DNA of 64,000 nt from Owenia fusiformis (taxonomy: Eukaryota). The notes beneath the pieces were generated by a model that saw nothing but the letters and a program-made list of their open reading frames with translations, did not search any database and was not told where the DNA came from. The stretch spans positions 21,762,001-21,826,000 of the forward strand of contig CAIIXF020000001.1 of assembly GCA_903813345.2 (NCBI GenBank), read 5' to 3'. Every line of letters starts with the position of its first letter. Position 1 is the stretch's first letter. Both the position numbers and the translations under genes were made by a program. Positions 1 to 64,000 of this stretch are shown here, piece by piece.

Positions 1-24
1 CTTTGCCTTTTTAATTTCTTTTAG

Positions 25-3000
25 GTTTATTTAAATTTCTGGATGACTACTATGCAACAATGAGATTAGAAGAGTCTAAAGCTAAAGGTGGCGCCGATAT
101 AACCGAGGACAGCCAATCACTGACAATACATGACAATACAACAATTTCTCACGATGGTGCCAATTCTCCAAAGAAAAAGAAACATAGGATACGAGCCAAA
201 TCAGAAAATAAAAAGACTGCAGACAATACATTCCATGTGAGTCTCATTATGTTAATTGGACTTTCTTTTGATTAATACAAAAATTGAAACAAAGCAATCA
301 AATGATTTTAGTACAGAAATTTTACATTTATATCAATATTTATGGTACGTTGAATTAGGGGAAAGTGAGATATTGTTTTTGTATCTATTTTTCTTTTGAT
401 AAGAGTTATCAACTTCATGAATAATTGCATGTGATATTGTGGCTTGCTTTATTCACCAATCCTGTTCCATCTTTAGCTTGAAGATGCTGCAGAAGAAAGG
501 ATGCGGAGGATAATGGAACGGTCCATCAAAGAGGACACAATGTCAGTGAACAATCTAAGAGCTTCCAGGTTTATAAGACCGAAGAGGTGTGTAAATACTA
601 AATATTATGGTTTGTTTTGGGATATTTTAGCAATCTTTTGTATATTTTTTTGATGTTTTTGCATGGTGTTGGTTTTGATTTTTGTTTTTTTTATAAGATT
701 TATAGTGATTTGGGTGTGATTGAGTTATTTAAAGATTCTGTTAGATGCAACTTATGCCAATGGGCATCCAGCGGCATGATTTCATAGTGTATGTTATGCA
801 AGAAATTATGAAATAAATTGAATTGAAAAAATGCCTTGGCATATCTTACTCTTGTCTTTAAAAAGAATTACAATATTTGCTCCACATAGATATAGTTCTG
901 AATCTGGAAATATTAATATCAAGAATATCAAACAACCAGACAAGATAAGCAGAGTGAAATACAATTCAGCTAATGATAAACACTGTTTTAATTTCAGTTC
1001 TCCAGCTTTAGTTGAGTTCCAGAATAATGCCCTTAGTAACAAGTATGGTTCAATGGCTCTGAACATGAGACAACAGTTCTCTGAGGTTCATGAAGAGAAA
1101 GCCGTTGTGCTGCATGATGAATTGGAACACAGGGAGAGGTAGGTTTGATGTACTGATGGCTGTCTGTATTCTTGCTAATGACAGAGTGTTCCTAGAACTA
1201 GGCCCATTTCATAATGATATACATACAATGGAAAAGATTTTACCATACAAATCAGACTCCAAATTTTTGAGAGTAATTCCAGGTTTTATTCTTTGACACA
1301 AAAGAAGGAGTAAAATACTAGTTGTCCCACATCAGCATTCAATCAGGTCCAACATGTTAATAATGTTAATAGAATCAGGTCCAATATGTTAATGATGTTA
1401 ACAGAATCAGGGCCAACATGTTATTGATGTTAACAGAATCAGGTCCAACGTGTACATGATGTTAATAGAATCAGGTCCAACATGTTAATGATGTTAACAT
1501 AATTCAGGTCCAACATGTTAAAATGCTGGTAACATGTTAACAATAGTTATCACGTCAATTTCTTGAATGGAAAACAACCCTTTATTCATTTTTGTGTGAG
1601 TAATATACATGTGCATGTGAATTTCAGACAAAGACTGAAGGTGTGTCAGAACAAATATGTGTCACTGAGCAGTAAAGGTTTAGGTCTCCACCGTATGTTG
1701 GAAGATATGAGGGCCAGGAGTGCAACACTCATGGAAAGACCTGATGAGAAGAAAAATAAGAAACGCAGCGATCACCAAGCCTGGTATGTATATGTTATAC
1801 ACTGCATACCCCATACGTTTCACAATGAATTCTACACATCGTCCATTCTTTTAAACACTCAGCAATTTTGTGAAAGATAATTTTGTACTTATATCACTTT
1901 TTATCGGCAAAATATGATCTGATTATCAATTGTTGCTATATGTTCATAATAATCCAAATTACTCACATGTACTGTCCATAATAATCCAAATTACTTACAG
2001 GTACTGTCCATAATTATCCAAATTACTCACATGTACTGTCCATAATTATCCAAATTACTTACATAAATCACCCATTTTTAGGATGTTGCTTCCTCTTCAT
2101 AATAATCAAAATTACTTTAAACATAAACCATCTATTTTCAGGTATGTTGACCTCCAACTACATATGCCAGAAGATGCCAATCAGTATTGGTATTTCCACA
2201 AAATAATGGAAAAACTTGCTAAATTTGCAGCAGTAAGTGACTATTATATGTCCCATATTATGTTGGAACCAAATTGCATCAAAATAATTCCGTCTTATGA
2301 TTTATTGATTGATTGACCAAATAAATAATATTTATGTCCTGAATCTACATGTGATTTTGTAATTTGTGCCACAATCATAAAAATCAAGCACATTTCCTTT
2401 TGAGATTTCCTTAATGTTGCACCATATCAATTCTGTGAATAGTTTTTGCAAACCCGAAGTGTAACAATCTACTTGAAACAATTTGGGTTTGCAGGTTGAG
2501 AGTTTGTGATGTTTTGCATTGAGTGATCCATTTGTATTGAAAAAATATGTATTCATTTCTAATCTAACAGAAAATGGCGGAGAAAGGCTCAGAAGAGGTA
2601 TTCATAACCCCTTAATCATTAATGTTTTGAAAATGTTTTAATCATTTATTTTAATAAATTATTTTCTTCTATATTTCGATTATTGCACTTTTTACATGTT
2701 TTAATTTTGCCCATTTTCCTTGGTTTTGGGAATTTACGAATTTATTATTCTGCATAATCTTTTATAGGTCTTTACTATTTCTGATAAATATTTTTATTAT
2801 AAGCAATTACATTCCTGGTATACTCTATACATTTTATTTCTCAGTTTTGAAATGCATGTACATTTTGTCAGGCACAATTTCAAGTCAAGAGCTATGCACA
2901 TTTCTGCTTCGTGTAGGTTGTCGTCGGTGAAACTTTTATTTAATTGATTTGTATTACATAGTTTTAAGTGACTGTATCCTTGTATGCAATCTAAAGTCAG

Positions 3001-5075
3001 AAACTGGAACTATCTGAGAGATTGACAACAAATTCAAATATTCAAAATTACATATCTGATTTATACTTGATGATAAACATAACATAGCAAACATCATATT
3101 TAATTTAAATTCATTTTCTCTCTTATGCTGTTATACTCCTATACTGTACTGTGTGTGCACAATGCACATAACTTTGTCAGTTTTGCATCAAGTTCTCGCT
3201 CATATATCCTTTTTCACAATGATTATGATTAAAACACCATTGACTGATTTCAAACAGGGTACAAAAGTAGGAAATCATGTAGGGGTATACAAGAGGATGG
3301 GAAATCATGTAGGGGTATACAAGAGGTTGGGAAATCATGTAGGGGTATACAAAAAGGGTAGGAGATTGTGTAGGTGTATATAAAAGAACATGTGTGGTTA
3401 CTCTGCAATGAAAAAGGGGTAGCTCTAGAGCAAAGACTTGATGCAATACTGCTATACCTGTGTGTGTACATGCACTGTGATTGATTATCTTAACATGTTG
3501 TTCTGTTGTTAACACCTAACAGTTGCCCTCTGAGGAAGAGCAGGAGTTAAGAGAGGCTGAGGCTCAGGTAAGACTATTGTCTTCTTTGCCTTGATTTGAT
3601 TTGATTTGATTTGATTTGAAAACTATATTTATTCTGGGTAGCTCTATCAGTGCAAAAAACTGGTCTTCCTAGAGGCCCAGTAATAATTTACAATTATTTA
3701 CAATGTGTACACCTTCAGGTAATATATGACATAAATATGTGAACCCTTTTTTAATATGTGAATATGGGCTCCCCCTTTACTTTTGGTCATGCCTTCTTGT
3801 GAAAAAGTACACTAAAACCTTTCAGATTGAACAGTACGCTAGAATGAATGTTTCTGTAATGAACACTTTTTCATGTTTTTTTCTCCAGATTTCCATGTAA
3901 AAGTGACCTTTCTAAATCCTGTCTGACCCCCAAACCAAAAATGTTCTTTGTCTTAGAGTGTTCACTTTAAAGGGGTTTTACTGTACATTTTCATTTGTTT
4001 TAACCCTTTTACAATGATTGTAACCTGTAAGTGACCATAATACCTGATTACTAGATGTTATCTACTTGAAGAATGATTCCCAGGATATTGTGTTGAGTAT
4101 AGTGCATATTCTGTAACAAGCACTGTATATGTTTTTTAGAGAATTTGAAATTAAATGTTATTCTATGATTGCATGAACTATGCACAAGTATTCTTAAAGC
4201 ACATACACATTACACAAATATGAATTAAGCTATCTTTATGGCAATTCATATAAGGGGTCCCATATTCACTGGTGATCCACTCAATTACGCTGGTTACCAA
4301 AACGGTTCGTTTTGGTAACAAAATGTTGGAACGTCGAATGTACGATTTTTCTTTTTTCCTTATTTCACGCGTTGTAGGCAGAATCCCCACGAAGTTTTTG
4401 GTAAACGGTTAGGGTTAAAAGTGCAGATCTTAACTGTTTTTCGAAAAACCTTTAATGTAGCTTAAGTGAGGAATTAAATCGACGATTCTGTTGTCTTCTG
4501 AACTATTTGTAGGCAAATATGTACATTTTCTTAAACATGTGATACTGATACACGTTTGTGTTAAAAATGTCACTTGAAATAAGGAAAAAAGAAAAATCGT
4601 ACCTTCCATGTTCCGACATTTTGTTACCAAAATGAACCGTTTCGGTAACCAGTGTAATCGAATTGATCACCAGTGATATTGTTTCCACATCAAACTTCTG
4701 TAATATCTTTAAAACTTTCAAGTACTCAATTTTTAATGTTCAGTCTTTGGATACTATTTATGACACTAACATGGCACAAACATTGCCTTGACATTTTTTT
4801 TACTTTTTCAGCTGGAATCTGGAAGCCAACAAGGCACCTACAAGTTCCTCAAGGTATTAGCCGCCTTAAGACATTGGGAAATATTAAATCCAGATATTTC
4901 GGCAGCAATTGAATTTTGCAGAGAAAAAATCATCCAAATGCCAATTGAGGAATACGAGGAATGGTTTAGGTCACAATTTCCCACAATTGAACGACCCCAA
5001 ACAGCACCACCTAGTATAAAAGGAGACACTAAACAGCGTGAACATTCCCATCAACGGGAAAAGTCAGCTCGGTGA
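25..5075 (+). CDS. CCDC60: Coiled-coil domain-containing protein 60 homologue (DUF4698), 5'-partial; exons 25-236, 477-586, 998-1138, 1628-1783, 2142-2232, 4812-5075 (plus candidate cassette exons 2571-2597 and 3523-3567)
   Basis: All junctions are GT-AG and phases join into one open frame ending TGA at 5073-5075. The C-terminus KFLKVLAALRHWEILNPDISAAIEFCREKIIQMPIEEYEEWF resembles the recalled vertebrate CCDC60 C-terminus (LLKVLQDLRIWELCSPDIAVAIEFVREHIIHMPQEDYISWL). The upstream WYVDLQLHMPED...KIMEKLAKF block also matches. Confidence 0.88.
1341..1520. repeat. Intronic minisatellite, ~6 x 32 bp
   Basis: Unit aatcaggtccaacatgttaatgatgttaacag starts at 1341, 1373, 1405, 1437, 1469 and 1501. Confidence 0.9.
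1945..2065. repeat. Intronic tandem repeat, ~4 x 32 bp
   Basis: Repeated cataat(a/t)atccaaattact(c/t)acatgtactgtc. Confidence 0.85.
2571..2597 (+). CDS. CCDC60: Candidate 27-nt cassette microexon of CCDC60 (KMAEKGSEE)
   Basis: ctaacag acceptor, GAG|gtattc donor, phase 0-0, purine-rich and stop-free, inside the phase-0 intron 2233-4811. Confidence 0.45.
3268..3380. repeat. Tandem repeat, ~3.5 x 30 bp
   Basis: ggaaatcatgtaggggtatacaagagg(a/t)tg repeated; explains the repetitive ORFs at 3153-3515. Confidence 0.9.
3523..3567 (+). CDS. CCDC60: Candidate 45-nt cassette exon of CCDC60 (LPSEEEQELREAEAQ)
   Basis: ctaacag acceptor, strong CAG|gtaaga donor, phase 0-0, stop-free, GA-rich. Confidence 0.6.
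4267..4675. mobile_element. Non-autonomous TIR element, CAC...GTG ends, 5-bp TSD (Transib/RAG-like signature)
   Basis: Ends cactggtgatc...gatcaccagtg, imperfect TIR of ~105 bp, ATATT on both flanks (4262-4266, 4676-4680). Confidence 0.75.
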
Positions 5076-6266
5076 TATTTATAAACATGGAGGTAGTTCA
5101 TATTAGGGGTCATCTCAAAAGTCTTGCATTAAATTCCACTAGATTAGTTTATCAGGTCTGTTTAAGTGTTAGATCAAGATCACCCCCACCCTAATTTTTA
5201 TGAAACACAATTTTGAATTGTGAAAAAAGTACTTTCACATTTTTCAATTTATCAAAACCACATTTTAATACCTACTATAAAAAGCGACATGTAGAATTTA
5301 GCGTAAAACATATGTGATGGTGCCCTAATCTGATAATTGTGCACTCAAATGAAATGCAGTAAAACTATTATTAAATAGTATTTAATAACATTTTAAACAA
5401 ATAATGTTAGCAGTGATACAGACTGTGATTAAAGCCAAATGAGATTATAATTTTTATTATTGACTGTAAAACGTGTGAACATTTTAGTCAATTTTACATA
5501 ATAGAACCTGATTGGAAATGTTGATGTCAATCATCTAAGATGCAAAAATTGTGTAAAGATTGATTGAATGTATATTCAACTTCGAGCCAATCAGTTTGTC
5601 GGACTATGAAATATTGATTTTTTTCATCTAAAAAACTGTGTTCACTCTTAAATTGTCTGTAGCAAATCGTGAGTAAGATTGTATTTTGTAACGATTTTAT
5701 TAAAATAAAGTACATGTAGAACCTGTTTAAGTGGAACACCATTGGGACCAAAAAGTGTTCCACTTGCAAGTTGTTCCACTCACAGAAAAGTTTCACTTAT
5801 CAGTTTCTAGGTGTATATGGGATTCATGAAAATGGCTTAATCTCTGAAACAGGGTGTTTATTCAAATGAATTTTTTCTTAGATTTATCTCGTACAGTATT
5901 CATTATCAACTTCACAAATGAATGCAATACATAGGGCTTTTATAGGTTATTGTTATATACCCCTAAACTTGTGGTACCATATCTAAAAAAGTATTGAAAA
6001 CTTTTACTGATAACATGCATTGTTTCAGTTTACCACTAGTCACTATAGTCCACCTTTTGAGTGTGTGTGTAACTATGGTGATGTAATCAAACTTTGTTCA
6101 TTCTTTACATTCAGTTTTTCAGCACTTGATCTAATAATCTGATAATAAGTAGGGGTTTAGCGAAGAAATAGTCCAATTCATAATGCTGGGATGTTTTGAT
6201 ATGTCAAAATAAATTAGTTTGTCATAATAATTAATTGAGAACATTTTTGGTAACATTTTACATGTA

Positions 6267-6368
6267 CAGTGAAGCCTGTATAAACAAACACCTGGCTAAT
6301 CCGAACACCTTCCAATCAGAATGATTTTAGCCAATCAAAATTGTGTTCGGATTAGATAGGTCTTACTG
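6267..6368. mobile_element. pogo/Tigger-like MITE
   Basis: TA|cagtgaagcct...tcttactg|TA; related ends near 3833-3983, 21157 and 29926-30477. Confidence 0.6.
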
Positions 6369-7544
6369 TACATAAAATCCCATTCAAACGGAACTGTAGA
6401 ATATGACTACTGATTCTATTTAATAGACTTGCTATTCTGGTGAGAACCACTCCATATGAAGGAAATATAATATATTTTCTCAATATTCATACTTTGACTG
6501 TTATACACTGTATTATGACTTCAATATACATTCCATGTTATACACTCAATATACCAAAAAATATGTCACCACTTTGGCAAGTCATGAATATAACCAACCA
6601 TGACTTTGTTAAAAGATGAAACAATAAGAATAAAATGTATTTATTAAATAATAAAACATGATTTATTTTGTCGATACATATTATATACTAGTATATGTTT
6701 GCACATATTACAAAACATTAAAACAGTATCTTTTATAGAATTCTTTAAAACAATGTTTAGATATAAATGATTTATTATACCTTTTAAATACAAAACTTCC
6801 TGTCACTGGTTGAAATTTGGCAGCCATTTTGAAAAATGGCTACCTATTAGCCAAATTGTATCATGCTATGAGAATCCACATATCAAATATAAAAAAAATC
6901 CACTACTCCCTGTTACACCAAAAATCAGTAGGAATTTAGAAATTTGGCTTTCAAGCATAACTTGTATTCACATAGGCCATATACATATCAAATATAAACA
7001 ATATTGGACCAACAGTATTTGAGTTATTACTACACACAAAATTACAGGTAAATCTAAAGCCTGGATTTTCTAGATTCAGCTTTTCAGCACTGAGCAATAT
7101 CATGTATATGTAGTACAATAATAATATCATCGGTATATTCTGGCATGGACAATTGTAAATTATATTTTAAATGTGATTTACTATTTACCACTTTGGCACA
7201 GTACAGGAGTCAGAAGTATTATTTTTTCCCAAAATGCAAAAACCTTCAGTTAACAGAAGAAGTAAAACAAAGTTTAATAAGAAGTTCATACATATTCTAT
7301 CAACTGTTTTTATTAAGAAGTAATTTATTATATCATGATGTTAAATTATAAATACTATTTAACTTAAACTCTTTATACCAAGCACATAAAAGAAAGATCA
7401 ATATTTTAAGGAGGGCAGAGTAGGATGACATAACCTTGAACATGCTCACCCTGAGCCAAATAGCCCATACACATAAATATTTCCCTAGTGCTCCTAATTC
7501 ATGCACATGTTAAATTCTATCACAAAAAAGCCTTTAAAAATAAT

Positions 7545-7655
7545 AGGCATTAACATGCAAAATGTCACCACCTGCCATTTGTTACAGATGCAGAATGCCA
7601 ACCGCCGTACGGTATCACAAAAAAAGTTAAGAGACCATTACACTTGTAGTGGTGA
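7545..7655. repeat. Dispersed ~110-140 bp repeat (Helentron/DINE-like non-autonomous family); other copies at 24206-24335, 25511-25610, 28100-28226 and inverted at 57192-57339
   Basis: Shared core aggcattaacatgcaaaatgtcaccacctgccatttgttacagat. The 57192 copy starts ttttatgtcaccgcc-agaa-gtggtgacata, a T-run followed by a short subterminal hairpin. Confidence 0.7.
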
Positions 7656-8345
7656 TATACAAATTGCATTTATTCACATTTACTCGAGTCTCTAGCCAAA
7701 TCACTTAGCTAGAAGACATGGCATGTGGACCACGGTGCACTAGTGAAAACATTGATTCTGGAGTAGGATTTTTTTAGATGTTATTCTAAAAATTGTAATG
7801 AGAATATTTCATTAAATAGAATGTAAACGAATACTACCCTTTCTGAGATATTGCATGCTTTCGTCTAAACTTAAAATCATTTGGTCTGCCATTTATAAAA
7901 ACATCTGTTGAGGTTGATCTTTATCTCGCTTTAGCGAAAAACAAAATGGCCACTTTTACCGAAGGATTTTTTTCAAAAGATTGCTCTTAGAAAAGACTAA
8001 ATAAAAGCCAATGTAGATGGTCATATGAACAAAGACTACATACTATGTTCAGTGAAGGTATGTTTATTACATTTGAGTTAATTTATAGCAACAGACCACA
8101 CGGGATAGCGAAAAAGCGATAAAACAAACAGGGTTTAATGATAGCGTAAGGCCACACTGTGGCCAAAGAATAAGGTAAATTCACATCATCTAAACAATTT
8201 CAACAATTCTGTTGCAAACTGTAATACATTGCACTGAATATAAAAGGGGACAGTTTAGTGTAAACATTTATTTGCCAGAAAACTCATCATACTCTGCCTA
8301 CCTTAAGTTAATATACTTGAGTTAGAGGCTTTTAAGCAGAGAAAG

Positions 8346-8435
8346 TAGTCTAGCTACAAGCTCTTGTGACCTCGCCCGCCACTACAAGTAAGAAGGTGTG
8401 TAGTCTGGGGGTCACAGAGGCTTGTTGCAAGACTA
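8346..8435. mobile_element. Short palindromic MITE-like element
   Basis: tagtctagctacaagctcttgtgacc...ggtcacagaggcttgttgcaagacta imperfect inverted repeat. Confidence 0.55.
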
Positions 8436-9440
8436 CATAGAGAGCATATTTTGTTTAAGTAAGCCCAGAAAGATATCATGCAGCACTCAAGTGTCAGTTA
8501 GTTTGCATTCAAACACCCTTATGTGTACCTTATAGAAGATGCAAAGCATAATTAGACATTTCCAATAAATCCTGACACCTTTTGGTGAACCCAAGAAACT
8601 ATGATATATTGTCTCGATTAATGATGTCATACTTTTACAGGTAGCAATATTTGCAAAATTGTATGACATTTTGGTAAGCAAAAGGTTAATCCTTCTTCTG
8701 TGCTGAAACTGCATGAATGACCTTAAAACTAACTAAAAGGTGCCACGATTTATTGAATTGGTCTATTGCCATTATATGGAGTATTGTTACCATGTACCAT
8801 GTTAATATTTCATAGAAAGCAGCAGACTATAGACTTATGTTATTGATAGTTCATATAAGAATAGAAGTGCAGGTCAGCTGTGGTTAGACTCAGGCAGCAT
8901 GTCTTGCATTTGCTGCAAAACAAATAGGAGAAATACATGAAAATTCAGCAATCATAGGGTGCTTTAAATGCTGCTTTCAGAGACTTTTGTATGAATAGCT
9001 TTGCAAGATCATCCATTCTTGATGAGCTTTGATAATTTTTTTCTTTATTGAGTTGAAGATAGGATCAAAGCGCATTGAAAATAGACAAATGAATGCAAGA
9101 AAATTATTTCACAAATGCCTAGATTATGTCCGATTTTCAACTTTTAGCACAAATCTGAGTAAGAATTTTCCTTTTTTCACTTATTAAAGGTCTATTATGT
9201 TTTTTGATTAAAGTAAAGAATATATATTAAAATCCCTGAATCTGAGATATGAGAAAACATGTTACATGTACTGCACTTTCCGCCACTAACATCTGTAACC
9301 CACCAAATCTGTGACACTTCAATCAAAGATATTCTGTAACACCCTTCTGATCAATCCTTCAGTGTCAGCAATCATTTACATTAACAGAGCACGTGCAGAC
9401 ACGTGAAGTGCCTAATCTTTTACTATGATGCACTATAATT

Positions 9441-12400
9441 TTATATTTTGTCATTATAATACATTTGATTTTGTTGAGGAATCTTACAAGGATATTCCTC
9501 CTTTTCCTCCCCGACAACATATCCATGGTTTACCTCCATCTTAACGTGATTCTCGTCTTCAGCATATTTCTCAATAGCCCATGGTTGGACCACACCACGT
9601 GCCAGTATTAGAAAGGCAATCATCCCAAACACTCCAATGGCAACTGCTATAAGATATGTGACCTGCCACTCTTCACGAGTTCCCTGGAACACAGAGACAA
9701 TCACATTGCAATTCATGAAAAATCCAGCAGGCACAGTTATTCAAATTGCAATTTTACATAGAAACATGCCATTCTCTTGAAATTAGGAATGTGAAAATTG
9801 CATTTCAATAAAAAACACAAGACATAAAAGGGTACCCATAAAAGACATAATTAGTTTCTAGCTTGACAAACTGTATGCAGTGAAACAATGTGAGTTCTTA
9901 CATCAGGCATTAGCATTTGAATGTATGAGTACTTACATCAACTGTGAGCATTTGAATGTACTGTACAAGTATTTACATCAGGCTTAGGCATTTAATGAAC
10001 AAGTATTCATATTAGGTGTGAGCATTTGAATGTACAAGTACTAACATTAGGTGTGAGCATTTGAAAGTACAAGTACTTACATTAGGTGTGAGCATTTAAA
10101 GACCAAGTACTCATATTAGGTGTGAGCATTTGAATGTACAAGTACTTACATTAGGTGTGAGCATTTAAAGAACAAGTTCTCATATTAGGTGTGAGCATTT
10201 GAATGTACAAGTACTAACATTAGGTGTTAGCATTTGAATGTACAAGTACTTTCATTAGGTGTTAGCATTTGAATGTACTAGTACTTACATTAGTTGTGAG
10301 CATTTAAAGAACAAGTACTCATATTAGGTGTGAGCATTTGAATGTACAAGTACTTACATTAGGTGTTAGCATTTGAATGTACAAGTACTTACATTAGGTG
10401 TGAGCATTTAAAGAACAAGTACTCACATTAGGTGTGAGCATTTGAATGTACAAGTACTTACATTAGGTGTGAGCATTTAAAGAACAAGTTCTCATATTAG
10501 GTGTGAGCATTTAAAGAACAAGTACTCACATTAGGTGTGAGCATTTGAATGTACAAGTACTTACATTAGGTGTGAGCATTTAAAGAACAAGTACTCATAT
10601 TAGGTGTGAGCATTTGAATGTACAAGTACTTACATTAGGTGTTAGCATTTGAATGTACAAGTACTTACATTAGGTGTGAGCATTTAAAGAACAAGTACTC
10701 ACATTAGGTGTGAGCATTTGAATGTACAAGTACTTACATTAGGTGTGAGCATTTAAAGAACAAGTTCTCATATTAGGTGTGAGCATTTAAAGAACAAGTA
10801 CTCACATTAGGTGTGAGCATTTGAATGTACAAGTACTTACATTAGGTGTGAGCATTTAAAGAACAAGTACTCATATTAGGTGTGAGCATTTGAATGTACA
10901 AGTACTTACATTAGTTGTGAGCATTTAAAGAACAAGTACTCACATTAGGTGTGAGCATTTGAATGTACAAGTACTTACATTAAGTGTGAGAATTTAAAGA
11001 ACAAGTACTCACATTAGGTGTGAGCATTTAAAGAACAAGTACTCACATTAGGTGTGAGCATTTGAATGTACAAGTACTTACATTAAGTGTGAGAATTTAA
11101 AGAACAAGTTCTCATATTAGGTGTGAGCATTTGAATGTACAAGTACTTACATTAGGTGTGAGCATTTGAATGTACAAGTACTTACATTAAGTGTGAGCAT
11201 TTAAAGAACAAGTTCTCATATTAGGTGTGAGCATTTGAATGTACAAGTACTTACATTAGGTGTGAGCATTTGAATATAAAAGTACTTACATTAGGTGTGA
11301 GCATTGTAATGACTACAGGAGCCACCATACCAGGGATTGTACCTATAGTATTTGTAATCCCAAATAACAGCCCTGCATATCTGTAATATAGTAAATAAAT
11401 AAATGAGAGTACATCAGATTTCAAGTTTTACATTGGCCTATCTGCCTATACAGTATTATTTTCATCAATCTTGGATAAAATTTAGTAAAAGAAGCCTATG
11501 TTCTTCGTTTCCTTATCAAATAATATTTCTAAAACAAAATTAGCATTACATTAGGACACCCTGTTAGACTGTAAAAAAATATTTTTGATTTTCCACAGCA
11601 CATTTTTTTTTACCTTGGTGCAATGTCGACATGGTTGACCTGATAGCCAGATTTCTGTGGTCCTGTACATATTCCAATTAGTGCAAGTAGTACTAAGGCT
11701 TGTATCCTTAGATCACAATCAAGGAAACTCACCCAGACAGTCAGTATAGCAGGCAATACTATACCTGAAAAAGATGATATATTAGATCTTGTATTTATAG
11801 AACATTATATTTATTTAATTTCTTGTACCAACAGAGTTTTTTATAACATACTGTCCTGGGTTACTGCACACACCTTGCTAAAGACTTCAGGAAGATAAGT
11901 CAGGTCCTGAGCCAGATATAAGACGTTTTGTAGCATTGTACCGAAACACATAAAGCCTTTATTATGTACACTAGGCTTTACATTGTGCTTGCAGTATTTA
12001 ATTTTTATGAATGCGTACAAGAGAAGTTCCTGGAAACATTTTTTCAATTTTAAAGTCCAATGATGGCACTTCATGAATTTACAGCCAATAGAATAATGGT
12101 TTTCAGTCAATAATTCATATAATTTTTCAATCTTCTTTACAATAATTTCCCAAGGTTGTATTTGTCTAGTCTGGAAGGGGTTGCCTCAAATAACATAACA
12201 TGCAGCTTCTAGAGTGGCAATAATGACAGTACCTACAAACTGGAATAACTTCCTGACTGCGACTGTGGACAACCATTTCTTCGAACGAATGACATCTGCA
12301 AGTTTGGCAAATGCGACCACAGACACTATACCAATCACCATGACAATAGCTGACAAGACACCATTCTAAACAAAACACAAATACATTTGTTTCATACATT

Positions 12401-15400
12401 TTGATTTCATATGATTTATATGGGCGCTTGTTTGTCTGACAAGTCTTTTCTCTAAATTTATACATAGATGGCTTTTGAAAACAAAAACAATATGGGTACA
12501 TGAAATGCCAGAAGGCGATTTGCCCTAACCCTGTTTATTCACTGTATGCTTGTATTTGTTAAATACACCTATTGATTAAAAAAAGTATAGTAAAAAAGAG
12601 CAATACATACCTCTGCTGGATCGAAGTTTAGCACTTCTTTCATGTACATAGGACCAGTGGAGACAGTAGCATGTACTGCCCAGTTAGCACATAGATGAGC
12701 TATTATGATTGCCCACACTGCAGGTGACCTGAGAATTGATGGCCAGGGTACACTCAGATTCTAAAATACATGTGGCATAGTAGGCAAAAATTCAGTTTCT
12801 GTTATACAGGGTGAGCCAAAAAAGATTACCCAAACTGATCTTAATAACTAGCTCATCATAGTCATCTGGTATAGGTTTTAAATCATATTTGGCACAATTG
12901 AACCTTGTTCAATCTTCTTTCATTCCACCAAATTTAATTCTAAGCTACCTTTTTGGATCACCCTGTAGATCAAAATACAGTTGAACTATGATCGTTTTAA
13001 TAAAAGTGTGCCTAATTAAAAATTGTATTCTTGTAAATGCAGGCTACATTAAGATCTTAAGTATAAATTGTAACATAATAACGTCATGGAAATATCATAC
13101 AATGTATAAACATACATAGTTCTAACATACCCTTTTTACTTGGGGTATCCCATCCTCTATGTGTTTCATTTCTTCAGGAGAGATCCTTGGATGTTGTTGG
13201 GGGCTGTCATATATGAAGAATACCCAGCATAATAGCCATAGAAATGATAATCCACCTAGTATATAACATATATGACTTGGGTATCGCTATCAGATATCAG
13301 ATGTAGGTTATATTCTGAGGGAATATATCATATTAGTATTCACTGTCATATTCCTCATTCTCTGATTGGTCTATGTCCTGTCTATGTCCTATATTTTATA
13401 TAGGAATATTAACAGGGAATAATAAAACAAAAATGTCATTCTATTTCCGAACGAATACCTAGGCCTCCGGGGTTTGGGGATTATTGCTTATAATATGCAC
13501 AGGTTTTCACCTCAATAGATTGAAATATTTGTATAATATTGACTGTAGGGACAACTTGTTTAATTTCCTATGTGGGATGGATACTGGAAATATCTTGGAT
13601 TGACATCTCATTTAATACTACATTTTCTTAACAAGTATGTCTAAAGATTCATCAAAGGATAGCGTAAGAAATTAGAATATCTTACATTGTAAGTTCTGTT
13701 AGTACAGTGTAGTAATGAATACATAAATATAGCAGTTTCTATTCTTCATCATTTCTAAATATTTCTGATGACTGTTTTGTGCTTTTGTAATGTTGCCCCT
13801 TGTGATGTGTCATATACAGTAATTAAGCATTCACAATTTAAAGGCCCACTAGCCTATACTTAATTAAAAATCATCATTGAAACATACATGTATTACTCAC
13901 ACACTTGCTCAAATATGAAACAAAGTTTAATTTGCTTAATATTGAACTAAGAAAAAAATAACTCACTTAGAATGACATTGATAAAAACTTGATATATAAA
14001 GCTTGACAGATCAAAAATATTTTTTGATTGATTATTGTAAACTTTGATGTGGTTCGTTTGAGCTGTTGTTGGTGTCAAATGAAAGATAGGGTTCTTATCA
14101 ATACATTGGAAATTCTATAGAATTCAAATAAAAGTCTTTATTTTGCCCAGAAACATTGAAAATACGCAAAGTGAGCCTTTAAAAGTGAACATTTTTACAT
14201 GTGAATACCCTTTTCTCCATTAATTTTCCTATAATTTCAAAACCAATTTATGTAAACATCGATAGTGAACACCAATCTAAGAAGCATTCATTTAAATGAT
14301 GTTTACAGTATAAACATATAGTAATAAAAATATACCATAAATGTAAAATATAGATGGCCATCCACCATCAAATCCATACTGGCAAAGGAGGCCTGATGTT
14401 CCCATGACAATCAGGCTCCCCAATCCTGCACCTGAGGTAGAGAAGAGGATGAGGAAGGACCTTTCATAGAGAGGAGCCCAGCGACTCCAGAATGCATGGA
14501 ACACTGGGAAGGCAACTCCCTTGATATGAAATAAAATAATATTGCTTTACAAACATGAAAAGTAAACTCTGCATGGAAGTACAATAATATACATTTCAAA
14601 AGAGTTCTAATTATACCATGGTATATTATGGTATCATGGTAAATATGATCTTTAAATTAGATGGAACCTATATCTGATCAGAATGATATGATCTGTAGAT
14701 GTATTCAGCTTTACATCCAATCTGCAAAATTATCAGCAATATTCAGAGGGTAGTTGGTGAGCCGATGAAAAGGGTATAATATTTCGCCAACACTGCCATT
14801 AAAATCATACATTGTGCTTTCACAGTTGATATGTGTACATATGGACTGAACAACATGAGTAAAAGGCTCCTCTCTACCATATGCAGGCCTGTCAACTGTC
14901 CCGCAATTTGCGTATTTGTCACGCATTTGCTGAAGAATTTGAAGTCACGCCAGTTATTTTTGCGTGACAGAAAATGTCACGCAAATACACATTTTACCTG
15001 GTAATTGTCAAGCAAAAATATTTCTGTAGAAAAATTTCTAAAAAAGATCGTCTACACAGCAAAAATTTGAACGCCGGAAAAAATTGTACGCATTTCGATC
15101 GGACTTTTCACGCGAATTACGTATATGTCATGCATTCCGTTCGAAATTTTTGGTACCTACCCCCAAGGTGTTCAGGTTTGGACCAAGGTGTCCACATTTT
15201 GAGGGGAGGTGTTCAACATTTCCAAGTCACTCATGTTAGGTGTTCCCAAGTTGACAGGCCTGCATATGTTTACTTTTTTTCTTCACAAATATTCAACTTA
15301 CCTGCGCCATACCAAGTATGACTCGCAGGATGATAACAGCGATTACACCACCCTTTCTCGCTCCAATAGGTGTCAGTAGTGTGGAAAGCATATTGACGAA

Positions 15401-17108
15401 CATTGCAACACCGAAAACCTTCTTAGGCCCAAGGGAATCTGATAGCCAACCCCCTAAGATCTGAGTCGATATGTAGCCATAGTAGAATGAACTCAGGACC
15501 CAGCCTTGCAGTTCCTTTGGCCACTCAAATTCACCAGCCTATAAAATTTCAGTTTCTATCTGAAATATTTTATCCTTGGAATTTCTACACATTTATTACA
15601 TATGAATAGAACTTATGTCATATACCAAACTAACCAGACTCCATAAAAATATTCCAAATATATGAGCAAAAGTGTAGTATTATTTGAAATAAATTAGGGG
15701 CCACCTTCTTGGTCACCCAGTACATCCGGTTTTTGAATTATAAAATGAAAACATATACACTTCAACTTTTATTAATTGTGGATAAGGATGTTTATACACA
15801 GGTCCTTGTTTATTTAGTAAACCTCTCAATCTCTATCTCAAAGTAAATAATGGGAATAACACATTTTGTTTACATTAAAACCCTTAATCCTCATCTACCC
15901 AAATCAGAAAACATCTGAAACTGATAACTTCCCAGAATGCCCCTGGTCACTTTAGAACCGTCATTTAGCCTACAGTATCACGTTGCTTCATAGCTCATAA
16001 TAAAATCAGCTCCCCAATGTGATCCTGGCTGATCTGCTTTTGGGTAGAGTCCTTTTGATAAATCAAATCTGCTTACATAACCTGCTTTCTTTCCTCCTAG
16101 TCCTCTGACACAAGGATCGTCATCATCATGTGTTTGGTTGATTTCCGATGTTAAGTTGGCCAGGGTCTGGTTGCTTGTCTCCCTAGTTTGCTTCACCATA
16201 CATACAATGCTCATGCTCATGTTAACACGCAGCCCATACACGAAGAAGAAGCCAAAGAATGCGATATATGCCTGAACCATGCGACATGATGTCCAAAATG
16301 ACCCTAAAAGAAATCATGCAAACATATCATACACAATTCATTTATTAAGGACAGATATTTAAACTTATTAATAATTGACTCTTACTATGTTGCCATTGTA
16401 GGAATATAAAAAAAACCTTTACTCCAAGTGTTATTGGACTTCAACTAGAATAAAATGTAATCTGCAAATCCTTGTACTTTACCCATTTGCACAGAGCAGG
16501 TTATTTTTTCTGTATTACAAAACATATGTGTAAGTTGTGAGTTGTTTGTAGAATGAATCATCAAGAGAGTTTTTTCATGCATTTCGCTTGTGTTTTTCAT
16601 CTAAAAACATCAGTTCACTTTAAAACATTTTTTTTACTATAAGATTGCAACATATATAATCCCAAAAAATATTTCTCGTTTTCAAGGGTTATCTATGGAT
16701 TAACACCCAGGTATTTTTATTTTTCATACTTCAGAGGGCTGGGAATAAAAAATACCTCGTTGTTAATCCATAGATAATCCTTGAAAATAAGAAATATTTT
16801 TTTGGGATTATATGGTGCAATCTTATAGTCAATAAAATGTTTTAAAGTGTATTGATGACTTTTAGATGAAAAACACAATCGAAATGCATGAAGAAACTCC
16901 CCCAATTAATTCTACAAAAAACTCGCGGTCCTTTGAATAAATTGTAAAATTTTATTATTATATATCATGAAAAATAGCAAGATCTACATGTCAGACAAAT
17001 CTTCTTATCCCACTCCATGAATATATCAAATGGAAATCAACAATACTACATTTTGTTTTGATTTAAAAATATATACTCACAGAAACTTGTTTTTTGACTC
17101 TTTTCCAT
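9441..17108 (-). CDS. SLC17 family MFS anion transporter, sialin-like, paralogue A (522 aa); exons 17108-17081, 16303-16077, 15538-15302, 14519-14336, 13255-13131, 12760-12611, 12365-12233, 11764-11614, 11380-11290, 9683-9441
   Basis: Ten GT-AG exons total 1569 nt in one frame from ATG to TAA. SLC17 motifs: LRVNMSMSIVCM, GEFEW...QGWVLSSFYYGY..TQILGG, FPVFHAFWSRWAPLYERS, WPSIFYIYG, DSPQQHPRISPEE, VPW..IL, NHVDIAPRYAGLLFGITNT, EWQ..G.VQPWA. Confidence 0.93.
9890..11310. repeat. Intronic minisatellite, ~40 copies of alternating 34/35-bp units containing the exon-9 end and splice donor of SLC17 paralogue A
   Basis: Unit cttacattaggtgtgagcatttgaatgtacaagta (35 bp) alternates with a ...catttaaagaacaagta variant (34 bp). 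The last unit overlaps the exon end at 11290. Confidence 0.95.
12807..12965. mobile_element. Tc1/mariner-type MITE
   Basis: TA|cagggtgagccaaaaa...tttttggatcaccctg|TA. Confidence 0.75.
13842..14178. mobile_element. Kolobok-like non-autonomous element
   Basis: TTAA|aggcccactagc...gcaaagtgagcct|TTAA. Confidence 0.55.
14884..15262. mobile_element. hAT-like non-autonomous element
   Basis: Perfect TIR caggcctgtcaact...agttgacaggcctg flanked by catatg on both sides; CpG-rich interior with repeated tcacgc motifs. Confidence 0.75.
16538..16926. mobile_element. Foldback element with ~175-bp imperfect inverted arms
   Basis: 16538-16716 is the reverse complement of 16747-16926 (for example ttcatgcatttcg/cgaaatgcatgaa and tatctatggattaaca/tgttaatccatagata). 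Confidence 0.75.
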
Positions 17109-17592
17109 GTCTGGGAGATGAATAGTGCTATCTATACATTGATATACATTCAAAAACGTTATTTATGTCACCTAATGTAAATAGGTCACCTGTTGTGAAC
17201 AGTTAACAAGGTTTAGGTGATACTGGTAGGTGATAAAGGGACACTTAATATATCAACAACATAAGACATTATCATACAATAGCCTTGTTGAATTAAGATA
17301 CACACGCTTTTTGAATGTCATCTAATATAAGGCTGGTTACAAGTTCAAATATTGTCTCTCTGGTATTTTTTATAATGTTTAATCAAGATTCTTTTTTAAA
17401 AAATGTTGAATAAAATAACATCTAGTATCTACTGCAAACATAAAAATGCATAAAAAACTAGGAAAGATAAAAGTTGGTAGAGGCATTCAACTTATTGCCA
17501 AAATGTCAGCCAATTTAAATTCGTGTGATAGTTTTGAATAAAGTGCTCACTGATTTAGAAAAAGTGTCAGATTGACTTTCAACATGTATAAA

Positions 17593-18219
17593 CACCCTAT
17601 GCAGACAGAGCCTGTGGGAAATATTGGGTGCGGAGCAAATGAGTGGAGGGTGCGGAGCTAACGGTCATTTTTGAATTTAAATTTGGGATATTTCTGAAAT
17701 TAAGCCGTTTTGGGACTTCAAATATACCAAGATATGTGTATTTGACACCCACCAAATATCAATACAATTGTGAAAATAGTAGCACAATTCATTCTATAGC
17801 GACGCAGTGTGCCTTAAACCTTTCCCAGACCTATATATTTTGAAATTATCCTTTTAATACTGAGTCCCCAGCATTCATAAAAAATGGTGTTCAAGGTACA
17901 CTATCTATACAAATTATTTTTGCATCGAAGCCAGGCAGTATCTGTGTGATTTTATAAAAATTCGGAAATGTTTTTCAGATAGAGCCCCCTCTAAATATTG
18001 GGTGCGGAGGAGCTCCATGAACGTACCTCCGCACTACTATTTTCACAATTTTATTGATCATTGGTGTCAAATACACATATCTTGGTATATTTGAAGTCCC
18101 AAAACGGCTTAGTTTCAGAAATATCCCAATTTTAAATTCAAAAATGACCGTTAGCTCCGCACCCTCCGCTCATTTGCGCCCCACCCAATATTTCCCACAG
18201 GCTCTGTCTGCATAGGGTG
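17593..18219. mobile_element. Long-TIR non-autonomous element, CAC...GTG ends
   Basis: caccctatgcagacagagcctgtgggaaatattggg...cccaatatttcccacaggctctgtctgcatagggtg, ~190-bp TIR, flanks ATAAA/ATAAG (4 of 5 match). Confidence 0.8.
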
Positions 18220-18329
18220 ATAAGCATAATATTTTAAAATATGTATACTGTACATCCATTGAACAAGTTAAAGCAAAACATCATATTATGACATAAAGGT
18301 AGTCATTTCCAATGTTGAAACCATTTTTA

Positions 18330-18860
18330 CAAAACATGGTGGCCATTTTAAATTGGGAAACTATGGTACTGAAAATCTCTTTGTGAAAAGGTCTTTATGC
18401 CCATAGGCCTACAGTATTACCGTATAAATAACCAAGAACCAGTATTTGAATTATCAAAAAATTAATCTTGAAAATTTCTTTTTGAGCAATAATCCTATGT
18501 CTCTAGGCAGTACCATATAAAAAACCAAACCGTTGACTGGTATTTGAGCTATCAAAGATTGAATTCTTTACAAAAATGGTGGCCATTTTGAATTGAGCAG
18601 CCATATTGAAAATTCCTCGTTGAGCAGATGTCCTACACCCATAAGGCATAAGTCTATTATAAAATTTGAACCAAATCCTATTACCGGTATTTGGTTTATT
18701 GCCTGAACAAATGAACGAACTAACGAACAACAAACAGTTGTCTTCTCTATATCCCTACAAACTTTGTTCGGTGGGATAATAAACAAATCTACAAAGTGAA
18801 CAGACAAACGAATGGACAACTTCTCTATATCTCTCCTGAACTTTGTTAGATGGGATAAAT
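18330..18860 (-). mobile_element. Helentron/DINE-like non-autonomous element remnant (related pieces at ~6800-7040 and ~33860-33990)
   Basis: Repeated atggtggccatttt units, a gaac/gaca microsatellite-like tract, and terminal hairpin ctctatatccctacaaactttgttcggtgggata followed by an A-run; the end is duplicated. Confidence 0.55.
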
Positions 18861-19528
18861 AGGTACATGCTATCAAAAGTACAAAAGTAAACAGATTACA
18901 AATTATATTGTAAATTATAGACAAGTCACTCTGTGATGTTAGTGCACTTGAAGGGCAAAATGATAACTGGTCATAAAATAAGATTATGCCATTAATGTAT
19001 GATTATCACACCCATAAAATAGATAAAATGAATGGAGTGGGAAGCTTGACCTTTTTATATAGATCTCATACATTCAAAAAACATCAGAGGAGATTTTACC
19101 ATACCATGTGCATGATTAATTAGTAAACTTTCTCATGAAAACTTTTTTACATATTTTTGGGGATTTTCTCATAAAAATCCTACTGTCCCCTAAATTCATT
19201 TTGTCCATTTAACAGGTGTGATTATACAGCTGAAATTGATGGATCTGAATTCGATTAGACAGAGAAAAACCAGGTAAAATTGTGGGTAACTGAAATGCAT
19301 CTACATCATCCTCAGTAAAATACCAACAAAACAATTTCAAAAACAAATCAAATTGTATTTTAAAAATTACCTTCATATAGTTTATGATAATTGTTATATT
19401 GTGTTAACAAACTCATGATTTAAAAATACCTCCTACTGTAAAATATATCCCTTATAAATAAACCAAAAGGAGACACCGGACCTCTATCTTATAACAATGT
19501 CACTTGATTACTTTGAAACACTATGCAC

Positions 19529-22500
19529 TCATGTTACAAATAACTTGTAAATTCTCACTGGTATAAAAATTATGCATTCAAGAATTTTTGTAATAATGTA
19601 TACAAAAAATCTAAGAACTGAATAAAGAAAACCAGTTTTATTAGTCAGTCCTGTGTATTTAAATTGAGCCTGAGCCCAATGTTGAATTTCTCCTTTCCCC
19701 ATTGTGATGAAGAATATGGTCCCTAGTAGATTAATAGCAGTGTTCATGAAGGCTACCGACTGCCACTCATCTCTAGTGCCCTGCAATCACATCCATTAGA
19801 TTGTTTAGACTATGTCAGTGGCGTAGCAAGGAAGGAAAAGGTGACGAGGCCACATGACTACAAACGTATATTATATGCAAAGTTATACGGAATAAACACC
19901 ATTAAATGTGAACAAAGTTCGAGGATGGCAAAAGAAGAACACAATGATAACCTTAATTGATGAGATTGTGCACAATTAAATGAAAAATCAAAAAATGATG
20001 ACTTAAGATTAAAAATTAATAAAATATATATACAATTAATTTATCTATATCAAAAATATCAAAAGGTGATGAAGCAAGCTCTTTGTCTTGCCTCATCTGC
20101 CACATCCTCCTTAGCAGGCTTCCAGAATCGTACCTCCTTCTTACAAAAATGAAGAATAGATTCTGGATTTTGAAACCCTGCGTACGGAGGATGCATCTGC
20201 CAATGCTTCAGTATGTGTATGTGTTTATTATATTCTCCATGGCATGTTCTTAGGAAGGAAAAGGCAATGATGTAAAAATGCCATGTTCTTAGGAAGGAAA
20301 AGGCAATGATGTAAAAATGCCATATCACTTGAAATCATGATCTTATTGAACCCAGGTGGAACTCTACTATACCTAGCCCCTAGAAATGCAGAAGATACTC
20401 TGTTTGTCTAAATGTATTGTTTAGTATATTTTTGAAAGTACCTTAGGAAAATGCTATGTTCTTAGGAAGGAAAGGGTAATGATGTAAAAATGCCATTCAT
20501 AGGTTTATATCACTTGAAATCATGACCTTCCAGGTGCAAGTTGCACTAATTGCTCCCCATATTGTAAGTATTACATTCAAATGTTGTATTATTGATTTCA
20601 TTTATTAAAGATGGCACCATCATCAAGTCTCATATATGTATCTCATATCAGTTGTACACCCCTCAAAGTTAACAATGCAAATTCAAATTGTAGTTCTAAA
20701 ATATTCTTGCCTTAGTCACACAATATGTACTTATATTTTAGCATCTAATAATTAAATGGGTCCTTTATTTTAGTATTACCAAAATTGATTCTCTGTTGAT
20801 GATAAATTTTTGTCAAGGATTTATTTCACCACAGGATTCCACAGAATAGTGAGACACCCTGTATAAGTGACCGTCTTATTTTATTTCCTAATCTCTCATA
20901 TGAATTGATATAATGTTCTTACATTTTTTGTCATTCTGCCTATTAAGATTGGAGCGACCATGCCTGGGATTGTTGCTATGGTGTTTGTTATTCCAAACAA
21001 TGTTCCGGCAAACCTGAAAAATATTTCTTGTATTAAAAGAATGTATTGACATTGTTCTACCTATATGGTGGAATTTGAAATGATTTGATAAGGGTTCATA
21101 CTTTGAAGAGGCATTCATGATCCAAAAGAGCTTTAAAATAGAATATTAATAATATACAGTGAAGCTTGTCTTATTGTAGCTAAGTAAGTGTTTACATTGA
21201 AAGGTGTTCAGATTAGAGAATTGTTCGGATATACAGGTTTTATTGTTTTGACCTTAGATTTCTTATGATCTTTAAATATGACCTTGACCTTCTCTGCCCA
21301 AATATGGTCATATATAGGTCAAATGTCAATATAGTTCAGTCATGAAGAAGTACATACAAAACCATAGAAATGGTGATATACTGTAGTAAGGACATAAAAA
21401 TGCAGTTACCACCATTTTAAATAGCTTAATTTTCCCTCTTTAAAAAAGAGAGGATACACAATACACATGTATGGATACACATATACACGTACTGTACTAG
21501 GTTCTGACCCTAAAGGTAAGTAAACACTGACCTTGGAGCAATGTCAACATGGTTCACTTGGTATCCTGATCGCACTGGTCCAGTGAACAGTGTAGCAAAC
21601 ATCATCAGAAACATGGCCAGGTAAAAGTTGTTGTAATCTAGGAAACTTAACCAGATTGTGAAAACTGATGGTAACAATGTCCCTATAAATAAAAGATGTA
21701 CATGTACATACTGTCATGACTAGGCTTCTCAAAATAGTAATAAATAAGAAGCATTGGAAAATCACAAGATTATTATTTGAATTGGTTCTATAAATTTGAT
21801 AACTTACCCATGACCTTATAGTATTTACTGATAATTTTGCATTTCTAAAGAAATAATATTTATATGTCAAAGCATATACTAGTAACTAGTATAATAAATA
21901 GTCTGATAGTTTACCGAAAATCTGGAATAATTTCCGTACTCCTGATGTAGACCAGGTGCCACTCTGCCTTAAGGAATCAGCCAATTGCCCAGATATGACC
22001 GTACTAGATATACCAACCACCACACCAACACCCGATATCAAACCATTCTGAAATCATAGCAGTTATAAGTGGACAGGACTCCTTGATACATTAAGAAGGG
22101 CCAGTTAACTTGCAAAGAATCTTTGTTGTGTACCAGCATATTTATGTACGAGGGGTGATCCAAAAGTCTTGGACGCCCCGCTCTAACTTTGCTATTTTCT
22201 AATATAATTACATGAAACTTTCAGATAATAAGGATCAACATCTTAACAACTTTGTGTATAAGTTTCAACAGAAAATAATATAATTTAGCTACTTTTCTAA
22301 ATAGTTTTTGATACCGGGTCCCTGCCACTGTTTTAATATGGCAAATACTTGAAGTGCAGATGTAAAACCTAACACCAGTCATGATATGAGAGAATTTCCG
22401 ATTTTCAGTCTGAGTGTCATCTGCTATCATCATCTTCACATATTAAAACCTACTTTTTTTTTTTTTTCCACGAATTTGAACACATTATTCATACCGCTTT

Positions 22501-25500
22501 ACCAAGGAATGAAAGTCATTTATGAAACCGTCATTGCTTATGTGATACAAATGCTGCTGGAGTGCCACTCTAAACCTCATCCAATGAGTAAAAACATTTT
22601 CTTTCAACCCTCCTTTCAACTAGGAGAAAAAGAAGAAAATCACATGGAGCCATATCTAGACTGTATCGTGCATATGGTAGCTGCTCAAGGTCAATAATAG
22701 TGAAACTTTAATGTCGTATTCTTTGTTCCACTTTGATTTCTTTCATGTTCTGACTTTCAGCAGCCATCTTGGAGAAAAAATGATACCAGAATGAGGGTTG
22801 ATTTTCTGATGACAATTTTTTAGAACTTGACATATACGGCCATTGTTATATGTGATATTATAATAAAAACACAATTAATTGGTTGCCTGATAACAAAGAG
22901 AGTAAACTAATATGGTTTAACATTCAAAATTTAAGGAAAGATAGTGGTCAAGACTTGCAAACCGAGTCAAATAGCGGCAACATTTAAGGCTAAAAGTTGC
23001 CATGTGCGAATACCGTTCCGGGTGGCAGGGTCACTATATTAATAACTATTGAGAAAACTACATAAAATATATCATTTCACCATGAAATTAATACACAAAG
23101 TAGTTAGGTTGTTGGTCTGTATTATTGGAAAGTTTAAAGATATTTTATCAAAAACCAACAAAATTAGAGCAGGGCGTCCAAGACTTTTGGATCACCCCTC
23201 GTATGAATGCACATAAAATAACACAGCACTTCTTCAAGGTCTTCCATGATTAAGTGCAAAAATAAAACCATAATATGGGATATATAAGTACTACCCAAGA
23301 TTTATTGCTCACCTTCGATGGTGGTTAACAGCAATGAACAACAATAAACAATGGAACACAATAAGAAGCAATGGGTAGATGTACATGTATGAATATTTTA
23401 CATCTTAATCACTCGAAAGGAATATCTCTGCATCGAGTTATTTACAAGTTCAGTCAGAATTTTATCAACGCTACATATAAATGGTGATTTCTCATCACCT
23501 GTTTGTGAAAATATGATTTCCATGTTTGTAGATTCTCCAGAGAGCCCATGTTTGAGACAGTATCAAACCATTGAGAAAAAAAATTTGGCCAAAATCTAAT
23601 TTCATTTTGGTTTGTATCCCATACCATAGTATTACAGTAACATGTAACAATGGAGAATTTATCCTTGCACGATAAAAAGCAATTTTTCAGTTTTGTCTTA
23701 TTTTATAAGAAAGAGTCGCAGTGAAGGAGACAAAGAGTTACTCACTGCGCCAGGCTCAACTTTGAAGACATCTTTGGAGTATGTAGGTCCGCTTGTTGTC
23801 ATGGCATGAACGACCCAGTTAGCACAGACATGGCAGAGTAAGAGTCCCCATAATGCTTGCGATTGGAGGATATCTACCCATGGTACTGTTAATGTCTGCA
23901 ATGTAGATAATATGTTCATATAGGGCTAAGTAGTGTAGACATAACAAATAAAGAGAGTCCATAATGTTTGGAAAAAGCAATGAAAATATGTATGCTTAAC
24001 CACAAATTATAATAGGATTCAATATTCAAAAACTATAACATGTGATATTTGCCAAGAAATGTGTGTTTTGCATTCTGAAAATATTTTGCTATCAAAGAGA
24101 ATATCAAATTACAAGTTGGCTACACCTTAATAAATGAAAAGTTTGAACAGTACTCATGCAAATATTTATTGTGAAATGTCATTTCATGGCTGGACCAAAT
24201 AAACAAGGCATTAACATGCAAAATGTCACCACCTGCCATTTGTTACAGATGCGGAATACTGCGCACCAACCACCAAATTACAACAACTGAACCCAGTCCA
24301 CAAAAAGGTTGGAGACTATAACTTGTGGTGGTAACATCAGGAAACATTATGTACCAAGATATGTACCTCTGTTTTCTTGCTTGTGACTCCAGCTTTGATG
24401 TGTTTAAGTTCTTGCTGTGATATAGTGGGATGTTCATCTGGGGAGTCATATACATTCTGGTACCAAAGGTACAACCAAAAGAATGTCAACCCACCTGAAA
24501 AAAATAGGCAAAATTTTATCTTTATAACACATGTGAAATAGTTCTGATCAATTCATAGAGCAATTATTCAAGGCTGTTGTACAAATCTGTCAATTTATTG
24601 TGCTAAAAGATTAAAACAAAAAACAAAATATCTAGATTCAAGACAAAACTGGATTTGAACTCATGCCGTTTTATTAACTACCTCCAAAACATTGATATTC
24701 AATATTCATCTAATCTGATAATATATTACAGAATAGTATTACAGAATAATTTATTTCAAAATGATGAATCAAAAAACATATTCTAAAGAGAATGAAGAGG
24801 AGGGAGTGGACTATAATACAGGATCAAGGTAAATGGCAGGGGTGGTATTGAATTGGGATCTCCTTCAGGAGACAATGGGATACTGTTGCTGTTGCTACTT
24901 AAATGGGGCTTCACCTAAACAAACCAACCAACCATACTAATTTGTTAGCCATAGTGTTCCATATGTATACCTGGCATATAGAAGGTAAGGGGCCATAGGC
25001 TGCTGTCTATCTGGCAAAGTGCCCCTGATACTGTCAGTCCAAGCAGTGCACCAAGACCTCCCCCTGAAATTAGAGATGTCCTCCCTGTAGTTTTGCTCAT
25101 GTAAAGTTAGACAGTGTACAAGACAATCAACTCCCGCAACAGTTCCTTTGTTAGTAAAATTTTGTTTGATTCATCATGAACAAGTTTTATCATGATGACA
25201 TGGCATTTTCTTCCTTTTAAATGTTTCTTCAGTGTTAACATTTCTGCCTACTCCAGATAAAAACTATAATAGATAACAGAAGGCATGATATCGACAAACA
25301 TAATGGTAATAACAATTGCAAATAAAAAAGTACCTGAATTTGTGAAAAGAATCAACTTGGTTCTTTCATACACTGGTGCCCAGCGACCCCAGAATGAGTG
25401 AAAAGCGGGAAATGAACAACCCTGAAAAAGAAGTTCATACAGAGGGGGCCAACTATGTCTCTAGGCTTTCAAAATAAATATAATGTATTAATGATTATAT

Positions 25501-28500
25501 TATGCAAAAAAGGCATTAACTTGCCATTTGTTATAGACACCGAATGCAACCACCAAGCTCCAAACACTGTCCAGAAAAAAGTTGAAGACTATAACAATAT
25601 CTTGGTGGCAATATAATAAAACTTTAACTTAACAAAAAAGCTCCTGCAGATCCAGAAACTCACTTAATTTGGATCATCAAAATGGTAATACATAATATGA
25701 GTTCAAAATATTATCAGTAATTGACTTTTTTAAACACAATAGATGCTCACTGCCCATTGAATCACGGAGGATAAGCAAAACGAGGGTGAAGCCACGGACT
25801 GCGACTCGCGTAACTTTACACCGCAGCCCAGCGCCAAAATGGAGGGACATCCGGCAGTGCCTTCTGCTTCTTCCGACAAAATAGAGAAATCCAGGTATTT
25901 TAAATGCTATCGTAGTGTCTAATCGGTGACCAAAATATTACTCTGTATCTACTGTTGGTCTGTAGATAAGAAAATAAGCAGTTGTCCAGATCAAGCTAAA
26001 ACAGTAGCAAAGTTCTGATTTTACCTGTTAAATATGTGCATATTATTTAATTTACTATACATTTGAAAGGAATTTTAACACGTTTCTGATATCTAAAGGT
26101 TAGTTGAGGCTCCGAGTATAATTCGTGAAAATGATTTGATCAATAGAATGTGTTCATGAGGAGAAAATTAGATTCAAACTGCGCATTCATAGTGGACGCA
26201 GTCCAGTAAACAAAGCTATTTCAACAACGCAACACAGCCTCCATTGATATTCTAAGTAACGCAGTCCAGCCGCGAACACGAAATAAATAAGATAGTGTAA
26301 ACTATATTCCTACGCTATTATTGTTTCAGGAAAAGAAAGTCAGCATCCAGATTATCATTCAAAGTTACGTTGATTAACATATATCTATTACCTGAATCAA
26401 TGTCCCAAATTGCTATATTGTATCGTTTAAGACCTAGAAATATGGCAATTCAATGCGTATTTGGCAGAACAGTCGAGCGCAAGATGACAACGTAATATGT
26501 TTATTACAAACTAATTTGTGGATAGGGTTAAATATATAGATAATTGGATAGTGGTGAGACTTTTTATAAGAAGTAGAAATGCGAAACAATTAACTTTTTG
26601 ATGATGCAATAAAAGCTGTTTGGGAAGGGTACATTAACTAGTATTTAAGATATCAGGGAAATATCAAATAATTGGAGAGTTGGTGAGTTAATGTAATTTT
26701 GGATGATCTTTCCAACAGTCCATCAATATTGCTAGCTACCATAAATTCATGATTTCAGCTGTATTGGACAGCTTGCATATATTTGCAGAATGGATTGAGA
26801 CACGATGTAGGTCTATTAAAATAGCCCTTTATATTCAATTTTGTCCAAAGTTGCTCCATTTCAGCCACACCTGTACACACATTGTGCTATCTACCTTTGG
26901 CTGTAATTGCGTTCAGCTTCAGATATAAAGCAACACTGAGTCGCGGACTGCGTTGGGCAGATGGATGGACTGCGACTATTATAAATTCCAATTTTCTATG
27001 TAATTGTACGTTTTCCGCTTACCAAATATCACACGAAGATGTAATTGTAACAACAGAACATAAATAATTATATTAATTGGATGTCATTTCTGATTCCTTT
27101 GTTTAAATCGGTATATTAGGGACAAATATTGACAAAATTACATTTTTTTGTGGCAGATTTCGAATTCATTTGTGTTCATGCTAAACTATTGGACAGCCGA
27201 GCACCAAGAATGCCATTGCAGGTGGAGTGTGAATATGTTGATCACCGACTGGAACATACTAGCTATTCTGTAGAATATCCAAACCAATAATCTACCCCAA
27301 ATCCTAACATGCCTTCCAAATTAAGTTTGGACTTACCGCCATTGTTCAGCTATAATGCGTTGTAACCTCATTTTGAATTACGCGAGTCGCAGTCCGTGGC
27401 TTCGCCCTAGTTTTGCTTATCCCCCGTGTGATTTATATTTCTCCTATGATCATTCAAGTGAACTAAAATAATGTTCTCTTCTATATCTTACTGTGGAGAG
27501 TCCAACGATAAACCGCAGCACCATGACCATATAAGGTCCCCCTAGGCGAGCACCCATGGGAGTCATCACTGTAGCTATTGCACAAACAAACAATGAACAG
27601 CCAAATATGCGCTTTGTGCCAACTTTATCTGAAAGCCAGCCACCTGGGATCTGAGTTATTATGTAGCCATAAAAGTACGCCCCAAGAATCCAGCCTTGTG
27701 TTTCCTTGTCCCAGTCAAATTCACCATTCTAAAAAACAAGTACAATACATTAGAAAATACGTAGAAAATACATAGAAAATACAGATCATAAAATCTGGTG
27801 GGAATATTTTCACCTTTACTGGATTATCACTATCAATTAGGGTAATAATCTAAATGACTTAACTATAAATAATTAAAAATGAAATGGATAACACATCTCA
27901 GTGCATATTTACATACTTTTGTAAACTACTTAGTTCAAAATCAATTTATTTCAATGAAATTAACATGTCTTATGATTTTAGGTCTCTGAGAGAAATGATA
28001 AATTGCGAAGACCTTTGATTTCCTAAATATATTGTAAACAAACTATGATAAGTAATCATAATCTTGCGAATTACAAGTATCTCAGTGGGAACAAGACATC
28101 GTAACATACAAAATGTCACCACCTGCCATTTGTTACAGATACTGAGTGCCAACTGGCAGACACCAAACACTGTCCACAAAAAGTTGGAGACTATAACAAT
28201 ATGTCAACACTCGTGATGGCGACATATGATTGGAGAAACCTTACATAGCAGAGCTGCAAAATATTAAACCATTCAGATCTGATTCCATACCTGACCCTCC
28301 TTACTGTTGACCATACATATGATAGACATGCTGATATTCACTCTCATAGCAATCATCACAAGGAAGCCTATGAAGCCCATATAGGCCTGCATCATACGAC
28401 ATGATCTCCAGATGTTCTCTAAAACATAAGAAGGATATGGTCAGTCTTTCTCTTGAAAATGTCCTTACTCCAATGGGTGGAGGGGAGCCTTTAACATTTA

Positions 28501-28752
28501 CATAACATCTCAAAGGTTGAAGTTGGAGGAAATGCAGAACCAAAAATTAATAAAGGACTACTATACAATACCATTTATAATATACCCTTGAAATGACCAG
28601 GCAATCTGGTTGTATTACATGACGGACAGTTGCTAAAAGTACTATATAACTGAGTTCCTATAAGATATACCTTCCCATTGAATCTTAAAAGTTGCTTACT
28701 CATTATGACATGACCATTTCACATACATACCTGGTTTGTCAAGTGACTTCAT
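19529..28752 (-). CDS. SLC17 family MFS anion transporter, sialin-like, paralogue B (490 aa); exons 28752-28731, 28418-28291, 27728-27492, 25421-25334, 25063-24971, 24494-24367, 23895-23746, 22047-21915, 21682-21532, 21013-20923, 19780-19529
   Basis: Eleven GT-AG exons total 1473 nt in one frame. Exon sizes 237/150/133/151/91 are identical to paralogue A. Motifs MRVNISMS, GEFDW..ETQGWILGAYFYGY..TQIPGG, FPAFHSFWGRWAPVYERT, NHVDIAPRFAG. Start codon less certain (see findings). Confidence 0.9.
20243..20525. repeat. Local ~40-bp duplication (3 copies)
   Basis: atgttcttaggaaggaaaaggcaatgatgtaaaaatgcc twice in tandem and again near 20456. Confidence 0.75.
22149..23201 (-). mobile_element. Degenerate mariner element
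   Basis: TA|cgaggggtgatccaaaagtcttggacgccc...gggcgtccaagacttttggatcacccctcg|TA. A minus-strand remnant YSLDMAPCDF near 22636-22665 resembles the mariner YSPDLAPxDF motif. Confidence 0.85.
25763..27428. mobile_element. Non-autonomous TIR element, CACGG...CCGTG ends
   Basis: ~50-bp TIR cacggaggataagcaaaac...ggactgcgactcgcgtaa; flanks TGAAT/TGATT; internal copies of ggactgcg/cgcagtcc. Confidence 0.8.
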
Positions 28753-29925
28753 TGTCTTTCAGTATGTATGGGTCAGTCAGGTGTCCTTTGGCTGTGTGGT
28801 TGTGTGGAGGTGGTACATGTAGACTGGATGAGCCTGTTGCAATCAACATATGAGCTGGGCCTCTCTCAGTGGCACTGGAACCAACAGCCTGGAATTATCC
28901 TTAGAAGTATAAATTTACTACAGGTACATGTGGGTATAAAAAAAAACAGGCTAAGAAGTACTTGAATTTTGGCAGCTTTGCATAAATCCTGATTTTATCT
29001 CATACATAACTTCAGCAAGAAATTGTAAAATGTCCTTGTGTTGTTAATTTGTTATATAGTTTTTTTCCATTTTATATCCAATGTCATTTTGCAAGTCACT
29101 GTCAGTTTTAAGGTAGTTCAACACTCTCAACAAACAAATCAAAAAAGAACTTGTGAAAATGACATTGAACATGATATATGTTGTCATTGATCTAGATTTT
29201 CTATAATAATATGTGAATATCCACATAAAATTTTGAAAGTAATACTCATTTCATTAAGTACTGTATGTTACGAACTGAAGTAAGTTAAGTAACTGTAATC
29301 ATTAAAATCACATGTAAATACTCAAATGACTCTAAATGTACCTTTTATCTGTATGTACTGATATATGCAGTACTGATTCTCCAATATCTAGTACTATGTA
29401 GACTAGAAATAATATGATGTCAGAAGTGAATCATTAATAAAATATTAACAAAATACATCTACATGTATGTATAAGTTAATATAAGTGACAGTAAACTGCT
29501 TAACACTTTACTTACCATTTTAATGGTGGAAATATTTAACCCTGGATATTCAATTAAGTGTAGTGGTCTAGTTCATTTGTGTTTGTGTTATATTTCTTGT
29601 AAGGACTGCTGCATGTATGCCAACATAAGGATAAAAACTAAACATTTACTACAACTTACAGACTCTTTACTACTTCACACTCTTTACAGCAACAATATCA
29701 TGTATTTACATTTTCATAGGACAACATATTTTAAGTCTGGAAGCTAAGCATCATATCATGCAAAGTCCTGAGTTACAAGAATTGATTCACTCACAGGGTA
29801 ATTCATAAGGACATTGAGTGGTTTTAAAAAGGTTTATGAACCTAACCGTTTATACTTTTAGCTTTTTTGACGTTCACTTTATGCAAAACAAACTCAGAAA
29901 AGCCACTTGTGGATGTGTGAATGTA

Positions 29926-30477
29926 CAGTAAAACCTGTTTAATCTGAATGTTATTGGGACCAGCTAAAAGCAATCAGACTTGGTGGTGTTGACATTTTGA
30001 GCGTTCTTTATTCACAAGATTCTGGATTTTGAAAAAATGTGTACATATTCTCAATAGATATTTATAGTCTATTGACCACATAGTTTTATGGGATTTCAAA
30101 AAATTGAAAATCTGATTCAAATGAATTTATTAGTAATTTTCGTAAGAAAATTTTGACTGAGACTATTCAAATAAAGTTTTTTTCAAAAGTTGGGATAAAA
30201 ACAGTGATTAACAGTGGCGTAGCCAGGAAGGAAAAAGCGACGAGGCAGCTGCCTCATTTGCCTCAACGTAGCTATGACTTGATTAATAGGAAATATTTCA
30301 GCAATTTTGTACGAAAAGTGAGATATTTTATGAACAGTGTTCATATTAGACAGGTTGATCTTTCAAATATAACTGTTCACTGTTCAAATTAGAACAATGT
30401 GTTAAGATTTAAAGGAAAAGGGGACTGAAAATAAGTGTTCAAATTGGGATTAGGTGTTCAAATATACAGGTTTACTG
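29926..30477. mobile_element. pogo/Tigger-like non-autonomous element with a nested short hAT-like piece (30212-30281)
   Basis: TA|cagtaaaacctgt...acaggtttactg-type end|TA. The nested cagtggcgtagccaggaaggaaaa sequence also occurs at 19816. Confidence 0.65.
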
Positions 30478-31053
30478 TATTATTAGTTATAGAAGTACAG
30501 GTTTAATTGAACATTAGTTAATTCTTTCTCAAATAAATAAAATTGGCTCATTTTTTCAAAATCATTACGCATTACTTATTATACATTTATTTCAGGAAAA
30601 ATTGAAATTCTTATTTTCTTTAAAGATTCTACAAAGACTGAGAGTAAATTACAGATAATAACAACAAACCCACATAGTAGTTATGCCTACAATCTTTCAG
30701 AGGAAGACTGACTCTGCTAAATTAATCAAAACAGATGTACAGAACAGAACAGAAAAGAACATTTTCCTTCATCTTATTTACAATTAATGCTTAAACATAA
30801 AACATTCATTTTCTCTTGTTTATATCTACAAAATAGTAATGACATCTTGTTGTCATTTTTTGCATTTTAAACCTGACTAAAACATGGAATGTGTTACATT
30901 GAGTATGTTACATTATTTGAAAAAATGTATTTTTTAAAATACTGATAGGAAACATGAACAAACTATGGAAATATAAATAAATATATAAAAACATGAAAAT
31001 GTACAATATAAATGAATAAAACAAATATCAATGTCCAGCTCAAATAGGATTAA

Positions 31054-31321
31054 CCTCTTGAATCCCAGGCACTGAAATCGGTTGAAACCAGAGAATTTTT
31101 CAGTTTTGCCACCTTTTGACATTTTGCTCCATACCTATACAACTTTAGATGCTCAGAAAATCATGTCAGTGATCATTTCTACACATTTCAAAACAATTTT
31201 TGTGTAAATTGGATGAAAATTGTTCAAATAAGAGCAATTTTAGTGAAAAATTTTCTGACAGATTTTCTTGTCACTCTTGGTTTCAGGGTCATTTCTGAAG
31301 TCACTCCAGGTAGTCAAGAGG
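31054..31321. mobile_element. piggyBac-like MITE (second copy 45745-46021)
   Basis: TTAA|cctcttga...tcaagagg|TTAA; interior similar to 45745-46021. Confidence 0.8.
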
Positions 31322-31902
31322 TTAACAAACTTAAAAATCATTTTTACAAGAAAGTCACAAAATCCATTAAATATAAATAATATTTAAATTGTAAGAAGGT
31401 ATCATTATCAGTGTTCATTGTCAAATCATTGTCCCGTTCTCTAAATGAAATTTCACATGGGTGTAAAATATATCAATAACTATAATAGTAATCAATAAAA
31501 GCAAATCATTATGCCCTATCCTACCAAACTATGAACTCGACATAATAAAGTACATGTACAGAGTGTGCCAAAAAACACCCATCACTATCTCTAATTTTGC
31601 TATAACATTTTTGAAATTGTATGGATTTCAATAATATTATTGCAGGGGATTCAGCAATTGCTGCTTATAATACATAATTGATCCTGAAATGATTTCATTA
31701 AATTGTATATCTGAAGCAGTGTTTTTGAATGAAAAAGGTTAACATACAATATGTGAATGCAATCACAAGGTTTCAAGGTAATATTAAGCAAATATTTAAT
31801 TCTATTGAGGGGAATGGCTGTGCATCTTTCAAAAGTGATATTCCATGATACCCTGAAGGGTCTAAAAGGCTTGACCAAGTCATGACTGGTGAATACCATT
31901 TG

Positions 31903-32272
31903 TTATAACATACCTATGATGATGTATGGTGCAAAGTGTACACAAGACAGCGGGGCAATATAAGTTTTGAAAAGCCCGTGCCCGCTAATTTTCTGATTGG
32001 TCAAGGCGCTGACGTCATAACCAATCAATCGAAAATAAAACTGCTCGAGCAATTTTTCTTAACTCATTTCAATCATTTTCAAACCATTTGTTTGTCAATT
32101 CTATAAGAAAACGGTACTCTCTGACCAGTCTACATCATCATAGGTATGTTATAAATCGTTTATGTCACTATCGTGGCACATATGCCCTCGGTTCTCAGAG
32201 ATCAATGTCCCTCCCAAGGTCGGGCCATATATCACTGAGACCTCGGGCATATATGCCACGATAGTGACATAA
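31903..32272. mobile_element. Twin-hairpin element (two abutting palindromes), Crypton-like non-autonomous type
   Basis: Palindrome 31903-32154 (ttataacatacctatgatgatgta...tacatcatcataggtatgttataa), a 5-bp spacer, then palindrome 32160-32272 (ttatgtcactatcgtggca...tgccacgatagtgacataa). Lies inside a Tc1-like pair at 31559-32478. Confidence 0.6.
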
Positions 32273-32516
32273 CCTCTAATTATTATATCACTGTCATATT
32301 CCTCGCTCTGATTGCTCCATGTCCTTTACGTAACTAAAAATAACACGTGATATTCAAAGGAAGTCATGTGACATCCGTTGAAGACTATAACGGTATGTGC
32401 CACCACTTGTGTGGGTGACATAAAAAAGAACTGATAGGCAAAGTTAAGGACATTTATGGAAATTTTTGGCCCACCCTGTTCATACAAAAGTATACAGTAC
32501 AGTTTATATGCATTCT

Positions 32517-33762
32517 TTATTCATCATCCTGTACCCTCAAAAAATCTTTGAATATTGGGCGTATGAATGTATCTACCATAGTTCCTATTATAGAACTTCT
32601 GCGTCTCTTTTTATCCTTGCGGGGAGATGTATTTCCTGAAGTGGGACTTGCTAGATTCTGTAGTTTCATGTTCTCCTGTATTTCCTCTTGTTCAATGATA
32701 TGCCTATCAGGAGGATTGTGCTCCACCTCTCTGTGTGATGAACCAGGACTGGTGAATACACCATCAAATAAATTGACATCTCCTGGACTGGGACCACCTG
32801 TCTTGACTGACTGTTGATGGTGCAGCCTCTTTCGTCTCTTGGTCAGACCAGAGTTAATAACTGGAAGTAAATATAAATCTCCGATTGATCTGTTTTTCAT
32901 TTTGCGGAAATGGTAGTGCCCTGACATGACAGATTCATGGAATCACGAAATAATCAGTTTAACTTAATGTCTCCAAAGCTATATAATAAGGGGTATTTTG
33001 TTCTTTTTAAATAAATATACGTTAATTCACCTTCCGACTTATAATGTTAAACAAAGTCGGCTTTTGAAAATTTTCTTTTAATATATACTATTGTATTGAA
33101 TAAAAAAACATGATAAATAAAAAAATCTATATAAGGGGTTGTAGGTGACTGCGCTTTAAAGCGCATCTGGGAGGATAAGGGTTAACTTTTTCTATGAAAA
33201 AAGTTCATGCATGGCATGGAATATTATTAAAACTTTTCTTACCACTTGTTTTCTTGGATCTGGTGAAGTATCTCTCACTCCTCTCTGGTGCTCTAGTTAT
33301 GAGCCTCCTCACTGGTCTGCTGATTGATGTTGCAGATTGGGGAATGGCACCATTTTCACTAGATTGTCCAACTGTATTTGCATTATTATTTGAAGTGTTA
33401 AGATCTGACAGTGATTCTTCATATTCAGTCCTTGAGATTACAGTGAGAATGTGAACATAAGGATTGTGCTTCACAGTTTTGCCCCCTTTCTTGAATTTCA
33501 GCTTTTTACCAGCTTTCCAGGGTAACTTATCGCAGTTTATGAAGAAATGTTTGGTTTTTATTGGAAATTGGTCCCCCTTTGTACACAGTAAAGCTTGTAT
33601 AACTCTCTGTACTTCACTGTTCAGTTCAGTCCGCGAGCATGGTAACTTTATGTTTTGTATGTCCCTTGAGCGGTATTGGATCTTGAGCTTATACAGCATC
33701 CCCCTGTGCTGAATCAGACGAGTATCAACATTCTCTGGGATGGTGAACATTTTCAAAGACAT
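32517..33762 (-). CDS. MAJIN: Membrane-anchored junction protein (MAJIN) homologue, 307 aa; exons 33762-33243 and 32920-32517
   Basis: N-terminus MSLKMFTIPENVDTRLIQHRGMLYKLKIQY...FPIKTKHFFI...W...LKFKKGG...NPYVHILTV aligns by eye with recalled human MAJIN (MSLKPFTYPFPETRFLHAGPNVYKFKIRY...PFATEHFIV...W...LKFKHGE...YPFVFTLYV). A phase-1 G|gtaaga...tgtcag|GG intron joins the two ORFs. The tail is basic and ends in a hydrophobic segment. Confidence 0.88.
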
Positions 33763-34300
33763 CTTGTTTCACTGAAAAATAAAACAACAGTTGATTTGAA
33801 GACAGAATTCTATGCCAAGGGGTGATGTGAGGAAGTCAATCCACTTAAATTGAAAATTCCTTCTCAATTTGGTAAACCTATGAAATTTGAATCAAATCAG
33901 TCAACCAGTATTTGAGTTATCACCAGGACAAAGGAGTGGATGGACAGCTTCTCTATATCCCTACTAAAATCTTTGTTCAGTGGGATAATTTACAAAGAAG
34001 CTCTAAGTAAAAAGTCAACTTACTATAGTCAACAATCAATTACAATTAGATACAGTATACATTTAATGGTGTCTCCTAAGCCGATGCCGGCTGATGTTTT
34101 TTTTTAAAAAAGTACTTATTATACGTAATGAAATGTAGTTTTAACCTGCGACACTAAAATAAAATATTTGAAACTTTAAACTAAAACTAACAAACAATCA
34201 CAGACATTACAGAAGCCCTTCTTTGCTATCTCAAGAACACAAAAGATTCTAATGACTAAATAACTAAACAAAAAATAACTAAAGATAATAATTATAGGAT

Positions 34301-34710
34301 ATCCTATGATATTGAGGAATATCATTTTTATCTACGAGGTGATATTGATATCTGCACGAGAGAGCAAAGCGAACGAGTGCATATATCAATATCACCGAGT
34401 AGATTAAAATGATATTCTGAAAAAATCATAGGATGTTCTTATTATCCTACACTTACAAGGATTGTACTAAATGTATAATATCATTGCAAAATGAATCTCA
34501 TGCCAAATAGAGTCATTTTGGCGGGAAATCGACAAGCGGAGTATATCGTCACAATATCCTCCGCATATTGGGTTTTCCGGAGTATATCGTCACGATATCC
34601 TCCGCCCGGAGTATATCGTAACGATATCCTCCGGTTATTCATTTTGCCAATAAATATCAAATTTATTTTTTAATGTTATTATACATTTAGTACACTAAGT
34701 GTAGGATAAT
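34301..34710. mobile_element. Twin-hairpin element (two abutting palindromes)
   Basis: Palindrome 34301-34434 followed by 34441-34710 (attatcctacactta...taagtgtaggataat), with three internal cggagtatatcgt..cgatatcctccg repeats. Confidence 0.6.
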
Positions 34711-35668
34711 TACTCGGTAAAAGCATGATTAGAGCCATACTGGTAACAAGCAGGAGATGGTGCCACAACATAATTTCACAGTATTAAAATACCTGAAACA
34801 AATATATAAATCTTTCAAGAGCTCTGATGAAAATGGAATCTGCTATCAACATGTTGAAGGCCAAGATTGACAACAGTATCAATTTGTCAGAATGTGTTAC
34901 ATAACTCAAAAAAATCAATATTTCAAAACTCTAACCTAACTTCCAATAAAAAAAGATAAAAAAATTGTCAACCCTAAGCAATCCCTCATATTGTTGTTTA
35001 CAGTTTTGTAATAAGCTGATAAGATTCATTTAAAAATAATTTTTAACACAATTGTAATTCTTATCAAAATAGGGCAATAAAATCAATACTTGTATAATCA
35101 AATTAAATAACTTACCATTTTTGAATCTGAAATCTTCAGATGTGCTCCCACCAATACTTCATTCAGATGTAAAAGGAGATAACATAAGAATACTAAATGA
35201 GGGAAAAGCTGATAAAAAATATGTGTCTATACCACAAGTGATAATTATGAGTGAAATTTAGTACCTAGATGAAAACTTAAGTACACAGCATTCAGACTCA
35301 ATTATCAGAAGCAAATTGATGACGATTGATCGAATAAATTCAAAAATTTCAAAAGAAATATAAGCTTCTTAAACTAACCATTTGATGCATTATTATGCTC
35401 CAAACCGGGAATGTTTTACAAAATTTGGATAAACTAAAATAAGGCTGAACCGGTACTTCCAGTTTTGATTGGCAGAAAAATCTAAATTAAACATTTTAAC
35501 AAAGATACTGCTATAAATAAAGAAAATGTATTACATGTATTTGTGAAAGAAGTGAGCTGAAGTCCGACTCAAGTCAAAATCAGAATTGACAACTCAAAAC
35601 AAATGAGTATTCGAGTTGGCGATGTATCGTACCACCACTATTATCTCGCTCATGGTGAAGCTGATGAG

Positions 35669-35849
35669 GCTGATTTTTCAAATCACCCCCAGGCCCCACA
35701 ACTATTTGTGCATTGAAATCTTGGGGTTTAAAACGTTGCAAGTAGTTTACTAGAAACTGAATTTTATCTAAATAACCATTAATCCAACTTTTTTTCAACC
35801 CCACAATTTCAACACACAAGTAGCTGTGGGGGTGATTTGAAAAATCAGC
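35669..35849. mobile_element. Short foldback MITE
   Basis: gctgatttttcaaatcaccccca...tgggggtgatttgaaaaatcagc, with further internal inverted match. Confidence 0.65.
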
Positions 35850-36001
35850 TCCATATATATGGGGTAGGAATGAACTTCTGCAAGATACCTCTTCTTGGTG
35901 TCTAGGCTCAATGAATATACTCAAGGACAAGACACAAAATCTTCGGAAAAATATTTCCTTGATTTTGGAGTCAGTTTATCAATAAATATCACATGTCATA
36001 C

Positions 36002-36260
36002 CTCAAACGATGCATACTGTTGTTAGCTTCATCTCCAATCACTAAAGCCACACATTCAAGAAAGCGTCTGTTGATAAAAGCATCAAATGTCTTTCTGAGA
36101 ATGTGACGATACTCCGGATGACGTCACATCAGAGATTACAGAGAAATACGTTTCTTAAACTCCTGTAGAAACAATAACAACAGTTTGTAACACGATCCTT
36201 TATTTTCATTGGCTGTTTGTTGCGATGTTACGTAATTTGAGAAACGAACAACATCGGACA
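36002..36260 (-). promoter_or_regulatory. Candidate MAJIN promoter and first non-coding exon
   Basis: Locally CpG-rich; perfect CRE TGACGTCA at 36119-36126; CCAAT on the minus strand at 36208-36212; minus-strand donor GAG|gtatga at 36002/36001; acceptor tttttcag just upstream of the MAJIN ATG (33772). Confidence 0.4.
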
Positions 36261-36367
36261 ATGCCAAAAATTACTCCATTATATTTACGCTCTGAAAATT
36301 TGAAGTAATTCTCCTGGGAAAACTTGATTTACAGCTCCAATAATTGATATCATGTAACCATTCAAAC

Positions 36368-36762
36368 TAGAGTCCATTTCACTGCTTCATTTCGTCAGTA
36401 GAATGGCAAAAATAAGAAATTGGGAGACCATTGTGCAATAGTATATGGAAAAGTATATTCACAATGTACATAAATGACATTTGTATATCTTGGATTGCTT
36501 CTAGTTTGGCTTATAAAGTGCGTGGCCTCTTATATTTGGATGTTTCTCTGCCATGTTATTTTCAATAAGATTAACATGGCTGAAATTCTTCAAATTACAA
36601 GACGGCACAGGCTTATTGCACAAAAAACTAAAAAATCTGAAATATACAAATGTCATTCATGTACATTATGAATATACTTTTCCATATATTATTGCACAAT
36701 GGTCTCCCAATTTCTTATTTTTGCCGTTCTACTGACGAAATGAAGCAGTGAAATGGACTCTA
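36368..36762. mobile_element. Foldback MITE with ~115-bp TIR
   Basis: tagagtccatttcactgcttcatttcgtcagtagaa...ttctactgacgaaatgaagcagtgaaatggactcta. Confidence 0.8.
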
Positions 36763-37717
36763 ATACACGAGGTAAATATAAGAGGTAAATATTGATCATG
36801 TTTCATATTTTTTGGTAGTCATTTTTTGGATGTACCATTTTTGGTTTGTGTCCAATCTTCATATTTATTCATTGAGCCTACTTCAAATAGGGGCTGGGTG
36901 TGACTCCGGATCTGTGGGGGGATGAACTTCAAGTTGAATTGAAGTTCAAAAATAAAAAAAAATCCGGAAACGTAATTTCTTTATCTTCATTTCTTTGAAC
37001 CTCAAACACAAATAATTGAAACAAAAGATATGTACCTGAGATTAGTTTCTATTTTGGAGTACGAATCTCGTGTCTATGATGTATTTTTAGCCAAATATGA
37101 ACGTTTTAGTACAAATTTGTCATTTTTAAATTTCCGCAAAAAGTTGCTTATAGTCTCGCAGCATATCGTAATTTTTGAATCGAAAAAATCAGATCTGAGA
37201 AAAAGCATACAAAGATCACATCCTTATAATAACCTATAGTTCTAATAATAAAATGAAAAAATTAAGTATACCCAGAGAATGCATATGATAATTAAATATT
37301 TAAAAGTTCATCGAGACTAAGTAGTCTAATAGTGTCGCCATCTATCATAAGTGAGCGATAATAAAGTTAAAAATATTGTTCCTTGTCTAATGTTCAACCT
37401 TATTGTGGATTAATCGTGTGTTACTTTAAGTTGCATATGTCATGTGATGTAGTAAGTATATACATTGGCTTATAGTCCAGAATATGACAGAATTTTAGTT
37501 GTATGTCGCCAAAATAGATAAAGATATAAGAGAACAAAAGTTGAAAAGTAAAGATAATTTTTCATTTTTTCAATGCCACCAATGCAATGTTATGGCTTAT
37601 TTTTCACTTACAAGATCACAGAGGCTGAGATAATCTAATATGAAAAATTAGTCATGTTACTTTCATCTGTAGAGCTCTGATTGTTTCAAAATTTCATAGT
37701 TCAGTTTTTGTTTTTAA

Positions 37718-38121
37718 GGTTCAGCTGGAAAGTAACATTTTGGTAATAAATTGCTATACCTGCCCATGTTATTTTCTGGTACAAAATTAAGTATGAAGGC
37801 ATGTGTGTATTGCCTTGGTTTTTTCAGGAAAGCATCATTACACTGTCTTCTTTTAGAATATCTAGAAACAGGTCAATGGTAGCTCCTGTGTTGTCTGGAA
37901 ACTTTGAAAGAAAATATGGAAAAATAGAAAGTGTGAAATATCAGAATTTCCTGTAGTTCCCATTAAACGCCTACCAGATATTCTAAAATAAGACAATGTA
38001 ATGATACTTTCCTGAAAAAAGCAAGGAAATTGACACGTGCCTTCATACTTTATTTTGTACCAGAAAATAACATGTGCAGGTATAGCAATTTTTTACCAAA
38101 ATGTTACTTTCCAGCTGTACC
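37718..38121. mobile_element. Kolobok-like foldback element
   Basis: TTAA|ggttcagctggaaagtaacattttggtaa...ttaccaaaatgttactttccagctgtacc|TTAA, with long inverted arms. Confidence 0.8.
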
Positions 38122-38143
38122 TTAACATTTGCGTTCTATTTCA

Positions 38144-40598
38144 CACGGGATGTCATCGCCTGATTTGGTCAATGTTAGGGAGCAGGTCGTTTTTACAATA
38201 AATTTCAATATTTTCACACAAAATATTTTTTTACTGAAAAACTGCTCATTCGCAGAGAAAATGTACTAGCACATGCAATGACAATGTCAATCACGCTTCT
38301 GTACTAAATTCGGCGGAAGTCTTTTATAATCTAATACGAAGTTACTAAAAAAGGCGCGAACGCCCTACACTCAAAATGATCGTTTTTCCATTATAACTTT
38401 TTAACGTAATTTAACGAAGGCTTCTAATTATTATCCAAGATAGTCTAAATACCGATTAAAATATTTCTTACTTCAAACAGATACGCCGTCTTTTATTCAA
38501 TTTTTTAAAAAATAATAAAAAATAACTCTTGTCAATGTTAGGGAGCAGTCAATGTTAGGGAGCAAAATGATTTTATCAGAATATTAAAAATGTAGCAAAT
38601 GGCCATTTAAAATATGTATGGCATTTATAAACTGAACAATTTTGTTTGTATGATTATTTGATACCCTTTGGGGAGGAAAGCGTTAAAATTGTAAGAAAAT
38701 CATTGAAAAGGTTATTTTGCATTTTTTATTTTCAGCTAAATCCTGTTTACGTTCGTTTTAGAAATATTTAGATGCGAACCATTCCTTCTTTATTCGTTGA
38801 CCTCTAACTGTAAATGAATGGATGTATCGTTATATACACTTTTTGATGATGTCATCAGTTCACAATCCTAAATTGTGGATGATAAATTATCTGAACTGAT
38901 ATATAGGCTTGAGAAATCTCCGACATCCTTCAGTTCTATGATTTGATATTTTCCTAGTATTAAAGTAAGAGAGTTAGTCTCGCACTTATCTTTACGACCG
39001 GGTATCACCTGATAGCTGGCACAAACGCTATGAAGGGCTCATTGCGCAGTTACATGTATGATAGTAGATTTTTACACGTATACTTCAATTTGTCAATACT
39101 CAGACAATGCAGTATATAACCGATCTCTGTTATATGTGTACCACTTGCTAATGATACTCTAAAGCCCGGTATACACCAATGGGACAAGTTGGGAAGAAGG
39201 GGATACAAAGAACAAACCTTCAAAATGCCTCAACCAAGAGGAGTAGCCCCTGGACAAAGACCGACAAAGACCGATTCGTACACACTATAAAACTGATTTC
39301 TCGAAAATAAAGGATTCAGTGAAAATTGGACTTGACATTTCAGATTAATTTGCAAATTAGTAATTGGTGAAAAAATAACACTTTGGAAAGAATTTTTAGT
39401 TGTTCAAGAGAAGTGACGGTATTTTTTCCTAATATTCAATTTTTGTGCTGCTTGCTGAGCTATACTTGAAAGACAATCAGCTCAATTTATGTCTATATTT
39501 GGGTTAAAATGTGTGAAGTCCCAAAATGTTTTATTATTCTAACATTTCTAAAATATGATTGGACAAAGTTTTAGACTTTCTTTAAGTGTTACCGGTCTAT
39601 TTCAAAACAATAATTTATATACAAAGATGAGCTCATTTATTTAAATACAATATCATGAATAAAGGGAGATGTCATGTAATTATTGTATCTGGTTAAATTG
39701 TGTATATTGTGCTGAGCAATACTGTATGCTTGTAAGGTTTATACCAAGGGGTATAAAACAATCATACAATCTTGTCTAGTTTATAAATGACATACATGTT
39801 TGTAAAGGCCAATTACTCTGATATTCTGATAAAACCATTTCGCCCCACTGCATTGTTTGCTCCGCCACATTGATCATACTTATTTTTTATTATTTAAAAA
39901 AAATTAAAGAAAGGTGTACCTGTTTGAAGTAAGAAATATTTCAATATGTACTGAGATTATCCATGATAATAATTAACTTTCCTTCGTCAAAAATCTTTGA
40001 GAGTCCATTTTCTGAAGATAACAAAAATGCAAAACAATTTTTTTTATCGATTTTGTTAAATTTTGTTAAGGCAAGGGGTTTAAAATAATCATTCAAACAA
40101 TATTGTTCAGTTTATAAATGCCATACATATTTTAAATGGCCATTTGCTACATTTTTAATATTCTGATAAAATCATTTTGCTCCCTAACATTGACTGCTCC
40201 CTAACATTGACAAGAGTTATTTTTTATTATTTTTTAAAAAATTGAATAAAAGACGGCGTATCTGTTTGAAGTAAGAAATATTTTAATCGGTATTTAGACT
40301 ATCTTGGATAATAATTAGAAGCCTTCGTTAAATTATGTTAAAAAGTTATAATGGAAAAACGATCATTTTGAGTGTAGGGCGTTCGCGCCTTTTTTAGTAA
40401 CTTCGTATTAGATTATAAAAGACTTCCGCCGAATTTCGTACAGAAGCGTGATTGACATTGTCATTGCATGTGCTAGTACATTTTCTCTGCGAATGAGCAG
40501 TTTTTCAGTAAAAAAATATTTTGTGTGAAAATATTGAAATTTATTGTAAAAACGACCTGCTCCCTAACATTGACCAAATCAGGCGATGACATCCCGTG
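38144..40598. mobile_element. Young 2.45-kb non-autonomous element with ~497-bp near-perfect TIRs, CACGG ends, 5-bp TSD
   Basis: Arms 38144-38640 and 40102-40598 show only ~2 mismatches by eye; TTTCA on both flanks; no transposase ORF seen inside. Confidence 0.9.
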
Positions 40599-43500
40599 TT
40601 TCAGTTGTTTTTCTGTTTTCGTCGCCCATCATTTATAACATGTAAACATTTTAACAAACAACAATATTTTCCTGAATTAAAAAGCCGACCAGAACAGATT
40701 TTAAACTGAATCGTAACGTCCGAGGCTAAAGAACCAAACTGCACCATGTTCATTGTGAACTGTCCAAGATTCATCATTTGGTTATACAAATTTTTATTTT
40801 TATTGAGAATTAGTCTTTACATGAATTAAATATTACTCAAAAATCTGTTAGCTAATTATAATTTGAATCTTAAACAGTAAAGAGAGAAAGATTAAACATT
40901 AATGTCAGATGTTCATGAATTTCAAATGCAGTATGTGATGAGAGGACAAGAAGGCAATGTTCTCAATCTAAATAATTGCTGGCTCTTTAGCACAGCCAGA
41001 GACAATGAGACATTGTTTGACAATTACCTATATGGACAACATTGTCTCCCTATACCAGAATTTTATAGTGATTACCTTGTCATATTAGCCATCATTTTTG
41101 CCCTCTTAGTTCAGCAATCTTGAACATATCCAAAACAAATTTCTTAATTTAGATGTTTTGCCTCTGTCTTTTATCACACTTTTTCAATGTTGTATTGTCA
41201 TTATTTTGTGCTGATGGGCATGCATCTGATGGGGTGAGTGTTTGAGCGGGCTTCACAAAACTCTGTATGTAAATTTCAGGCAAACTGCTTTTTCTGTTCA
41301 ACTTGAAATTTTTATAACATTTTAAATGAAATACTTATTATAGCAGTGTTGCTATATGAAGGTTAACAAAAGTTTTGTATAACAAAGCTGTAAAATTAAA
41401 GTTTAAGTAAAATCATAGTATGCCCATGGTAAAATTAATATTGTCCAGTTATTGTAATTACACCAGCATCACCAGTGGTTGGATTTTGATAAGTTCATAG
41501 ATAAAAAGTAATGTATGAACCTAACAGATGATTTGATATGATTAAGGTGTGAATAGATGGCATTTTAAAAGCAATAATATAGTCCAGTTATTGTAATTAC
41601 ATGGAGGTTATACCCAAGAGCAGTATCTAGACAAAATAGACTAATCTCATGAGTTGGACATTTTTACAAATGAGAGATTTTTAATAGTTTTTTTTTCATT
41701 ACTGGCTGATCTATTCTTCTGCTAGATCTTGTAGTCATCAAAATATAAACAGTTGTTCAGTTTTTTTAATTAAGATTCTTCTCATAGAGTAGACTAGGTT
41801 AAGCATTGTTTAGCCATCATGTCTGTACCAGAGCCTTTTAGTTCACTCTTAGTATGATTTTTGCAAGGTGAGATAGTCTCAGTCAGAATGTAATTTCTAT
41901 TGTTTCATCTTATTAATAGGAAAAATAATTAGATAACATGAAAAATAATATTTTGCATAAAATGATCACTCTTGGGTAATAAAAATGTCAAATAGTTAGA
42001 TAGAGTGAGTCCATATTTATAAGTACAGTGAGTGAATAATGATTATATTCATGAAACAAAAGAAGGTTTATCAAAAAAATCTACTGAAATAACATCCTCT
42101 AGCTACATAAGACTTAGGACTCATGTTTCATTCTTCTTGGAGTCCAAGGCTACTTATGTCTCTCATAATGTATAAACATTAATGGTATCTTTGTATTAGA
42201 AAACAACTACTGGTATGCCCAAAATGTAAGATGCGAATACCACAATCTGACCAATATTCTGCAAATATAGCGTGACTAGCTATGAAACACTTACAATATT
42301 TTGCACCAAAACAAGTCTATTCTTTTCACTATTTCTCATTGTAGAGTTTTGAAGAGCTTTTCGGTACCAAATAAACCTAGATAATCAACTTATTTTAATC
42401 TATACAAGCAGTCACTTTGTTCCGAACCATTCCTAAATTGTTCCTTTCCGAAGCAAAATATTCTGAATCAAACCGTTCCAATTTTTTTGTTGTTCCGTGA
42501 CTCCTCTATTATGTACTATAGAAAAATGCTTGGGTGGGTACTACGTATATATTTAGGGAGAGCAGGGTTCTGTTTAACAGGTTTAAGAGATGAAGAGATG
42601 ATACATGTATGAACATTGATGCTCTTGCAAGACTACCATCTTCCAAAATAACTGTTTTTGGAACCAAATATAAAGCTCAAAAGTTTCAAAAGAATCAGCG
42701 TGTACTTTTCATTTTGGTCAAAGCATTAACCTTCATTTATTTCCACCATTATAAAAAGCACTAACTGCAGTCACTGTCAACTGTAGTCAGACGTACATGT
42801 ACAGTGATTGTGCCAGGAACCATAATGTAATTCTTGTATGTTTTCTCTATGGTTTATGATAATACCAAAACCTATTTTGTATATTTGATCTACCATAAAT
42901 AGAGAACAATGGAAGGTATTGGCTTTGTTAACTCCATAATCCCATATACTTGAAGTCATTCTTCAAATATTCAACAACCAACAAAGTTTGTAAGTATTTT
43001 TGTTACATTGTTCTTCCGCTTGTTGTTAATATAGTTATCATCTTGAAATAAATAAATTGTTTATTTTAATGGTGCTTTGATTGATAAAGTTAAACAAGTC
43101 AACAATGGCTTGTTTACACAGGCCTAAGTAAGATAAAAAATTGAATTTGAATTCATGTAGTGTCTCATTTCCAGTCATTGAATTGAATTCAAATATTTGC
43201 AAACGTTTGTTACATTTTTGTTACATTTTATATAAATCAATAAAAAATGAATCTGCCAAAATATTCAAATGTAGTTTAATCAATATATAATAAATAAGAT
43301 ATTGACTATAGGTAATAATCAATAAACATATGGTGAAAATGGCAGATGGTAAAGGCTTGAATCTCTCTAAGTATTCATCAAGTATTCTGCCTTGCTATAT
43401 ACACCATTGTTTTTATTACCCTTTGCATTGGTTCTTTATCCTATATCGGTTTGACTTAAAAATAGAGCTTTGTCTGTATGTTAGTTTGTGCTCTATGCTC

Positions 43501-45744
43501 AGGGTATATAACTTTGGACCAGTCATGGAGAAATGTAAAAAAATCATGAAATTCCTCAATAATAAATCAACTACTGGGTAATTATACATTAGAGGGTGTG
43601 GTTAGTTGGGTAGTCCTCTGTGGTAGTTTTCAATGGACTTTGTGACTTATATAGATAACCTGCAAAAAGCAGCTCGTCTCAATAACCCAGTTGCATACAT
43701 TTCTTGCGTGTTAATTTATTGCTCAAATATATTTTGGTGGTCAAACTGAAATTGATCAAATTCTATGATTAACCCTTGAGTTGGATTAGTACTGTTACCA
43801 AACCTACATACATGTACGTTGACTGTTCATTCCATAGGGTTGAAAGGTTATCTTTTTAGATTCAAATTAAAGTTTTTCTATAACAGGTAAACATACTTTA
43901 TATGCAACTTGACTTAACAAGTGTATTTAATGCACTTTTCAGCGATTTTGGGCACAATAAGAAAATGTGATATACTGTATCCCCATAGACTGTGAGGGTT
44001 GCATTTTTCATAAAGAATGATATTGGCAAATATACTGTTTTGATATAGTCTGGGTGCGTAGGAGGAAAACTGACATTACATGCTTGCATTGATTGCATTG
44101 AAAAGGTTTGTTTTGAAACAAAGAAGTCACTTTATGACTTGCGCTCTAAACAGTCTATAGGTCAATAAAATAGAAAATAGCCCTGAAAGAAGAGCCTTGT
44201 CAAACCAATCAAATTAGAGTATTCTCCTCAGATGCCTGGGGATATATGAAGTGATAATCCAATGTTCTTTAATTACTGTTTTATTTTCCTATGATTACAG
44301 ATGATTGCATCTGCTTAAGGCTTAGAATCGGGGATTGCAGTTTCGGCCAGAAAATTCATAAAGTATTTGGTAAGTGGTTTTAACTTATATTTTTATTGCA
44401 TGTTAAAACACAATAATCTCTTACTGAATGTATCCTAAAAGTATGTATATTAACTTGTTTTCTTATCTTCATACATTTTAGCTAGGGTTTGAACCAGGAT
44501 CTTTGTAGTGCACTAATGGATCTTTTTCACAAAGTCCAAACTTGTTATTCAATTCCTCTGTGTTATTTATTTGACAGTTTGATATGACAGAGGCTGTCAG
44601 GCTTTACTTACTACTAGAGCAAATTCAGCATAGCTTTTTTTATAATTAAAGAAATGGTCCATATGTGCTATTATTCCCATTGTACATTTGCCAAACATTG
44701 TTTTCTTAACAGTTCAATTGGGTTCAAATTTCTATACCAATTATACAATTCAGCAAAAGTATATGAATTCACTATGGAAATGAGACAAACTTGACGAAGC
44801 AATGATTCTGAGTGAATGTAGAAAAAAGTTGTTATCTCCAGTTTATTAACGTGTTATGATAAGTGCTGCCATCTTTATTGAGGATCAAGTAACTTCTCTG
44901 CATCTATAATGTCAAGTATGCACAGTATATGTATGGCCATGTATGTAACAGTGGAAGATGTTATCAGGTTTTGAATTGACAGAAAAAGTCTTGCTTTTTA
45001 AATGGTTAAGATAGTGATTTGAGATATGTCCAGCTGCCAGGAATGCTAGTTAAAATCAATTGTTCACAATCTGTTTTCTAATCATTTTCTAAACATTTAT
45101 TATACCCTATATATAGAAAAAATATCTATTAAACATTTATGTTGTTAAGTATGATATGAAATTGACCAAATATGTCAAATAACAAGATGAATACATTAGT
45201 TGATAACATAAATGAAAGAGAAATGTATTTATCCATGTTTTCAGTGTTAATAATATTTTTAGATTTAGATTTACTGAGAAAAATAGAGAGATGGGAGAGG
45301 GAGGAAGGTTTGAGGAAAAAACAAGGACAATAAGGGCCCTCTAAACTCCACCCAATTTCATTATATTGTTTCATTATAAATGGGTTATGGTCATCGGGTA
45401 TCATCTATAAGATAATTATTTATGATACTTGATGCAAATTGATTTTTTCACCCATAATGAGATTGGACCCATGATCGAACACTAATGATGCAATAGAATA
45501 AGCAATATCAATTCCCTCATCGACAAAAATTGTTTGATGTTGTAAATCTTGTTATCAATCTAATGAAGTACTAAATAACCAAATGCAGGAATATGAGTTT
45601 TATCAATAAGGTAAGTGTGACCTTATTGAATTGTTAAATCAGAGCCTAATGCTTCTCAGTAATGTTGTCAGTCTTGGCTAAAAAATGGAACTATATGTAC
45701 TCCCTTATTTTAAACTTAGATCAGATCAGATATTATTACCTTAA

Positions 45745-46021
45745 CCTCTTGAATCCCAGGCTGTAAAATAGGTTGAAACGAGAGAATTTTTCATTTTTTG
45801 ACATTTTACTACATATCTATACAACTTTAGACGCTCAACTTAGTAAAATTAGACAGAGATCATTTCTACACATTTTAAAACAATTTTGTGTAAATAAGAT
45901 GAAAATTGTTTAAATGAGAGAAATTTTAGTGAAAATTTTGTGACAGATTTTCTCGTCACTCTGGTTTTCAAGGTTATTTCTGAGGTGATGAGAAATCTCG
46001 TCACTCCAGGTAGTCAAGAGG
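45745..46021. mobile_element. piggyBac-like MITE
   Basis: TTAA|cctcttgaatcccagg...ccaggtagtcaagagg|taaa; same family as 31054-31321. Confidence 0.75.
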
Positions 46022-47518
46022 TAAAAGACTTTGCTAGAGTATTTGAAAATCCTTCTAGCTCATTTGTTATCACACCTTTTTAAAAAATGTACTTGTCTAG
46101 GGTTACAAGTTGATATGCCCATAGTGCATGTTCTGTATGTTATGTCACACTGGTTTGGGCTATGCATTTGTATGGTTTGTATTATGGGTTTACCATTGGG
46201 ACTGCGTTTCTTATGGTGAGTACTTCAGTCTTATGTCAGGTACCCTGAATAGCATCCCTTGTTTTCCTAATTTCCTGAAAAAAAATCTGAAAGAGTCATT
46301 CTTCCTTTCATCTTTTGTCTGATAAGTCTCTCCTGCAAAGATAGGAAATTCATGAAGGGAAATTTCTTTTGATATTTTCTCTTACAAATATGACAGTTTC
46401 TTTAATACCAGGACATTGAAAGCTTAAGACTAGTGAGAATTTACATCAATTTCATGCTCCAACACCATTTCACGCAGGCTGATCAATAGTCGAGACGCGT
46501 TGGATTGTGGCATAATTTCATTAACCAATCATGAGGGATTGCTTTGCCTATCTTCTGTAGAATTGTATTCACTTATTGTTTACTTGTGACTTTCTTGTTT
46601 TGTTCTTGATGGATACTACCTTTGAATATCACTGGAAGACAGACCCAGAAACCCTTCTCAAAGGAGCTAAGTGTGTTCTTTTATGTGCATGTAGACATAC
46701 AAGCACATACCTCAACCCTTTGTATGAGTTGTGGACCACTCAGTCAGACACCCTGGATCACTTATGCACCAAGCAAAGTGTCTTACTTGAACCAGAGATG
46801 GGGTCTAGGGCCACTGGATGATTGGTGAACCTTTACTACTTCAAGCTATTTGGGCAGATCCGGATGAAACAGTTGTGCTGTGCCCAAATAATCAAATGTG
46901 ATCACATAATTTCCTGAAATCACCAAGCAAATCCTTGTTCATTGTCATAATATGGACGAATTTCTATATATGGTCATTTCCTCTGACATTATTATATGAG
47001 CATGCATTTAGCCTGATTGGTTGAGAAAAGATCAGTGGGGTAGGTTTGAAATGATTTATGACCTTGCTGTCATTGGTACCATGTCATGGATGCAGGATTG
47101 CTAAATTGCAATATAGTCTACATAAGGCGTAGGGTAGTTTATAACTAGACTCAGTACGCAGGGCACAAAATGGTGTAATTTTGAAAATATAAATGGCAAA
47201 GTTGGTCTTTGATGATTGAATTGTCTCGTCACTTACTTTTACTCAATTGTCTATTATTTCAGGCTTGCGGTTTTAGCTCATTGATTTTTGAGCATTATCT
47301 TTCCTGTCGTAAGTGGTTCGTTATAAAATATTTTTCCTTAGCTAATGGATGCATTGTCTTGATGAATATCATATCAGGATTAACTAAATGCTTTGTATTT
47401 TTAGAAATCTGAAATCAATTTATAAGTTACATATTGTATCAATTTTCTATTATGAAAGAACAGTGGGAGAGTTGCTTTAACAATCGTGTCTTTAGATTTC
47501 ATAATGCGCTCTCATTAT

Positions 47519-48537
47519 CACGGGGTACCATCGAATAATTTTGGCAACGTACCGGAGAACGACATTTTACTAAGAAATGGCAATAATTTAGCACAATATA
47601 TTTTTTAACTATAGTTCTATTTTGATTTTGACAAAAGTAAGTATTCCATGCAATAACTATTTCATTCATGAGTTTGTAGGAATTCTGTTGGAACCCAGTT
47701 CTGATCAAGTACGAAGTTATTGAAATCGGCGCAGACGGACTGTACTCCGAAAGATGGTTTTTCGATTATAACTTTTCACAACATTTAAGTATAGACTTTT
47801 GAAAAAAGTACAGAATAGTCCTTATACTTTTAAATAATTCTGTTATTTCTGATTCACACGACTCTGATTTGTTTAATTAAAAAAAAAGTTTTAAAAATAT
47901 TACTTAGGAACGTAACCGGAGCTGGGAACGTAACCGGAGCAGATCAGTTGAATTATATAATTTAAAAAAAATAAAATATATGATTTAAAGCATATATATT
48001 ATTAACAAACACATATGTCAGCTTACTTGGTGTGATATAATTATAGAACACTGTCTATTAACGACTGAAAAGCAATGTTCTGTAGTTTAACTAGATTAAA
48101 TAATTCAACTGATCTGCTCCGGTTACGTTCCCAGCTCCGGTTACGTTCCTAAGTAATATTTTTAAAACTTTTTTTTTAATTAAACAAATCAGAGTCGTGT
48201 GAATCAGAAATAACAGAATTATTTAAAAGTATAAGGACTATTCTGTACTTTTTTCAAAAGTCTATACTTAAATGTTGTGAAAAGTTATAATCGAAAAACC
48301 ATCTTTCGGAGTACAGTCCGTCTGCGCCGATTTCAATAACTTCGTACTTGATCAGAACTGGGTTCCAACAGAATTCCTACAAACTCAAGAATGAAATAGT
48401 TATTGCATGGAATACTTACTTTTGTCAAAATCAAAATAGAACTATAGTTAAAAAATATATTGTGCTAAATTATTGCCATTTCTTAGTGAAATGTCGTTCT
48501 CCGGTACGTTGCCAAAATTATTCGATGGTACCCCGTG
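47519..48537. mobile_element. Young foldback element with ~438-bp near-perfect TIRs, CACGG ends, 5-bp TSD
   Basis: Arms 47519-47956 and 48100-48537, spacer ~143 bp, ATTAT on both flanks. Confidence 0.92.
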
Positions 48538-49640
48538 ATTATACTGATTTGGTAATACTTAAATTTGATATTTATGATTGTGTGAAATATCAACAGGAAA
48601 ACAAGTTCTTTTATGACTTTTCTAAAAAGTAGAACTGCCTTATGTCATTAGTTTAAGTCTAAGAATTTAATGACTTAAATGTACTTCCACATTTTGATCC
48701 AAAAATTAGAAAATTTCATTTCAACCTATAATCTAAGTATTTTTATATTGAAATTTGGGAAGATGCATTTTTCAAAGTTTATTATTTTTTAGAGAACTGG
48801 TGTCAAAAAGCATATATATATATATATATATACAATAAATCTGCCATATACATTTCATGTCATATCAGTACAATTTTCAATCATTTCCCAACCAATTACT
48901 TGTATTGCAAGTAGAGTTCGCTTTGGTAAATATAGAATATCATTCTTATATTAATAATAAAGTAGATTTTCCGCTTTGGCTATATTTGGTTCCCAATATG
49001 AAATCAATTCTGTATTTGTTAGTTGTGATTGTAAGTTAGTAAGTTACTCGGATCAATATCAACAAGATTTTACAATTTATGTGGTCTTTTTAGCTAAATG
49101 TAATAAATCTAGCCAACTAATTCAGTTTATCTAAGAAAATGGAACTTGGCATATCCAAGTGAATAAAGCAGTTTAAGGCCTGATTGCAGATAAGTTGAAT
49201 TCTTGAAGATCAGAAATTCTTTGATATAATTGTGGTAAGTAAATTTTTGACTTATTTTCTTAAGGATTAGAATGCGCAAAATACATTAGAAAGCATACAA
49301 TATATACGTTTGTATGTATGTATATAGGATTCACCTGAGCTGTTGCTATTCTCTTATGAAATGAGGGTCCTTTTGGTCTTATTTAAGATACAATGGCCAC
49401 ATTTTGGTCAAGCAAAAATTCTCTTATATTTTTTAAATTGGATTTTTATTTTTTTCTATTTCATGTACTATCTCAGAGTGAGCTTAAAAATCAGTGGTCA
49501 AGGTAATTCACAACATTTTTTAGTGTGGTTTTCATCAGTTTTTTTTATTTGGAACATTTCCAACAACTGAAACAGCAATACCAAGTCCATTAACAGATTT
49601 GAAGATTTTCTAACAAAACCACCAATTATGTACGTGTATA

Positions 49641-50671
49641 CAGGGTGATCAATAAATAAGGTAAAAGTATCTGGCATTTCTTCAGATTTTACCCAATCCT
49701 CATAAAATTTGCACAGAATAATGTTCAAACATTATTAAATTGAAATTATTAAGTAACAGATCAAAGTGGTGTGATTGGTTGAAGTTATGGTTGCCATAGC
49801 AACAGAAAGCATGAAGACCCGGGGCAACTATCAAAGAACTAAATCCTCAGTCGAAGCGCTTTTGGTAATGTATTTCAAATCACAATTGAAATGACATATC
49901 ATATTCTTATTTTATACTTCATAACTACTCTACCTAATGTCTTTTGTTTTTAACATGTAGCTCATGTCTTCTACTCCAGTCTTTGAATTCCTTTTAAACA
50001 CATTTTCCCATAGCCTGCGGCAAATTTTTAAGATAGCTGAGTTCAAGTCTTCCCATGAGAAACTCCCTCAACTCCCTCTTCAGCTCATCATGAAGGTAAA
50101 ATCATTAGGGGACAAGTCAGGAGAGTATAGAACATGGCCTAATAGTGGGAAACCCAGTGCATCAATTGCTTTTGCCGTGAGAATAGCATTGTGAGATGGA
50201 GCATTATCCAAGTGCAATGTGAGACATTTTGCGGGCCTCTTCTTCCTCTTTGCTCTCATCAAATCTCTTCTGTGGTTGACCCGTGTCATAGACTTTCTAT
50301 GATCACATCACTTTTCATTATATATTTATCTTTTCTGTGACACCAAACACCAAATTTGCAAGAAAATGTGTAACAATGGTAACAAAGTATTAAAACAATA
50401 AATGCTGGCACCCATGTTTATTTCTTTTCAGTTTGAAAAAGATGTGCTTTTTATCATTTTTCGTTCAAACTGGACACAACTAAATTGCCCCGGGTACCCC
50501 TGACTCTATTTGCCATGGTTACTATAATATTAACCAATCAGATGGCAGAATTGATATATTTATATTTTTTGATTCAGAAATGTACAAGGTATATTCTGAC
50601 CAAATTTCAGGATGTTTGGACCAATATTTACAAAATACCAGATACTTTTACCTTATTTATTGATCACCCTG
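49641..50671 (-). mobile_element. Degenerate mariner transposon
   Basis: TA|cagggtgatcaataaataaggtaaaagtatctgg TIR at both ends; ORF 50080-50289 contains LHLDNAPSH and YSPDLSPNDF (DD34D mariner catalytic motifs). Confidence 0.9.
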
Positions 50672-51075
50672 TATGTAGTGATATGTTTTATATCTGCAGC
50701 ATTCTAGACTTGTCAAAATAATTACTTCCTAATAGTTAGTAAGATAAAACAAACTTATAAACAATTTTAGTTAATTATCTGTCTTAAATATTCACGAATC
50801 TTCCCCCCTTCTGCTATGTTAGACACGTCAAAATAGTTTGCAGCGAAATCAAACAAAAAAATACCATTTTACTCCCTGTGCAATATTTTATCTTCATCTG
50901 TTCATGCTATCAGAGAATGAGAGATTGGAAGAATTGAAGTTGAATGCATTGCTGATAGCCGATAACATTAACAGCCTGTCAAATTAATACTCTTTCCAAG
51001 AGATCAGCTTGATGTATTGTTCTCTTTAAATGAGAGATGAGATTTATATCAATTTAGAATATGCATATACTGTAC

Positions 51076-51485
51076 TAGTGTTGCAGAAAATAGTCGTAGA
51101 GTCGCCTTATCGACGCATTGAGGGTCTCGAATAATCATGTCGACTCCAGGATCCATAATCTCAACTTGCTATTGTCTGTTTTAAGTCGCTATAGCGAGCC
51201 TTGTTACAACAAATTTTAGATGTTCACCGAGGAAAATATAAAACATGATGCAAGTCTAATGTTAATGAAAAAGAAATAGAGATGCTTAATGAAAGAATAT
51301 AGCATGCAACAAAATGATCTAACCTAGATCTTTGTGTTCATTAAGACATCAATAGACTGTTTTAGAAGTGAATTCACGCAATTTTCTCCAATAATTTTAG
51401 CAGAAATAAAGACATCAAAAGACGCTCCTGGCTCCATTTTTCATATTCGAGTCGACTAGTGTTTTGTCCATGAATTGCACCACTA
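51076..51485. mobile_element. hAT-like non-autonomous element
   Basis: tagtgttgca...tgcaccacta ends and subterminal gtcg(a) repeats; TSD not clean. Confidence 0.5.
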
Positions 51486-53549
51486 GTATATACAGTATTA
51501 GAACATGTTCTGCCTAGTATCTGGCCAGTGTAGTTGCATTTTTTCTTGTGGAAAGGGTTGTGTTCCTATGAGCAAATATACAAGGAGTTGGTTTGATTAT
51601 TTACATCAAATGAAATCTTTTTGGGGTGTCTACTCACTTGTAAATGGAATGCGCTAAGTAAACATACTTCAGTTGTTATTATTATTGATGTTTGAATATA
51701 TCAAGGCTTGAATTTAAATTAGTGAAAAGACATACGAAATCTATTATCACCCTCCAAAAAAATTTTCATATAGTATTTTTTGTACTTTGGGCGTAAGGCA
51801 TGTTGGATAACATTAAAGTATTAAGATAGTAGATGACACAAATCTATTCAATAATACATAGCCAGCTTTCAGTCAGGGGGGGTGCGGTCACCAAATTTTT
51901 TCGGTTTTCAGTCAGGGGATGTGCGATTACCAAATTCTTCTTGATTTTCAGTCAGGGGGGTGTGATCATGGAATAAACGAGGCAAAAATTTGGAATCTTT
52001 AAGATTTTTTTGAATTTGACAAAAATTGATGCAACTTCCTTCAAAACTGAGCTAGGAGCTTTAAAATAAAAGTATTTTAAAGCTCTTTTCTTCTTCTATC
52101 TTGTGGTTTTTATTGGTTATGGGGGAGATGCGATTGCACCCAGTCTACTTGACAGTTGCCATTTGGAATGATGAGCTATAACTGTACTACTTTCTGTCTG
52201 TATATCTTATATTCATTTCATATACAAATTCCCATAAAAGGGCACCAGAGCAACATTTGAGATTATTGAGATTGGTAACAAAACTTTAAAATCATTTTTG
52301 ACAGTCAGAGGATAGTGTAGTTATCTGTTAGATGTTCAGGATACCACCCTAGATCCTGCTTAGTGCTTAGAACCTTCCAAATAATTTCTTAAATAGTTAT
52401 AAAAAATGGTAAAACCTTATCTGTGTTAATATACTATATTTAATGTGGCACCTGCCTTTTAGTTACAATATTGACAAAGATAAAGTAGTCTACATGTATG
52501 GATCCAATACCCAAAATATTTAATTCCTCAGAATTGGTATAAAAACCTCTAAAAACATTTCACACATTTTTCTTTGAAAAAAGTCCCATATCTCATTTTT
52601 TATCCATGTTATAGACTCTCTTTATTTAGAATTTTTTAGATCTAATAACAACCAGTGCCACTTTAAACATTGTAACAACTGTTATGTTATCTAATATGTA
52701 TGTTTGGATTTATATCAGCTGTTTGGTGTTTTTTCTATGTTTGTAATGAGGGATTAAGAAACTGGAAATATGTCTGTAAGGGTGGTTTACTGTTTGGGGT
52801 GAAGTAGGTAGTTAGTCTACTAAACATGGTGTATCTGTATATGTCTATGTGATCTATTTCAGTGGTACTATTATCTATGAACTACTTGGAATCTTGGATT
52901 CACATACACACTTATACCCTAGAAACATGAATCACATCAATGCTTCTTCATAGGTACATGGGTCTTGGAAATAGTAGTATAAGTTCATACTGGAGATAAC
53001 ATACTAAAATCTAGATAGCATTGGCTGGGACTATCACAACCCTAAGAGTGCTACAATATTTTAACCCTGACATGAACCATGCACATTGTTCCCCACGTTC
53101 ACATATTTATGTTTGGATGTGCCAAAGACCAAGATGACTTCCAGAGCTGCAAGACAAATGGAGGGGAGGTGAGAAACTTAAGATTATTGTTTTACAAAGT
53201 GATGGCATCACAACTGATCAAGTAACAGATTTTTTGTGTCATAACATCTGACTAAGGCTTCAGGACAGAACTGTGAAGGATTGATTTGGTAAATATTTAG
53301 CTGAGTGGGGTAGTCTGCCGAATGCAATCGATTAAAGGTATTTATATTGTTTCTCATATATGTATCAAATTGTTCAATTATCTCTACACATTGTTAGATT
53401 CCCGCGGGAAGGTACTTCTGGATTCACTTCATTCATTGAATCAGCCTATTACTTACTTACATGTTCGGAAAGCCTGCAGTGTTCACAGTATTACTGCCCT
53501 GATCAAGGTTTTATGCTATGCACATTGAGTAGGTAAGATAACTTATTAA

Positions 53550-53750
53550 AGTGGCAGCAAGGGATAGAGATTATATTTTAAATGTTTGAGGTAATCTTTC
53601 TAAAAAGCATGCCAAAAAACCTAGGTTTTTATTCGGAGAAATATTTGAGATATCTGTGATCAAAGTGGAGTAGTGTAAGCAAGATAAAAGTAAAACTATG
53701 ACAATTTTTTAGAAAGTTACTGTCAATTTGTATCTAGTCTATGGTGCCTC
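53550..53750. mobile_element. Kolobok-like MITE (related element ~52444-52662)
   Basis: TTAA|agtggcagca...tggtgcctct|TTAA. Confidence 0.45.
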
Positions 53751-54064
53751 TTTAAAACATTTAAAGTACAGTTAGATAATAAATGCAATTATACGGGGAA
53801 ATCAATATTTAGCATATGCTTTTGACAGAACTTGTGTGAAATATTTACCAGAATTACATCAGCTGATTTTATACTTTTTATGGAATATCAAACAAGAAAA
53901 TATATTTGGAAAAATAAAAACATACATACATATATGGGTTTATGGGGTTTTCAAATAAAGTACATTGACCATGCACTTCTATAGATTCATCTATATTATA
54001 CATATTGATATTTTGGCCAAGTTTACCAATTAGTTAAATCTCCAAGAAAAATCCTGATATATAC

Positions 54065-54696
54065 TAGTGGAGCAACGATTGACTCGTGGACTCGAATACT
54101 ACTCGCCAAACCCTGTAAATACGATTCATCGATTGGTAAATTCTGACTCGAATTGAAAAAAAAATGAAAAAATGATGAAGAAAATGTGATTTACCCACCT
54201 TTCAACCGCAATTTACGTAAAAAAAAACACATCCAATGTACAACATTTCTGTACAATGTTTAGCAATGATGCCTTCCTTAATATATAGCATTGTAGTTTG
54301 ATACCTTAACTGAAATAATAAATCAAATACGATAGGCTTTCTCGTGTTTGTTTTTATTTATTGATTACATCCGGTTGCGCATGTGCAATGCAATATTTAA
54401 CGAGGTCAAACCAATTAGCGTAAATTGCTAAATTATTTACTTTTCAATGCAAAACAAGAACATATAAAGTGTATTGAGTTATTCTATTTGAATAATTTGA
54501 TGGGTATGTTGGAGTTATTCAAGGTAGGTTGAGCCGAGAATACTTGAAAACATTGCTACCGGAAGTGAAAGTTTGTAACTTTCCGAAGAAAGTTTTTCTG
54601 AACTTTTTTTCCAAAATCATTCATTTTAATCGCGAATAAATCGAGTGTTCAAGAGCCTCTACTCGAGTAGGATAATTCACACGAGTCCCACCACTA
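54065..54696. mobile_element. hAT non-autonomous element
   Basis: tagtgg...ccacta ends, perfect 8-bp TSD ATATATAC (54057-54064, 54697-54704), subterminal actcg repeats. Confidence 0.8.
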
Positions 54697-55042
54697 ATAT
54701 ATACTGCACTGAGAATGTTTCATAATTTTCTTTATAGCACCCTTCTTTTGATCATCATTCAGATGTAATTCCCTTATCTTGTTTGGCTAGTCACTGGGGA
54801 GTATGAGGATGAATTACGAATAGCCTTCTTGTGAAATTAAAATTACTTTTTTCAGCTCTGCTAGGGATAATCTCTATTTTATTTGTTTGAAAAATTTCTT
54901 TGATTTCTCATCTGTAAGAATAATTAATAAGTGTAAGTAGATAAGTGCCTTAGTGTATTCAGGGAGGTTTCTTATTAATTTAATGGTATTACACAGAATC
55001 AATATACATTGAAACCTTTTATATGCGTGTGCTGATACCTTA

Positions 55043-55726
55043 TGGCCTAGTCACATAGCCCGGCCGATGAGGTTACGATGAGCCAGCGATGCAATTTTCA
55101 CCGAACTCGGCCGAACACCGGCCGGACACCGGCCGGACATCCGTGGCGTTTGTTGCTTAAAACCGCATCGGTGGTAGCTCGGTGAAATTTTAACTTCGGA
55201 GTTAAATTTCACCGGGCTGTCACCGAGCTCCCTCATCATGTCATCGCAGCCCCATCGTAACCACATCGGAAAACACGTCGGCCGGTGCACAGCCGAGTAT
55301 CGTCCGGTGTCCCGTGCATCTGAGACAACCAGAGGACGAGGTTTTTTAACGGACAGCGGCCGAGCTCCGACCGAGCTCCGGCCGATGTGGGACAGAGCAT
55401 CGGCCGGTCACTGTTCAAAGCCCGTTAACAACCCGGCCGGCGATCGCACGGTGTCCTGTTACCTGCTCGGGTACCGGCCGTATTCCTTCCGATGTCCGGC
55501 CGACCTCCGGCCGGTAGTTGCTGCCACATCGGCAGAAAAAAACTACCATTTTGAGACAGACTCCGTACGGTCACTGGCCGGTGTTCGGTCGGTCGCCTGA
55601 AGATGTCCGGACGGAGTCCGTTCACGTCACCGAGCTCTGCTTCCGATGAGGAGAGCTCGGTGGCACCATAAAAATCCACCGAGCTCTACCGATGCCGGAC
55701 ATCGGCCGGGCTATGTGACTAGGCCA
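55043..55726. mobile_element. GC-rich PIF/Harbinger-type non-autonomous element
   Basis: TIR tggcctagtcacatagcccggccgatg...catcggccgggctatgtgactaggcca, 3-bp TSD TTA, many cggccg/gagctc repeats. Confidence 0.88.
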
Positions 55727-58144
55727 TTATACCCTTTGCATTCATATGCTCGATTTGATTCTTAAAAGAGAGATTCGTCTTCACTTTGGGCAGTTTAAAT
55801 CTATATTCTGCACACAGGGTAGATACCCTACAAAGGTGTAAGCTTTATATTTTGCAGTTTTATTAATTCCATCTTCCATATGTGATTAGCATTACAATTT
55901 GCACATCTTTTATTTTGGCCATCTTTCAATATAAGCATATTTTAGAAACATGTGTTTATGTAAAAGAGGTAAGTATTTCATTCAGTTCCATTGCTTTATT
56001 ACTGAACCTAAGAAAATTGAGGGTGAAGGAAAAACAAAATAAGTTGGTTATTTTGAACAGGGAAAGGGTGTCTATAAGATGACTGATATGTATTGGATAT
56101 AACAAACCTTCAATAGGCCAAACCTCCATTAACATTTATACCATATGTAGTCTGTATCTGTTTAGGTGTGGTTACAAATCTTCACTATACTGTCTACTTT
56201 GTTCCTTGTTTAGAAAACAAGATATGAAATTGACATTTGAAGAATGAGTTGAGAGGCTCTGATAAGGAAGGGAGGGGGAGGTACATAATATATAGCTAAC
56301 ACAGGGGCTTTTTCTCAAAACTGCATTCAGATACTTATTGCACTCTCCTGTTTTTAAACAGTAAGAAAGGAACAGATAGAAGGTTGGATTAATTAAGATT
56401 AAGGTAGGGTACGGTACATACATGTTTTTTACATACAAACCTCAGTGACATGAAAGATTCAAAATACAGGCACGATGTACATGTACAAGGGCTGATCAAA
56501 AAGTTTCTTACCGTTGGCTTTAGATTTTATATTGAGAGGAGTTGGATGTTCAAACTTAAACATGAGACAGGACAGTTAGTTTCCGGTTAGTTTGCTTGAA
56601 CCTTTGTGAGTCTCATGTATTTTATCCTTGTAGATATAACATCTTGATTCATTACATATGTACATGTAGCCATTTTGGTGATAAATCATGTCTAAACCTC
56701 ATTGCGGCAAGAATGTTCTTTGGTCAAAATCCAATCAACAACAGGTATATCATTTCTGAAAGTGAATTTCTAACTTTTTTATTAATTATTTATTTTGTAC
56801 TCTTGATAGCCATTTGTAAATCAATTCCTGACAGAATCAAAATGATGAATCATTTATGATATTAGATGATATACATAATACAAGTAGAAGTCAGGGAATA
56901 TTTAATAATCCAATAAAGAGCATGTGCCAGCATAAAGCATTGATTGATATACTGACAATTAATAAGAGTTGTCTAGCCGCTATAACACTGTTATGTATGA
57001 CATTTTTCTAATTACTGGTTAGTATTACCTGCATGTAATTCTGGCCTGATTACACACTTGAACCTATCATTATAGCATAAGCAGGGGAATTTAAAGAGAA
57101 TTGTATTAATTTACTAGTTTCACACTTATTTGGATGTGGGATTTATATCATATAATCACAGCTGTAGACTATTCGTAAAGGTTGGTGAGTGTTTTATGTC
57201 ACCGCCAGAAGTGGTGACATATTGTTATAGTCTTCAACTTTTTGTAGATTGTATCTGGCGGTTGGTGTTTGGCAGTTGGTATTCAGTGGTTGATGTCTGT
57301 AACAAATGACAGGTTGTGGTATTTTGCATGTTAATGCCTAGTCATGACATAATTATATTCATATTCATGTTTTGAAGACATTTATATAGAAAACACAAAT
57401 GGCAAGATCATATAAACAGATATAAATATCTATGAAACAATGTGAACCCATAGAACCAATCAACAGTTCTTTGATATTATAAAGAACTAGTATTCAATAA
57501 TATAAATAACCTATAAAACATCCCTAATTGAATAATGTATAAAGCAAAAAGTGTTCTGTTTTCCCTAGTTGTCTGGCTAGGGCTCTTCCCTTTTAATGGG
57601 ATTGGACACTTTTTACCTCAGTGAACACCTCTCTTTAGTGAACACCTGTCTCTAGCGGACACCCTTCCTCAGCACATACTCTACTGACTTCAAAAAAATG
57701 TTAAGCATACATGATTTTACTCTATATTATAAACTAAGGCAAAGCTCTTTTCTAAGAAGCAAAGTTGAATGAATCCAAAGGATAGATATATTTTAGAGTT
57801 TACAGCTTGATCCTCACTGCCAGAACTTTGTACATTGCCAATAAATCATTCAAACCTACCACAATGACATTTTCTCTGATTTCGAGTTCAGGGGTTTATC
57901 AGAAATTTGAAGAGTGTAGAGTCAAATAGGTCACTTTTGCAGAGGGTTATGTTCTTTCAAATACAGAACTCCAAATTGAGTTGTTGCCTCATGTATTTCT
58001 ATTGGGTTATGTTGTTCTCATTTAGGTTAAAGCATCATTCTTGTTTACCAGACCCCTCTTATCTGTCATTTGCGATAGATCGAGACAAAGGGGCACGTAT
58101 AGCACAATGTTAAGGCACTAATTTGGCTTATGGGCCATGTAAAC

Positions 58145-58320
58145 CAGCACAGAATATGCAAATTAGATAGATACATATATGTATACATACATATATCTAT
58201 GTATGCCAGCACAGAATATGCAAATTAGATAGATACATACATTATTATATGTATTCATATATATGTATGATATATATACAAGCATGGAATATGTTAATTA
58301 GATAGACTAGATACATATAT
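58145..58320. repeat. Tandem repeat, ~3 copies of ccagcacagaatatgcaaattagatagatacat...
   Basis: Direct repeats near 58144, 58206 and 58280. Confidence 0.7.
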
Positions 58321-58449
58321 AGAACTACAGTAGATAGATAACAATTAATTTATTAGTTGGCAGAGAATATGTTAATTAAATAACAATAATTCATGATATT
58401 TATATATGCTTTAATTTATGAGATATGTGTGTATTGTATACATGTTATA

Positions 58450-59010
58450 CGTATATGTATGTATTTGTATATATCTTCTAAGCTGGTCCCCAGTCCCCAG
58501 TTCCCAGTTTGAGATATCTATATTGTTATATATAATATGTATGTATTTGTATGTATCTTTTAAGAAGGTCCCCAGTCCCCAGCTCCCAGTTTGAGATATC
58601 TATATGCTATATATAATATGTATGTATGTATTTGTATGTATCTTCTAAGCTGGTCCCCAGTCCCCAGTTCCCAGTTTGAGATATTGCTATAGTATAATAT
58701 GTATGTTTTTGTATGTATCTTTTAAGAAGGTCCCCAGTCCCCACTTCCCAGTTTGAGATATCTATATTGTTTTATATAATATGTATGTATTTGTATGTAT
58801 CTTGTAAGCTGGTCCCCAGTCCCCAGTTCCCAGTTTGAGATATCTATATGCTATATATAATATGTATGTATTTGTATGTATCTTTTAAGAAGGTCCCCAG
58901 TCCCCAGTTCCCAGTTTGAGATATCTATGTTTGTGTATATATGTATTTGTATCAACTATGTATCTTCTAAGCTGGTCCCCAGTCCCCAGTTCCCATTTCG
59001 AGATCTCTAT
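58450..59010. repeat. Minisatellite, ~7 x ~82 bp
   Basis: ggtccccagtccccagttcccagtttgagatatctatat...gtatgtatctt(c/t)taag repeated, alternating gctgg/gaagg variants. Confidence 0.92.
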
Positions 59011-60862
59011 GTTAAAGTATGTAAACTATTTTAAAGTAAATTTTAATCATTCAAGATTCATATTGATCCATTCTCTTTTATGAGTTGATAGCAATATACA
59101 CTGAGGATGAATTCTATATAAAACCTCATTTAGATGTGATTTCTTCAAAATTTAAGACAGAGAATAGATTATGGCATCAACCAAAATTTTAGACCTTTTT
59201 CTACAACATGTGATATGATAATATGAGTCTATTCATGCAAGTATTAAGGAAAATATAGCCTGTTGCAGGGGTTCACTTTTTTGGACCACCCTGTATATTA
59301 ACTTCTCTTATTGCATGTTTAATGGTATAGACTGGACTGGTGTAGGTGGAAGAGTCATCTAATAGTCATTAAGTCATCATCTTTACATAACACTTTAAAA
59401 TCCAAGAACAGCCAGATTTTATTTAGGCAGAACTTCAATGTCTATCTGATATATAACAAAATATGTGAAAATTAGAAAGATTGACCTTTTTGTTATCCTA
59501 GTCACAAGTTTAACCTTTCCATATAGACTGAAGAGTTGACATCCTGAATATTTAGGAGAACCTGTAAAGGATTGGTATTGATATGGTGAACTTTTTGAAC
59601 ACACTTTTCTCTTAAATCAGTCATCAAAAATTTCTAAAAATTACATATCGTCAATTTAATGGTCATCTTTTGAATGGTAACAATATAATTTGAAAAAATG
59701 TATATACTTTTCTCTATATTGTTTTAGAAAACACATCAAACACTTCTTTTGCTTCTGGTATCATATGCTCAGAATGAAATGAAACATCTTTCCGAACCTG
59801 TTTTGAACAAAATGACATATACACAACATGTGTAAGTCTCTCAATATTGTAATTGTACAAAGGAAATTTTGGTTGATTTTAAAAAAGTATCTTGTTGATG
59901 AAATAAAAGGTTTATCTTGATTTTTATCTATTTTTGTTTTTTTTTTACTTTTTTCTAATTTTGCTTCAATATATTGAAAAGGTAGAGAACTCATAATACA
60001 TTGCAATACATTAGACTGAAAGCTTCTGAAATTGACTCTCTATTTAAATTCAGTATCAAGATAAGACATAAAATGATCCATCTTAAGTAGACACATATGT
60101 TTGGATAACTAACAGCTTATCAGCTTTATAGTGCTTCATATAACTGTATAATTCTTTTCCAATCTGGAGACAGATTATTTAAGTTATGTAAGTTATGGGT
60201 TTGTCTCATTACTGTAGTCTTGACTGGATTAACTGTTTTCCTCTAGAAGATAGGTTTCAGGCTGATTCAATGTATAATTCAAAGACAATTTTAAAGAGTT
60301 CTTTAAAGTTACAGTTCTGTTAAGTCTTGAATAAAATTTCTATAATGAAATATGAAGTTTAAAATATCTACATTGGAATCACTTATATTTTTAGACATAC
60401 TATGACCATTGCCGCTTACCAATTTTGACCTATATACCTATCATAGGCGTATCCAGGAGGGGGGGGGGCGATGACCAATAAAAATAAGAGCTTTAAAATG
60501 TATTTTGTTTGAAGCTTCTAGCTAATAGCAAGAATTTGGCAATCGTGCCCCCCCCCTGGTCTGCTGGTTGCGCTAATGTCTTTTATTTCCACATATAGGG
60601 TAACTCAGTGAACTTAAATATACAAGTTTAATGTTAAACGTTGCTCTAAAGTTTGTGTAACTGATATCTACCTGGTGTGCTCATGTGGCCAGTATTAGAT
60701 CAGATAGAGAAAAAATATAACACCTTCATTATGAACTAGCAGCTCAAACCCAAACAGAAGAATAAAAATCTGTACAAATTGATTGATGCTATATGTCAAA
60801 AATAGGTTTTAAAATGCTCATAAATATTAGATAACTTAAACATGCAATATACTGGAGTAATA

Positions 60863-61952
60863 CAGGGCGTTCAGTAAGTAAAGCTAATTTTGCTCTCAAA
60901 CTTTTATTTCTTGTCTATCATCGTTCAAATTTTCAGTGGAGAAGCATCAGACACTTTTCTAACTATCCTGAAAAAATGATCAAGATATAATGAATAACAG
61001 CAAAATGGTGGTTGTCATAGTAACGCGAATACGGGTTCTGCGAAGCAATTTTATAAGTTCACAGCATAGTAGATTTTGTTAACGTTAGTTTCTGTCCTGT
61101 CTATATTTCGACCATAGCTCTGTGGCTACTCCACATTTCTACTTTCAAGTTAGCATTCTATTTCATGTTCAAAGTAGTTCCCCTTAGCTTTCACACACAG
61201 CTGATGTCGTTCTATCCACTTCTGATATATCCTGTGGAAGCCATCTGGAAAGTTCTTTGTCAGCGAACGTTGAACGGCATTCTGAAGCTCATGGATATTT
61301 GCGTGGATCTTACCACGCAGATCATTTTTCAAACATGAAAATACCCCAAAATCTCCCCTTTTGGAATTTCTGATACCATTTGTAGACTGTGTACTTAGGC
61401 ACACTGTCCCCATATGCTTTTTGGATATCCCTAATGGTATCCTGCTTGGATTTCCCTAGCAACACATTGTATCTGATGCTACTTCTCAATTGTTGTTTCA
61501 TTTCATTGCTAATTTTGCTTCCATTGGCAATCCTGGCAGCCATGATTTTGATGATATCATGGAGCAGTGTCTGATGGATCATTCTGGATCATTCCATCTG
61601 TTGTATCATCTGTCTGTGATGTCATAGACTACTGTTGCCATGGTATCATATTTGTGTATGTTGTTGTTATGTTTGTCGTGACTTTCAGCCATAGCAAACA
61701 AAGACATATGCAGCATTAATCTTAATCAATTTCATTGCATTATAACATTTTTATTAAAGTAAGAAATTGCTCCGCGGAACCCGTATTCACGTTACTATGA
61801 CAACCATTGTTTTGCTATTATTCACCATATCTTATTTAATTTTTCAGGGTAGTTAGAAAAATGTCAAATGCTTCTTCACTGAAAATTTGAAAGGAAAATG
61901 ACAAAAAATAAAAGTTTGAGAGCAAAATTAGCTTTACTTACTGAACGCCCTG
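60863..61952 (-). mobile_element. Internally deleted mariner element with long TIRs
   Basis: TA|cagggcgttcagtaagtaaagctaattttgctctcaaactttta TIR (inverted match ~190 bp). The minus strand encodes a mariner N-terminal HTH (RSSIRYNVLLGKS...KAYGDSVP..TVYKWYQKFQKG) joined out of frame to the C-terminus (DFGVFSCLKNDLRG...WIERHQLCVKAKGNYFE). Confidence 0.9.
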
Positions 61953-62559
61953 TACTACTCAGATAACATTTCGGTTATTTTACCTTGATATTTGAAGACA
62001 ATTGTTAAATACATAAATATTAGATTTACAATTGTACTTTTTTGTTACAATGTTATTCACCTTTCCACAAAGTCAGCCCATGAATATTATAATGAGCTGC
62101 TTAGAAATCTGTGACGTCAATGAGAGAAACTTTTTCCCGCGATAAACAAATGCAATTGAGTTTACATGTACATCCTCGGTTGATTGCTGTAAGTTTTACC
62201 TCTTCAAATGTGCAAGTTATCAGTAAATTATTGACGGATTTTTATTGAACATCAAATTGGCATTTATTTACGCCTTCTAAGCGATTGAAATATTAAATTT
62301 CTGTTCATAATGAGTAAATAATTTGAAGAGAATTACTCCGGTCAGTTTTCAATCATGATTGGAACTGGATGTGAACAGGTGAAATTATCATGATCATTAG
62401 TTCACTAACATTATAACATGTATCTCATGCATATAAATAAATAGATAGACAATCTATTTTAAGTTAATCAACTAAACGATTACTTCCTATTTATTTCTGC
62501 AAGTCATATCAGATCATATCTTGAAAATATTATACTTGAAAACATCAGGATATATAGAG

Positions 62560-63455
62560 ATTATCCTATATGAGGTTCAGGATATTACGGCCCTCGGGCA
62601 GATATATTATATTGGCCAAGGGATAATCCAAATATCCTGAACCGACTATAGGATGATTTGTTTATCCCATACCAATCACATTGTTCAATTGGCCAAAGTT
62701 CAGAAACTTTGCAACCAACTGTAGAATTATTTTAAAATGTCCAGTTTTGTATGCTTGTTTCTTTTCCTGTTCAAATCTTTATTATTAATGGGGTATACTG
62801 CTCCTTCCCTTCTTTAACGCATCAAACAGATCGCGATTGTCTGTGTTTTTCTCAATTGTGGTTTACAGTATGCGAACGTTACAAAAAAGAACCAATACGG
62901 GAACAGCGATTATGATGTAGCGGGCAGATATACTATATCTGACCGCTCGGAGCGGGCTATATCTGCCCGCTGATGAAAATATAAGTTTTTACAAACCGGC
63001 TTTATGTACCCGTAACACGTCCAAGTATGGGATAAAGAATTGATATCTTGGAGGAGCGTGACATATATAGAGATTATCCTATATGATGTTCAGTACATTT
63101 ATATTGGGATTGTCCCGAGGTAAATATAATATATCTGTCCGAGGGCCGCAGCTAGGTCCAGAGGGAAAATATATTATATTGGCCAAGGATAATCCCAATA
63201 TCCTGAACCAACTATAGGATAATATGTTTATCCCATACCAATCTTGGTCATCTGGTTCACATTGTTCAATCGTGGAAATATTTTAGAATATTCATGTCCA
63301 GTTTTGTTTTCTTGGCCTTGGGCGGATTTTCCTGTTCTCTCAAATATTCCCACATCTATTTTCTCGAATTTTTGATTGATTAAGTGGATGCTCCTTCCCT
63401 TTTTTAAACCTTCAAACAGATCCCGTAATATATACCTGTAACACATCCAAGTAAA
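62560..63455. mobile_element. Two tandem copies of a twin-hairpin element
   Basis: Palindrome 62560-62657 plus palindrome 62661-63036 (tttatcccatac...gtatgggataaa); second copy 63071-63223 plus a truncated 63227-63455. Confidence 0.6.
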
Positions 63456-64000
63456 CATGTATATATATTCCAATGTATATTTCCCGCTGCGTATCTCCCG
63501 ATCCAAATATTCCCGGGAAAATGTTTTTTATTCAGTGTAGAAACAGTCAATTTGTAAAAGTATCTTGCTAAAGCAAAACTGTCAAAATAGATCCAGCAGA
63601 CCGTAGAATTTTTCTTAACCAAAATGATGATGGATTTCTTGAAAATAATGAGAATGAGAACGCTTAATAAAAAAAACCTGGATATGCAGGGTGTCCTGAA
63701 AACTTCACTTGTAAAACCTCACTTTTCAAAGGATTTAGTTATGTGATGATCAGTTTTGAATAATGATCACTGGGAAGATTTCAGAGAAAGAGCGTATATC
63801 ATACAATGTTTATTGATGATATGTTGACATTGCTGATCATTATTGACATCGCTGATGGAGAATAAGTACCAAAATGTAACGCTTTGTGCGAATGTTACTC
63901 ATGGTGAATTTCTGATGGAATTTCTTACTATGACATAGTAACAGGATATTGCATGACCACTATCAAATAATTTAATCAAGTCGTTTTTAACTTCTCAATT

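Follow-up and report, generated by a model that had tools for sequence, protein, structure and literature searches.

A 41-unit intronic minisatellite reiterating the 5' splice site of a predicted sialin-like gene in the annelid Owenia fusiformis

Minisatellites that lie across an exon/intron boundary and reiterate the splice site there have been described in several human genes and in amphioxus. In human F7, IVS7 carries a 37-bp variable-number tandem repeat (VNTR), the first monomer of which lies across the exon 7/IVS7 boundary, giving 5-9 identical donors (Borensztajn et al. 2006, PMC1557585). The available portions of that report describe use of the most upstream donor alone, the next one taking over only when that one is mutated; the silence of the pseudo-sites and the 5'-to-3' order of takeover were shown there with 50 minigenes, and F7 is also where oriented-scanning and exon-definition behaviour was shown (PMC1557585). 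By the same account, LMNB2 and PDGF have only the authentic site in use, intron 2 of IFI6 (6-16) has 25 pseudo-sites of which the two nearest are used constitutively besides the real donor, and CBS IVS13 has 15-20 repeats with the first three sites used, as in IFI6 (PMC1557585). For amphioxus, the accessible sections of two papers describe "mirages", tandem duplications of exon/intron boundaries that leave splicing undisturbed and that occur in Adh3, globin BflGb6/9, troponin C and PGBD5 (PMC3087553, PMC3902484).

Here, we report an array of this architecture in Owenia fusiformis. The architecture is already described in human genes and amphioxus, and the find reveals no new mechanism. Features of the F7 IVS7/"mirage" class that were found here are a unit length within ~10-160 nt, a first monomer spanning the boundary, a reiterated splice site, an exon part older than the array, and use of the outermost site. 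We consider it probable that this is a boundary-spanning intronic minisatellite of that type, removed whole from the authentic donor, with its pseudo-sites silent or nearly so. Literature searches for boundary-spanning arrays found no annelid or other spiralian example; the locus adds an annelid case to the small set of genes with a minisatellite-reiterated authentic 5' splice site.

All coordinates refer to the window, the whole 64-kb stretch of DNA that was analysed (64,000 nt). One exon of the host gene (gene A) is 100% identical to P0001, a 968-aa Owenia fusiformis "unnamed protein product" that covers both members of a tandem paralogue pair, B (positions 28419 to 19634) and A (17132 to 8912), which are ~50% identical. 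In P0001, B and A are joined via a small exon at ~17132-17073 (window positions 8912-28419, minus strand), and each half is a complete ~480-aa transporter; the product is more suggestive of a merged gene model, or of read-through, than of a genuine double transporter. Pfam MFS_1 was found in exons of both paralogues (in gene A, in two exons, with E values of 1.4e-12 and 2.4e-8). The gene A half of P0001 (residues 457-945) matched human sialin structures over 489 residues (E 4.4e-111) and VGLUT2/3 with E values of about 1e-84 to 1e-88, and the host gene is predicted to encode a sialin-like (SLC17) major facilitator transporter. By MFS_1 and similarity, it is placed in the family of sialin/SLC17A5 and the vesicular glutamate transporters.

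Contigs from four runs (X1-X4) were compared over positions 9300-12800. Judged by behaviour, X3 was RNA-like and X1, X2 and X4 were DNA-like; no run is recorded as RNA, and the kind of run is a guess. The features around the array are as follows.

11290..11380, minus strand: exon 9 of sialin-like gene A (YAGLLFGITNTIGTIPGMVAPVVITMLTPN), 91 nt, with a phase-0 end (translation, exact spliced mapping of P0001, X3 joints on both sides)
11284..11292, minus strand: authentic 5' splice site AAT/GTAAGT, GT at 11289-11288 (X3 contig, record 17, depth 47.9; annotated protein, ...MLTPNGTREEWQ...)
9893..11305, minus strand: minisatellite of 41 units, unit 1 straddling the exon 9/intron 9 boundary (Tandem Repeats Finder, unit split, donor census)
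9684..9892, minus strand: last 209 nt of intron 9, unique sequence that holds the sole good acceptor, tgtgattgtctctgtgttccag/G, 70% pyrimidine
9534..9683, minus strand: exon 10 (GTREEWQ...HVKME), followed by another intron (X3 depth drop at 9534)

The 3' end of exon 9 reads ...ATGCTCACACCTAAT, followed by GTAAGT. Intron 9 is 1606 nt long, with its acceptor AG at 9685-9684 (the acceptor G falling at 9684, where an earlier reading of the sequence, the first-pass annotation, had placed it), and exon 10 starts with GGAACTCG at 9683. The last coding exon of gene A starts at 8912, and the gene model splices 9534 to 8912. Other introns of gene A resolved here measure 233-782 nt; without the array, intron 9 would come to about 210 nt.

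Tandem Repeats Finder returned a single tandem array at 9893-11305 on the minus strand (period 35, 40.7 copies, 85% matches, score 1955), with higher-order periods of 69 and 104. Splitting the minus strand gave 41 head-to-tail units, mostly of 34-35 nt, in keeping with the ~40 tandem donor-like copies of the first-pass annotation. Type A units (23 of 41) consist of GTAAGT followed by ACTTGTACATTCAA and are 35 nt long; type B units (17 of 41) consist of GTGAGT, ATGAGT or ATGAGA followed by ACTTGTTCTTTAA and are 34 nt long; one unit has an odd length of 40 nt. Unit 1 (11304-11270) is made up of the terminal 15 nt of exon 9, GTAAGT and 14 more intron nt, and so fits the earlier description of the unit as the last 15 nt of exon 9 (M-L-T-P-N) plus its GTAAGT donor. 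A 26-nt unit core, allowed up to 3 mismatches, had 38 matches in the 64-kb window, every one of them within 10000-11304, and no match was expected by chance (100 shuffles); the minisatellite is confirmed as real and lies far above chance. A metagenome scan with the array unit gave 0 matches, which is uninformative. Two parts of the array stand out.

10304..10855, minus strand: two perfect 276-nt higher-order copies, units 14-21 being identical to units 22-29, pattern ABBABAAB (0 of 276 mismatches)
9893..9991, minus strand: three degenerate end units on the acceptor side, one of 40 nt (5 to 14 differences from the consensus)

The identical adjacent 276-nt blocks have two candidate origins, a very recent duplication at the higher-order level and an effect of the assembly. 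The centre of the array is homogeneous and its far, acceptor-side end is degenerate; these two properties, together with the perfect blocks, point to recent tandem growth.

Other repeats occur elsewhere in the window. Minisatellites lie at 58442-59010 (82/163-nt period, 570 nt) and, with 30-32-nt units, at 1341-1521, 1941-2064 and 3260-3386. A 17-nt motif is present twice in tandem at 38531-38564 and its exact reverse complement, also twice, at 40178-40211, 1.6 kb off; the pair has the look of terminal inverted repeats bounding a small mobile element.

At the donor position, AAT/GTAAGT occurs in 18 of the 41 units (the real donor and 17 identical 9-mers), AAT/GTGAGT in 7, GTTAGT in 2 and a degenerate GT site in 3 (GATGTAAAT, GATGTAAGT and GATGTAAGA), the last two groups being weaker sites; the remaining 11 units have no GT there (10 ATGAG/ATGAA, 1 GAAAGT). 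Among the 40 intronic units, 29 thus have GT at the donor position, 24 of them as GTAAGT or GTGAGT after AAT. Translation from all 30 GT sites kept the frame from the outermost donor only, every inner donor leading to a premature stop: donor 2 adds 35 nt and reaches a stop after 23 codons, and from each of the 28 later GT sites the stop comes at codon 13, at a TAA formed by unit 2. The census and the translations agree with the first-pass annotation, which had many units keeping GTAAGT or GTGAGT and others mutated to ATGAG, a frameshift of 35 nt from the second donor, an in-frame TAA from donors beyond it, and a full protein from the outermost site alone. The 50-nt rule of nonsense-mediated decay is established in other animals. 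The inner-donor stops (codon 13 or 23 after exon 9) lie more than ~50 nt upstream of the later junction 9534/8912, so by that general rule inner-donor mRNAs would be open to nonsense-mediated decay.

Contigs of X3 carry four intron-less joints with GT..AG ends at annotated boundaries (9682 to 11289, 11380 to 11614, 11761 to 12230, and 12365 to 12611), and X3 covers exons deeply but introns thinly or not at all. The first of these joints, from donor 11290 to exon 10 at 9683, skips all 1606 nt at a contig depth of 47.9, and the exon 8-exon 9 joint lies on the same contig; the skip is exactly 1606 nt in window coordinates and does not size the array. An unspliced X3 contig over the acceptor has a depth of 2.3, and bin 9534-9650, which ends with exon 10, has an X3 depth of 91.8 against 1.41 in bin 9417-9533 beyond it. 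The annotated protein uses the junction MLTPN/GTREEWQ, i.e., the outermost donor. No joint from the 29 inner GT sites was listed in any of the four runs, at the level of contigs, from which rare or decayed forms drop out. The contigs of one RNA-like run and the annotation identify the product of the outermost donor as the main one; because contigs drop rare forms, the X3 result is to be read in that sense and not as zero use of inner donors. A retrocopy in DNA would formally yield the same joints as X3. The X3 array contig has a depth of 12 at a mean multiplicity of 5.33, or ~2.25 per copy, next to 2.3 for the unspliced acceptor contig, a hint, contig depth not being a copy number, that there is no visible excess of array sequence in RNA.

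These data bear first on a regulatory role, in which inner donors would be used to a meaningful extent, their stop-containing mRNAs degraded and expression lowered as copy number rises, or in which the array would alter processing kinetics as a set of U1-binding sites. The 17 inner sites that share the real donor's 9-mer, with 7 more GTGAGT sites, would suit such decoys; each inner-donor stop precedes at least one further exon junction (9534/8912), as the usual decay rule requires, and decayed products would escape contigs, so that low-level or tissue-specific use could stay hidden. When 5' splice sites are duplicated in vitro and all are occupied, the site nearest the acceptor is reportedly preferred, which would predict heavy decoy use. 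However, inner-donor joints are absent from the RNA-like X3 contigs, where the full-intron joint stands at depth 47.9, and F7 pseudo-sites of up to 91% consensus value do not compete, according to the available part of that study (PMC1557585). Nor does the array itself speak for such a role, since GT was lost in 11 of the 40 intronic units via a few amplified variants, which gives no sign of selection either way. We regard regulation by decoy donors as unlikely. A throttle dependent on copy number, in which the 29 reiterated GT sites would send an inner-spliced fraction (by tissue or allele) to destruction or would slow transcript release through dense U1 loading, is likewise unlikely; if it were true, array length would set transporter output and constitute a heritable, fast-mutating expression dial in a spiralian.

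An origin of the array, or of its length, in the mis-assembly of a shorter repeat is improbable. The 276/276 identity of the two blocks could be a collapse/expansion error, and the array is spanned by no contig of X1-X4; however, array pieces and both array edges are present in contigs of the DNA-like X1, X2 and X4, from two studies (records 4, 9, 10 and 23), and the loose ends at 10311 continue in unit sequence. In X1, X2 and X4, introns are covered and transposase-adapter loose ends and indel variants occur. A 65-nt array contig has a depth of 57-59 (X2, X4) versus ~6-14 on unique DNA, contig depth again not being a copy number, and its 31-mers have 7.9 occurrences on average in the assembly; this depth arithmetic hints at a multi-copy array. 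Loose ends at 10311 (X1, X4) and 9925 (X3) continue in unit-like sequence in a different order, hints of variant arrays among alleles. The array interior (10353-11054) has zero contig cover in the four runs and is uninformative on presence or length.

The same contigs differ from the assembly outside the array. An intron variant at 11771-11835 has 13-23 different letters in place of 58-64 nt in X1, X2 and X4, a 63-nt stretch at 12417-12481 is skipped in X2, and single-base differences are many in the DNA-like runs. Divergence between the animals sampled and the haplotype in the assembly is marked.

Removal of the array in several rounds, whether recursive or nested, had been proposed by the first-pass annotation as stepwise re-splicing, and the reiteration of donors is by itself what would suggest it. 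Such removal needs an acceptor beside a donor, and 38 of the 42 AG dinucleotides scored within the array fall inside donor-like hexamers, with a pyrimidine content of at most 60% in the 20 nt upstream versus 70% at the real acceptor. No functional acceptor directly upstream of a regenerated donor (a recursive-splicing site) was found in the array. Furthermore, an inner donor once joined to exon 10 leaves the outer donors without an acceptor. With no credible internal acceptor, we give removal in rounds very little credence. Expression-tuning decoys and stepwise re-splicing, the two functions proposed for the array, lack support in the present data, and by analogy either would run counter to the behaviour of the closest known systems.

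Accessibility of the donors was modelled by local folding (window 120/span 80 and window 200/span 150). Unpaired probability was at most 0.045 for all 30 donor 9-mers in both settings, and the real donor (0.0029 and 0.0016) fell inside the range of the copies; for nascent transcripts cut 15 nt beyond each donor, it was 0.0005 versus 0 to 0.012 for the others. Masking of decoys by structure was rejected, the real donor being predicted as no more open than the copies in both the local and the nascent folding. A 277-nt array piece folds somewhat better than its shuffles (z -2.76, 0 of 200 as good), which is expected from the palindromic AAGTACTT core, and no inference was drawn from it. As structure masking and stepwise removal are both unsupported, choice of the donor by position would remain.

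The exon end from which the units derive was compared with human sialin and with the tandem paralogue. Exon 9 of gene A ends ...VVITMLTPN/GTREEWQ versus ...VIAKSLTPDNTVGEWQ in human sialin, LTPN aligning with LTPD. In paralogue B, a phase-0 intron of 1142 nt interrupts the coding sequence at this codon (...ACAAAAAAT/GTAAGA, donor G at 20922), and the donor context AAT/GTAAG is common to both paralogues.

20917..20937, minus strand: paralogue B, homologous exon 9 end and donor, AGAATGACAAAAAAT/GTAAGA, in the same phase and without an array

At this corresponding exon/intron boundary of paralogue B no array was found, as had been noted before. Because the exon residues are conserved and the intron position is common with paralogue B, the array grew from a pre-existing exon end, and the first-pass reading of it as the amplification of an exon end together with its 5' splice site is upheld. 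On these alignments the 15 exonic nt of the unit are old coding sequence, the exon end being older than the array, which was seeded when a segment across the boundary was duplicated. A dispersed satellite or transposon-borne repeat that landed beside the exon and donated its end is scarcely credible, given that sialin and paralogue B conserve the residues specified by the 15 exonic nt and that the unit is confined to this array within the 64-kb window.

In the reading we prefer, that of a boundary-spanning minisatellite removed whole from the authentic donor, a 35-nt segment (the terminal 15 nt of exon 9 together with 20 nt from the start of intron 9) would have been duplicated in tandem and then expanded to 41 copies by slippage or unequal exchange, partly as multi-unit blocks, lengthening intron 9 from roughly 210 nt to 1606 nt. 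The array would be excised in a single splicing event that pairs the outermost donor with the one acceptor at 9684, and the reiterated donors would be pseudo-sites, silent or nearly so. By analogy, the upstream site may win by position, as the first transcribed, the first met in the 5'-to-3' direction and the one tied to exon 9, its sequence and accessibility being probably no better than those of the copies; should splicing leak to inner donors, the mRNAs would contain stops and be exposed to nonsense-mediated decay. The available part of the F7 study demonstrates the positional mechanism in mammalian cells only, not in annelids (PMC1557585). Rather than a regulator, the array is most likely a by-product that is neutral or carries a slight cost.

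The locus offers a natural test of the F7 first-site-wins rule in a distant animal with mostly short introns, and an example of an intron of ~210 nt growing nearly eight-fold, by what would be slippage. Set against the counts given in the available parts of the literature, the Owenia array is unusually large, with 41 units and 17 exact strong-donor copies versus 25 pseudo-sites in IFI6 and 5-9 copies in F7.

The Owenia array resembles IFI6 and CBS in its many reiterations of an authentic donor; the two pseudo-sites closest to the real donor are in use in those genes, whereas in Owenia the second donor causes a frameshift and no such joint is present in the contigs. It resembles the mirages in belonging to an invertebrate, in its minisatellite-like boundary duplications with many units keeping splice signals, and in the concerted evolution of the centre with divergent edge units. 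The mirage units cited, however, measure 10-160 bp, are repeated few times (3-6 copies in BflGb6) and in some cases duplicate acceptor boundaries, whereas the Owenia array is donor-side, has 41 copies and belongs to a spiralian. F7 differs in having 5-9 copies with 4 exonic nt per unit and a weak TGG/GTGGGT donor, against 41 copies, 15 exonic nt and a strong GTAAGT in Owenia, and F7 is a human gene tested by minigenes, whereas the Owenia array belongs to an annelid and is described from sequence and contigs. The two are nonetheless alike in unit size (37 versus 34-35 nt), in a first monomer that spans the exon/intron boundary, in an authentic donor followed by identical pseudo-donors of which only the most upstream is seen in mRNA (in Owenia, in contigs), and in later sites that would break the reading frame in both.

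Follow-up and report, generated by a model that had tools for sequence, protein, structure and literature searches.

At 38 kb of a 64-kb stretch of DNA (hereafter the window), two half-kilobase inverted arms with CAC...GTG tips enclose a region that encodes no protein. This arrangement raises two questions: whether the structure, which we call E38, is a transposon insertion at all, and, if it is, what kind of enzyme mobilized it.

The anatomy of E38

The coordinates of E38, its parts and the related elements are collected in Table 1. The inverted arms are 99% complementary over 528 nt (38143-38670 against 40072-40599). Numbered from the CAC tip, the mismatches between the 527-nt arms fall at 162, 263, 498, 506, 517, 519 and 524. 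Only two of them lie in the first 497 nt, in agreement with a preliminary description of the locus that had reported arms of ~497 bp with ~2 mismatches. At the left junction CTATTTCA is followed by CACGGG, and at the right junction CCCGTG is followed by TTTCAGTT. When direct repeats of 1-8 bp were tried beside CAC/GTG, the only exact length was 5 bp, which bears out the earlier reading of TTTCA as an exact duplication that 4 bp does not fit.

The arms contain a repeated 17-mer, GTCAATGTTAGGGAGCA, of which the window holds six exact copies where 0.16 are expected, a number reached in 0/100 shuffles. The copies start at 38168, 38531 and 38548 on the plus strand and at 40178, 40195 and 40558 on the minus strand. 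Each arm thus has the organization first described, with the 17-mer once near the tip and twice in tandem at the inner end. The inner arm also has a diverged extra copy (75% identity over 246 nt, E 5e-43, blastn), which carries two decayed repeats, ATCAATGTGGCGGAGCA and AACAATGCAGTGGGGCG. The existence of this copy had been recognized, but its placement at ~39855-40050 needs correction to 39745-39975.

E38 lacks any protein-coding part. Pfam searches of 11 internal frames of at least 40 aa, together with two frames of E25, returned only matches below the curated cut-offs. Of the 91 window frames that reach 75 aa, seven had Pfam matches (DUF4698, MFS_1 in three, MAJIN, HTH_48 and one below cut-off). 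None of the 91 encodes a transposase domain of a fitting kind, and the absence of a transposase noted earlier therefore holds for these frames as well as for the inside of E38. The MAJIN-like frame found no usable match in a protein atlas, and Rfam and tRNA searches of the window each gave 0 matches.

Table 1. Positions of E38, its component features and the four other CAC...GTG elements in the window
Feature	Positions	Strand	Description
E38, whole non-autonomous element	38144..40598	.	2,455 bp; tips CACGGG...CCCGTG
E38 left target-site duplication copy, TTTCA	38139..38143	.	exact direct repeat at k=5
E38 right target-site duplication copy, TTTCA	40599..40603	.	exact direct repeat at k=5
E38 left arm	38144..38670	+	527 nt; 7 mismatches against right arm
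E38 right arm	40072..40598	-	527 nt
Outer 17-mer, E38 left arm	38168..38184	+	tip positions 25-41; presumed transposase-binding site
Inner 17-mer tandem pair, E38 left arm	38531..38564	+	tip positions 388 and 405
Inner 17-mer pair, E38 right arm	40178..40211	-	two copies
Outer 17-mer, E38 right arm	40558..40574	-	one copy
Diverged extra inner-arm copy in E38	39745..39975	-	matches arm positions 282-527
E38 internal region, non-coding	38671..40071	.	no stop-to-stop frame >59 aa
E47	47519..48537	.	1,019 bp; tips CACGGGG...CCCCGTG; ATTAT on both flanks
E25	25763..27428	.	tips CACGGAG/CACGGGG; flanks TGAAT/TGATT; short inverted repeat ~50 nt
E17	17593..18219	.	tips CACCCTATGC; flanks ATAAA/ATAAG; arms ~190 nt (94%)
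E4	4267..4675	.	tips CACTGGTGATC; flanks ATATT/ATATT; arms ~101 nt (90%)

A class of insertions with CAC...GTG tips

The closest relative of E38 in the window is E47, whose arms of ~446-455 nt are 99% identical to each other. The arms of E38 and E47 are collinear and nearly gap-free, with 273/449 columns identical (61%), and blastn aligns them at 66-67% over 261-274 nt (E 1e-13 to 4e-18). In each arm of E47, the repeat AACGTA(A)CCGGAG occurs at ~25, 389 and 407, within 1-2 bp of the E38 repeat positions (25/388/405) despite the 61% arm identity. The two therefore have a common layout in which a family-specific 16-17-mer occurs once at an outer site (25-41) and twice at inner sites (~388-421) of each arm. 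The preliminary description had seen this shared layout while calling the 47.5-kb element unrelated; the layout stands, whereas blastn and the collinear alignment show the arms to be homologous. These alignments indicate that E47 is a sister family of E38.

Three further elements, E25, E17 and E4, complete a set in which 5/5 termini are CAC...GTG and which makes up 9.65% of the 64 kb. In E25 the motif CGGACTGCG is found at position 33 and twice more, further in, in each half; each end of E17 carries GGGTGCGGAGC at 34 and 56. Giant arms, which had been attributed to the whole set, are a property of E38 and E47 and not of E17, E4 and E25 (about 190, 101 and 50 nt). The TA-flanked elements of the window belong to families other than the CAC...GTG set.

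Read as 5-bp duplications, the flanks of the five elements match at 23/25 bases against 6.9 expected (binomial P 2.6e-11). The duplication is exact in three of the five (E4, E38 and E47) and agrees at 4/5 bases in E17 and E25; at random, 0.26% of placements give an exact 5-mer flank. Five is the sole exact length in E4 and E38; E47 is also exact at 2 bp, because ATTAT has AT at both its start and its end. We also scanned all 64 terminal triplets for an inverted repeat of at least 12/14 with an exact 5-bp flank. CAC led with three cases, eight AT-rich or other triplets gave one or two, and 55 gave none. Twenty CAC/GTG pairs had at least 17/20 inverted-repeat matches, and 15 of these were excluded as ends: 13 lay within longer inverted repeats, and in two (32166-32266 and 55052-55717) the repeat extended outward past CAC. 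The flank matches and the scan uphold the earlier view of one insertion class with CAC...GTG tips and 5-bp duplications, and they support the conclusion that the five elements are real transposon insertions of that class.

A different parse of the same ends would have a true duplication of 3 bp and an element starting one base before CAC, giving a Chapaev3/EnSpm-like footprint. Bases 1 and 5 of the duplication are complementary in E4, E38 and E47, such that TAT, TTC and TTA fit with one extra inverted-repeat base, and TTA as well as the TAA of E17 conform to TWA (PMC3014272). Under this parse, however, the terminal base would vary by family (A, T, T), and the extra bases of E17 and E25 are non-complementary. 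Palindromic 5-mer targets are, moreover, usual for Transib (CASTG, CAWTG, CARTG; PMC1131882, bioRxiv 10.64898/2026.08.26.747230). Each exact case would require two extra chance matches (~0.28 each) against one for the 5-bp parse, and with the failure in E17 and E25 this makes the 3-bp parse at least 40 times less likely; we regard it as very improbable.

Could E38 instead have arisen by inverted duplication at the locus, with flanks that agree only by coincidence? Each family is a single copy within the window, and the metagenome, viral and protein collections that we searched yielded no others, as such a duplication would predict. The exact 25-nt E38 tip had 0 matches among metagenome contigs and 0 among viral contigs, and the 82-aa frame of the E47 arm found no candidate copies in a protein collection (proteins of 45-144 aa). 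A degenerate tip pattern common to E38 and E47 retrieved a single metagenome contig (L013, 1,426 bp), which is GC-rich, has neither a downstream GGAG nor an inverted partner, and was taken as a chance match. Twelve single matches of the 17-mer in prokaryote genomes and MAGs were likewise discarded, as ~70 are expected by chance in the 596 billion bases searched. Part of 36800-41900 is present in 14 of the 17 listed sequencing runs. Against a local duplication stand the flank statistics and E47, a homologous element elsewhere that has the same CACGGG boundary and a 5-bp duplication of its own, and we consider this origin of E38 extremely unlikely.

Candidate sources of the transposase

Our preferred reading, to which we give a probability of roughly 55%, is that E38, E47 and the three other elements move by cut-and-paste but are non-autonomous, being mobilized in trans by a Transib-type DDE transposase of the CACTA/Mirage/Chapaev/Transib (CMCT) clade, with the 17-mers as its binding sites. 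This assignment to a superfamily is based on two terminal features, the ends and the footprint; no transposase of a fitting kind was seen in the window. The enzyme, encoded elsewhere, would cut at the CAC tips and join the ends to the target with a 5-bp stagger. The 17-mers would serve as sequence-specific binding sites, and the outer and inner sites of both arms may be gathered in one synaptic complex, similar to Sleeping Beauty-type IR/DR ends. The 75% copy of the inner arm inside E38 may date from the origin of this deletion derivative, as a remnant of template switching or of recombination between related elements.

Sleeping Beauty-type Tc1 elements have long inverted repeats with outer and inner direct repeats that bind the transposase; they make a TA duplication and have ~230-bp arms with one inner site. 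They are the nearest likeness in how E38 may work, but E38, with its 5-bp duplication, CAC tips, ~500-bp arms and doubled inner site, is not a member. Its flanks (TTTCA), like those of the other elements, are not the TA duplication of Tc1/mariner. Galileo belongs to another superfamily, P, and makes 7-bp duplications. It resembles E38 in having unusually long inverted arms with several THAP-binding sites (PMC3688188).

Both the 5'-CAC...GTG-3' termini and the 5-bp duplication count in favor of Transib, which is distinguished by this combination (PMC1131882) and includes Hztransib, an active element of Helicoverpa zea to which 'long TIRs' and a duplication of 5 bp are ascribed (PMC1852546). Long arms by themselves are therefore not new for the Transib group. 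What sets E38 and E47 apart is the combination of 450-530-nt arms with one outer and two inner 16-17-mers; we found no Transib with such a repeat layout in the literature searched. Non-autonomous derivatives are common in Transib (PMC1131882). More broadly, CMCT lineages have common CA..TG termini and duplications of 2-5 bp (PMC12730594), and within Transib neither the end sequence nor the length of the duplication is constant (bioRxiv 10.64898/2026.08.26.747230).

Other features count against a Transib source. In the 38-bp Transib end consensus, derived from insect families, a 23-bp spacer separates a CACAATG heptamer from an A-rich nonamer in which the A at positions 5-6 is conserved (PMC1131882). 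E38 and E47 depart from it: positions 31-39 are not A-rich, and at positions 35-36 E38 has GG and E47 has CG, consistent with the earlier remark that no RSS nonamer was seen. Transib and RAG favor GC-rich targets (PMC1131882), but the duplications here are AT-rich, with 0-1 G/C of 5, at five sites only. Finally, a survey of mollusc genomes reports one Transib DDE frame only (PMC10294476), which would make a plain Transib source less likely if the host is a mollusc.

Alternatively, the five elements could derive from RAG-like (RAG1L-RAG2L) transposons, as non-autonomous forms that depend on a RAG-like transposase for movement. The RAGL-B/ProtoRAG elements of invertebrates have CAC ends, 5-bp duplications and non-autonomous copies (PMC7204232, PMC10629977); in protostomes the duplications are 'invariably' 5 bp, and non-autonomous copies are known from a pearl oyster and from deuterostomes (PMC7204232). 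The GGAGC core of the repeat, at positions 36-40, also lies approximately where a nonamer after a 23-bp spacer would be found (PMC1131882 for the place of the nonamer). The preliminary description had called the class possibly RAG-like, a suggestion that the tips speak against. The protostome RAGL consensus CACTWMCAAACKTYKBB has AAA at positions 8-10 (PMC7204232), but 0/5 tips here have it, reading instead TGT (E38), TAC (E47), GAT (E25), TGC (E17) and GAT (E4); the TR2/AAA block beside the heptamer is thus missing. No RAG1L or RAG2L fragment was detected by Pfam among the 91 window frames of at least 75 aa, and conservation in the RAGL ends known to date spans 13-15 bp (PMC7204232), compared with half a kilobase in E38. 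We therefore consider a RAG-like origin unlikely.

A different superfamily or an undescribed lineage with CAC ends and a 5-bp stagger, either a Chapaev/EnSpm offshoot or a group outside the CMCT clade, is a possibility that we rate as less likely than a Transib source. Past CAC, the ends follow neither the Transib nor the RAGL consensus, the targets are AT-rich, and both ends and duplication length are labile even inside one transposase lineage (bioRxiv 10.64898/2026.08.26.747230). Twelve strings from these and neighboring elements had no match in the main texts of the papers searched. KolobokP, found in bivalves and other marine phyla, provides a precedent, with ~450-660-bp terminal repeats and 3-5-bp duplications (PMC9587614). 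Set against this, CAC ends with 5 bp are the stated hallmark of Transib (PMC1131882), and neither KolobokP nor Chapaev3 fits. The long repeats of KolobokP are direct and its termini RR..YY (PMC9587614), whereas the arms of E38 are inverted and its termini CA..TG. Chapaev3 belongs to the same wider clade and its inverted repeats also start with CAC (PMC3014272, PMC4411706), but it makes a 3-bp TWA duplication beside CAC (PMC3014272). No exact 3-bp repeat adjoins CAC/GTG in any of the five elements, and the earlier label 'Chapaev-related' is not retained.

Implications for the transposon lineage

As a set, E38 and its relatives are ordinary for a repeat-rich animal genome, and their long-arm layout is unusual. 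As well-formed, gene-less elements they are useful for the repeat annotation of the source genome, and they call for no new mechanism. CAC ends with 5-bp duplications are also the mark of the transposon lineage ancestral to the RAG recombinase. It is conceivable, if improbable, that the transposase behind E38, E47 and related families belongs to a Transib/RAG-like (CMCT) branch that is still active and undescribed, with ends unlike all those described: a CAC tip, a family-specific 17-mer that is built around GGAGC and occupies the position of the RSS nonamer (25-41), and two more copies 360 bp inward at a fixed distance. If so, the transposase would carry an additional module for sequence-specific DNA binding, and a synaptic complex of the IR/DR kind, joining several sites, would exist in the lineage that led to V(D)J recombination. 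If the families turn out to be numerous and polymorphic, and a live transposase can be linked to them, they would offer a handle on an active invertebrate Transib- or RAG-like enzyme and a natural example of how such enzymes use additional binding sites at a distance from the point of cleavage.

Ends, arms and repeats of the 2,455-bp element

E38, the gene-less element under study, is bounded by long terminal inverted repeats (arms) that match over 528 nt at 99% in a repeat search. Counted base by base, they differ at 7 of 527 nt, with just two differences within the first 497 nt, in agreement with the preliminary description. The tips read CACGGGATG... on the left and ...CATCCCGTG on the right, and TTTCA makes up the five bases outside either tip; among lengths 1-8, an exact direct repeat adjoins the tips at length 5 only, and a 4-bp duplication, as already noted, does not fit. 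The 17-mer GTCAATGTTAGGGAGCA has six exact copies in the window against 0.16 expected (0/100 shuffles reached six). All lie within the arms, at positions 25, 388 and 405 from the CAC tip in both, just as one copy near the tip and a tandem pair inside had been described. In the 1.4-kb middle no frame exceeds 59 aa, and none of 11 frames tested there gave a Pfam match at or above the cut-off. The middle does hold the reported extra copy of the inner arm, which had been placed about 100 bp too far right; it is 75% identical, is oriented like the right arm and carries two decayed repeats in register. The near-identity of the arms and the intact duplications fit recent movement, but neither dates it, because both arms move together.

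Features of the window
Feature	Position	Strand	Flanks	Detail
E38	38144-40598		TTTCA/TTTCA
E38 left arm	38144-38670			inverted copy of right arm
E38 right arm	40072-40598			inverted copy of left arm
Extra inner-arm copy	39745-39975
E4	4267-4675		ATATT/ATATT
E17	17593-18219		ATAAA/ATAAG
E25	25763-27428		TGAAT/TGATT
E47	47519-48537		ATTAT/ATTAT	tips CACGGGG...CCCCGTG
DUF4698 frame	4770-5072	+		E 1e-16
MFS transporter exons	14295-15538 and 27453-27728	-		MFS_1
MAJIN-like frame	33208-33768	-		E 2e-8
Inverted-repeat element	22147-23203		TA	tips CGAGGGGTGATCC
Inverted-repeat element	49638-50674		TA	tips CAGGGTGATCAAT
Inverted-repeat element	36368-36762		TA	tips GAGTCCATTTCAC
412-bp element	37714-38125		TTAA at start and end	171-nt arms (88%)
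1.1-kb element	60855-61960		TA adjoining tips	197-nt arms (87%), tips CAGGGCG
HTH_48 frame	61325-61588	-		E 5e-11
G+C-richer inverted repeat	55052-55717

CAC...GTG relatives and their footprint

Scanning the window for CAC...GTG pairs with inverted-repeat matches of at least 17/20 returned 20 pairs, five of them true ends; 13 lay within longer inverted repeats and two had repeats extending past the CAC. Besides E38, the true ends belong to E4, E17, E25 and E47. Each of the five carries a near-tip motif specific to its family: CTGGTTACC at position 24 in E4, GGGTGCGGAGC at positions 34 and 56 in E17, and CGGACTGCG at position 33 in E25, whose inner copies (two per half, 435-498) run opposite to the outer one. 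If the footprint is taken to be a 5-bp duplication, 23 of 25 flank bases agree where 6.9 would be expected (binomial P 2.6e-11), and random placements gave an exact 5-mer flank in 0.26% of cases. When all 64 terminal trinucleotides were scanned for an exact 5-bp flank beside an inverted repeat of at least 12/14, CAC led with three; eight others, mostly AT-rich, scored one or two each and 55 scored zero. The proposed CAC...GTG, 5-bp class is real, and its members are most likely non-autonomous cut-and-paste transposons. CAC ends and the footprint extend to all five families said to share the traits of E38, whereas giant arms occur in E38 and E47 only.

The first and fifth flank bases are complementary in 3/3 exact duplications, which would allow a 3-bp duplication with one extra terminal base before CAC. 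We consider this parse very improbable: it calls for two coincidental matches in every element and the 5-bp parse for just one, its terminal base differs from family to family, and it breaks down in E17 and E25. Palindromic 5-mer targets (CASTG, CAWTG, CARTG) are, moreover, known in Transib from passages of PMC1131882 and a 2026 bioRxiv preprint.

E47 had been called unrelated to E38, but the outer 260-270 nt of their arms are 66-67% identical by blastn (E 1e-13 to 4e-18), and a global alignment is collinear, with 273/449 columns identical and gaps nearly absent. The similarity of layout was rightly noticed. The E47 arms (~450 nt, 99%) carry their own repeat, AACGTA(A)CCGGAG, at positions ~25, 389 and 407, at most 1-2 bp from those in E38, and the intervening sequence is about half identical. 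Since positions agree this closely despite the drift between them, we read the layout, and probably the spacing, as inherited and kept. E47 makes a non-mobile inverted duplication untenable in practice. The best-conserved E38/E47 block, arm positions 181-260 (60/80 bases versus 61% overall), lies about halfway between outer and inner repeats and contains TACGAAGTTA and GTTTTTC.ATTATAACTTTT; it could serve for DNA bending or for a host factor, though the conservation excess is weak (~2.6 sd).

Surroundings in the window

The window is AT-rich (33% G+C) with few long open frames; Pfam identified animal-type exons: three of MFS transporters, a DUF4698 frame and a MAJIN-like one, the last two marking the host as an animal. 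Two first-exon-like MFS frames (15296-15538 and 27453-27728) both match MFS_1 positions ~25-99, which points to transporter paralogues in tandem; the end of E25 lies 25 bp short of the latter frame. DNA transposons are dense here, the TA-flanked elements adding to the CAC class. The 1.1-kb element, with a frame matching the Mos1 transposase HTH, is a decayed mariner, and the three inverted-repeat elements look like Tc1/mariner-type MITEs. By its footprint, the 412-bp element is a piggyBac- or Kolobok-type MITE; 18 bp separate its end from the left tip of E38. The window's only G+C-richer stretch (41%, 54-56 kb) holds an inverted repeat whose arms extend outward beyond the scan's CAC and whose overlapping frames (118 and 140 aa) had no Pfam match.

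Source of the transposase

CAC ends with a 5-bp duplication are the Transib hallmark (PMC1131882), and the CACTA/Mirage/Chapaev/Transib clade has CA..TG termini in common, with duplications of 2-5 bp (PMC12730594). In excerpts of the respective sources, the active Hztransib makes a 5-bp duplication and is described with 'long TIRs' (PMC1852546), and both the end sequence and the length of the duplication have drifted in a single Transib lineage (2026 bioRxiv preprint). We therefore put at about 55% the probability that the transposase for E38 and its kin is Transib-type and encoded elsewhere. Against this reading, the ends depart from the insect Transib consensus, in which an A-rich nonamer occupies positions 31-39 with a conserved A at nonamer positions 5-6; E38 has GG and E47 CG at positions 35-36. 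Likewise, targets of the five elements are AT-rich, as against the GC-rich ones favoured by Transib and RAG (both PMC1131882). A mollusc genome survey found a single Transib DDE frame (PMC10294476), which counts against Transib only for a mollusc host. Another or undescribed lineage is an unlikely, though not far-fetched, source.

RAG-like elements share the CAC ends and the 5-bp footprint, but 0/5 tips show the AAA that their protostome consensus has at positions 8-10 (both PMC7204232). Of the Transib/RAG-like lineage first suggested, the Transib-like footprint fits best, and descent from RAG-like transposons is improbable. The ends lend no support to the suggested Chapaev link; the 3-bp TWA duplication adjoining CAC given for Chapaev3 (PMC3014272) does not fit here. 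KolobokP, as outlined in PMC9587614, was also rejected, its long repeats being direct and its termini RR..YY. Metagenome, prokaryote and viral contigs and a protein collection yielded no further recognisable copies of these families, and 12 end strings had no match in the full-text papers searched.

The ends, footprint, repeats and lack of genes are observed directly, and the cutting chemistry, binding and synapsis of E38-type ends are inferred from them. The 17-mers are best read as putative binding sites of the transposase, one adjoining the cleavage site and two more 360 bp further inward. Sleeping Beauty-type elements have IR/DR ends, with outer and inner direct repeats within inverted repeats; the outer and paired inner sites would act like these, the arrangement being similar although E38-type elements are not members of that group. 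The boldest reading, that these elements depend on a Transib/RAG-like branch which is active, undescribed and equipped with IR/DR-type ends, is improbable. The long-arm, multi-site layout of E38 and E47 is an unusual one within a known kind of transposon.
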